Below are positions 1 to 54,622 of a stretch of 54,622 nucleotides of DNA, piece by piece. Below the pieces are notes generated by a model. The model did not search any database and was not told where the DNA came from. It saw nothing but the letters and a program-made list of their open reading frames with translations. The DNA is from Girardia tigrina (taxonomy: Eukaryota): assembly GCA_001938485.1 (NCBI GenBank), contig MQRK01183260.1, positions 1 to 54,622 on the forward strand. The letters are read 5' to 3'. Within the stretch, counting starts at the first letter, position 1. Each line of letters begins with the position of its first letter. The translations under genes and the position numbers were made by a program.

Positions 1-113
1 TATTCATGTTGTGTTTTTTTTAAAATTTTACAAACATGTGTGTATGAATGGCCCGCGACAAGGGAACGAGTCTTCAAAGTGGCCCTCGTTACCATTTGGG
101 TTGGCCAGGCCTG
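1..113. mobile_element. Terminus of hAT-type MITE
   Basis: TGGCCC subterminal motifs and terminal GGTTGGCCAGGCCTG. Confidence 0.55.
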
Positions 114-114
114 G

Positions 115-382
115 TATATGAGGAAGCCAAATATCGTATCGGGAAATATAACCAAGTTTCACTAAATGATCATGCACCATGCTTTTTGAAACACACATTG
201 CCTCTGCTATATCACAAGTAGTTAAACTTGGATTTGACTCAATCTGTTCCCTAATTTGACAAGCATCAACAGCGGAAGGTGTTCCAGGGCGATTTAAATA
301 TTCTAGCTCAAAATTGCCAGCTTTGAATTAAACAAACCATTTTCTTATATTAGATTTAGTTAATGTATCCTCTCCAAGTGCG
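115..382 (-). mobile_element. mariner transposase N-terminal fragment
   Basis: Translates to RKWFV*FKAGNFELE...RPGTP...HLVKLGY...WLPH (WVPHEL-like). Confidence 0.8.
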
Positions 383-2462
383 GATCCAAAGGACAAGAGG
401 ATGGTAAAACATTGATTTTTATTAAAAAATAAAAACTACTTTTTAGCAAAACACCGACGCATCTACACCAACACACCTTTTAACAATATACGCAAATATA
501 AATATATCTTAATAAAAAATTGAAGTAATATTTTTTGACAGTTTTATTAGTCTAAAATGCATTAATTTGCAAAACAAAATAATTTCTAAATAGTTTGACT
601 TTGTGGATGATAGCAAATTTTAAAGAATAATTATAATTATTAAACAAATTAAGAAAAATACATATTTTAAGGTAATATCTTATTTGTAATTATTCAACAT
701 ACATGTCCAACAACTGGTAAACAAAAGAATTTACAATGTAATATCCGTAGAATAAATTTTAAAAATTGACTAAAGACCTTTATACGGTACTTATCTCAAT
801 CTGAGTTTTAGTTTTATAGTGAAATAACTCTTAAAAAAGTAAGACAGGAAAATAAATAAGTTTTGCTCTATCATTAAAGGTTCTGAAGTGGCTATTCAAA
901 ATATTTTTATTACTTTATTTATTGACGATATACAACTGTCTGTAGTTCGATAACAATTGGATATAGACATATGGTCTATAGAAGAAAAGTTCTTAGAATT
1001 AAGTCTATTTCCGAAAAATGCAAAAATATGTAGGGCATTCAAATTCAAAAAATGTTATTTTAGCCGCTCGTACTTTTTTGTTACACCATGTATAATAAAA
1101 ATATACCTTAGTGTAAAATAATATTTAATTTCGTACAACTTTTGTATAAAATATTTTTTCTATGAAGTCTAGTTTTCGATATATTATGCTGTCCCTATAC
1201 TTTTGGATCATTCTCTATAAAAATAGTATATTTCTAAACAGTATTTCTTAAGTACTTTTTAAAAATAAAGAAATTATAACAATTCCATTTCAAAAAATAC
1301 CTTTTTGGCCATAACTCTTGTTTCTACCCTGTATATTTATACCAAAAAATTTTGGTAACGGCTTTGTTATATTCTTAGGCTATATGTCAAATTTTATTGT
1401 TCTATGAGAATTAACCAAAAGGCAGAAAGACAGGCCGACATTTTTAAAAATGTGTATTTTGAATTGTGCAGTTCTCAAAAGGTGAAATTTTTGAAAATTG
1501 AGAATGCTGAAAATTTTTCGAATACAATATTTCCCTTTATCGAGGGAAGTAAATAACAGTAGACTTTCTAGTGCAAATATCAAACGAAAAAAATCGTGCA
1601 GTAATCGTAAAACAGAGAACATGTGAGTTGCATTAAAAAGGCTGACTTCTGACTTAAGAAAAAGAGGTAGCGTCATGCTAACTAAAAGAAATGTGTTAAT
1701 ACTTTAATGCTGTTATCGAATCGGTATAAATCAGAATGTCACAAAATATTTACCATTGATTAACTTTAAATTTAAGTGAGACGTTGTCTGCACCGTAATA
1801 TATAAATGAGCAAAGAACAGTGTAACGGAATTGAGAGCTTTTACTTATGTAAGAGTAAACGTTTGGTATGAACTCTTTGTGTGTTTTCTTATAATATCTC
1901 TAAACAAAATAATTTTTATAGTTCATAAGATTATTGAACTCTTGAGAAAGTTTTAATTAAACAAGGAAACGTTGGGAACCAATAAAATTTAAGTTTTTTA
2001 CCAAAGCCCTCAACTCCACTACACTGTTCTATGTTTAAATTTGAGATTTTAGAGGGAGTATTTATCCCCTTTACTCCCCTGTATCCTCTCCATAAATATT
2101 CGTGATCTTTTGCCAGGTTGCATTTGCATTTTTCCTATTTCCATAGTAGAAAATCATAATGTTTCGTAGATGTTCCGATTTTCGCCCATTTTAAAATGGT
2201 CCTTGAATAAAAAAGTTGAGAATATAAATCATCTTAACTGTAAGAGTTAAATAATTGAGAAGTAAAATGAAACATGCTTTTCAGGCAAATGTATTTATAT
2301 AAGTGAAGAAAGTGTAATAATGATCTAAAATATTTTTCGTTCAATTATTTAAAGTACAACTCTAAAAGACGAAACATGAATCAAAGATTGTGTCCAAAAC
2401 GCGAATTTAGATTTATATGAGTAACTCTAGTTGACATTGCAACAAAAGACTGTAAAACATAC

Positions 2463-2639
2463 CAGAATTTCCAATTCGCTGTTCAAAGATGGCAATATGA
2501 TTTTGAGCTGCTACTGCGATATGTTTTCCATTGTGATTTACATCCATGCATTCATTGAGAACCTTCTTCTTAATAAATAAAGACTGTTTTCCTTCTAACT
2601 GATTAGTATCAGTATTATAGACATAAAAATTTTGATAAT
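2463..2639 (-). CDS. NWD-like exon 15 (WD40-like: CMDVNHNGKHIAVA)
   Basis: 177 nt open, GTATGT donor. Confidence 0.75.
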
Positions 2640-3256
2640 CTATAGAAACATTTTATTAATAATATATAATCAGTTAAAGGACCTAAAATAAAAATATAAT
2701 TCTGATTTTGAGATGGAACATTCACGGATATTGGTTTGTCTTCTACATTTATGGAACATATAGTTACCATTTCGGTCAAATGGATTAAACGAACAATCCA
2801 ACCAACATCATAGTGACCAATTAAAACAATATAAGAAGGATTATTTGCTAATTGAAAAACTCTATTTATTTTCTCTTTGTACATCTTGATAGAACCTAAA
2901 AAGATAGATGTAAAAGTAAATCTTTCACAATAAATGACCTAAGGAGTAAGGGAAACAAGCAACTGATGGACTGAGATTATAAGAGATTGCTTTACATTCA
3001 TCACACAAGGACTTCAGAGATGAAATCATTTGTAATGGTATCGTACCTGAAAGAATATAAAGCTTAAACAATATTTTGGCAGTTCTCAAAAAATTTTGTT
3101 TTTTGTGATCGAAAATAAGAACTATTAATCTCAAATATAAAATATAATTATCTTTTAATAACATTTTTTAAAGAAAGTAAAATATTTTTTACATCCTTAA
3201 CCCAAATTTTATGACTTTTTCCATTCTTTTTATTAGCTTACTTTCTATAGATATAA

Positions 3257-3290
<34 letters not shown>

Positions 3291-6200
3291 ATCCATGAAA
3301 TTTAGAAACCTGTTTTTGTAGGCTTTTTACTCAATCGATTTTCTTCAAACTTTTCACACGTACTCATTCTCGATGACAATAAATAATTATGTAAAAATTT
3401 GATCGAAAAAAACTTTTTAAGATCCTAAACTGGGAAAAAACGGAAAATTCGGAGTTTCCGAACAATATTAATCGCAAGATATTTATTTATAAATTATAAG
3501 TAGTTTATATTATTTTTTATTGTTTTTTTAATTAAAATTTTTTAAATGTTAAATTTTTTAAATTTTAAAACTTTGTTGGCAAAGTAGAGTTTTGTCTGCA
3601 TAAAGAATGAATAAAAAAAATTTAATTTTTTGATTTACTAGTTTATAATTTTGAAAATGCGGATAATGAAATATAATCTCTCACTTTCTTTCTAGGTAAT
3701 CTTGATGGTTGCATAACCATGTGAATTGACATTGTCAAACTGTAAAATTACCTTGTCACACCTACTTTTCTATTCTGATCATTTTGTAGTTGGTACGTTT
3801 CCATGTGTTATTTTCGTTTGAACATAACACCCTTCATATCTCACAGAATACATCTTATTAACATAGATGTCTCATTTTGGTGTTGATGTGCCTTGTTATT
3901 TGAGTTTAACCCATGCTTATTTGAGTTCTGGATTTTTCTAATAAAACTACTTTTTATTGCCAATAATAAATTCTATGAGTAGAACTTTTTCTTTATTTAC
4001 CTTTTAATTCACTTGACACATCATTTCTTTACTTTTACGCTACTCTCACACCTGAAATTAATGATGTCGCCTTGTTCTTCTGTTTGACTAGAATCTTCAA
4101 AAAATGCTTCTAACTGAGTATCTACGAAAATTTTCTGCGGGTTTCCCTGCTTTCTATTCTTCAAATCGAAATCCATGTATTTCTGAATCGTTTGACCAAC
4201 TTTTCACCCTTGCTAACGGATAGACACGACTGAAATTTTCTTTAAAAATAATATTAAAGTAAAACTTTCAAAAATGAAGTTTTGGGGTAAATGATTTCAA
4301 ATTCTCAATGAAATGAAATAATTACATTTCAGTCAAATAGTGAGTTCTAACATTTACAGAAGTTTACATCTATCGAAAACTTCAACGTAATACCAGCAGT
4401 ACGATTTTCGTAATCTAGTGACATCTATACACTCTATAAAATAGATGATATTAATAGAAACACTAATAAAAAAGATTATAAATAGAAATTATACAAAAAA
4501 TAGGTGCAATTATTAAACGCAAAGGTAAATAGTATGTGGCTATTCCACACTTGGATCGGTTTAGAAAGAAGGTTATGATTGGGATCCGGAAAATTCATCG
4601 ACAAAAGATTTAATGAAAAATATAAACTTAAATTATTTACTCAAAAATATAAACCAAACGAAGATAACAAATTTTATTAATATTAAATATTATGAGCAAT
4701 ACCTTTCATATAATCAATTACATTGTATTTTTTATAGGCTACAAGTCTCTCTGAGTTGAGCACTGCCACGATATTTTTTTCTTCTGTTTTTGCGGTTCTT
4801 GGCCGCTTAAATATTGTTTTATACGTATGTCGTTCACATTTTGCTGTTTCTTGATATGCTCTTTGAATTTCCAAAATTTGGGATGGTGGGATGCAATTGG
4901 ATCATCAAATCCACTATGCACCCTTCAACAGAATTGTTAGTTCGTGGTAATCCTTGAAAAACAACTAAATGTATATTCCCCCTTTCATGAGCAAACAGTG
5001 GAGGACTACGTAACTTGTTTCTAGTCGGACGTCCAATCCAAGTATCTTCAAAATAATTGATAACTCCTTGTGCTTCCGGTGGAAATATTAAATTGCCACA
5101 TAGATATTCAAAAACATCTATTATTGCTTCAATAGAAACAAATGCAATAGCACCAAGCATTTTCATGCTTAATGCAAAATTAAAATCCGTTTTGCATCGC
5201 TTGTTCAATTCATTACTTTGAATTGAACGATAAATGCTTTGCAAAAAGTGAAAGAAACACCCTCTTTGTTCAGCATTTGTAAATACTTTTCTACAAGCAT
5301 TAATCATAAAAATTACTCAACTATGTAAACAGAAAAATGTTATGCATTATTCCATATTTTTTCTCCTGAACTCAGAATATATATTTCTATCAAGTTTTCG
5401 TCGATGGATTTTCCCGGCGAAGAATTGTTGTGACTGTGGATTTTCCGTCGATGAATTTACCTGCGACGAATCACTGTCGCGAAGAATTGCTGTCGATGAA
5501 TTGCTGTCGGTGAATTTTCCTAGATCCGTCATGATTAATTTCTGGTGAAGTTTCTAAGGAAAATTGTATTTTGAGTTTGTGCAAAATAGTGATGATATAT
5601 GTGATTCACTCTACTGTCAGCAGCTGAAACGAATTTACTAATAAGTGAATAAAAAAAATTTTAAAGTCTTGCCTTCATTTTCAATGGTGTTTGCAAATGA
5701 TTTTGGTGTTTACAGACAACATGTTTTCATTTTCGATTTTATTTCCCACTGTTTCGCTCTTTATTTCACTGAATTTTAATTAATTTCACTTTTGAATAAA
5801 TATTTTGTGCACTTTGTGATCTTCGTGTTTTGCATCAAAATAAAAAGAAAGAAAGATCAATTGTTTGCAAATAGAGAGTGGAGGGCAAGGAAAAGAAGAA
5901 TCCAACTTTGATCAATTGTGGAAAAGTTTCGTTTCAAGAAGAAATGTTGGGCATTAAAAATCTTTAATCTTAAATATTTACTTTTTTTAAAAAAACACAA
6001 ATCTTTATTCTTTAATCGTAAATCTTTAATTTCTAATGTTTAATCTATAATCTTTAATCTATAATCTTTAATCTGACTCCAATTAATCAGAAAGGACTTC
6101 CAACATAAATATATATACAATGAACACAAATTCTTTTATGAAACTTTATTTCAAATAACAAAAATTAACAAGTCAAAAATAATAATAATTCAATTCATGG

Positions 6201-9200
6201 TGACAGAACACAAACACAAATCAATATTTCGTACGAGTTAACAGATTTCAGTAAAAACTGTGAATCTCCAAAACGAACGAATGTTTAGATTTAAATTAAA
6301 CCTTTTTTCCCATATGGGATACTTATGGTTTTAAAAAAAGAAGAATATTTTAAAAAGAATAATAAATAATAAAAATAATTCTATATAACGAGTTTACTTG
6401 CTTCCTTGGTTTTGTTTTTGATGAGAGAATTTTTTTGGTAAACTAAACTAAATTTGCTGCTGTTTATATAGTAATTTTCATCAGCCTTGAAAATTGATAA
6501 AATAAAACAGACTAAAATATTTTTAATTTTAGATTCCAAATTTTGTTAAAATAAATATTATTTTGATTGAAATTAATTATTTTACCAAAAGAATTATTTA
6601 AAATTTTTTCTACATAAAATTTTGTCAAAAGTGTTCATATGTATTTTTCGAAACCCTAACAATACACAATATTTGAATATATGTAAATATTCTTGTTTAT
6701 ATCGGCTCTAGGAAATTTCCGTCAAGGCTACAGATTTAAAAATTTGACAGAGTTAAGGATACTTGACTTCCTTTTTTAATCAAAAATCTGAGGACTAGTA
6801 CGTAAGACGTGTCCACAAGTTTCTTGAGAGCTCTCCATTAAATGAAACGGGAGCGCATTTAATTTAATGATCTCGATTTCCATGAATGCCTTTAAGTATC
6901 GGACAATAAATTTTTATTTATTATTTTAAATTATTCTAAACTTTCGATGAATTTAACGGACAGTATTTTTAAAATATTATATTAAAACAATTTAAAAACC
7001 TGTAACTAATCTATTCAAATGATGTAACTGTCCAAGTAACTGGAATGGTAAATCATTAATATTATTTTGTAAATAGGGTTCAGCAAAAGTAACACAGTTT
7101 TTGATAACACTGATAGTTTCATTGTCCGGAAAAACTTTTTCACATGTTCCAAGTAACAAGATGAGCTCCTAATTGTCAATTTAATGAACAAACAAAAGAT
7201 TTTAAAAAAATTAAATAAGGTACAAAAAACTATAACAAGCTCTACTTGAATTCCAAAACATGTTGCATAGGACATCAAATAATTTAGATTTGCAACACAT
7301 AACATTATTAAGATATTGTCTTGAGAGCTCTCCATTAAATGAAACGGGAGAGCATGTAATTTACGGGGTTCTTTATCGCTTATTCGATTACAACTTAACA
7401 ATCTATCCGGATTTTCAATTTTCAACTTTCTTTTATGTAAAATACACGGCTTCTTGTAGTCCTCATTTATTGAAAAATACTTTGCTATTTCACTGTGAAG
7501 TTGTTTATATGACTGCGAATCCTTTACGTATCTAGAATCATACATCCTTTAAATCAATAAATATAATAATAATGATTACCTATTAAAAGCGCACTGATGA
7601 ATAACTGTATGGTACCATGACAGAATATTTTTTTCATCAATATTTTTTTCAACAATGTAACCAGACAATTCATCATAAATACGAGTCCAAAGTAAGGAAG
7701 GCAATCGAACTATTTCTTTGCTTGGTAGATCGTGATATTCATAAACTTCATTCAGTACATCATCACAAAGACTTAATAAATTTTCTATTTCTGTTTCACT
7801 TAATCCATTTTGACCAAGCTTAAAATAATAATAATAAAAAACTAGTAAATCAAAAAAAAATTATATCCATTCTTTATGCTAATTTTTATTTTGCTAAATC
7901 AATTTTAAACAAATCTTCATTTATTATAATTTCATAATTCTGGAATTAATTGTTTTTACAAGCTTTTATTATTATAATTTCATAATTCTGGAATTTATTG
8001 TTTTTTAAAAATATTTAATTATTATTTTTGAATGAAATTATATATATATATATATNNNNNNNNNNNNNNNNNNNNNNNNNNNNNNNNNNNNNNNNNNNNN
8101 NNNNNNNNATATATATATATATTATATACATATATACCTAGAAAGTAAGCTAATAAAAAGACTGGAATAATCTTTTTGTACATGTGAAATCAAATGCTCT
8201 TTCAAAGTTTTATTTGATAACAAAACGTAGTCTCATTTATTAGGTTTTAGTTTTTTCATCTATAAAATCAATTTAATATATAATAATTTAATATTTGTCT
8301 ATTATTTTTATTTTACTATCGACACAGATTTTAATTACAAAATTAAAATTCAAAATATATTACATTTTGAAACATGTAAACCTTTGACTACCACAGCCAG
8401 ACATAACCGATCTACCTTTTAGTCACAGAATTTCGATTCAGCTCCCGCTCTTTGAATAGAATTTTTCTATCTATTTTATTGTTTTAAGTTGTATAATTTA
8501 AAGAAAAAATCTTTAATTCCAAAAGAAATAATTTTACTGGAGATTTGACAAATAAAGAAAATTCTGCAAAGCCATAAAAAATTGAATATTCAGCATTCTT
8601 GTCCAGCATAGATAGCAAAAAGCAACCCAAGACTTGATGAAAAGTCACCTGAAGGACTTATAGGCTCGAATATAGGGTCATGCAGTTTACAAAGTTTAAA
8701 CTTCCTTGATTTCATGATCTGCGAAAATATATAGGCCGGAAAAAAATCCAACAAAATTATTGTAGCTTGAATAAATGGAACAAAATATCCACAAACATTA
8801 CAGGTCACGTCTAGATCATATTGTGGAAGATATAGGTCCTGGTATTATTTTTCTTCAGTACACATAAGTTATGTTATTTTAAACATTATTTTCTGTTTTA
8901 TTGTGTGACTTATTTTAACTTCAATTTTTAACTTCAATACTCTTTTATAGTCTCTATCACTTTGACTACTAAGCCAAAATTATAGCTAGGCTGTCACATA
9001 TGATAGCCATGATAGTCAAAGCGCTACACATGTCAACTTATTTCGTCGACTCTAGTCGGTAAAATTCTAATAATTGAATAACTGAATTAATTGTTTATAT
9101 TATAAATTGAAGTAAAATCTATTAAATTAAAAATAAGATAAGCAAAACTCAAAATTAAAATCATTCGCGAAACCGTCCGGCATTGCAATAACCCTTGAAA

Positions 9201-12200
9201 AGAGAAATCACAAATGATAGAAAATTCAAATGATTAAAATAAAAACAAAAAAATGTAAAAATATTTTTAGTTTCTTGATTAAAATTGTTATATTAAGTTG
9301 TCCTTATTAAGAACATTAATTGAGTTTCCTATAAATTTATTATTATCACAATTTGAATTGTCACTACAACAATTCTCCGTAAAACTTGCGTAGCTCGTCA
9401 TCGTTCTTGATTGATAATCTTTAATAATATTCTTTAACGTCTTATTATTCAAACAAATTTAAAATACAATTTAATCATTACAAAAATAATTTATACTTTA
9501 AATTATAATTTAATTATTACAAAAATTATTTATAATTGAAATTTAAAACAATTTTTATTTATTTTAAGAAATTATTATTAAAATATTATTTATGAAATAT
9601 TAGTTTAATTTTAAAGTGATTATTTAACTTTTAATAATTGATTATACAACTCGACGTTTTAAAATATTTAAGATATCAATCTTCCATCTGGGTGGGAGAA
9701 ACACAATCCTAAAAAGACATACCAAACAACACACAATAAACCGAAGCAGGACGTTTCGACGCTGCCGTTTCGACGCCGCCATTTCGATGCCGGGACATTT
9801 CGACACCGGGACATTTCGACGCCAGAAATTAGGATTTAAATGAAATAGGAATAAAATGAAATAATTTGTTATTAATTAGGATTTTTATGAATAAAATGAA
9901 ATAATTGGTTATTAATAAGGATTTTTAGGAATAAAATGAAATATTTTTTTATTAATTAGGAATTTTAGGATAAATATTAAATAATTTGTTATTAATTAGG
10001 ATTTTTAGGAATAAAATGAAATAATTTGAAATGAATTAGGAATATTAACCTGCTTTCAATGGCTGTCATACATAAATTAAGAGACATAACTTGCGTAAAA
10101 TACCGGAATTGTATATTTATAGAAGTTTGTTTATGTGAAGAGAATTGCAATTATAGTTAAAACGTGGGAAACGGAACATGTCACATACCTATTGATCTAT
10201 CCACATATAATGTAAAATTTTGATTAAAAATTATAAATAATTATTAATATATATAAACAACTACTTCAATATTATTTTTCATATAAACACAAAATAGTTT
10301 AGAAAATATACTTTTATTTAATTTATAACAAAATTGTATGCAATTCCTCGTACAAATTCTAGTATTTCTCTATTTTTGAAGTCATTGAAGACTTCCAAAA
10401 TTCGTTCATCAGCTAATGTATACTTTTTTTCGTTTTGGTGTATGCTGATATCTAAATCATTTATTATTAATGAGTAATGATTACTGCGTTTCGAGCCCAT
10501 CTGAGTAACAGTTGCAAGAAAACTGCACGTGAAATGAAAACCGATCTTGTGGTTATCCCAGGCGGTCTGACATCGGTCTTGCAGCCATTGGACGTTGGCA
10601 TTAATAAACCATTCAAAGACCGACTACGCACCAAATGGACGGACTGGATGTCGTCTGGAGCTCCAACTTAAACCAAACACGGAAATTTCCAGAAGCCGGA
10701 CATTGCCCGTATTACAACTTTGGTGAAAGAAGCACGGGAATCCATTCCGTCGGACATGGTAAAGAATTCATTTTTGAAATGTGGTATCAGTAATGCTCTG
10801 GATGGGACTGAAGATGATGCCGTTTATAAGAGTGGCAATGAAGAACAGGAAGACGTGGACGATGATGATGATGATGATGGACATACAGGTGATGATTTGG
10901 CAACAGATGAATTTTTGGCCGAAATATTCGGAGAGAGTGACGGAGAGAGAATTTAATTGATAAATGATTTGTTTTTTGGATGATTGATTTTTTTATGTTA
11001 AGACTGTTTTCACGGTTTGAAGGGACGAAAGGGCTTACAAAAAAAATATAGTGATCGCATTATACGTGGACGCTAGGCTTCTGCGGGATTCCTTGTCAAA
11101 ATTATAGGGGTCGCATTATACGCGGTAATATACGATAATTAAAGTTTTTATATGTTTAAGTAGGGAAGGACACATCGTATCGTACATCGTTAAAAATGGT
11201 CGATGCATCAAAAACCTTTCGTCGTTAAACGATGCATCGAAGGACTTCTTACCTTTGTTATCTAACATATAATGAAACCACACCTTTATTCACATATACT
11301 ATAACTCAACAATATAATTACTACAATTTTAGTTTTTTAAACAAATATTTTTGAGGAACTTTCGAGTAAAATTCTATTTTCAGTAGTTTTCATTTAATCC
11401 TTTTTTAAGGAAAGTTTTATTTTCATTTGGTCCTTATTGAGAACATTAATTGAGTTTCCTTTACATTTATTATTATCACTGTTGGGAACGTTCATAAAAT
11501 AAAATTTTTGAATGTTATGAAATTATTAGATAAACAATTACATTCCATAAAATATTGTTATAAATATGTTAAAATAGATTTTCAGAAATTTAANNNNNNN
11601 NNNNNNNNNNNNNNNNNNNNNNNNNNNNNNNNNNNNNNNNNNNNNNNNNNNNNNNNNNNNNNNNNNNNNNNNNNNNNNNNNNNNNNNNNNNNNNNNNNNN
11701 NNNNNNNNNNNNNNNNNNNNNNNNNNNNNNNNNNNNNNNNNNNNNNNNNNNNNNNNNTAATTTTTATTAAAGAAAATATAAATTTTTAATTTGTAAAAAA
11801 ATATACAAATCATATTTTTATTTATACATATTTCTATTTATATTGGTTGTGTAAAAAAAGAAAATACAAAAGTTCCACAAAAAATATTTGTTTAAAAAAT
11901 TCTAATTGTTATAGAAATAAATTTTGGTGTTCGTTATAATGTCTTGTGAGCAAGAATCCAATAATCACAATTTGAATTGTCACTACAACAATTCTCCGTA
12001 AAACTTGCGTAGCTCGTCATCGTTCTTGATTGATAATCTTTAATAATATTCTTTAACGTCTTATTATTCGAACAAATTTAAATTACAATTTAATTATTAC
12101 AAAAATAATTTATACTTTAAATTAAAAATAAATTTTATTTATTTTAAGAAAATTATTATTAAAGTATTATTTATAAAATATTAGTTTAATTTTAAAGGAT

Positions 12201-15200
12201 CATTATTAGTTCTGATCAAAAAATCAATTATTGATAAAAAGTAAACTAAAATTAGTTGTTTTCACCTCCGACTTACAACACTTTAATTTTAAAATATTGT
12301 GCGTAATTTTAAAAATTATTCGGAAAGAGTTACTTGTGAGGCATTATTGATCAAATCACTTAATCCGTCCATTAATGTACAAACAAGTCTCTCTTCCAAT
12401 TTGTTGAAAATATTTAATTAGTTATTACGCAAGATGTTTGCATAATCATCAATTTGCTATATATAAGATAGCGAAATTGTTGTTAATTCAGCCTGAAGAT
12501 GGTGGAAAATCCACCGAAATATATTGCAATAAAATTTGATTTTAATGGCGTTCTTAATTATAAAATTTTGCCATTATTTTTTAAATTTCTTAATATCAAA
12601 TTATTTCATTTTATTCCTAAAAATCCTAATTAATAACCAATTATTTCATTTTATTCCTAAAAATCCTAATTAATAACCAATTATTTCATTTTATGCTGAA
12701 AAATCCTAATTAATAACCAATTATTTCATTTTATGCCCAAAAATACTAATTAATATCAAATTATTTCATTTTATTCCTAAAAATTCTAATTAATAACCAA
12801 TTATTTCATTTTATGCCCAAAAATCCATATTTCATTTCAATTTTAATTTCTGCCGTCGAAATGTCCCGGCGTCGAAATGTCCCGTACCCACAATAAACAC
12901 AATTCAAAAATATTCCTCATAGTCATAAAAGTTCCTGGTCAAGAATGAAAAATACAATTTTTGTGCAAAAATTTATTTTAAATAACAATTAATCTTCAAA
13001 TTACAGTCCATCGTTTTCGACTACTTTCTGCCAACGATCGCAAGCTTTCGGATATGGTCAAAGTACCATTCCGGCTGCTTCGAATTGAAGAATTCTTGAC
13101 ATGCTTGATCAACTTCATCGAATGCTTCGAATCGGCTGCCTTTCAAGAAGCATTGCATGGATCGGAAGAAGTAATTTAGCAACGGTTCCATCTCGACGGT
13201 GGTGGAAGAAATGATCAATGCTGAAGAAACACATTTGTCTTTTAGGATAGTCGACTTATCTGCGAGGGGAGAGTTTAGATGCTCCTTTCGCGAATGTGTA
13301 AAGTGCAGAATGAGTGGTTGTTTCTTACTGGGAAGCCAAAAAAATCACCGAAGCAATCTAATACCGTATCGGGCCTACTGGGGGCTGCTATAAGCTCTTT
13401 AGTTTGGGTGGAAAATTTAAAGAGTCTAGATGCTCAATACCATTAAAAGAGAGTTGAAGTACATATTCACAATAAAAAAAATAAATTTTAATGAGTTCTT
13501 ATACTTGTATAAAATTAATAAAGTGGAAAAAATCAAATATTATATTTAAAACAGCACTTAATTTTTTACTATTATCATTGGAGTACTTTTCCCAATAATC
13601 TATCTTTGTTTTGAAAACCTTATCAAACTCTTCCTTGAAAATCGAGGAAACATTCAGTATCATATCTTCACAAAACAAAATTCTTAACTACTATACTTCG
13701 ATAAATTTTCATCGGAAAATATTCATTCTTTAGATTTTTGTCTAGATTAAAAATGTAGAAATTGCAATAAGTTTGATTTTCAGAACTGACATTTTTAAGA
13801 AAATAAACTTATGTCATCCAAGAGGTAAAGATGATTCTAGCCTACGCTTTATTTTCATCTTGCGATTATTTCCAGAAAATTTGTTTTCAGTCTATAAGGA
13901 ATTACATAAAATTTCATATCGCCAAATAACTTATTTAGAAAATTCAAATTTAATATTATTATTTTAAAAATTAAAAGAACAAACTAAATGCATAATTCAA
14001 AACATTAAATAAACTTTTAACAAAATAAATGACAAAATAAATATAAATACAAATTGAATTATTATTAAAATAATTAATAAGTTATTAAAATAATAACTTA
14101 TTTTGAAATGAAATAATTTAATTAGAAAATGGCTATACTTTTCAAATTGAAAAGAAGAAACAAAATGATTAACTAAATAAATGAAATTGGCTAAATGAAA
14201 ATCGATTTTTTTTAAAAAGGGGGAAATGAAAATACAAATGACAAAAGTTTTAAAAAAAGAAATGAAAATTTGTTTAAATTTATGCAATATCATTATAAAA
14301 TTGTGATAATTATGAATTCTTATTCGAATTTTAAAAACGATATAAACGCAACGACAGCATCAATCACAATTTCTTCGAATTTTCTATGTTTTAATCATAA
14401 ATTTTCATGACCTTTCACATTTTTCGATGCCGAAGACATTCATAAACACAAAAATATCCTAATCGAGATATAAATGACAGAGGTTAAATTTACTGCTTAT
14501 TTTCTCAGAAGTAAAGTGTTATTAAATATGATAAATTATATACACTTAAAAATGAAACTTAGAGTAAAAATTTTGTATCTTATTGTCTCTTGAAAATGAT
14601 TAAACATATCACGAATTTCGTTATTTAATCAGTTCTGATTATTAATTTGTTTCAGTATTCTAAAAAGATTGTAAATATTAAATAAATTCTACTTGTTGAT
14701 ATTATGAATTCTGAAGTGAAACCTGGAGATTTATCTTAATCAAAAAATAAATAATTTTTAATTTAAAAAAGTTTATTTGAATTATTTGAAAATAAATCTG
14801 CTTAAAAATGATATTTTACTAATATAATTTTTATTTTAAATTTTTTTATTCTCCAAAATGTTAATTTTTTAAAATGAAATTAACTTAATATAAAAACTAA
14901 CTGTTAAATATGCTAAAGATTTGGAAATTAATATTTGACCAAATTTATTTTCTAATTTCATAAAAACATGATCCATTGCCAATTCTATGGTGTCTGAAAT
15001 AATCCATTCTGATTCTGGTAAGAAAGACGTCCATAAAATTGTTTGTTCCAAAATTACTTTAGTGTACAAAGGCTGAGGGTTATTGAGAAGTTTAGAAAGA
15101 ACCAACGACATCTACATAGGTAAAAAAATTTAAGAAAAACAACATTAAAATATATAAATAAAATTTATTTTTACTAATTCCGATTTAAAATTTTGAAATG

Positions 15201-18200
15201 GTTTCAAAAATTGTAGTTTTATTATTTTTATACATTAAAATAAATATTTCAGTAAACATATAATGGAAACAATCAACGAAGACTATATGACATCATCCTT
15301 TAGTTCTTCAATATGTGTTAATACTACTACTACTAATACAAATATTTATAACAATAATAAAGCCTTTCTTATGAAATAATCTCTATTTGTGCAAATGGGT
15401 GGTCGAATTTTGTTTGGTAATTCTCTAGAACAATGGGTTTGAAACTTTTTTGTGTCAACTGCAAAACATCTATAAAATTTTCCTGAGGAAGTTCTGGATC
15501 ACAATCATTATATAACTTTTTTAAAATAAAGATCTGTATAAATAAAAACATGATTTGTCTTAACACTACATGCCTGCTTCTTTCTCTAACCACACAAAGA
15601 GAAAACACAATAACTCACATGCATGTATTAAAAATAGTCATCCTTTCTGTTTTTTACCATCACAGATAAATGTATTAATATTAAGATTTTCTTTCAAAAA
15701 GGAGGACATTCAATTGTATTGAAACATTTGTTATTCCTACTATCATAAAAGCAAGCTAATTTCTACATGTACAATAGTAAACAAAGGAAAACACATCAAA
15801 AAGTTTTAATCTCTGGTCTTTCGGCTACCCCATTGAAAATTTTACAAGACTTTAGTTTTAGTTTGCTATTTTCCGACACAAGGAAAGTCATGCAAGCCGG
15901 GTTAAACTATTTTTTTTAGTAAATATAACAATCCCATCAGTACTTAAGTTTAAATATATTATAATTATTTCGAAAATATATTTTTTTTATTATATATTTA
16001 TTACCTGTTGGTCAGTTAACTTTCTTCGATAGTTTTGTTGCAAAGCCTGGAACACGGATAAAATTTCTTGATGGTCAAAATGATCAATGTGAATGAACTG
16101 ATCTGTAAGATGTGCTAATCTGTCGTTCAACATTTGATAGGACGGCATTGAAAAAATATCTGTCACTATAGAAATTATTAAGTGTACACCGGATGGTAAT
16201 TCTGTAGGAATCCAAGAAAATGAAATTCTTTTCTCATCGGATTCGAAACTAGTTGTTTTTTGTAGCTGATCAAGAGAGTCCAATATAATGACTAAAGGCA
16301 TCTGCTGAGTAAATCTTCGGGAGACATATTGAAGTAAGTGATTAAAAAACCATTGTAAAGAAGACAATGACTTCATTTTTCTAAATTTTACTCTCAATCC
16401 GTATGCCAGTTGGATTTGCAAACACACACTAAAAATATTATTACAGCTGAAATTATGAACTATTAAAAAGGATAAAAAGATAATAATTAGACACGACTCG
16501 ATTATGTGAGAAAATTAAAAACATAAATACGGTTAAACATCGTTAATAAGCTACTAATGATTTTAATTATTTTTTATTTTATTTAAACCAAATCTTTTAT
16601 AATTTATACATGATGTGGCATTTAAATTCGGAATAAGAATGTTGATTCATATGTTTTCACGAGCTCGATTTTCAATCATTTTCCTGTAGAATATAATTAT
16701 TAATACATAAGGTTTAATACATTTTTTTTAATACATTTCACGAACTCATAAGTTTTGCAGCATCAAATGTTCATTTTTTTAGTAATAATTGATACAGAGG
16801 GGCCTAATGGGTACGTATGGTGTAATTTTGCATTTTTAAAATTCTAATTGCTGAGAGAAGAATTTTGAATTAGGACATTGGGAGATTCAAATGTCCAGAT
16901 CTTAACCTAATTACATTTAACCTAATTAAATTTGAAATTACTTAACTTATAATTTCGCATCAAATGCCGCCTCATTTTTAGCGCCTTTTCTCATAGGAAA
17001 AAATGCGCTATTGTATTCATCATGTCCGTATATGTATATAATTGTTTATCACAGAAAAATACGGGTACCGGGTTAGTCCAAGACCCCATAAACTATATAT
17101 TTTTAGATGTCTCGTCAACAGCAATCCGTACAGTTTTTTTAAGTTTTCGGGAGATTGAAGAAATATATGGCAGAAGTGTTTATCTACGAGTGCTATGTCA
17201 ACTATTATAAGCCATTTGTTGTAAGAGTTTTCGATGTCTAGTTATTAACAAATGTATTTATGAAAAGAAAAGGAAAAATAAAAAAAATAAATCAAATCTT
17301 GTTTTTTTTGTCAAAGTTTTCTTTCAGGCTGAACATTTAAAGAAACTTTTATGTATTTTATAACATAACAATCGAATGCAGGCGCGTACGCAGAAAAATA
17401 TTTCGGGGGAGATATACTATCATGTGATACTTGTTTTCTAAGTTAAAAAAATTAAATTAAATATTAATAAAATAATAAAATTTATAATACCAACAAAATA
17501 CCCCATTTAATAACTTTTATTAGAAATATAATTACAAACATTTATACAATAAAAACAGGAGCATAAGTCTTCCCGGGTTCTTCGCCAAAGTGTATATAAA
17601 TTTGTCAGTGTCTAGGAAAGCCGTTAATTCTTGGTGAATGTTCATTATAGCTAAGCCATTCAATCTCTGATCTGATGTTGTGTTTTGTAAGTAAGTCTTG
17701 ATTCTGCAATATATAGAAAAATATCGTTAGCTGTGGCTGTTATTACTAGAATAGTTGCAAACAGTTTCAAAATATTTTAAATTGTAAGATATAAATGAAA
17801 GTTGCAAATATTCAAGCAATGGATAAAATCCATTGAAAGATATTTTGATTAATACAATGATGTCTCCACATCGTCACTTCACCAAAAAGATTTCTTTAGT
17901 GCCACTAATATCACTAGGCCATTGTTCATTACTGGCTTCTATATATATAATCTAGAATTAATAATTTCATTTTTAATAATAATTCAAACAAAGGCCATTT
18001 TTGATTATTAAATTTATTGACAATACATACGCGTTTCACCATTTCGGTGAAGTGCGAAGCCTTGTACATTGGCGAAACAAGTCATCATCTCCGTACTAGA
18101 ATTGTTGAACATACTCAATCGAGTAGAAATAGTTCAATATTGAGCCATATAAAAAATGTAAAGGTGATCTTATGGATCATAAAAAAGATTTCAAAAAAAT

Positions 18201-19331
18201 TTCAAAGATTTTGAATAATTTTGACACAAATTATGAAAGGATTATTGCCGAAGCATTGTTAATAAAGCATCATAAACCATGCTTACACATACAAGATGAA
18301 TCATATAAGCATATTAAAGTTTTTTTAAATATCATTAAAATACTTTTTTTAATGAAAATTAAAAAAATAAGAAAAGTATGTTTTTGAGACGAATGATGTA
18401 ATAGTTTTCACTATATAAATAATAATTAATCACTATTTCATTGCATTGAAGATGCCAACATGTTGTATTGTCAATAAATTTAATAATCAAAAATAGCCTT
18501 TGTTTGCATTATATATATATTAGGATTTCGTTATCTGCTGCATGTTTAATGTTTTGAGGGAAAAAAAATTTCTACGCTCTTCAAAACTTATATTCAGTCA
18601 AAAAAACTTAGGAGTAATTAAGATCATAATTAAAATTTTTCGGGGGGAGGAGATATCCTTAAATCTGTAAAATATTAATTATTTTGGATAGTTCTCACTT
18701 TTAACTTAAACATTTTAACTTATTCTTATTAATATGCAGTTAAAAAACTTAGGGGTAATAGAGATCGAAATTTAAAATTTTTTTCGACAGTGGGATTTAT
18801 CCTCTTAATCCTCATGCATACGCGCCTGATCAAATGTTCAAGTTTCTTAAACATTTATTTTATTTTTTGAAATTTCGAAGATGATAAGTGAATTCTTAAA
18901 CTTAAGGTACAGCAATTGATAGTTCTCCTTGAAAAGATATTCCATATAGAACTGAGTGCATTTTTGTACACTGTTAATCAGTATTGCGTAAATACAGTAA
19001 CTATGCCACTTAATTCAAATTGGAAAATGTTTAAAAAATATTTGTGGAAGCTGCGCTATAAAATTTATTGATCGAACCAAATATAATTTATCAATAAATT
19101 GGCCGCAATACTTTAACCCAATATTTCATTTTAACAAATCGGATAAATATCAATGTTAAATATGAGAAATTTTAATTAACAGCCGTACATATTTTTATAA
19201 GGAAAATATTTATTAAGTATATATTGGAAGTTGATATCAAAGACCAAGTAAACAGGTCAATCTAGAACAATAATTCCTAGAAGATAAATTGTCTATTAAC
19301 ATGTGAATAGCATCTGTCAGTTGACCCCTAA

Positions 19332-19362
<31 letters not shown>

Positions 19363-22300
19363 TAATAACACTGATATTGTTAAGTACTAAAAGCATTACA
19401 AATTAAATTTGATTTTCTAAATATTTAACAAAATTAATTTCGATCAGCATCTTTGATGATTAATTCATTTTTCTTTCATATTTTCGATATTGTGTAATTA
19501 CAGAATATAAAATATACTTATTATAAACGTTTTTCCAAACTGTTCATTATCTAAAACAACAAAGAGCAGTTTTAAAACATGATAAATAGTTGATGAGAAC
19601 AAAGAAGTCCGTTAAAAGCGGAAGCTGGTTAAAAAGATACAAATGTGACATTAAATTATGTCAGTTTCAGTTAAAATACAATTGTATACACTTTACAAAT
19701 ATTCAAGTTTGAATGGAATATTTTATTATACATTTACGTGACAACCTCCAATTGCCGTTTTATTGGATNNNNNNNNNNNNNNNNNNNNNNNNNNNNNNNN
19801 NNNNNNNNNNNNNNNNNNNNNNNNNNNNNNNNNNNNNNNNNNNNNNNNNNNNNNNNNNNNNNNNNNNNNNNNNNNNNNNNNNNNNNNNNNNNNNNNNNNN
19901 NNNNNNNNNNNNNNNNNNNNNNATATAAAGTCGTCAAACTTTTAGATTTGGTATTGAAACCTTTTATTTCCAACCCTTTGAAAATTAAGGATAGTTTTGA
20001 TTTCAAATATTTTGTCCAGAATCTAGTTGCTTTGACAAATACTGAATGTATGTTTTCTTTTAATGTTAAGTGTTTTTTTACGAATTTACACATTTATGAA
20101 ACTATTCAATTATGGAAAGAAAAGCAGATCCTAAGAACAAGTAACATATCGATTCAGAAACATTATTTAAACTGATATTTATTACGAAAAGGTTTCATTT
20201 CTCTTCAATAAGGAAAGATGGTGTAACAATGGGTCCACTACTCGCTCCAACATTGGCTTCAATTTTCAAGCAGTTCAGTGAAAATCACATATTGGTGAAA
20301 GATCTTCTGTGTATAAAAGATATGGGGATGATACGTCATGAATTTGTGTTTTCATGTTCCCATCGATGGTGAACTTTTCTACAATTCTGCAAGAAAAATG
20401 TCACATCTTATTTGTACACATCTAATTACACATATCAGAATAAAAATAAAAATTTATTTGGAGTCAAGATTTCAAGCAGACACCTTGAAGTGGTTTGATC
20501 GAGTCAATCGGGGTGATAAAATGACTGTCCAGTTAAGGGATTCATTTTATTATGTGATTTGGTGCGATCTAGCTTTGTGATACACGATGGAATCCAAAAC
20601 TATTTGGTCTGGTTCCAAAATATTCAACCGATTAGTTCAATGCCAATTACTGATGCAAATAACCCGATCTTTGAAATGATGTTTCCAACAAAACTTTGTT
20701 ATTTCCAACTTGAAAATTTTGTGCAAGTGTAAGATATCCCCAGTCTGGAAAATCAATATTTTTTAACATTCCTTGTGATAAAAATATAATCAAACTATAA
20801 TTCGTAGAGAATCAAAAAAATTTACTCGTATTTATTACAAAAGATACCAATAATTCATAGAGTGATGATAAATAGATAAAAACATAAATTTGAATTAATT
20901 TTTTCCATCTAATTTATAAATAATCAATAATTAAATGGTAATTGAAAATCAACTTTTTTGTAAAGACTAATTAATCATTTAGACCAGTGATGATCAACCT
21001 AGTCCCTTCCGCCCACTACTGAGCGGTAAGAAGTTTTTGGTTGAGCGTAGAATTTTTTTTCAGATATAAAAAGATTTTTCCTGTTAGTTCAAATAATTGT
21101 CTTTTACAAACAATACATTGTTGAAAATATTATTTAAGAATATTTTATTTATTAGGCATATAAAGCTATAAAAAGACTTAAATAATGCGTACAGATTATT
21201 TGCTCTTGCATTCAGGTGTTTATTGCTTCTTTGTATTCATTTAAATAAGAATTTTTACAAACCATCACACAGAAGAAGTTAAAAACACATCGTTTGCTAT
21301 TATTTTTACACTACTACTTAAAATCATTTTACGTTGCTCCAGTTTAATAATAAGTCCCGGCTTAAATAAACAAACCATAATTCCTGTCTGTAAGAGAATA
21401 ATAGGAAAATATTTTCATGTAAGTGTGATACTGTGTATATAAGATACTTTATTATGATGTAGTAAGTTGTTATACATATTTTTCTAGTGTACTAAAATAT
21501 TATATTTGAATGCTTAAATTGTCTGTAACTGTACTTTATAAATTGTTACAACTTTAAACATTCCTACTTTGTCGATTATCAATACTGTAGAACAGGTGAG
21601 CGGTAAAAATATTTTACTACTAATCGAGATGAAAGAGTGGCAGTAGATATAAAAAGGTTGACTACCACATGATTTAGATAGTTAATTTTATGAATTGATT
21701 CAGGTTTTGTCATCAGAATTATAAATTTGTGCGATATTTCAGATCAATCGACCAACGGGAAATGAGTGAAAATTGTTTGCAAGATTTGCAGCAAATACCC
21801 AAATACACAAACAGACGAAGTGAATTAATATAAACGTGAAAATATTATTCAAAAAAATGTACAAATTTATAAATAATTATGTTTTACATTTTGATAATAA
21901 TAACAATAAGTCTTTTCATGACAAAATCTACATATGTAATTACCTATATAACAATTGTTCAATTGAATTTGCTGAAGGAGAAGTACCAATGAATCTCAAA
22001 ATGATTACAGGAGATTGTTTTTCTTGAAAACAATTAGTGAATGAGGTATCGCATGGCTTTTTGGGATTTGAAAGAGATAATGAAAATTGTTGTAATATAG
22101 ATGCAAGTTTAGCTAAAAATACAGTTTTACCGCATCCAAAACCTCCATGTACTACAATCGAACAATTATAATTGTTATTAATTAACTTAATTGCAGTTTC
22201 CAATTGAACCAATCTTCCACAAAAAAGTTTTGTCTGGTCGTTGCAAAATAACCAATGGTGAACAATCTCCTTCTAAAAGATTAAAATATAGCGATCATTA

Positions 22301-25300
22301 CAATTTTAAATTTGAATTTTATAACCGTTTTCGCTTAAATCTTTCAAAATGTGCTTGATGATCTTAAAAGATTTGATAATATAACTATTTTAATAATTCA
22401 ATAAAAAATATCACTTTAAAAACTCAAACAAAAAATCACATAACATATTTAAATTCGTATTTAATAAATAAAAAACATATTAAAATATAAATACAAATAA
22501 TAATTTTGACACAAATAAAGATTTACTTGACAACTTAAAAAAATCAGGAGCATAATGTAGCATGCTATACTAGATCGATGTTTGGCAACGATGGGACAGG
22601 AGCAGTATCGGATGTTCGACGAAATGCAACCTATCCTCATATTACAAACTCAATTAGAAATAATGTAGATGTCACTCCAACTCTGAACAATTCCCTCATA
22701 GCCAAGAGTAAATGGTCCTTTCAGATTTAAAGTATGATATTCTTCTATTTGTTTCTGATTAACTGATCAATAAAAAGTCACTTTTCAAAGTCATCCTATA
22801 GTGTTTTGACATTCTTCTTGACTAAATTTGTTATCTAAAAACTAAATTTTCTTTTCAAATCTTTGTAGGCCAATTATTCTCCCCCTTTCATTTTGAATTT
22901 TATTTAACAGTTTTTCAACATAGATTTTGTATTTTTTTGCACAAAATTATAAAAGGTAAATTGATATTTCTTTGATATTTATAGATTCAATAATCAAATC
23001 GAAATTTGACTGAGAAGCTGTCAGTAGTTCCAGAGTAGAGAAAAGATCAGTCTATGACTCTTGAGCGTCTATTAGTTGACACAATGATGGTTTCATATGA
23101 TAAAAAAGAGGATAAATTTTGAATAACCAGCTTGTTATCATGGTTTTCTATTAACAAATTTAAATTGTCGGTCGTACAAAAAAAATTATTATTTTCAAGA
23201 AAAATGTACTATCACATACAAATTATACTGACATTTATTCAATATTATACTGACATTTATTCAATATTATAATGACATATATTTTAAAATTCAACAAAAC
23301 TGCCATGGTTAGAAAACAACGAAACACAGGAGTTGAATTGTTATAAATTTAAAGGAGAAGAATAATTTAACGTAAAAAATAGCGGAAACTGTAAATCTCC
23401 ATCGAACAACCGTAAAAAAATTTAAGACGATCCTTAGAATAATGTAGAGTTCAAGCAAGCAAATGTGAAGCTCAAACAAACAATTAAAAGTAAAAATGAA
23501 AATTTTACAACAGTTGAACAACAGATTTTTTAATGTGGTTAATTTTCAAGCGACCTTATATTAGTAAAAATCGCGCAAACCATTTTAAATAATACTGAGC
23601 ACGCAGCTTTCACAATCGACCGTCTGCAGAAAATTGAAGAAATGTAAACGGACAAGAAAGAGACTTACACTTATTCCAATAGGATAAAATTTACATGAAA
23701 AATTGAAGCACGAGTGATTTATGCCGGGGATATTTCAAAAATAATGGATTCGAATTTAGTAGTTTTGACGAACGTGGCTTTAATGAACATCGTCGGCGAA
23801 AATATAGCTATTCTGCGGAAAATAATGCTGCAAGTATTTCCGTCCCGGGAAATAGGAATAAAAATCGAAGTTTGTTGTGTGTTATTAACATAAGTGGCAT
23901 TGTGACATGTGAGTTTAGAATGGGAGCTTTTAATGCAGAATATTTTTAACAGTTCATCGCTTCAAAATTGGTCCCATATTTTTCTGAAAACCCGCAGTGT
24001 TCTAATTATACACAACGCGCCCTTTCACAAAATAGTAGGAAAAAGAAATTTTTTGTTCTTAAATCGGATTAACTTTAAATATCTTGTACCATATTCTCCT
24101 GAGCCTAATGCAATAGAGGAGATTTTTTCAATGTTCGTTTCAAGATTTGATACACTGCGCCGCGAAGAACCCACCAAACTATTGAAGAATGTTTAGCAAT
24201 ATTAACTTCAAATTGGGATGTCAAGAATTTTAATTGTGTGGGGTTTTATAGGAACATGAGAAACAGGCTCGAAAAAGCTTGGAAACGAGAAATGTTTAGT
24301 AATAAAAAATTTTTGAAGATTTACTTTTTTTTATTTTTTTTTTCGTTTTTGGTAGGATGGCGCTAATGTAAATGTTTCATTTTTAAATTTATATTTGATT
24401 TTTTTGAAGTTTGTAACGCTTTAATGTATTTAACTATAATAATATTATTACTGTCATAATAATATTGAATAAATGTCAGTATAATATTACATAATTACCA
24501 GTGTGATATTACATAACTACCAGTATAATATTGAATAACTCTGTAAAACAATTTCTGTTTTATCGTTTTTTTAATTTCTTGAGGAAACAATTATTAAGAT
24601 TTACAAAACCATATAATAAATTATTATATATATATATATATATATGTTGTTTAAATTGATTTAACTTAATTTTATTCTTAAAATTTCTATGAATTTTTAC
24701 TTTTAAAATTAATGTTATGTATCAAAAAAATTTGAAATTTCATTTGTTAATCCATAACACTGCTAATGAACGTGAAGTGTTTAAAAATATGATTAGATAG
24801 TTTTGGTAAGGTGAAGATTATTTACATCAATGGTATCATTTACTCCTAATATTATATCAGCTTGCTCAAATAAGTCATGGGTATCTGGCGAAATTCGTAC
24901 ATCAAGGATCTTTATTTAGTCTATGACAATGCTTTGTCTGCATATCTCTTACATCGATGGAAGCGATTGCAACATCTGGATTTACGCAACAACATCCACA
25001 ATCAGTTCAAATCTTTTTTCCAGTGTTTTTTTTTGTTTAACGACCATGGCATGAAATAATTAAAAGATCTGGTGAATTTTCTTCTCATTAAAGATAAGAA
25101 AATATTCACGGAAAACGCTTGAGGTAGTGTATTAAGAACTATAGGATTTGTGTTGGAAAATAAAACCCATATATCGTTAAGTCTTTTAATTTCTTTTATT
25201 TCTGTAAGAAACTAATGACTTATTTACCTTAATAAGTATATTTACCTTAATAATAATGGCTTATTTACCTGTAGATTGGTCATTGTTCTGTCAAATCTGC

Positions 25301-28300
25301 TAGATCTTACAATTGTCTTCATTTGCTCTGTGATTAGTTCTTTAATATCGCGAATTAAAACTTTGGTCAATTCCTCGAGGTACGTCTTATGAGAAATTAA
25401 ATCAACCGTGACACCAGTCGAAATCCATGGTACAACGAATTTACGAAATCGACGTAATCCAATTTGTTGAATAGATTTCTTGAATTCCAAAAGTGCTTTT
25501 TGTGATGAGGCTTCACAAGTTATTTGATCATCTCTAGTGACATAGTCGATGTACTTTACTGCAGCTTCCGATTGTAAGTCATTCATCAGACCATTCTAAA
25601 AAGACAGAAATTTATGTTCCTTCAAATACATGGTTTCTCAAAATTTATGCTTTTTTAGTCTTTTAAAAATTCATGTATACTTTAGTACGTAGGTTACGGA
25701 AACTAGTACAAAAGAATTTTAGACATAATATAACAGATTAATAATACAAAAATCTGAATTTGAATGTTTCCAATTACATCTCTTAGAAACTTGTAATTAG
25801 AACAGAGTTGTGGCAAACATCATCAAAACAAATGAATTAATATTACAAAAAATTAAGAGACATTGTAAATATTAAATTTATACATATGTATAATAATTCA
25901 TTTAATAAATATATTATTATGTAAATATACCAGAAATTAAATATTAATCGTAATTATTATGATCAATATATTAATAATTAATCAAAATAATAACATTGAA
26001 AAGAGGACATAAATACACATAACTTTAAAATTCTGTTCCCTCAATTTAATGAGTGAGTGAAATATGAAGCGTTATTTATGGTCTTTGAATCCTAAAATTA
26101 ACGTCCAAAACGCACTCTCGATAACTTTATACCTACCATCCACTTTTTCAACTCGATTGGTTGTAAAATATTCTTACCGCCCACCTAATCTACATTATAT
26201 TGATAATTAATAAAGTAGGAAGGTTTAAACAATCGATAAAGTAGAGTTGAGGAACATTGAAGCATACAAAGCAATGTACCTTGTATGTACAGTATCGCAC
26301 CTACATGGAAATATTTTGTTTATTATTCCCTTAAAGACATGAATAATGGTCTGTTTATTTAAACCGGATAAAGCTATTTCAGAATGTGCATGAGAAAAAA
26401 ACGAAATTCATAGTAAATTTCATACAAAGTTTCTATAATTTGTTTTATTGTATTGAACTACAGCAATGTAAAAGGATTTTAAGTAGTGGTGTAAAAAGTA
26501 ATAGCAAACGATGTGCTTTTAACTCCTTTTGTTCGATGTTTAGTAATAATTCCTATTTATATGAATACACGTACAAAGAAGCAATAAAAACCTACACCAA
26601 CAATAAGTTGGGCGATGAATACAAGGTCAAATAATCTGCACGCATCATCAAGTCTTTTTATAACATTGATTTTTTGTACATCAAAACGCAACATATATCT
26701 GTAAAGCTGGGAATCAAATATGCCAAATAAATAAAAATATTCTTAAATAATATTTTCAACAATATATTATTTGTAAAAGACAATTATATTTGAACTAACA
26801 GGAAAAATCTTTTTTATATTGGAAAAAAATCCTACCGCACACTAAAAACTCCTTACCGCCCAGAAGTGGGTAGTATGGACCAGAATGACTATCACTGCTC
26901 TAGGAGGATCCGAAAGCTGATTTTACACTTTGTTTAATAAAAAAGATGTTTTTAAAAAATCTAATGGTCTAAATTTAATATGTTTTGTATTTGATAAAAC
27001 TTGGCAATGTATTCGCTAAAAATTTCAATTATTCATCGTAGTGACCGGCAGTAAACCAGCGAACTATTTTTTTCAAATTCAGAAATTCAAACATAACATG
27101 TTCTCTATTTTGTTTACAAAAAAATTCCATAAGTTCTGAGCACCGATGACAAGAAAACATTTGAAATCAAACCAGCAAATAAAAAAAATAATTAAAAATC
27201 TAATTCTGATTGAAATTAAACATAAAAACAGATTTTAAAAATTAGTAAAAACACTTGGTTTGATTAGTAAAAGAACGCTTTTGGAATTAGAAACTCTCAG
27301 CAATTTCTCTGTGGATTGTCAAACGGCAAAAATCATCTATTTGTATCGAAATATCATAACCGATTTTACGAACACGTGTTCAATGACAATATCTGCTTAT
27401 TTAAAAATCTTTTTTTATCAAAATTTGCGTTTTTGACAATAACGACAATGTTTGCGGAAACGTTCGAAACATTTCCGGACCTCCAAATTCATAATAATCA
27501 TTTTTATGGCATGTTAGAGTTGATTCGACAGAATAGGAATTTTTGAATTTTATAAGAAATTAGAATGCGAAGAAATTTAACTAATTACTACAGAATATCT
27601 TGAACATTAAAATCAATAAATTGATAAAACTATAAAAAGAAAATTACGAAGTCCAAGTTTATCGTTAACAAGAAAAGTTCCTCAGAAGATTTCGATAAAA
27701 ATTATTTAAAAAATAACAATTAATTATTAAAAAAATTAATGTTAAGTAATGATAATTTTTTGAATTTGTGCAATTGTGTAATTGAAAAAAACGCATCGAT
27801 TGGAAAATATACAATTTTATTATCGATTGTAAAATTATTGTTCTTGTAGAAATTGCGTTGGTAAATTTTATTTTTGTTAATCGATTTTCGTTTTATTCTG
27901 ACGCGTGATTTATACTTCGGGTGTTATAAGTAATGAATCCAATCACGCTAACATGATCTTTTACATTATTCTTCTTCAATATGTTATTGTGACAATATGG
28001 CAAAAAATATAGTTTTGATTACAACTTATAAATTATTCCTTCTTTAGATATTACTAGTAGAAGCAATTGCAGTAGTAGGTACGTACAAAAAACATGAGAC
28101 CTTCAAAAATGGTCGCTTTTCTGTAACAAACAAGCTATTAACGTCATTCTATACGATAAGGAAGATAGGTGGAGGTACCAAGAAAGGACTTACCAACAAG
28201 TCAAGTACTGAGAAAAGATACGTGAGAAAACATTGTAATTTGTGACTAATTTTAGAATTTATAATTTTCTCAATCTATTATTTTCCATCTTTTTCAAATG

Positions 28301-31300
28301 CAGAGAGAAAATAGTGAAAACGACCCCCCTTTGTTATCAACGAAATAACCTTGAGTGAATAATTTATGTATTTGATTTATAAAAAAATAATTTATAAAAC
28401 GAAATAATGTAGACAACAATAGTCACAGTTGCTAACTGAAATTATATCATTTTAGTGTTAATTAAATCATTTAGGCAACAAATAATTTAGAAATTTCCCT
28501 AAATAATTTTTACACCAGTAAGTCTTACCAATTGTCGTTCGTACGCCAAACAACGCGCCGCTTGCGCTTTATCAATCATTAATTTTGATCCCATTATAGC
28601 ACTCCATAATTCCGTTTCAGTCACACTTCTTAGTAATTTATTTTTCCTCTCATTTGTTATCATCCGATTGGCACAAGCTATTTTACAAGCTTTTTTTAAA
28701 CAACGTCTTATACTTTCTTCAACCCTCCACCATTCATGACCAGATTCTCTTCTTTTAATCTCATCTTCGAAATCTGCATATTTTGGGATATGGGTTTTAA
28801 TAGGCTAAAAAAGCAAAATTTAATTTTGTTAAAAAATATCAAAAATATACAAAAGATTTATCAAACTTATTTCAAATAAAATTTTATTGTCTGTTTTTTT
28901 AATATTTTAATAAATAACTTAGGAAAACATGAAGTATAAAGTTTATATACAAACAAAAAAAGAAGAGTAATTTATTTTATTTATTTATTTATTTACCCAA
29001 ATTAAATTTCTGTGAAAGATTTTTTCATATTCAACGTATAGAAATATTTAATAGCATTACTCCTATATAATAAAATATAGAAATAATTGATGGAACTAGA
29101 ATTAGTGAGTAAATTATTGAAGGGTTAAGAAAGACTTAACATGTTTGAGTAATGAGAGGATGAATTTAAGATAATTCGGAGTTCTTTCATTCAATTTTAA
29201 AGAGAAAATTTATTTGTACAGGCATATTTATCAATGTTTTAAAATATGTTCAATCTTCTATCAATAGCTGTGAGAAAATTATATCACCCTTATAAATATT
29301 AAATTGTCGAATAACCTCACACAATTACAATGGGGGCAGTTTTAATTGCATAATGAGAAAAAAAGACATGAAATATAGAGAATAATTTATTTCAATAGGA
29401 ATTTGTACCTCCCTTAGCTCGCGAAAGTTGTTTCACACGGCGACACATGCTTTCAGGTACACCAGAACAAAAGTTACGTATGACAGAGGAGGAAAACCAT
29501 ATTTCCTGACATGTTTCCCACAATGCCTCCTTGGGAACATTTCGTTTTCGAACCTCACGTTTCAACAGGTTCCAGACTGTCTCTATCAGATTTATGTCTG
29601 GGCTGTTTCCAGGCCAAGAAAACTCGGTTACTCCATTGTCCTCCAAGTGTGATCGCGTTTTTCTTGAGGTGTGGCATGGTGCGTGGTCTTTTTGGAAGAC
29701 CCACTCCTCAGTGCCATACCAGTTCTCCGCCTGTGGGAGAAGACGGGTGTCAATGTTGGGATGCTATTGACCATTCCACCCTGTGTATATATCAAGGTCC
29801 TCTGCTGGAGATGCATCCTTAGAATATCATTCGACGAGGATATTCTTGACGACTTTGTACATGTCCTTGCTGAATCATATCTCTAGTACTTCTTCGAAAA
29901 AATTGGCTCCTGTGGCGACCTGCTTCCATTATTGTCTCATCGGTGAAGACAACCTACAATGAAACCAGATCAAGATATGATGATCCATGTAATACGAATA
30001 ATAGAATTTTATTACTGTACTCATTACAGTATTTATGTTACTCCATTTGTCCGCTGTCCAGTGCGCATACTGTTTGACCCACTGAAGTCGTTGTGCCATC
30101 ATTCGATTTGTGAGCAATGGAACCCTCTTTGGTCGATAGGTGAATCGTCATGCATGTTGCAAATGCTCTCGAATTCAACGTGCTGATACATTAGATGCAG
30201 GCTCGCTAATTGTTTCTTTCATTTCCACTGATGTCATTTTCGGACCCATCTTGCTGAGTATGATGATTCGAATTGAAAGGCGGTCTCCAATGAGCATTTT
30301 TCTATTACACCGGCGTTTCTTCTGATTTGCAATGCCCCCAGTCTGTTGATGTTGTTTTAGCAGACGGGACACTGCAGATTGGGAGCAGCCATATTTATAG
30401 CAATTTCAACTTGTACTTTGGATGTGAGGGTAGCCAAAGCACTATCTGTGTACGCTGTGTACCAGTCAAGTTCATGATAATGGCAATTCTTGGAACTTTT
30501 AGAAAAAAACTTAAAATAGAATTATGATGTCATTTTGGCACCCTTTACAATTGAATTGTTTGATTAATGTATACTGCAAGTAGACACATCGACTTAATCA
30601 TTTTTACAACACATTAACAAGGAAAATGTTATAATATATGAATTTTCAGGATTATACAAATAAAACCGCCCCCATTGCAACTTGAAGTAATAAAAGCTTA
30701 TATTTTAGTTTAAAAAAATAATATTGTAATTTTTTCAATGGTGAGCTTGATAAATCATAAGGAAAATGTTTATAAATCGTTTTAATAGCACTTTAAATAT
30801 GATTTTCAAAATATTAAACTTTTGTAATATATACGTACTGATGAAGGTTAAATAAAATCTCATAAAAAATAATTATTTATTCTTACTAGTAAAATATGAA
30901 CTGGAGGTTGAGCATTCTCATCTTTCACAAACCACTTAGAAAATACCGATGCTTCCTTTGGGAAATTTTCTAAAATAATTTTATAAAGCATTTCAAATTC
31001 AGAGCTCGGCAATTCATTTGGAACGGGTCGATATCCATATCGGTTGCCAATTAAAAGCTAAAATAATAAATTAATAATAAAATAACTGTTATAATGCAGT
31101 CATAATTTTAATTGTTTTGACTGATGAAAAAAAAGTTATAAGTGATTCTTTACGTTGATTAATTTAAAATATATATTTCTTGCTATCAAAAACTTAATTG
31201 TATCAAGAAAAACACGAATAAATAAAAATTAAATTTAAGAAACAATTTAAAAAGAGAATTCGAAAAATTTTTGTACAATAGTGCAAAAAATGATGCCATA

Positions 31301-34300
31301 ATCTCAGAAAATATAATAAATCCTTGTAATAATATTAGAAAGGAGAAATTGAAAGAAGCACAAGAAACGTTCGATATTTAACAGAATCGTTTGACAATCA
31401 GCCTAGGAAATCAGAAAGTTACCCTTCATTAAGAGCTATATAAAGGTAAACATTCCAAATTTCTAAATCGTACAGTTTCTACTTAGTTTCATCATATATA
31501 TTTGCTTAAAGATGCCGTTCCTTTCTTTAAAATATCTTTAGAGTTTGGCCATATTTTTGCGTTGTTTATCATCCACTCAAATTTTTAAATTATGGGAAGA
31601 TTGAGAGAATTGATTATTTCTTAAATAATATTTTACAAAAGAAAGTCTTAAAAGATATTCAGGTGTTCTCAACTCCTTGGATAAAACTTATTTTAGTTAC
31701 GTTGATGAAAAATGACAAATAAACAAATCTCACAAAAGAGTAATTTCAATTAAATTTTCAAACATTTTTTAGTTTGTCTGTTGATGCTCGCGAGCTTATA
31801 GATTTTTAAAATACCGTAAAATATAAATTATTTAAAGAGATTATTATTTAAAAGTGTTAATAACTATTAAAATATTATTTAAGATAAATAATCATTTAAT
31901 AAATAGTTAATAAGTTAAAAAAATATAACGTTATAAGATATAGATTTTAAAATTTTAATAAACATAAAATAATGTTTTAATAAGAAATAAGAATTTAAAA
32001 TTAATAAGTTGCAATAAGGTTTTAATAAAAATATAAAGAATTTAAATTTAATAATTTACGAAGATTTTAATAAAAAAATAAGAATTTAATAATACTAAAA
32101 TTATTAAGTTGAAATAAAGTTTTTAATAAAATATATTTACATAAATTTAAGATGATTATAAAATTATATTTATATTTATTCTTCTTTCTGATTCGTACAA
32201 AATAAGAAAAGAAGAAAAGAAAACATTACTCTCGAGTTAAACAACCCATGCTCAGAATGGTAGTCACTCCAGAGAACAGTCCTCACCGTCGGTACAGCAG
32301 TCAACGTTAAATCGCATCTGTATTGTGAATTTCAAAGGGTTCAATATTTTAAAGGAAAGTCGCTTTAAAGGTTATTACAGAATCAAATGTCATAAACTGA
32401 CGGTCAATCATAAACAAAACCAGGTTTCAAAATCAACAGAACTCATTAATCGACATTGAGTTGATGAAAACTGGCAAACCGTATGGCTCTCAGATGAGGC
32501 TACCTTCAATGTAACACCTGCTTTGAACAGAATAAACACCTCTATCGAGCAAAATTGATTTAAAAATCGTTTTTGTTATAGAAATATATTTTTACGTGTT
32601 ATGACTTAAATTAATGATTTCGAACCTAACAATGTCAAATAGTTTTTTCAACTTAAGTGCTTCCCAACAAATAAGTGTTCCCAACATTTGCTGATAGCCT
32701 TTGCAGATTCATAATAATTCTTTGAAGAATTATAATTCCAAATCGACGGCATCAATTTTTACTTTAAATCAAAGATAAATTTTCTGATATTCAAAATGTT
32801 GGAAATCCAATTATTTTGCAGATTTAGAAATTAGCTACGGTAAAACAAAATATGAAGATAGCCTGCTTAAAAACAGAGTAGTACTTAAAATACTGTTAAA
32901 TGACCCCAAAATGCCTGCCTATTGAAGATCTAAAATTTGTTTGACATAAAGAGACTCGGAAACTAAAGTGAACATTAAGATCTTTCATACGCAGGAATTC
33001 GTTATTTATTTCGGGACTTAACACATAAACTATCGAGAATTTTTTATATTACATGGTGTCAAGGAGAAAATCAAAGAATTTTATGAAACCAAAGTGTATT
33101 TAATTAAACATGTGATAAAGGCAAACAATTATATTTACATAAATAAGCTTGCTGTTCAGAGGTGTTCAAAATGTCCTCCGTCCTTGTTGCAACACTTTCG
33201 AGGACGTGGAATCCAGGAAGCTCTGGCCTTGAGAATTACTTCCATGCCGATGTTCTGTTATGCGAGTAGTAAAGCACTTTTAAGTTCATCAACGGTGTTA
33301 ATAACGCTGTGTACTGCTTGCGAGTTTTGAAGAAAAATTTACCAGATGCTATAGTCCATAACATTCAGGTCGGGACTTTTAGATGGCCACTCAGAAGGCC
33401 TGATGAACTGAGGTGTGTTCTTCACTAACCAGTTAACTGTAACCGTAGCCGCATGAGGTTTAGCCTCGTCTGGTTGCCAAATTCATTCTTCAGCGTCCAT
33501 TACATCACTGATATCCCTAAACATCAAGGGACACATCTCATCACGATATACAGTCTGGTCGATTGTTTTCTTCTTTCCTTTTGAAAGAACCATATTGTCT
33601 TTACCTTCAGAGAATCCATCGAGGAAACATAACTCAGTTTTCTCATGTCAAGATACACTGGTATAGGTCATTATTGAGGGTTCTTGTTTATCAACTTCCA
33701 AACTCATGTTTAGATATCTCAGTTTATATTTAGACTGCTCGATAGAGGTGTTCATTCTGTTCAAAGCAGGCGTTATATTGAACGTAGCCTCATCTGAGAG
33801 CCATACGGTTTGCCAGTTTTCATCAACTCAATGTCGATTAATGAGTTCTGTTGATTTTGAAACCCAGTTTTATTTATGATTGACCGTCAGTTTTTGACAT
33901 TTGATTCTGCAAAAACCTTTAAAGCGACTTTCCTTTAAAATATTGAACCCTTTGAAATACACAATACAGATGCGATTTAACGTTGACTGCTGTACCGACG
34001 GTGAGGACTGTTCGCTGGAGTGACTACCATTCTGAGAATGGCTTGTTTAACTCGAGAGTAATGTTTTCGTTTTCTACTTGTTCCTTTCTTACGCATTAAA
34101 GCAGCGGTCACACCAATATTCTTCAGTTTATTACACACAGCATAAAACTAATTTGCAATAATATCAACAAACACTGGAAAGAACTTCGGTGCACTTTTGC
34201 AAGCCCAAAGTAGGATGTTCCTTTTTAAATAGAGAAATTACATTGCGTTGAAAATCAGTCAACTGTGGAGTCATTTTCTAAAGAAAAAAATAAATAATGA

Positions 34301-37300
34301 AATATATCATGTGCTATATAATTATAGGACAGAAATATTAACCAATCAGGGGTAGTCAATCACGTATTTATCGCGTGCTTAATTAAAGAAATAAAATGCT
34401 TTCGTTTTCTGCTGTATATAAATACCGATCACTGGTGACTCCCACGGCAGTCCACCTGTTAATTTCACAAAGTAAGAATTATTTTGATAGAAACTACATT
34501 GCAACAGAAAACTGCAGCTGGATAAAAATTGTACAATTTTGATAAACTATTTATAGGTACTATTAAGATTGAATGTGAATATATAACGTGGTTGATATTT
34601 CAATTTCTTGAGTATGAAGGCTTCAATATTGACCGAATTTTCATGTGACTTTACAGTTAATAAATTTGCAAAACCGTGTTTTTACAAAGTAAAATAACTA
34701 TAGTCTGTAAATGAAAAAAGTATTATGATTATTGTCTAAGTAAAAATTTTTGAGTGAACAAATTTTTACTACAAAAAATGGTCCAATCGACATTTTTCGG
34801 CATGTTTCGATTTCTTTGATGCATAATTTTTCAACCAAATGTTCATTTACTGCAGAATCTGTTATGCCCCATCTCATATCACACAATCTCAGATTCAAAC
34901 CATAATCATTACATGTAGATCGAAGTTCAGGCAGCACTTGTTTGACGAATGCGTTTCTCTCAACCTATAAATATATGATTAAGAAAAGACTATAAAACTC
35001 CAAAATATACTATAGATATATGTATTATTAAGAACACAAATTTTAATATTTTTATAAACATAACAAGTTTGTTTGTCCTCAAGACAATTTTTATCAAAAC
35101 TTTCGTACGATTGCATTCTAACTAATTGATTAATGACTTTAATCTTATTTGAGCAAATGGAGAATTATATAAATTGTTAAAATATTTATTCCAAAATTTT
35201 ATTGGTTAAAATTTAAATGATTATTTATTATTTAAAAAAATATTAATTTAATTTATTTATTTAAATTTGTAAATAAAATTAATTAACTTATTTAAAATTA
35301 TACAATTATTTTAAATTATAAATAAATATTACATATTTTCAGATAATAAGAATTAAAGTATTAATAAGCCATCTGGATAAGAGAGACAATGCCCAAATCA
35401 ATATAAAAAATTCAAACACAAAACACCATCAATGTGTGAAGTGCACAGGTCTCAAATATTTCACTTCACAGAAAGCTACTTTTTTCTGAAGCAAAACACA
35501 ATGCGTGGGAAGCGCTTATCTGATGACCTTGTGCGTGTCATTTACAGTGACCTTTCCATCTCTGTCCATGCTGCTCACAGTGCCCTTCATCGTCGAGTGT
35601 CTCATTCTACGCAACAGAAGAAGAAAGAACTTGGATATCCACAAGTCACAACAAGTGAAACTGACCACCACATTCGTCTAGTCATGAAGCGAGAACGATT
35701 CCGCAGTACAACCAGTTTGGCCCGTGAGTTTGGAATTGGCCGGTTGTCCATAAATCGCCGTGGAAATGAGACTGGAGTTTCCTCATGGATCGTAGTAAAA
35801 GACTACCTTACCCAACGACATAAAATAGCCAGACGGAATTGGTGTCGCTCTCATTACCACACAGACATCCGTGCGTGGTTTATCTCGGATTAAATCTCTT
35901 TTGAGCTCGCGGACTGTAGTGCACAAAGGCGTGTTTTTTTTCATCGACGGACACATGAAAAGTTTGCCCCATGTTGTGTTATACCTGTTTCACTAAAAAT
36001 TCGTCAAGAACTGATGGTCTAGTGGTGTATCGCGAGTAATGGTGACGAAACATTGTACTTCATTGATGGCAACATGACTGCTACACACTACACAACTATG
36101 TTAGAGGCATAACTTGTGCCTTTCCTTTAAGATCTTCCACTCAATCTACCGGCGTCATGGGTTTCGACAAGACAACGTATCACCACGTTCAATTCAATTA
36201 AACGATAAAGAAGTTTACTCAATCGTCTCAGTTGTAAATGCTCATTAACCCTAGTTTTGAGATGAAGATTTGTCTCTCCAATGTACGAATTTCGATATAA
36301 CTTTTCAATAGCCGATATACCATTTTAAACCGTTAATGACCGGGGATATGTATTTGTGATCACCATGCGTCTTACCGCTAGTGATTGGATGTCAGTTTTT
36401 AAGATCGTGTTTCTGTCCACCATTGGTAACCGGGTTTGCGAGATTTAATTAAAAAATTTCAAAAAATAAAAACGATTAATATAAAATATACACAAGAAAA
36501 AAGAAAATGACAATGACTTATGTATTTGGATACATAATTAGTAAAATAAATAATTAAATAATAATAATATATTTTTGAAAATTCAATCAAATTAATAATC
36601 TTAAATGTCAATAATGTTAAAATTTTCACTTTGTGTGGTTTAATAGTAATCGAAAATATTAGTCTGACAATTTCTGAATACTACAACCATTAGTGTCAAA
36701 AGAATAGAAAAATGACATTGTTGATTCTAGATGACACAAAAATATTTTTTTAACAAAAGATAATTAAATTAAATCTATTAACATAAATCTCAAATATGAA
36801 ATAATGAATTTGTAAATAATTTAAAAAACAATGAAAATTTTAAATCATTAAAAAATTTTGACGGTGATTTTTTCGAAATTTATTTTTATAATTAATTGTT
36901 ATCGTCACACTAAATTATTATTATTATCTTTTCAGCATATGTTTGAAAATGATGATTATGTTATAAAGCTTCTTTTTAAAATTTTTTTAACACAAAAGTT
37001 AAGTGTGAAGCTTGATTATTAATTTTCAGTTCAATTTTTCATTCTAATAAAGACTTCATATGTCATTGTCTCCCAATAATTTTTAAATTGATAACACATT
37101 ATTAGGAGAGAGTGATGCGTGAGATCAATTTTTAAGATCGATTTTTCTGAAAATTAATATTCAAGCTTTAGATTCAACTTTCTGTAAACCATTTTCAAAT
37201 AGAACCAAATGTACTTATGTGTATCTTATAGTACTTTTCATGCCCATATAAGAAATGGCTTCAGATTTGCTCCATCGTGTATACATGATCAAAAATACAT

Positions 37301-40300
37301 ATCATCGGTCATTAAAGTCTTAAAATGGTATATCGGCTATTGAAAATTTATATCGAAATTCGTACATTGGAGAGACAAATCTTCATCTCAAAACTAGGGT
37401 TAATGAGCATTTACAACTGAGACGATTGAGTAAACTTCTTTATCGTTTAATTGAATTGAATGTGGTGATACGTTGTCTTGTCGAAACTCATGACGCTAGG
37501 AGATGGAGTGGAAGATCTTAAATGAAAGGTACAAGTTATGCCTCTAACATAGTTGTGTAGTGTGTAGCAGTCATGTTGCCATCAATGAAGTACAATGTTT
37601 TGTCACCATTACTCGCGATACACCCCTAAACCATCAGTTTTTGACGAATGTTTATTGAAACAGGTATAACACAACATGGGGCAAACTTTTCATGTGTCCG
37701 TCGATGAAAAAAACACGCCTTTGTGTACTACAGTCCGAGAGCTCAAAAGAGCTTTAATCCGAGATAAACTACGCACTGATGTCTGTGTGGTACCTATATG
37801 AAGTACCTATACGCCGTATATATACTATATGAAGTAATTATACGCCGTATAGGTACTAAGAAATCGAATATTTTTTCTTTCCTAATAATGTAATTTACGG
37901 CTAATGGCTACCTTTAGGTCTTTTTTATCGTGAGATCATCATAACACAAAAATTCAAGGATAAATATACCCGATAAATCTAAACATGCTTATATACACTC
38001 AAATAATTTGGATTATCTTGTTATTGATATTGTTGGTTTTAATTACTTTTTAAAATATTTTTCGTTAAATATCCCTTTGTGACTATTATTTTTATTGTTT
38101 TAGACAATTTTAGTTGTTTTCTGAGATTTTTGAACGCAGATCGAAATTAATGTGTAAAAATGTCGAAACAGTATTGAAATATTTTGTAATATCTGCGGTG
38201 TATTCACTTCTAAAACTCAGAAAATTATTATGACTTTTCTAGTTAGGAAGAGCTATAAGCTCTATTTCGGATTTAATGTTGGAGAACTGAACAAATCATG
38301 GGTTCCTCGTGTTTGCTGTACCTGTGTTGAAACATCAGAACATGACTTAAAGGTACTAAGAACTCCATGCGTTTTCCATTCCTATGGTATGGCATGAGCC
38401 TAAGGATCATGTGACAGAAAGTTATTTCTGCTAACAAAGGTTTCTGGATTTTCTGCAAAGAATAAGAAGTTCATCATGTATCCCAATTTAACATCGGAAA
38501 TGAGATATGTATAACACAAAAAATCTCTTCCTATGCCCAAAACTCCATAGACCTTAGCCGTTTTGGACGAAGAAGAATATAACGATGTTGCAGTGAGAAA
38601 CATGGAAAAGGTTGGTGATATCAATAATACAAACTTTAAGCCTTCCACTTTAAGAAGTCCTCATTTCTATTAACCAATCTGATTTAAACGATGTCATTAG
38701 AGATTTGAGATGGTCAAAGAGAGATGCTGAATTACTGAGTTCAATGTTGCCAGAATGGAATCTTCTATCACCTAGATCCATTTCAGTTTTTCGCAACCTT
38801 CAAAAAACTTTAAACTCGGCAAACTCGGACAGTTGCAATATTTGTTTCTGCACAAACATTGATGGATTATTAGGAAAGTTCTCAGAGACCAAAATTTTGA
38901 TGGATTGTTACAAGAAGTTGAGTAATTGCATGGAATGCGTTTAAGGATGTAGTCCAGAATTTCCTCGGTAACAACAAGGTTCTAAACTATGTACAGTTAG
39001 TTTAACATACGATCAAAGCATACATGTAGATTAAATGTAACATGGCCCTCAAATTACATTTCCTACACTCGCAACTCGACTTCTTTCAAACAAATCTTGG
39101 TGATGTTAGTGACGAACACAGAGGAAGATTTCACAAGGACATTATCGTAATAGAGAAAAAGTTTCATGGGAACTGGGATGAATCTAAGGTATATGGCTAC
39201 AGCTGGAATCTAATCAAGGACAAATCAGACAATGCTTCTATTAAGAACAACAATATGACTTTTAATATTTTTATTAATAATACAAGTTTGATTGTCCTCC
39301 AGACAATCTTTGTCAAAGCATACGTAAAAATGCATCCGTCTGATTAATTAATGACTTTAACCTTATTATCTGAGTAAATGAAGATTATATAAATTGTTAA
39401 AATACTGTTTTCAAATTTTATTGGTTAAAAATTAAAATAAATAATAATTATTTAAAAAATATTAATTCAATGTATTTATTTAAAAATTGTAAATAAAATA
39501 AATCAACTTATTTAAAAATTTATAATTATTTTAAATTAGAAATAAATTCAAACATTACATATTTTTAGATAATAAGATTTAAAATATTAATCAGTCATTT
39601 GATTGGGAGAGACACAATTCCAAATCAACATACAACATTCAAAGACAAAACATCAAACATTCCAAATATTCTTCACGGCCTTCAAGATAAAATCTTTTGT
39701 AAAACATTTTAAAATTTATATTAAAAATATAATATTTTACTGCAACAGGAATTTTTTTGTGTTTCCTGGGTGTTCGCTAAATAATTATATATGATTAATA
39801 TTAAGAACAGCAATATGGGTTTTTGAACATTTATTTTCAATACAATTTGAATTGTCCTTTGGACAACTCTCAGCAAATCTTTCAGAATTTGACATCGTTC
39901 TACATTGATAAATTTTTGTTAATGTTTTTTAATAAACAATTATTCGAACAAATTTTTCATTATTTTCAGATTTGATTTTTAGAGTTCAAATTTTGTAATT
40001 TTAGTCATAATTTTATCTACATATTAATTTTATTTAAAAAATGATTTTATGTAAAGAAAGAACATTTATTTAATTTAATACTTAGTTAAAGCAATTTACT
40101 AAGTACTTTATTTAAATTTGTAATATTAAAATTTGAAACGATTTAATATTTTTAAAGTTTTTTAAATATCTGATGCTGTACTTTAAAATGCAAATTATAC
40201 TCGAATAATTATTCATCGTGAACACCCAAAATATCAATTTTCCATCTGGGTGGGAGAAACACATTTCCAAATACTAAATTCAACATACAAAATTCAACAT

Positions 40301-40933
40301 ATCAATTTCAACATACCAAATTTAAAATATTCCTCACAATTATGATGGGTCTATCCCAAAACATCGATGGCCAAAACGTCGACAGAAAAAAATAGAAATA
40401 AATGTTAAAATGACAAAAAAATTTAAATTAGAAAATTCTATAATTCGAAAAACATTTTAAATTCTGGAAATATTTTCATGTTGCTTATAAATACCATCAT
40501 TCCTTTCTTTTTATATACTTGCTTTCGTGTCATCTTGCTCCGTGTCCAGTCTCATTTTGCAATTTTAACCTACTTCCCATGATGCTATGGATCTGAAATT
40601 TTCAGGGTAGTTATATTTTGCTATAACGCAGCGGTTCCTAACCTGGGGTATGCCTACCACTAGGGGTACGCCTACCACTAGGGGTACGCGAAAGTTTGCT
40701 TATGGGTACTCAACAAAAAGTATTATGACGGAAAATGCAATTCATATCTAATCTAGAAACTCAAAATAATCTTTAAACACATTGCAAATGGTTATTTTGT
40801 TATATTAAAATAATTAAATAATAGAAAATAGCATCGTATGTTGATTTTTTTTAACACATTTATAAGGGCAAAACACTCGTCTTGAGAGTAAATATATTCG
40901 TATATGTGAAATTACTAAATGATTTCTTATTTG

Positions 40934-40998
<65 letters not shown>

Positions 40999-42436
40999 TA
41001 GGGGTACACACTAAGTAAACAATCAGGTAGAGGGGTACTCTAATGAAAAAGGTTGGGAACTACTGCTATAACGTATCGCTTGAACAAATCAAATGATCTC
41101 AAAAATTTAATTTAAATATTTTTTGAAAAAGTTGTTTTACGATCTACAAATGTTTAAACAGTTTTTTGCAATTTGAACCCACTTAAAAAAAATTCAAAAA
41201 ATGAAATAAATATTAACAAAAAAATATATCACAATTTTTATATCATCAATCGATAACAATCAACAAATCTCCAGAAATACCTGAAGAATTCAAACTTTTA
41301 AATCTTCCTATTCACCGTGATGCTAAAGAGATGGTGAGATGGTTTGAAGAAAATTATGTACATAGACGATTTAGAAGACATCTTCATGATGGTACAGTAA
41401 TTAGATCACCTCTTTATTTTCACCATTTCTGTGGTATGTAAGTGATTTAAGTCATCAAGGTATTACAAAAACACAGCATATCGTCGAGGCTTGGCATAGA
41501 AGATGGGAATGTGTAATTGGGCGATCCCATATCGGAATTTTTAGTATCATAAAATAGTTTCAAAAGGAACAAGCATATGTATGTGTTCAGGTGAAATGTA
41601 TTCTTTGAGGCGAACCTTTCTCGAAACGCCGAAGAAGAAAAAAATTTAAAAGAAATTTAAAAGAAAAATTCATTCAAAAAGAAAATAGGATAATAGATGT
41701 ATTTAATAGTCGTTGCGGCACTGATCTATTGGAATATTTGATAAGAATTGCAAATAATCTATCGTTTTAAATAAATTTTTAATTTGTGTTAATTTCTTTT
41801 ATTATATTGATGTATTTGGTTGTGATTTTTTTCGATAATTTGGTTTTTCGATATTTTTTCTGTGAATTTTAGGCTTGTTAATATTTTTTTCTGTCGATTA
41901 TTTATCTGTCCATATTTTGGCCTGTGTTAAATTTTTGATAAATTGATAATTGATAATCAAATTGGATAAATTGATAAACTTTTGAACAGGAAGATAAGAA
42001 ATTTTGTTTTCATGTGATATTATATAATTATCATTTTTTACAAATCAGCTGTTAAGACTAGTGTTAATTTATTGTTACGATGGCAATTGGTAATTCTGTA
42101 ATATTAATTACAAGAAGAATAACGTTTTAATTTTTGAAACAAATTTTTAATTTAATTAATTTAAAATAATTAGTAATAAAAAAATATTTACTTTAAAATC
42201 AGTAAAAGTAGAACTGAGAAAAATTCTCACTTCCCGAGGTTTACTTTGATCAATTTCATCAATATCGATGCAACCTCGCGCGAGACTTTGAAAATAATTG
42301 TCTGTTTTACCATCGATATTGCAATGACCGATTGGTGGCAGTCTGAGACGAATATGTTTAATGATTCCATCGGACTCACTTACGGTTTTATTATTTTATT
42401 TCCTTTAATGACATAACTTTTTCTTCTATAATCCAT
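2463..42436 (-). CDS. NWD1/NWD2-family NACHT and WD40 repeat protein (STAND NTPase); 15 exons in window, 3' part continues beyond left edge
   Basis: Manual splice reconstruction with GT-AG introns and consistent phases: 42384-42436, 42192-42342, 34770-34964, 30887-31057, 28529-28804, 25269-25595, 21944-22272, 16005-16428, 14902-15111, 7580-7818, 7246-7531, 7000-7168, 2939-3046, 2683-2895, 2463-2639 (3328 nt). Motifs: EVRIFLSSTFTDF, DMRWG, IGNRYGYRP (DUF4062-like); Walker A GGFGCGKT; Walker B LVIILDSLDQL; GLSETEIENLLSLCDDVL...RLPSLLWTRI...WYH typical of NWD proteins. Exact orthology not determinable. Confidence 0.92.
2683..2895 (-). CDS. NWD-like exon 14 (beta-propeller region)
   Basis: 213 nt, flanked by two 43-nt introns. 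Confidence 0.72.
2939..3046 (-). CDS. NWD-like exon 13
   Basis: 108 nt, phase 1/1; TTTCAG acceptor. Confidence 0.75.
4580..5527 (-). mobile_element. Mutator/MULE-like element, internally deleted
   Basis: TIRs GGATC(C/TA)GGAAAATTCA(T/C)CGAC; 9-bp TSD GTTATGATT/GTCATGATT; transposase remnant GCFFH...YFEDTWIG...PRTNNSVEG; GTCGATGAATT subterminal repeats. Confidence 0.88.
7000..7168 (-). CDS. NWD-like exon 12 (...LPFQLLGQL...)
   Basis: QLxGxL motif; phase 1 joins exon 13. Confidence 0.82.
7246..7531 (-). CDS. NWD-like exon 11
   Basis: RY...HSEIAKYF...RKLHALPFHL; 48-nt intron upstream, 77-nt downstream. Confidence 0.85.
7580..7818 (-). CDS. NWD-like exon 10 (GLSETEIENLLS...LWTRI...WYH)
   Basis: Winged-helix region motif of NWD proteins; not in ORF track. 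Confidence 0.92.
8380..9023. mobile_element. Possible piggyBac-like non-autonomous element
   Basis: Imperfect TIRs CCTTTGACTACC / GATAGTCAAAGCG; TTAA sites degenerate. Confidence 0.3.
10478..11135 (+). mobile_element. pogo/Tigger-like DDE_1 transposase 3' fragment
   Basis: VIPGGLTSVLQPLDVGINKPFK, NSFLKCGISNALDGTEDD, acidic tail, terminal GCATTATACGCGG. Confidence 0.88.
11480..11963 (+). mobile_element. 484-bp short member of LTR-like family B (TGTTGGG...CCAATA)
   Basis: Perfect 5-bp TSD ATCAC; both ends homologous to 48214-52026. Confidence 0.8.
12198..12585 (+). mobile_element. Penelope-like element 3' end (GIY-YIG tail plus pLTR)
   Basis: NYSERVTCEALLIKSLNPSINVQ followed by a hammerhead motif. 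Confidence 0.72.
12489..12530 (+). ncRNA. Minimal type I hammerhead ribozyme (PLE-associated)
   Basis: CTGAAGA-T-GGTGG-AAAAT-CCACC-GAAA, overlapping palindromic AATATATT stem III; stem I weak. Confidence 0.65.
12990..13400 (-). mobile_element. mariner transposase C-terminal fragment
   Basis: YFFRSMQCFLKGSRF...EFFNSKQPEWY...IRKL, then RWQKVVENDG after a frameshift. Confidence 0.8.
14902..15111 (-). CDS. NWD-like exon 9 (PLYTK...LENKFG...SLAYLT)
   Basis: 210 nt, AG/GT bounded. Confidence 0.9.
16005..16428 (-). CDS. NWD-like exon 8 (Walker B LVIILDSLDQL)
   Basis: Overlaps ORF 15990-16427; WIPTELP, RKLTDQQ motifs. Confidence 0.93.
17379..18828 (-). mobile_element. hAT element (deleted) with nested Penelope insertion
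   Basis: TIR CAGGCGCGTA(C/T)GCA; 8-bp TSD ATCGAATG/ATCAAATG; hAT dimerisation remnant RIKTYLQNTTSDQRLNGLAIMNIH (~17600-17770). Confidence 0.88.
17941..18520 (+). mobile_element. 5'-truncated Penelope-like element (GIY-YIG) with inverted pLTR copy
   Basis: CEALYIGETSHHLRTRIVEH, ERIIAEALLIK; 17981-18026 is an inverted copy of the 3' end (~18466-18511); flanked by (TA)n. Confidence 0.85.
19560..20336 (+). mobile_element. Penelope-like reverse transcriptase remnant
   Basis: LKPF...IKDSFDF, SFNVKCFFTN, DGVTMGPLLAPTLASIF, KRYGDDT. Confidence 0.8.
20985..21671 (+). mobile_element. hAT-type MITE, copy 1
   Basis: TIR CAGTGATGATCAACCT / AGGTTGACTACCACATG; TSD ATTTAGAC/ATTTAGAT. Confidence 0.8.
21944..22272 (-). 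CDS. NWD-like exon 7 (NACHT Walker A GGFGCGKT; LRFIGTSP)
   Basis: EIVHH...FCGR...GxxGxGKT; phase 2 joins exon 8. Confidence 0.93.
23220..24543 (+). mobile_element. IS630/Tc1-like (DDE_3) transposon, degraded
   Basis: Inverted ATTATACTGACATTTATTCAAT subterminal repeats; D-E-x-GFN, IHNAPFHK, YSPEPNAIEEIFS. Confidence 0.8.
25269..25595 (-). CDS. NWD-like exon 6
   Basis: 327 nt, overlaps ORF 25242-25586, AG/GT bounded. Confidence 0.88.
26113..26897 (-). mobile_element. hAT-type MITE, copy 2 (inverted relative to copy 1)
   Basis: Reverse complement aligns to 20985-21671 (e.g. AAAAGATTTTTCCTGTTAGTTCAAATA). Confidence 0.75.
28529..28804 (-). CDS. NWD-like exon 5 (PIKTHIP...SVTETEL...CLAYERQL)
   Basis: 276 nt open, AG/GT bounded, SVTExE motif. 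Confidence 0.88.
29328..30677 (-). mobile_element. Tc1-like transposon, near full length, pseudogenised, intron-containing
   Basis: TIR CAATGGGGGC(A/G)GTTTTA(A/T)TTG; WTADKWSN/VVFTDE, QKDHAPCHT, WPGNSPDINLIETVW. Confidence 0.9.
30887..31057 (-). CDS. NWD-like exon 4 (LLIGNRYGYRPVP...KDENAQPPVHILL)
   Basis: 171 nt, phase 0/0, conserved GxRYGYRP and DEN motifs. Confidence 0.9.
32213..32551 (+). repeat. Inverted duplicate of 33736-34075
   Basis: ~340 bp reverse-complement match, roughly 90-95% identical by eye. Confidence 0.9.
33050..34110 (-). mobile_element. Tc1/mariner (maT, DD37D-like) transposase remnant
   Basis: VWLSDEATF, WQPDEAKPHAA, WPSKSPDLNVMDYSIW. Confidence 0.8.
34770..34964 (-). 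CDS. NWD-like exon 3 (VERNAFVKQVLPELR...DMRWG...GPFFV)
   Basis: Overlaps ORF 34698-34937; TATAG acceptor, GTAAAA donor. Confidence 0.92.
35026..35430 (-). mobile_element. Family A LTR, truncated by Tc1 fragment
   Basis: Homologous to 47136-47582. Confidence 0.78.
35431..36187 (+). mobile_element. Tc1-like transposase fragment
   Basis: LTQRHKIARRNWCRSH...WFISD, MV*WCIAS, QDN. Confidence 0.75.
36188..37285 (-). mobile_element. Degenerate Penelope-like element (GIY-YIG YIGETNLHLKTRVNEH; RT heavily decayed)
   Basis: Clear GIY-YIG motif at ~36230-36330; only faint RT-like motifs upstream. Confidence 0.55.
37286..37792 (-). repeat. Inverted duplicate of 35855-36362
   Basis: ~507 bp reverse-complement match spanning the Tc1/Penelope junction. 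Confidence 0.92.
38150..39238 (+). mobile_element. Chapaev3-like (CMC) transposase pseudogene
   Basis: FCNICG, PMVWHEPKDHVT, GFSAKNKKFIMYPNL, LKLHFLHSQLDFF..NLGDVSDEH..RFHKDI; superfamily call from motif recall. Confidence 0.65.
39239..39677 (-). mobile_element. Family A solo LTR
   Basis: TATTAAGAAC...ATATTCTTCACG; TSD degenerate. Confidence 0.8.
39799..40338 (-). mobile_element. Family A solo LTR (subfamily similar to the 9305 copy)
   Basis: TATTAAGAAC...ATATTCCTCACA; TSD ATTAA/ATTAT. Confidence 0.82.
40348..41925 (+). mobile_element. MULE-like element, deleted
   Basis: Inverted GGCCAAAA/GTCGACAGAAAAAA termini; WFEENYV, TQHIVEAWHRRW, LLEYLIRIANNL (~41300-41770). Confidence 0.78.
40629..41065. 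mobile_element. hAT MITE nested in MULE
   Basis: TIR CAGCGGTTCCTAACCT / AGGTTGGGAACTACTG; perfect 8-bp TSD CTATAACG; GGGGTAC motifs. Confidence 0.92.
42192..42342 (-). CDS. NWD-like exon 2 (...EVRIFLSSTFTDFK)
   Basis: DUF4062-type RIFxSSTFTD motif; acceptor TCTCAG, donor GTAAAT. Confidence 0.9.
42384..42436 (-). CDS. NWD-like exon 1 (MDYRRKSYVIKGNKIIK-P)
   Basis: ATG at 42436, strong GTAAGT donor; a 41-nt intron joins in phase to exon 2. Confidence 0.7.
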
Positions 42437-43179
42437 GAATAATTATTTTTGAAACAGTTACAATATTAAATTATTAAAAAATCATGAAAAAAATAATTTA
42501 AAAAATTTTCGTTTTATAAATTGAGATATGACTAATTAAAACAAACTGTGAATTAATTGAGATTAATTGAGATAACAAAAAAATCATTATTTCATTCAAA
42601 AATAAATTATTTAAATATTTTATTGTAAATATTTAAATAACAGAATAATAAATTTAATAAAATTTGAGCAAGTTTAAATTTTTTTATTATATAACAAGGC
42701 CTCCAGACAAGGATCTAGGGGTGGTGACCAGCACCTCTTAATTGTGCGGGAAAATGCCGCATGGAGGAATTGATTAGCCAGTTCGGTTGACAACGGCAAC
42801 CGGTCGAACCGAGTGGTCCCAACATGCGTCTTGCTGAGTGAAGAACCTCCAATCGATCGGCCGCGACTTCCCGTACCTCTACCGTATTACTGACCCAGTG
42901 ACCGCCGGATCCGCTCGAAGCAGCGGATGATTCCGTCGATTCGTCAATCCGCGGAATCGATGCGGCCGCGGAGCTCCGCCGAAATGTGTGAGGTGGTGCT
43001 GTGTGTGCGGTTCGGTCAGTCGAGTCCGAGAGATATGGATCGCTTTCATTTTTTATTCGAATTCGATCTCATTACAAGTTTTGATGAGTTGGGAAATTGA
43101 TGCAAAACGGTATTTATTTTTTTGAATAATTAAAAAAATTTAAAATTGTATTGATAAATCATTTTTGTTTAATTTAACT

Positions 43180-44390
43180 AAACAAAAGGTTGTTCTTTTC
43201 AGTCGTTTGACCGGAGCAGCACATGAGCCCCCGCCGAAAAATGAGGAGCATGGAGGCTGCGGCATTGTGTAGGGTTGCTTGAAATCGGAAGGGTGCGAGT
43301 ATGAATATTCCTCGAAACGCCGTGTGTTGCAGTGTTGTGTTGTACATGTTGAGTTTTGTTGGTGTGTCAGTTTGCGTGTGATGTATTGTATTGTGGGGTG
43401 TGATAGCAGTGTTTCTGTGTCGGTGAGAGTTTTGTTTGGAGTGGTGTTTGTTGTGGTGTGACAGTGTTACGAAATGGTGGTTCTGGCGGTATTGGTATTG
43501 GAGCGTAGTGGACAGCTGTAGTGGGCTCCAAATTTTGTTTCTTTAGTTTCGTGTGGTTCTTTTCTGGGTTTCGTCGCTTTTTGCTGCTGTGTGATTGATC
43601 TTCAAGACCCTCAGTGTGCTCAATGATGTTGCTTTTGGTTGTGCTGATGTTTTGTGCTCATGGTGCACATTGTCGCTTGATTTGTGATTGTTGTTTTGTT
43701 TGTTGTCGTGAATATCAGTGTGGTTGCTCATGTTCTCATCTTGACTGTCTTGATTACTTGTGTTATTTTTGTTTTGTTCTGTGTTGTTGTGATTGTCGGT
43801 GTGGTTTCTTATGTTGTCGTCTTGATTGTCGTGATTGCTGGTGTTATGGTTGTTTTGTTCTGTGTTGTTGGCAGTGGTGAAGTCGTTGAGAAAATTTTGT
43901 TTGTCACTGTGGTTGTTATTGGTGTGGTGTATTTTGAAGTCATGTGTATGCTGAGTCACGTTGTTATACGTGTTGGGGTTGTGGTGATAGTTATTGAAGT
44001 TACTATGTGTATATGGTTCCTAGATGTTGTGAATGTCATTCTTGTTGTAGGTGTTGAGAGTGTGATGATTGTCATATCTGTTGTTTTGTCTGTGAATTGT
44101 GGAAGTAGTGAATGTCGTTGTTATGTGTGTAGAAGATTGCAGCTGTTGTTTCCACCTACCTCATCTGCTGCTTAGACGACGGGTGGCTTCAGTTTTTTGC
44201 TGGTAACGGATACATCCTAGATCGCATTCCTTTGCATCCGCACCACTTTGGACGTGCCAAATGCATGCATCAGTCAATTGTATGTTGGATTCGTTGCTGG
44301 GGAATGTGTATCCTGGCTGGCACTTTTCGGCTATCTTTCCCAACCGTCGATGAAAGTAATGTGTTGCAAAAGACAATTGACTAAATTAAT
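43180..44390 (-). pseudogene. Decayed Cys-rich (CCP/Sushi-like) plus Thr-rich mucin-like ORF
   Basis: KCQPGYTF...IW...C followed by ACA-rich repeats reading TTTQNKTTITPAITTIKTTT with stops. Confidence 0.4.
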
Positions 44391-45372
44391 TATTACTTTC
44401 TTTTATTTTAGCAAATTTTGTTTTATAGCTTTAAAAAAAAGGGAATAAATTATTTTAGAAGATAAAAAAATTATTCTAGAATATAAATGAATTAAAGTAG
44501 AAGATAATTTTTTTGAATTATACCAGCAGATAAATAATTAAAACTGAAGATAAATGTTTTTGTTTTAAATTTTAAAATTAAAGTTTTAATTTAAATTTAA
44601 AAATTTAAAAAGGTTAAAATTTAAAAAACAGGCAAAATAAATTGTATTACTATTATTTGTAAATAGAATTTTAATCAAAAAGCTATGAACTTAAAACATT
44701 TCAAATTACCGGACCAAGATGATTCCAGTGAAGAAGAATTCATCGAAATCCCAAAACAACCAAAAACATCTCAGCAAGAAAATAAAAATAGTGCAAGATC
44801 CAACAATAAGCGGGGAAAAAATACAACGTACGAAAAGATAAAAACATTTAGTGATAAAGACGATGCTAAAGACTATGCTATGCAAGACAATTCATGGGTG
44901 AAATTAGATCAACCGGACTGCCAAACTAAAGGAATCAAGCAATTCTACAAATGTAAATTCAAAGATTCTTGTGGATGCTCAGGCAAAATGTTCATAATTT
45001 TTCACCGCGACAAAGAAAGTGTGTCAGTGTATCGATTAGAGACAAAAAACAATGAGCATGTGAAGCTAAACAATTGTGGAATACTGCATGAGATAAAAGA
45101 AGTGATTGAGGCCATAATTGTGGACTTTCAAAAGCCAGCTCAAATTAAAGAAAAACTGGAAAATAAATTTCCTAATAGACTGCTGCCTAATTGGATTCAA
45201 ATACGCAACTTCACCGAGACAATCGAGAAAAAAAAGGGATCCAAAGCATGCATTCATTTAGAAGAATTAGATAAATGGTGCAGTGCGAGAAGCCAAATCC
45301 CAGACAACCAATGTTTAGATCATATTTACGTAAGGCATCAATGTGGCAGTGAAGTGAACCCATCAACAGGTA

Positions 45373-47582
45373 TATTAAGAACACCAATTTGATTTTTTAT
45401 ATTTTTATTTAAACAACAATTTTGATTGTCCTCAAAACAATCTTTGTCAAAACTTTCTCTTATTCTTTTCAATCTATCTTCATCAGAAGGGCTATCTCTA
45501 ATAGCCAATATGCTATCGATATTTGACTCTTCTTTCTTCAGTTTTATTCCAAATTTATCCAGAAAATCTATACCAGCAATCATTTCCGGATCTATTTCTT
45601 TGACAACATAAAACTCTATTGTTTTCTGTACCCTTTCTATTATCACCTTTAATTNNNNNNNNNNNNNNNNNNNNNNNNNNNNNNNNNNNNNNNNNNNNNN
45701 NNNNNNNNNNNNNNNNNTAATCTGAATATTTTTCATACCTTTGATTAAATCCGCTTTAATGACATTCACTCGGGCTCCTGTATCTAAAAGACACTGAACA
45801 TTTTTATCTTTTATACGAAATTCTACACTTGGCCGTCCATTCAAAATTTTATAATTTATGTCAAACTTTGCAATTTTTAATATATCTGTTGCAATATTTC
45901 TTTTCTTTCTTTCTTTTTCAATATCCATGTTATCACATTTTTCATTATTTTCTTTATTCAAACTATCTAATTCACACATTTCTAGAAGAATATTTTCATA
46001 CATACAATCAAAAATATAATCACACACACATTCATATGCACAATCAAACATACATCTGCATTGACTTTCTAATGAAGCACACTGATCACCTCTCCCTGTG
46101 ATCGTGCATCCTCGTTTCCCTGATCATCTCTGAACTTTCTGTAACCTCTGGGATATTCTTGTCTTTTAGAATCTTCTTTTCTATTGGTTTCGTCGGTATA
46201 ACCCCGTCTTGAAGAGTTATCTCCTTCATACAATTCATCGTCTAATTCGTCCAATTCCGCTACTGAATATTTCCTATTTGTGTACGTCGGACGGTCTCTA
46301 TATCTTTGATTCGAGCATTTTTTCCTATAATTTTCCCATCGATTTCTTCCATTATCCCGTTTCCATTGCTCGCGTTCCTTAAACCTATTCGGGTTTTCAT
46401 AACATTGTGTTCTTATGTGTCCATTTTTATTGCAATGATTACATGTCACATTTGGACAATCTCTTCTAACATGTCCTTCTTCATGACATGCCCAACAAGT
46501 AATTTTCCTGACTCTAAAATTTCTTCTTGTATCTTATGGAATTTCTCTATTCCGCAGCCTTGTTCTCTTTTTATTTTCCACTGTTTTCCATTCATTTTCT
46601 CTTTTTGTATTATATGCTGCCACTGGTGCATTTCTTTTCTTTTTCTCGTGTTCGAACATTCTTGTTTGTATTTCTTCAATCTCATCGGATTTTGTAATAC
46701 CTTGAATGGCTATTTGTTTTTGTACATCATCATCATCTATTAAGTTAGCGCATGCTAAATTCGATAGTTCTTTCTTACCTAGCTTTTTCTCTACCAATTT
46801 CTCTATTAGTTCGTCTGCCTTTCTAAATATTATTGTGGGATCGCTGGAGCCAATTCTCAAATCTAACATTTCTTTCANNNNNNNNNNNNNNNNNNNNNNN
46901 NNNNNNNNNNNNNNNNNNNNNNNNNNNNNNNNNGTTTCACCGGGCGCTGTTTCATACTTGATTATTGCATCCGGTGTCATGTATGGCGTGACTAAAAGGA
47001 TTTTCCTTTCCTCAGAAAATCCCATTATCTTCGCGTACCTGTTGAAATTCTTTATAAATACTTCCGCTTTCGTCTCAGATCCGTCGAATGTTTCTGGACC
47101 TTTGATATTCGGAGTCACGTGATCGTGTGTCGCCATATTAAGAACACCAATTTGATTTTTTATATTTTTATTTAAACAACAATTTTGATTGTCCTCAAAA
47201 CAATCTTTGTCAAAACTTTCGTACGTTTGCATTCAAAGCGANNNNNNNNNNNNNNNNNNNNNNNNNNNNNNNNNNNNNNNNNNNNNNNNNNNNNNNNNNN
47301 NNNNNNNNNNNNNNNNNNNNNNNNNNNNNNNNNNNNNNTAATTAAAATGATAATTAATTATTTAAAAAATATTAATTTGATTTATTTATTAAATATTATA
47401 AAACTTAATTAACTTATTTAAAATTTTAAAATTATATGAAATTAAAAATAAATTTAAGCATTACTTATTTTTAGATAATAAGAATTAAAACATTAATCAT
47501 CCATCTGGGTAGGAGAGACACATTTCCAAATCAACATACACATTCAAACACAAAACATCAAACATTCAAAATATTCCTCACA
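45373..47582 (-). mobile_element. Gypsy LTR retrotransposon (family A), internally deleted: 5'LTR 47136-47582, PBS, gag with two CCHC knuckles, protease, partial 3'LTR
   Basis: Perfect TSD AGGTA; PBS TGGCGACACACGA; CWACHEEGHVRRDC and CNHCNKNGHIRTQC; LLDTGA; RT/RH/IN lost by a deletion joining pol to the 3'LTR near 45457. Confidence 0.93.
46075..46120 (-). promoter_or_regulatory. -1 programmed ribosomal frameshift signal (gag to pol)
   Basis: In-frame G GGA AAC heptamer (46120-46114) followed by a GATCAC/GTGATC hairpin; -1 frame open into the protease ORF. Confidence 0.8.
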
Positions 47583-48213
47583 AGGTAAAATGGAACTCAA
47601 GTTCAATATCTGGATAACAACAAGACGATTGACCTCATTATACCAAAAATCAAAACACCTTTGTGCCGATACAACATACAAACTGATTTATCAAGGATAT
47701 CCAGTGTTAATGGTTGGAAAAACAGATAAAGAAAAACTTTCATCCGTTCGGTATAGCAATTTGCACAAATGAACGCAACCAAGATTTCGAATTCATATTC
47801 AAATCAATTAAGACGTGCCAAACAATTTGAAAATTTTTTATTATGAACCTGACACTTTAATAGCAGATGCTGCAGACGCAACGACCATTGGATTCAAATA
47901 AGCATTTGGTGAAAATTTTCTAAAAAAGAGTAATGTGTTGGTTACACATGAAAAAGACGTACGAGGGATCAGACTCACATTCAAAATCACCATTCAAAGC
48001 GATCGACAAAGACAATAAAGCTCGGTTGCGTTATGATATCTCTATTCTACAGCTATCCGAATCTAAAGAGATATTCGACAAAGGATTCCAGTTGTTTAAG
48101 AAAAATTGGAATGATCTAAAGGACAATACAATTAATCAATTCCTTCAATATTTTGAAAAAGGAGTGGTAAACAAAACATCCGGGTTGGTATGAAGGATTT
48201 GTGCCAGGATTAC

Positions 48214-51200
48214 TGTTGGGAGCGTTGTTGAGTTCATAAAACTTTTAAATTTTCAATCTTATCAAATTAATAATTAAATAATAACATTCCGTAAAATATT
48301 GTTATAGATATGTTAAAATAAGATTTTCAGAAATTTATTCTAAAAATTAATTTATGTAAGAAATAAAATAAATTTTACGGTAGGTTTATTAAAAGATTTA
48401 TGCAGATTTATTATAAAGTAAAAAAGTTAATTTCAAATGTGATGAAAATATTTAATTGAAATAAAATCAAAAGTAATATAAAGTTTAATATTTTATTTGC
48501 GAAATGAAAAGTAAACTAAACTATTTTTTGTAACTTTTATTTTACACGATTAAATCGAAGTAAATTAAAAATGTAATTATAATTTTTTTGGAAATTGTAA
48601 TTTGAATCAAAATATAATTGTAAAACAATTAAATTGACCTAAATGAAAATGCGATTTTAATTTTATTTTGGAAAACGTAATTATTAATGGAAATATAATT
48701 TTATTTTTTATGTTAAAAAAGGGGTAATTTAAAAGTTGTTAAATTAAACGAAATATCGATTTTAAATTCTATTTTTAAAACATTATTTTATTAACCGTTC
48801 ACCTCATACTACCGGCTGGAGCGGCCGTGTCCACTTTTATCTATATATATCTTTTCCTAGAATTAATAAACGTTAAATTTAATTTTTAATGAAAAATATT
48901 ATTATTGATAATTTTATTCAATTTAACTAATTTAAATATCGTATAAATTGATACCGGCCTCTCAGGCCGTTAGGTGAAGGATAACTGACAAAACAGTAGT
49001 ATGAGGTTAATGGTTAAATCCAAAGTAATTTTTAAAACTATTATGAAAACAAAATGAAAAATGCTGTTATATAGAATTGGGAAATTTAATTGAGAAACAG
49101 GTAAATTTAAATGTACAATAAAATTGAAATTTAAAAAAAGACGTAACAAAATCTTTATGACAAAATTTTAATAAATTCACTTATTAATTTCTTAGTAAAA
49201 AATGTATTGCGGTCAAAAACTCATATCTACATCCACACCAGCGTTAAGATAGTTTACAAAAGAGAAAAGAGACGTTTAGCACCAGAATACATTTATTAAT
49301 AAACTTATCACATTACAAGAAGGGAGTGCATGTATTTGGCAGTGGCAACAGGGTAGAGCGGCTCCTTCCCTCGCATCGCCGCCCACCAGAAAGTCCACAT
49401 CAGTTGGGAAAAAGCCGTTGGTCTGAATAATTATTGAATTAATTAATATGAACTCGAAAATTAACAAAATCGCCTACTGAGTTCCCCAAAAGACTTAGGG
49501 TATAAGCCGAACCTTCACATGAAGCTCTTGTCGAGTCGCATCCATGGCTGAAATCCGCAAACCGATAGGGCTTTCCCAGACGAAGATATACCCCTGTAAA
49601 AATCGGAAGATTAATTAAAAAATTACGTGAATCATCCCGAAAGTCCAAAAGAGGCATTACGCAATTATTCACTATGAATAATCCGTGAATCATAGAGCGC
49701 GTGATACAGACAGTCTGCACAGGGTGTGTCGGCACGCAGTCAGCTATGTCATAATAAAATAAAAAATTTCCAAAAATTTCTAAAAATTTTGGAGACACAC
49801 CGACAGGCCCGACCAATCAAAAGTTTGAAAATTAGTCAAACTGTCGCTGGCAAAGCCTCGTTAGCCCACGAAGAGTAACAGGGTGTTTCTCCAGCTCTAT
49901 AAATATAACACTTATTCCACCATTAACTGAACAACAATTATTTGAACAAATTCTTGAACATTTCAAGACAAGCGTCAGACACTATTTTGAACCGAATATA
50001 CCTGAACAAAGATAGACATCAATTTTGAACGAACTCGAAGAATTTGGGCGCACCGAATTTACGTTCTACTGAGAGTAATTGCAACTAGAGGATCCTTGAA
50101 CGGACGTCAAACGCCACACAAGGACGCGAGAACAACTAAGGACTACGCGACAAACTAACGAGGAGCGACATAAATCCCAAACGAGAAATTCTAAATTTCC
50201 ATTACCGTTGACAGTTCGAGTTGCCGATAGACCATCCTCCGGATATCAAATCGTAATTAAAACTTCTATTATTTATGCTTAATTCGATTATTCTAAATAT
50301 ATGTATTATAAATACCGATTCTCTTTTATAATTGATTTTCACTAACCTTAGATTTTATTACATTCCTACAAGTTAGAGAGAGAGGGTAGGTGCCGCGGTC
50401 GTCGTCGTTCCCTTTACAATGTCCAGAATTGAAGATCAATTTACCGAGCATTTAGTGGAAACTCTCGGGATTCTCCATGAACCCGAGGTCGATGTAAATA
50501 ATAACGACCTTCAGAACGAGCCGCGGTTGGTTATTACCGACGTAAGATCCATATCGCTGAGCGATATGTCCGAAACGACCGAACGTTATAGCCCACTAGC
50601 GCGGGGTGAAATTCGATTATAAATGACCTTCCACTGAAATTAAGGTCAAATATTTAAACAAATAAAATTTTGAGAAATTTTTATGAACACGAGTTTTCTT
50701 GATTTTAGGACTTAAAATTTATCTTTTGAATTTATCAAATCAAGTGCAGTGAACAAGTGCAGTAAATAAGAAAAATTTTGAATTCATCAAATCAAGTGTA
50801 ATGAAAATTGATAAAAGTGCGATGAATTTTTATAAGAAAAATTTTGAATTCATCGAATGAAGTATAGTGAAAATTTGTAAACAAGTAAAATTTTGATATT
50901 TTGAAATAAGTGAAATTTTAAATGAGATTTCTCTGAAATTAACACGTATAAGAAAGATAAATACTGCCTCAGTGTCAACTTAACTTTAACTAAAATAAAA
51001 ATGCGTTGAAGTGAGATAAGAAATCAGTTTTCTCTTAAGAAATTACTCACCTATTCTAGTATCAGAATTTTAGCTGGTCTAAGTATCTAATAACGACAAT
51101 CGCGTTAAAATGAAGCAAATCAGTAAGAATTACAATCTGTTGTTGGCAAATCGACCAAGAAGTGACGGTAAGCTAGACTGATGTGAGGTTAAACAATTTT

Positions 51201-52026
51201 GAAATGGGCTCGTAGGTAAGATACTAAACCGTAATCAACAGGGGTGCCACTAACTCAAACGATGACATAGTAAGGTAGTACTGAGTGGTTCAATAATACG
51301 AATAAACCCAAACTGGTAATTATTTACAGCAACGCATGATGATAACAATACATAACAATAATGATTTAATTATTTCAGATACAAGGGGACACCAATAATA
51401 CACGTACATAATCGGGACGATGGTTATCAACACTACATAATCATGCCACAAGTCTAATGTTACACAACAGTGCCGCAAGTTACACAACATTCAAACACAA
51501 CAGTGCCATAAGTCATGAACGTCAATATAACAACCGTGTGGTAGACAAGCATAAGCAACGAACTCACTAAAGGATTATATAAATACATGTTTTAAATCCT
51601 CACCGAGCGACACTAAGCTATGTGGGGAGCCCATAGCCCATCCCTTCTTGATTTGAACCCGAAGGCCCCATGAATTTGGCACTGCAAAGCAGATGTCAGG
51701 CAAGATAGGCGTCCGACCCAACACATAATGTCGTTTAAAATCAGAGTAAAATTAGAGTGGGTTGTGGTTGACCCTTAATAACCACTGGGGGCTCAAAAGT
51801 CATCAGAAATGTTCCAGCTCAGAAGGGTCGTGACAAATGTATATAATTTTAATTCGTAAAAAATACAATAACCATGTTTATATTTATATCAATTCTTATT
51901 TATAATGAAAAAAGTGTAAAAAGAAAGTGCAAAAATTCCTCGGAAATATTTGTTTAAAGAAACTCAAATTGTGGTAGAAATAAAATTTTGTGTTAATGAC
52001 TACGTCTTTTGATCAAGAACCCAATA
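48214..52026 (+). mobile_element. 3813-bp solo-LTR-like element, family B (TGTTGGG...CCCAATA)
   Basis: Perfect 5-bp TSD ATTAC within the MULE ORF; internal CCAAT (~49813) and TATA (~49898); no recognisable transposase or RT. Confidence 0.8.
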
Positions 52027-52699
52027 ATTACCAAGCACAAATAATGGCTTAGAATCAACTAATGGCGTGATAAAGAAAGATGGAATAACTCGCAAGCGTT
52101 TATCATTGGCTCGCTTTCTGGAATTAGTTGAGTCAAAAATTGTCGAAGATTGGTCGATCAATAGGAATTCGGAAAAACCAATTAGCCCGATTTTGTTTGA
52201 CGAGGTGCCACCAATTAGTCACGAAATGTGCCTTAAAACATACAATACCACTCAAAGAGAAATGACAGTAGTGATGTCAAAAAACAAAGAGAAGATTCAA
52301 TACATGGCGTCAGGTCGAACGATTGCTACAAATTTCAAAGCAGATTTAAAAGAATAAAGAAGGCTAAAAGATAAACTCAACTGGACTGATTTTGATTCGT
52401 TCAAGGACATGCAGTCGCATTTCTGGGAACTATGTTTAATGGAAGATAAGGACAATTGGACCTTTAGCACATGCAACTGCAAAGAATTCCAAAAAATATA
52501 TATCTGCAAACATTTATTACTGCTTGCCTTCCTTTATGAATATACTTCAATACCATTGAGAGCGCAAAAAGATGCCATTTGGTCCAAAACAGAAGTGTGG
52601 TCGCCCAGCAGAAATCACATTTGCTTTGGAAACAATGCATGTTCCAGTGCCTAAGAAGCACAATACATATGAAGTATTGCCAACTAATAATTTAAAAAA

Positions 52700-53308
52700 A
52701 ATGCAAATTGGAAACTGTATTTATTTTCCAATGCACGCAAAGCTACATCATATGATTCATCGCTGAATCCATAACTTTCTACGATTCGTTTAACTTCGCC
52801 TACGACATATTTAAGTAGGTAAAATAATTTATTTTTCTTGTTAGTGGTCAAGTCATCGATACACGATTGTAATATCGCCTTCCAATCTGTGTAACTCGCT
52901 ATATCACTTACAAACATAGGTATCTGAAGTTTCTCAAATCCTTCTAATCCTGTATTCACTATTTCTTTTTTGTGTACGATTGTACTTGTTCCATTCTTTA
53001 TCTAGTAATTTTATTTCATAATTTTTTCTCAATAGCAACTCGATCTCCATATCAACTAGCTCCAATTATTCCAACTCATTTTCTAATTTCTCTACTTCTT
53101 TTCATTTGAGATACCGAGCTAATGTTATCATATTTTGGTATTCATTTTGTATTTCTTCATATTTCTCTCTATATTTATTATTAAGTAATTTCCACTCCTC
53201 ATTAGTGTTCACATCGTACAATTTTCTCCTCGAATTAACCAGTTGTACTCTCCAACCGTTCTTTTTATTCAATTTTTCCGCTAACTGTCTTGTATACTCT
53301 TCGTTTCC
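52700..53308 (-). mobile_element. BEL/Pao gag remnant (coiled-coil region plus DUF1759-like)
   Basis: KLQIPMFVSDIASYTDWKAILQSCID...KLFYLLKYVVGEVKRIVESYGFSDESYDVALRALENKY; stops and one frameshift. Confidence 0.85.
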
Positions 53309-53536
53309 TCCACCACAGAGACGAAACATAATGTCTAATGCAGTATGTTTTACTATCCCACTTTCTCGTATGGTCTCATTTGCCTTCCATTATCGACCAG
53401 CTATGATCAAACGTTGTTGGTCTGTTGGGATTCCTTCTCTATTTTTAATTTTTAATATAATACTTTAAATGGTACCTTCGAATGATACTTCCACAGTAAT
53501 GGTTTTCCCTGAAGAAATTTTGCAGAATATTTGGAA
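53309..53536 (-). pseudogene. Ubiquitin-like domain (76 aa) fused in frame to BEL/Pao gag
   Basis: FQIFCKISSGKTITVEVSFEGTI*SIILKIKNREGIPTDQQRLIIAGR*WKANETIRESGIVKHTALDIMFRLCGG; ungapped 35/76 identity to ubiquitin; in-frame ATGs at 53542, 53566 and 53620. Confidence 0.9.
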
Positions 53537-54016
53537 TTTCATTTTATCTTCATTTGATTTTTCCATGTTTTGATAAAGGTTTTTCATTGAAACGATTGTG
53601 ATAGAATTCTTTTGATTCATTACTTCCTAAAATTTATCGATTAATTTTCCTATTATCCAGAAACATGTTTTCTTGTTTTTTAATATTATTAAGTTCATAA
53701 TAATTATTATTATCTGCATTATCATTATTATTATTTTTACTTTTATTATTTTATTATTATTTTTGATTTTATTATTGCAAAAAGTAATTTTAACAAATAT
53801 TAAAACCGAATTTTTCATATTTTTTGTATTTTTTTTGTTAAATTTACATGGAGGAGTAATCCAAAAATTCATAAATTACTATCAATAACCCAACAGTTTT
53901 TATTTATAGTTTTAAGATCCAAAATAGAACCATCATTGCGATAACCCATAATAAATAATTTTTTGAAATACATTTAAGATCTCTTATTTTGTAGATAAAA
54001 ATCGATCAAATGGATT

Positions 54017-54525
54017 TGTTACGACTCCATATTCTACATCAAAACCCAGACCCCTTTCACCATTTCATTGTCCAGTGCGCACGAAAGTTTGTTGGAGTGT
54101 GGGGATAGTCAAACTCGACTATCCCCGGTGATTTTAAATGACCTCGTGCGCACCGGATATGGAGTGGGATAGGAGGTCCTGGAGAATTGATGCCTCCACC
54201 ACGGAGTCCCTTGTGCTCACTGAAGCCTTTGAATAACCTAAAATAAAAATAGAAAATTAATAAATTAATTAAGCTAATTAGCAAACTTGAATAATTGAAA
54301 GTCCACGGAATAGGCGACCATTGTTTACCTTCGTGGTAAACTTCCCGCCAGGCAGGATGTTGCGGATTCGACCATCAAACGGTGCAGACGAGTTATTACC
54401 ACGGTGTTTATTCCGTGACTTCCTGGCAAATAAACGTTTAACTTCGGTAGGGTATAAATACCCAAGTCGGTTCGCACATTAGCTGCCAGTTACACAATTT
54501 ATTATTGTGAGAAGTGGTTGCAACG
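54017..54525 (+). mobile_element. Possible solo LTR
   Basis: TGTTAC...GCAACG ends, GC-richer body, TATA-like GGTATAAATA; no TSD found. Confidence 0.35.
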
Positions 54526-54622
54526 TCTATATCCGAATTCATTTTTTTAAACACCAAAATTTTCTTAATATAACAATTCACATTTCTAAAACAAATTTTC
54601 CTGTTAATTTAATTTAATTATC

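Follow-up and report, generated by a model that had tools for sequence, protein, structure and literature searches.

A ubiquitin domain in front of Gag in BEL/Pao-type retrotransposons of Girardia tigrina, probably a spacer cut by host deubiquitinases

A contig of Girardia tigrina (GenBank MQRK01183260.1, assembly GCA_001938485.1; its full 54,622 nucleotides are hereafter the window) carries close to its end a broken reading frame in which a ubiquitin-like domain runs directly into a retrotransposon Gag. This raises the question of whether the fusion is an accident of one locus or the property of a mobile lineage and, if the latter, what ubiquitin does there. What the window contains is a dead remnant, ~1.1 kb long, of a BEL/Pao family designated A (53776-52714, minus strand; Table 1). 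Neither LTR nor pol is present in the fragment, and its homology to sister copies stops at 52717-52714. As originally predicted, the 76 codons can be aligned gap-free with ubiquitin of the same genome and are interrupted by TAA at codons 24 and 49; no stop follows G76 and the frame continues as GNEEY into a helical stretch of Gag that holds two further stops. The Pfam score of the ubiquitin domain, obtained with stops read as X, was above the cut-off, and its tail reads RLCGG, not RLRGG. The proposal that the two TAA codons lie one substitution from Glu24 and Gln49 of ubiquitin failed against the family, in which those residues occur in 0/31 and 0/33 family A entries. A single frameshift had also been proposed; the frame is indeed broken, but by two gaps of one base each, at about 52993 and 52969, in comparison with locus L021. 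The expected DUF1759-type Gag was recovered in the next frame (PF03564), with 24.7 bits just missing the cut-off of 25.4. An alternative genetic code was considered for the TAA codons and rejected, since at these positions the sister copies have no stop when read with the standard code, and the window copy additionally has a TGA and frame gaps.

Table 1 Features of the family A fragment at the end of the window
Feature	Position	Strand	Basis or remark
AT-rich family A leader, recognisable 5' end	53600..53776	-	84% match to L022, L026, L028 at -319..-135 from ubiquitin Met
Leader end, before ubiquitin	53543..53596	-	2-base gap near 53564
ATG AAA (Met-Lys), possible second start, adjoining the ubiquitin domain	53537..53542	-	sequence
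Ubiquitin-like domain, 76 codons	53309..53536	-	PF00240 E 2.6e-10; 35/76 identical to host ubiquitin
TAA, ubiquitin codon 24	53467-53465	-	sequence
TAA, ubiquitin codon 49	53392-53390	-	sequence
RLCGG tail; predicted cleavage after second Gly (53309)	53309..53323	-	sequence for the tail; cleavage putative
Gag N-terminal helical domain	52994..53308	-	common to all families; helical in sister-copy model
TGA within Gag helical domain	53104-53102	-	sequence
TAA within Gag helical domain	53068-53066	-	sequence
Two one-base gaps breaking the frame	52969..52993	-	alignment to L021
DUF1759 capsid region, start	52714..52905	-	PF03564 E 2.6e-5; fragment ends ~52714

The window copy may have split off early within family A, because its identity to the nearest sisters is ~89%, its ubiquitin has the host residue at six positions where most family A sisters differ, and a 75-nt histone H1 piece of the sister copies is missing from it (between 53600 and 53596). 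Neither poly(A) nor a target duplication was found at the ubiquitin-Gag junction or in its flanks in the window.

Ubiquitin before Gag is a trait of the lineage and not a chance juxtaposition. A DNA search of the genome itself gave 48 matches at 83-90% (40 of 193 candidates scored), and ubiquitin was joined to the Gag helix in all 20 best loci, that of the window included. The corresponding protein search (150 of 2074 candidates scored) exposed a larger sister family, B, at ~45% identity, whose ubiquitin is nearly identical to that of the host, yet ends in RLCGG; the junction was stop-free in 18 of the first 30 protein matches. Ubiquitin stands directly before the same Gag helix domain in at least four families of the genome, represented after removal of near-identical rows by 33 (A), 28 (B), 5 (C) and 17 (D) entries. 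Among 20 distant loci picked by Gag similarity, ubiquitin preceded the Gag helix in 17, and the other three were missing the upstream part of the element. No relative without ubiquitin was found among those in the genome; there is therefore no outgroup, and it is the host gene that indicates the direction of gain. The families also recombine, because family A and some D copies share a near-identical capsid but differ in the helix domain (pS 0.17 vs 0.87). Beyond the assembly, the junction was spanned by contigs from two public runs, X1 and X4, whose organism codes differ; X1 may be the source sample and X4 is possibly an RNA run. From a further run, X18, 0 reads were placed. Word-index searches outside the genome found only two proteins, P0005 and P0032, both carrying PF00240 plus PF03564 and each a single-member cluster. 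A profile search with ubiquitin plus Gag returned mainly polyubiquitins, the whole query being covered by one of the best 150 matches (P0032). The word-index searches hint, weakly, at a narrow range of the layout outside this genome. A one-off ubiquitin retrocopy beside a Gag fragment, the contrary case named in the original prediction, or an assembly error might have been suspected from a broken window copy devoid of LTRs, but is refuted, with a negligible chance left to it, by the identical junction in the 20 best loci, in the X1 and X4 contigs and in the two outside proteins.

The proposed capture of ubiquitin by a BEL/Pao lineage was borne out: the domain recurs in numerous independent copies that possess LTRs and target duplications of 5 bp. 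Family A LTRs read TGGTT...GACACCA at both ends in L025, L027 and L030 and measure about 450-780 bases; those of family B read TGGAG...TCCA. The 5-bp duplication was exact in two of the three complete A copies (CTTAT, AGCAA; not exact in L027) and in 7/10 B-type LTR loci, these ten being the ones, out of 25 examined, with both ends found and no preceding polypurine tract. The A LTR is followed by the primer site TGGCGACCACGCCAGGAC, for which 26 exact junction matches were counted against 0 in the control; a complementary tRNA 3' end was found at 18 places, and ARAGORN called a tRNA-Arg at one of two loci. The polypurine tract GGGGGGAGAA precedes the 3' LTR. PF03564 was above the cut-off in L021, L027 and L028, PF05380 (Peptidase_A17) was detected in L028 (E 3.4e-20) and PF18701 (DUF5641) in L021, and the family B copies L074 and L081 match the pol of L028. 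L028 itself contains ubiquitin, DUF1759, CCCH fingers, protease, RT and Peptidase_A17; by eye, a protease motif is followed by a YMDD-bearing RT and PF05380, and the position of the integrase core is occupied by N gaps. The elements would thus be filed under BEL/Pao by their Pfam domains, and they are generally built as an LTR containing 5' coding pieces of host genes, then the primer site, a variable leader, ubiquitin, Gag, protease, RT and RNase H. No envelope gene was found in Pfam scans of four copies. CCHC knuckles are usual in BEL/Pao Gag proteins; in L022, L027 and L028, Pfam detected none, and the Gag fingers are of the CCCH type (PF18044, PF00642, PF18345). The two CCCH fingers of these three copies are possibly another captured host piece. 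Non-autonomous copies also exist, a long coiled coil replacing most of pol in family A (L021, L024, L027); a coiled coil in place of pol was likewise seen in L031 and in the B copies L078, L083 and L084.

Upstream of ubiquitin the elements are a mosaic of host gene pieces: the LTRs contribute RPB10, 14-3-3 and ankyrin, the leader contributes Hsp90 and histone H1. Several copies have a single frame that extends from inside the 5' LTR, across the primer site, for ~250-450 codons into ubiquitin. The stop-free run before ubiquitin comprises 247 codons in L031, 293 in L072 and 360 in L076, all of them AT-rich leaders, and for each of the three 0/2000 simulations were stop-free. In L076, no stop interrupts the stretch that leads from an RPB10 piece of the LTR across the primer site and an Hsp90 piece to ubiquitin; in L039, the ubiquitin frame has 2 stops vs 52 and 41 in the other frames. 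Among copies with a primer site, the interval from there to ubiquitin was fully open in one of five B/C copies and in none of six A copies. The view of ubiquitin as a leader of Gag therefore needs qualification: it does precede Gag, but for the most part sits inside the coding sequence, preceded by a long open frame whose beginning lies in the LTR. The absence of Met1 from family C and its relatives L143, L144, L160 and L161, E-type copies included, speaks against a simple N-terminal leader.

Pfam identified the pieces in B-type LTRs as RPB10 (E 7.7e-13), 14-3-3 (7.3e-42) and ankyrin (4.3e-7). The N-terminal 14-3-3 piece occurs in B-type LTRs at no fewer than 150 loci (150 scored of 975 candidates); the LTR motif stood at its end in 18 of 25 loci examined, several pieces start at Met, and they are in frame with the LTR end. 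All 150 scored matches span the query unsplit at 84-100%, and no split host gene was seen by which intron loss could be judged; the piece is presumed to derive from mRNA. Many of the 14-3-3 loci (L183-L207 and 125 further) are solo LTRs with 5-bp target duplications, and most are stop-free. A piece in the LTR of L080 presumably resembles EB1, for which there was no Pfam match. Families B and C carry ~95 Hsp90 codons in frame before ubiquitin, 85-90% identical at the DNA level to the host locus L102, with remnants in L084, L082, L087, L165, L149, L154 and, weakly, L160; homology to Hsp90 DNA was undetected in A and D leaders. In family A, the piece before ubiquitin derives from a host histone H1 gene (PF00538, E 3.7e-24). 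Both the Hsp90 and the H1 pieces have been captured and re-copied. The Hsp90 piece of L084 and L141 is nearer to the host gene than that of other B copies (L084 89.9% vs L082 85.6%), and L021 has a longer histone H1 piece (977-1126, 150 nt, 90% to host locus L176), perhaps by renewed copying.

Ubiquitin itself has been re-copied in part. At codons 2-54, family B differs from the first host unit of L095 in about 1 in 10 same-residue codons, vs about half in comparison with family C; codons 56-76 match C, with 1/21 differing between L082 and L087 (p 1e-4). This block pattern and a Gag-helix tree in which B is nested inside C imply that family B swapped in codons 2-54 of host polyubiquitin and kept its own tail. 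The glycines of that tail are widely preserved, G75 in 30/33 family A entries and G76 in 32/33 (A), 28/28 (B) and 16/16 (D). The canonical LRLRGG end is absent from A and B, where Cys occupies position 74 (RLCGG) in 32/33 and 28/28 entries, respectively; R74 is found in 12/15 D entries and in L088, L149 and L160-L162; D and E keep RLRGG. We assume that R74C in A and B may slow cleavage. Codon 74 of family D reads CGA in 12, CAA in 4 and TGA in 1 of 17 entries, which resembles the outcome of CpG decay. Of the 16 old loci that could be read, five (L150, L151, L153, L154 and L159) have lost an intact GG, which decay could explain. The suggestion that cleavage would free a Gag beginning with Gly holds for family A alone, as Ser follows GG in B, C and D.

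Constraint along the frame was assessed by simple Nei-Gojobori counts, taking variants in at least two copies as a proxy for changes in multiplying elements; capsid and leader counts within families were filtered for non-homologous flanks, and five partial rows were excluded from pN/pS counts of ubiquitin against the host. With shared variants including recurrent changes and copies being non-independent, shared N/S for ubiquitin was 17/15 (A), 10/10 (B) and 17/15 (D), a dN/dS of about 0.3 within families, in line with the prediction of a value below 1. Shared and single variants of ubiquitin differed when A, B and D were pooled (p 0.016; A alone, p 0.195). For the leader, shared N/S was 24/4 (A) and 25/6 (D), a dN/dS of 1.1-1.4, and the leader differed from ubiquitin in N/S (A, p 0.011; D, p 0.032; pooled, 0.0005); the Hsp90 piece of family B, with a shared dN/dS of 0.33, was lower than the A and D leaders. 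Judged by these counts, the A and D leaders are open but unconstrained and drifting, and ubiquitin is constrained; ubiquitin and the Gag helix domain did not differ (p 0.39). Between families C and D, ubiquitin had pN 0.18 and pS 0.65 (dN/dS 0.14; capsid 0.16). Between A and C, pN was 0.37 in ubiquitin and 0.22 in the Gag helix, the A ubiquitin diverging faster, and on this comparison the family A ubiquitin is relaxed. All 17 sampled host units fell outside a single clade (100/100) that comprised the C, D and E-type ubiquitins; these ubiquitins had pN 0.09-0.13 at saturated pS. The dN/dS of 0.08 of family B against host ubiquitin was set aside as proof of selection, since the block test shows recent re-copying.

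A fold model of the family A domain reached pLDDT 85-95 over residues 1-70 with ubiquitin as the top fold-search match, a partly circular result in that the alignment held true ubiquitin; the single-sequence model was poor (pLDDT 52). The ubiquitin of L031 has other residues at positions 8, 42, 68 and 70, keeps I44 and GG, and is predicted to retain the ubiquitin fold, with the same partial circularity of the alignment. The suggested role as an ESCRT-recruiting or decoy module accordingly fits family A poorly, given the altered positions of L031 next to its preserved GG.

From these comparisons, the ubiquitin domain is probably a spacer that host deubiquitinases cut after Gly-Gly, freeing Gag from interchangeable leaders. 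The frame would be translated from a start within the LTR, host pieces would have entered by template switching to packaged host mRNAs, and the cut after GG would release Gag(-Pol) with the same N-terminus irrespective of the leader; with the Gag N-terminus fixed in this way, leaders could be swapped without spoiling the capsid. An open frame of free sequence, followed by a conserved ubiquitin with GG and a conserved Gag, is how a removable leader would look. A bolder form of the idea, to which we give slightly less than an even chance, is that the LTRs keep capturing the 5' ends of abundant host mRNAs together with their start codons (14-3-3, RPB10, ankyrin), translate Gag-Pol from them and shed them by way of a ubiquitin that is both cut and refreshed by the host; if true, ubiquitin would be the enabling part of a mobile shuffler of gene fragments.

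Translation might instead begin at the Met at or beside ubiquitin position 1 that families A, B and D possess, where it could therefore start; the domain would then serve expression or folding as an N-terminal leader that is cut off, and the upstream mosaic would be a 5' UTR or the product of a minor start. The ATG two codons ahead of the domain in the window copy and family A, Met1 in B and D, and the unconstrained residues of the leader are consistent with this, but it leaves unexplained both the missing Met1 of family C and its relatives and AT-rich leaders of 247-360 codons that are stop-free in the ubiquitin frame only, against the simulations, and we regard it as rather unlikely. Ubiquitin could also be retained on Gag as a binding, trafficking or decoy surface for ESCRT, the proteasome or deubiquitinases, R74C slowing the cut on purpose. 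Fixation of R74C in the two best-sampled families would suit this explanation, as would the re-copying of codons 2-54 in B with its own RLCGG end kept, the conservation in B, C and D of far more than a cut site alone might need, and the budding driven by engineered Gag-ubiquitin fusions in the experiments of Zhadina and Bieniasz (2010; PMC2958808). However, the fusions described in that part of their work lack GG and need L8 and I44, whereas L031 is changed at 8, 42, 68 and 70 and keeps GG; D and E retain RLRGG, and the scanned copies have no envelope gene. A retained surface is thus unlikely.

The remaining explanation, that ubiquitin is a passenger among captured abundant mRNAs, kept by the need for an open frame and by homologous re-copying from host mRNA, draws on the refreshed ubiquitin of B, the Hsp90 and H1 pieces that were captured and re-copied likewise, and the dN/dS below 1 of the B Hsp90 piece. 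It is disfavoured, and very improbable in our estimate, in view of the C, D and E-type ubiquitins that stand as one clade apart from the host units with low pN at saturated pS; moreover, the other leader pieces decay to remnants, but ubiquitin is whole and in the same place in every family.

LTR elements normally rely on a protease of their own to process the polyprotein. With a ubiquitin-Gag fusion that is natural and long maintained, the first cut would be handed to the host, and this arrangement would be fixed across a lineage rather than confined to single pestivirus strains. In cytopathic pestiviruses (BVDV Osloss, CP1 and CP Rit), as presented in the relevant passages of PMC8310069, captured ubiquitin similarly lies in a polyprotein behind unrelated host sequence and before a viral protein; in CP Rit, a piece of a ribosomal protein precedes a truncated ubiquitin and cellular hydrolases make the cut. 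There, ubiquitin is a processing signal of single RNA-virus strains; here it is fixed across families with saturated synonymous sites and stands before Gag, and the cut is a prediction. By this analogy, the BEL/Pao variant likely works as the pestivirus ubiquitin signal does. The engineered Gag-ubiquitin of PMC2958808, in the constructs described there, also joins both proteins in one chain; in contrast to those constructs, the natural domain keeps GG and has a changed surface in family A.

Capture of host mRNA by template switching is established for LTR elements, according to the sections of Tan et al. (2016; PMC5131818) on retroposition, which report partial mRNA pieces, multi-gene chimeras and repeated copying (maize Bs1 is cited there) as well as, in one mosquito case, a flanking BEL element, all resembling what is described above. 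In the cases treated in those sections, the captured piece replaces element ORFs and gives non-autonomous copies, whereas here, in copies with pol as well, the pieces precede an intact Gag in frame and ubiquitin marks the boundary. The planarian Burro giant gypsy elements likewise combine an LTR polyprotein with host-derived domains, some linked to ubiquitination, but are gypsy rather than BEL/Pao; the passages on their domains in PMC6431247 list MATH, BIR, ankyrin and BCL2 and name no ubiquitin moiety. The elements share with Belpaoviridae, as characterised in the main text of the BEL/Pao survey (PMC3118150), TG..CA LTRs, a 5-bp target duplication, a tRNA primer site, a polypurine tract, DUF1759 Gag, protease, RT, Peptidase_A17 and DUF5641, and a size within 4.2-10 kb; they differ in having ubiquitin before Gag, a frame that starts in the LTR, host pieces in LTR and leader, and CCCH fingers. 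CCHC knuckles are not clade-defining in the survey's relevant passages, and the word 'ubiquitin' occurs 0 times in its main text. Full-text literature searches brought up no description of ubiquitin in a BEL/Pao Gag; supplements, the family tables of PMC3118150 or Repbase could hold one.

A ubiquitin spacer would explain how in-frame host pieces can change without harm to Gag. The hundreds of 14-3-3, Hsp90 and ubiquitin fragments spread in the genome would confuse annotation and could feed small-RNA cross-talk with genes of the host. RLRGG vs RLCGG tails, and host-like vs diverged ubiquitins, offer a natural series for the requirements of deubiquitinases.

The window contains further elements. 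On the minus strand at 45338-47232, gag, zinc knuckle and protease fragments, which we take to be Gypsy-like, are accompanied by a direct repeat of 86 nt whose copies at 45372 and 47135 are identical. Scattered exon-like frames at 15990-28804 (minus strand) include a P-loop (GGFGCGKT) and a Walker-B-like motif and presumably resemble NACHT/WD-repeat proteins. Two elements with long inverted ends of 428 and 374 nt lie at 35935-37713 and 32191-34096, respectively, and the segments at 29392-29763 and 35381-35893 are, we assume, Tc1-like transposase fragments. At 54503-54620, the window has a 98-99% match to a repeat in L032 that is also inserted in the ubiquitin region of L035.

What the first reader, a model, noticed from the sequence alone, without database searches (positions are those of the whole stretch)
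53309..53536. The TE-borne ubiquitin has K48R (also K27I, K33R) but keeps K6, K11, K29, K63, I44, R72 and di-Gly
Seen: position 48 is CGA (Arg), two changes from a Lys codon; 27 is Ile and 33 is Arg; R42, I44, R72, G75 and G76 are kept; L8S, V70M and R74C are changed. R72 points to ubiquitin rather than NEDD8 (A72). Established: K48 is the main proteasomal chain-linkage site, and K48R ubiquitin acts as a chain terminator. Inference: the domain may have evolved so Gag avoids ubiquitin-fusion degradation, or, if released and conjugated, could cap K48 chains while permitting K63 chains. Some substitutions may simply be post-insertion decay.
Basis: partly seen in the sequence, partly recalled or inferred. 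Interest (0 to 1): 0.7.

Follow-up and report, generated by a model that had tools for sequence, protein, structure and literature searches.

The report
Worn ubiquitin tag on retrotransposon Gag
A dead copy of a jumping gene carries a ubiquitin unit fused in front of its capsid protein; the K48R change is shared by its family but is one of about forty changes in a worn-down ubiquitin, which likely serves as a cut-here tag rather than as a blocker of host protein disposal.

Summary
The residues are read correctly, but this copy has two in-frame stops that were not mentioned, so it makes no protein. It is a 1.06-kb fragment of a BEL/Pao LTR retrotransposon whose Gag carries a fused ubiquitin. 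R48 is family-wide (27 of 29 loci), so it is not post-insertion decay. I27 and R42 are peculiar to this copy: the others have K27 and C42 (28 of 29 each). K48R is one of 41 family-level changes; L8, R42, H68, V70 and R74 are also gone and about seven lysines remain. Escape from ubiquitin-fusion degradation is not supported (K29 is kept; K48R alone did not stabilise a reporter, PMC2173284), and chain capping is unlikely. The larger feature: at least seven Gag lineages in this genome carry ubiquitin directly before Gag, with swappable host-mRNA pieces upstream. The six sister lineages keep K48 (72 of 76 copies). Most likely the ubiquitin is a leader that host deubiquitinases cut off, as in cytopathic pestiviruses; this is untested. 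I found no paper on it, but this scan noted ubiquitin-Gag fusions before in another genome (e1-8073276, e1-8073826).

The parts
52714..53776 (-). Dead, truncated fragment of a BEL/Pao LTR retrotransposon (family A of this report); no LTR, no pol
   Evidence: Extent of the match to 29 other loci, 83-89% identity; no credible LTR match in the window
53600..53776 (-). Piece of the element's 5' leader, shared with other copies; this copy lacks the KIF21 piece that the younger copies carry
53540..53542 (-). ATG two codons upstream of ubiquitin position 1; possible start, not shown
   Evidence: sequence
53309..53536 (-). Ubiquitin-like domain, 35 of 76 identical to host ubiquitin, ending RLCGG, in frame with Gag
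53465..53467 (-). In-frame TAA stop at ubiquitin codon 24
53393..53395 (-). Codon 48, CGA (Arg); family-wide
53390..53392 (-). In-frame TAA stop at ubiquitin codon 49
53030..53308 (-). Gag N-terminal segment (likely helical) following the di-Gly; broken by stops and a frameshift
   Evidence: tblastn match to sister-family Gag; translation
52717..52971 (-). Start of the BEL/Pao Gag capsid region (DUF1759), cut off at 52714
   Evidence: Pfam DUF1759 E 2.9e-5, 24.6 bits, just under the 25.4 cut-off; tblastn

Best explanation
The window holds a dead fragment of a BEL/Pao retrotransposon whose Gag begins with a captured ubiquitin, which likely works as a leader that host deubiquitinases would cut after Gly-Gly to free Gag with a fixed first residue, whatever host-mRNA scraps lie upstream. 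Shown: the fusion, its presence in seven Gag lineages, changing upstream pieces, a kept tail. Inferred: cleavage. In this family the unit is old and has drifted to 43% identity. It keeps the hydrophobic core, I44, R72, L73 and the di-Gly, and has lost the surfaces for E1 charging and receptor binding (L8, R42, H68, V70, R74). K48R is most likely a tolerated conservative change from that drift, like K33R, not a device aimed at host chains.
For: Ubiquitin sits directly before Gag in families A-G, whose Gag matches to P0104 fall to 37-47% identity. In E and F the residue after Gly-Gly is Met (9 of 9 copies), in B-D and G Ser (66 of 67), in A Gly (25 of 25). L73 and G76 are in 76 of 76 non-A copies. 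B versus C ubiquitin: dS 0.76, dN 0.08. Upstream pieces differ by lineage: HSP90 and RPB10 pieces in B, a KIF21 piece in younger A copies, tandem ubiquitin in one C copy. The KIF21 piece lacks a 43-nt GT-AG intron of the likely host gene, so it came from spliced mRNA. In A all 13 core positions checked stay hydrophobic, and positions kept in B-F are kept more often than the rest (21 of 36 against 10 of 37, p 0.009). Ubiquitin diverged more than the capsid: one A copy against P0104, 28 of 76 against 49 of 59. Precedent: a host protein fragment plus an N-terminally clipped ubiquitin is a UCH processing signal in BVDV CP Rit (PMC8310069 passages).
Against: Cleavage, translation start and expression were not shown; the runs found are contigs of uncertain RNA or DNA origin. 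Loss of L8, R42, V70 and R74 may also block deubiquitinases, so family A may be uncleaved. G75 is Ser in 5 of 30 and R72 Cys in 3 of 30 loci. The tail counts leave out copies with under 67 aligned codons, which favours intact tails. Selection on the A ubiquitin alone is not significant (shared against private changes p 0.28; all four regions together p 0.0001). B's closeness to host ubiquitin is partly recent capture (91% DNA identity to one host unit). That K48 is kept in 72 of 76 sister copies shows it is normally constrained in these fusions, so its loss in A could be selected.
Confidence: 0.6

Rival explanations
1. In family A the unit is no longer cut: it has become a permanent folded N-terminal domain of Gag (a spacer or translation and folding aid, or a vestige), or the element's own protease removes it.
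For: L8S, R42C, V70M, H68D and R74C in nearly all copies; G75S in 5 of 30 loci; no significant purifying signal in the ubiquitin alone; many young copies lack RT and may have been moved by helpers.
Against: R72, L73, G75 and G76 are kept although only 31 of 73 positions are (chance 0.033, post hoc), and G75 is kept through a different codon from family B.
Confidence: 0.25
2. One reading: released K48R ubiquitin is conjugated and ends K48 chains while allowing K63 chains, dampening host degradation of element proteins.
For: R48 is fixed in the family while sister lineages keep K48 in 72 of 76 copies. The window copy, the most divergent one, has R48 together with R42, I44, R72 and di-Gly, so an early form might have been chargeable.
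Against: The expanded family has C42 (24 of 25) and has lost R74, L8 and V70. Arg42 is among the few positions sensitive in yeast without stress and is assigned to E1 activation (PMC4862753 passage). K63 is Arg in 8 of 30 loci. 41 positions changed in all.
Confidence: 0.07
3. One reading: K48R protects an uncleaved ubiquitin-Gag fusion from the ubiquitin-fusion degradation pathway.
For: If A is uncleaved it resembles such a substrate; the K48R form of UBB+1 reached higher levels, and yeast UFD2 needs K48 (PMC2173284 passages).
Against: K29, the stronger site, is kept in 25 of 25; K48R alone did not stabilise Ub(G76V)-GFP (same paper); about seven lysines remain per copy; the frame is open well upstream of the unit in many copies.
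Confidence: 0.08

Closest known systems
Ubiquitin insertions of cytopathic pestiviruses (BVDV Osloss, CP1, CP Rit; PMC8310069, passages)
   Same: Captured cellular ubiquitin inside a polyprotein, with another host fragment upstream and a clipped N-terminus, placed directly before a viral protein; there, host UCHs cut it to give an exact N-terminus.
   Different: Those are recombinants of an RNA virus; here the fusion is shared by at least seven retrotransposon lineages, precedes Gag, and has had time to diverge to 43-93% identity. Cleavage is not shown here.
BEL/Pao LTR retrotransposons, Belpaoviridae (PMC8742986, whole text; PMC3118150, passages)
   Same: LTRs, polypurine tract, DUF1759 Gag, protease, RT and Peptidase_A17 (RNase H region) in that order.
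   Different: The ICTV profile lists no ubiquitin and the word does not occur in PMC3118150. Families A and B carry two CCCH fingers after the capsid.
Burro giant Gypsy elements of planarians (PMC6431247, passages)
   Same: LTR retrotransposon polyprotein with captured host domains, including a Ubi2/SUMO-like motif.
   Different: Gypsy, over 30 kb; the motif lies deep in the polyprotein behind Gag, not as a ubiquitin with di-Gly directly before Gag.
Ubiquitin-fusion degradation substrates UBB+1 and Ub(G76V)-GFP (PMC2173284, passages)
   Same: A ubiquitin unit joined in-line to a following sequence.
   Different: They are uncleavable, N-terminal and near-wild-type on the surface; this domain keeps di-Gly and K29 and has lost much of the recognised surface.
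Earlier notes of this scan on another genome (e1-8073276, e1-8073826; AI notes)
   Same: Host-gene scraps, ubiquitin ending in Gly-Gly, then Gag, in BEL/Pao elements; the same pestivirus comparison.
   Different: They place the scraps inside the LTRs; in family A the KIF21 piece lies in the internal region, outside the 164-nt repeats. They do not mention a degenerate lineage.

Membership tests
BEL/Pao (Belpaoviridae) | Flanking LTR pair | tested here: met
   Family A copy L034 has 164-nt direct repeats, 98% alike, 5243 nt apart; L033 and L048 similar; 3 of 6 regions tested gave no such pair. The window copy has none.
BEL/Pao (Belpaoviridae) | Gag with the BEL/Pao capsid domain DUF1759 | tested here: met
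   Window E 2.9e-5, under cut-off; L033 29.7 bits, over cut-off
BEL/Pao (Belpaoviridae) | Pol order protease, RT, RNase H region (Peptidase_A17), integrase | tested here: inconclusive
   Family A copy L037: RVT_1 then Peptidase_A17, both over cut-off; protease weak; no integrase match in any A copy fetched. Sister copy L096 shows all four in order, rve under cut-off.
BEL/Pao (Belpaoviridae) | Polypurine tract before the 3' LTR | tested here: met
   Purine run directly before the 3' LTR of L034
BEL/Pao (Belpaoviridae) | Primer-binding site for tRNA-Arg or tRNA-Gly | not tested
   The site was printed but not compared with host tRNAs
BEL/Pao (Belpaoviridae) | RT groups with BEL/Pao references in a tree | not tested
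   No reference RTs were fetched
Conjugatable ubiquitin | Ubiquitin-family sequence and core | tested here: met
   Pfam 42.8 bits over 71 of 72 positions; 13 of 13 core positions hydrophobic (the list of core positions is recalled). The single-sequence fold was uninformative, pLDDT 49.
Conjugatable ubiquitin | R72 and C-terminal di-Gly | tested here: met
   R72 27 of 30, G75 25 of 30, G76 30 of 30
Conjugatable ubiquitin | E1 contacts R42 and R74 | tested here: not met
   R42 1 of 25, R74 0 of 25; role from PMC12355090
Conjugatable ubiquitin | Hydrophobic patch L8, I44, V70 | tested here: not met
   L8 0 of 25, I44 25 of 25, V70 0 of 25; patch defined in PMC2633047 passage
Conjugatable ubiquitin | Charged by E1 and released by a deubiquitinase | not testable with these tools
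   Needs biochemistry
NEDD8 | Ala at position 72 | tested here: not met
   Arg; determinant per PMC9378703 and PMC12355090 passages
UFD-resistant ubiquitin fusion | Loss of both K29 and K48 | tested here: not met
   K29 25 of 25; requirement from PMC2173284

The most novel reading that the evidence does not exclude
A whole clade of BEL/Pao elements uses captured ubiquitin as a standing, host-cut Gag leader, recaptures fresh ubiquitin from host mRNA from time to time, and repeatedly changes position 74 (to Cys, Lys or Gln) to tune cutting or charging. Family A went furthest and evolved a tag that is still cut but is uncoupled from the host ubiquitin pool, with K48R as an early, selected step.
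Probability: 0.25. Interest if true: 0.75.

Novelty: new variant of a known kind. Interest (0 to 1): 0.5.

Why it matters
K48R by itself matters little: it is one change in a degenerate domain of a dead copy. The fusion matters more. If host deubiquitinases mature Gag, a retrotransposon clade has made permanent what pestiviruses do by accident, and this would explain how the elements tolerate host-mRNA scraps in frame ahead of Gag. The seven lineages also form a natural series (93% down to 43% identity to host ubiquitin) showing which ubiquitin surfaces a fusion leader must keep, which can be tested with simple reporters.

Tried and rejected
Post-insertion decay as the source of R48: rejected, it is in 27 of 29 loci. 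Recurrent selection for R48 across lineages: only 3 of 76 sister copies have it, as scattered copies. Lysine depletion: rejected. A shared origin of R74C in A and B: dropped, because B's unit is 91% identical in DNA to one host unit and A's 50%, and 3 of 38 B copies have R74. My first reading that B's conservation is all selection (pS 0.93 against the average host unit) was softened for the same reason. Protein search with a family A frame found nothing. The search of representatives was swamped by polyubiquitins; of 150 rows I opened 4, one of which (P0104) was a ubiquitin-Gag fusion. The ESM Atlas gave only DUF1759 clusters under 0.9, and the search for longer relatives gave one Gag without ubiquitin; neither shows absence elsewhere. 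The single-sequence fold failed. The Gag tree did not resolve the position of A or group its copies (4 of 35 picked loci were left out as too short); the DNA tree is midpoint-rooted only. Sequencing runs: contigs only, RNA status guessed, so no statement on expression; in run X1 contigs cover codons 42 and 48 of L012 without a listed difference, X5 and X7 gave no cover. No late-domain motif was found in 5 Gag frames scanned, so an ESCRT role has no support. Three papers on ubiquitin mutants were not held, and I found no direct data on R74C. Literature searches for the fusion itself; none listed such an element by title or abstract start, and 'ubiquitin fused' had zero hits in the 20 papers listed of 741. 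Repbase reports and most subscription journals were not searchable; no supplements were read. The host organism was not determined.

Full report
Observation. Two TAA stops at codons 24 and 49 were not mentioned. The downstream Gag has further stops and a frameshift and ends at 52714. This copy is dead. It is 35 of 76 identical to the host's ubiquitin, taken from polyubiquitin loci of the same genome.

What the element is. A DNA search of the genome gave 57 matches from 40 scored of 188 candidates. Longer copies show 164-nt LTRs 5.2-6.1 kb apart in 3 of 6 regions tested, a polypurine tract, and the order leader, ubiquitin, Gag N-terminal segment, DUF1759, two CCCH fingers, protease. Three of 20 long stretches go on into RT, one of them into Peptidase_A17; several others go from the protease into a low-complexity frame without RT. 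No integrase was seen in family A. The element works like a BEL/Pao retrotransposon and meets the features tested; integrase, primer site and RT tree remain open.

Is K48R a family trait? Yes. In the 30 best loci R48 is in 27 of the 29 that cover it; the exceptions are a stop and a Leu, each one base from CGA. R33, S8, M70 and C74 are also family-wide. I27 is private to the window copy. R42 is found only in the window copy; the rest have Cys. The window copy is the most divergent member (86.6% mean identity against 92-96% for five others checked) and agrees with host ubiquitin at five positions where the others do not, against four the other way. It may be an early branch in which R48 came before C42, but the tree has no outgroup. 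In run X1, contigs cover codons 42 and 48 of copy L012 with no difference listed.

Is K48R special? Not by the counts. In 25 de-duplicated copies with at least 67 aligned codons, 41 of positions 2-76 differ from the host in 80% or more. Five of seven lysines are kept against 31 of 73 positions overall (p 0.14), both lost lysines became Arg, two new ones arose, and 18 of 25 copies still have seven. The changes hit L8, V70, H68, R42, R74 and the 52-59 stretch, while I44, R72, L73 and the di-Gly stay and the core stays hydrophobic. Ubiquitin diverged more than the capsid next to it.

The wider picture. A protein search gave 1761 ubiquitin candidates in this genome, of which 150 were scored. The stretches fetched fall into host polyubiquitin genes and six further Gag lineages (B-G, sorted by the residues after the di-Gly) with ubiquitin directly before Gag. 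Mean identity to host ubiquitin: B 93% (38 copies), C 89% (19), D 76% (9), E 75% (5), F 77% (4), G 60% (1), A 43% (25). K48 is kept in 72 of 76 non-A copies, R42 in 74, L73 and G76 in 76, but R74 in only 31. These counts omit copies with short alignments and two deleted C copies, which favours intact tails. In E and F a Met follows the di-Gly, as expected if ubiquitin was added in front of the old Gag start (inference). B against C gives dS 0.76 and dN 0.08. B's unit is 91% identical in DNA to one unit of a three-unit host gene, C's 83%, A's 50%, which suggests capture more than once. Upstream pieces change by lineage: HSP90 and RPB10 pieces in B, a KIF21 piece in the younger A copies but not in the window copy, L002, L003, L007, L013 or L023. 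That piece lacks an intron present in the likely host gene. Two proteins from other public data sets have the same design, P0004 (RPB10, HSP90, ubiquitin, DUF1759) and P0104 (ubiquitin, DUF1759); each stands on one contig, and P0104 has 87-92% relatives in this genome, so they probably come from the same or a related animal.

Mechanism. Shown: fusion, spread over seven lineages, kept tail, exchange of leaders. Inferred: host deubiquitinases cut after Gly-Gly and release Gag with Ser, Met or Gly first, which makes the upstream scraps harmless. The precedent is BVDV CP Rit, where a ribosomal protein fragment plus a clipped ubiquitin is cut by UCHs (PMC8310069, passages). For family A the unit is most likely a worn version of this tag; whether it is still cut is open. 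The two roles proposed for K48R fit poorly. Degradation escape: K29 is intact, and K48R alone did not stabilise Ub(G76V)-GFP, although it raised UBB+1 levels (PMC2173284, passages). Capping: R42 and R74 contact E1 (PMC12355090, passages; PMC9378703, passages), and R42 is one of five positions sensitive in unstressed yeast, R74 not among them (PMC4862753, passages). PMC9773336 (passages) gave no single-mutant data on R74. Against my reading: purifying selection on the A unit alone is not significant (p 0.28), G75 is lost in 5 of 30 loci, and the strong retention of K48 elsewhere leaves room for selected loss in A.

Known and new. The ICTV profile (whole text) and the BEL/Pao survey PMC3118150 (passages; no occurrence of 'ubiquitin') do not mention such a fusion; four searches listed none. 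Burro elements carry a Ubi2/SUMO-like motif elsewhere in a Gypsy polyprotein (PMC6431247, passages). PMC9289625 (passages) calls fixation of extra domains in LTR elements rare. This scan noted ubiquitin-Gag fusions in another genome; those are unchecked AI notes and not independent support.

Verdict. K48R is real and family-wide but most likely incidental (about 0.2 on its own). The ubiquitin-Gag clade around it is a real and apparently undescribed variant of BEL/Pao elements with a testable mechanism; overall interest 0.5.

Noticed in passing
families A-G, ubiquitin position 74: R74 is replaced in many lineages (Cys in A and most B, Lys in E and G, Gln in F) while R72, L73 and G76 stay; only 31 of 76 non-A copies keep it. 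A better candidate for tuning than position 48.
   Followed up: partly
L033:3257-4243, L080:4695-6542: Gag of families A and B has two CCCH zinc fingers after the capsid, and no CCHC knuckle was found in those frames; that BEL/Pao Gag usually has CCHC knuckles is recalled.
   Followed up: partly
L208:4216-4562 against L018 leader: The KIF21 piece in younger family A copies matches a likely host gene minus a 43-nt GT-AG intron.
   Followed up: yes
L082:360-3104, P0004: Family B frames run open through an RPB10 start, repeats and an HSP90 piece into ubiquitin and Gag. Whether these pieces lie in the LTR was not resolved.
   Followed up: partly
L096:5540-6592: A family C copy with two ubiquitin units in tandem before Gag and a full pol.
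   Followed up: no
L097:1302-1985 (also L098, L099): A three-unit polyubiquitin gene present on at least four contigs; its first unit is the closest match to family B's ubiquitin.
   Followed up: partly
L032:3370-4785, L041:4228-5316, L082: RT-less derivatives of A and B share a charged, repeat-rich frame without Pfam match in place of pol, 70-80% alike in DNA.
   Followed up: no
L020:111-1343 (= L039:2316-3548): A 411-codon open frame with a ThiF (E1-type) domain, E 1.7e-55, next to a truncated family A copy.
   Followed up: no
L040:769-3393: An 875-codon ankyrin-repeat frame near a family A copy.
   Followed up: no
L034:7728-7956: The KIF21 piece of this copy is partly inverted; contigs of three runs join across it on opposite strands.
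   Followed up: no
window 54503-54620: Start of another repeat, 98-99% identical to a piece inserted into family A copy L025/L041 and near L039.
   Followed up: no
window 45341-46123 (-): Retroviral-type aspartic protease match, E 4.5e-5: part of another LTR element.
   Followed up: no
window 15993-16514 (-): Weak NACHT domain match, E 2.3e-4, under cut-off.
   Followed up: no
window 35381-35890 (+): Faint Tc3 transposase HTH match, E 0.042.
   Followed up: no
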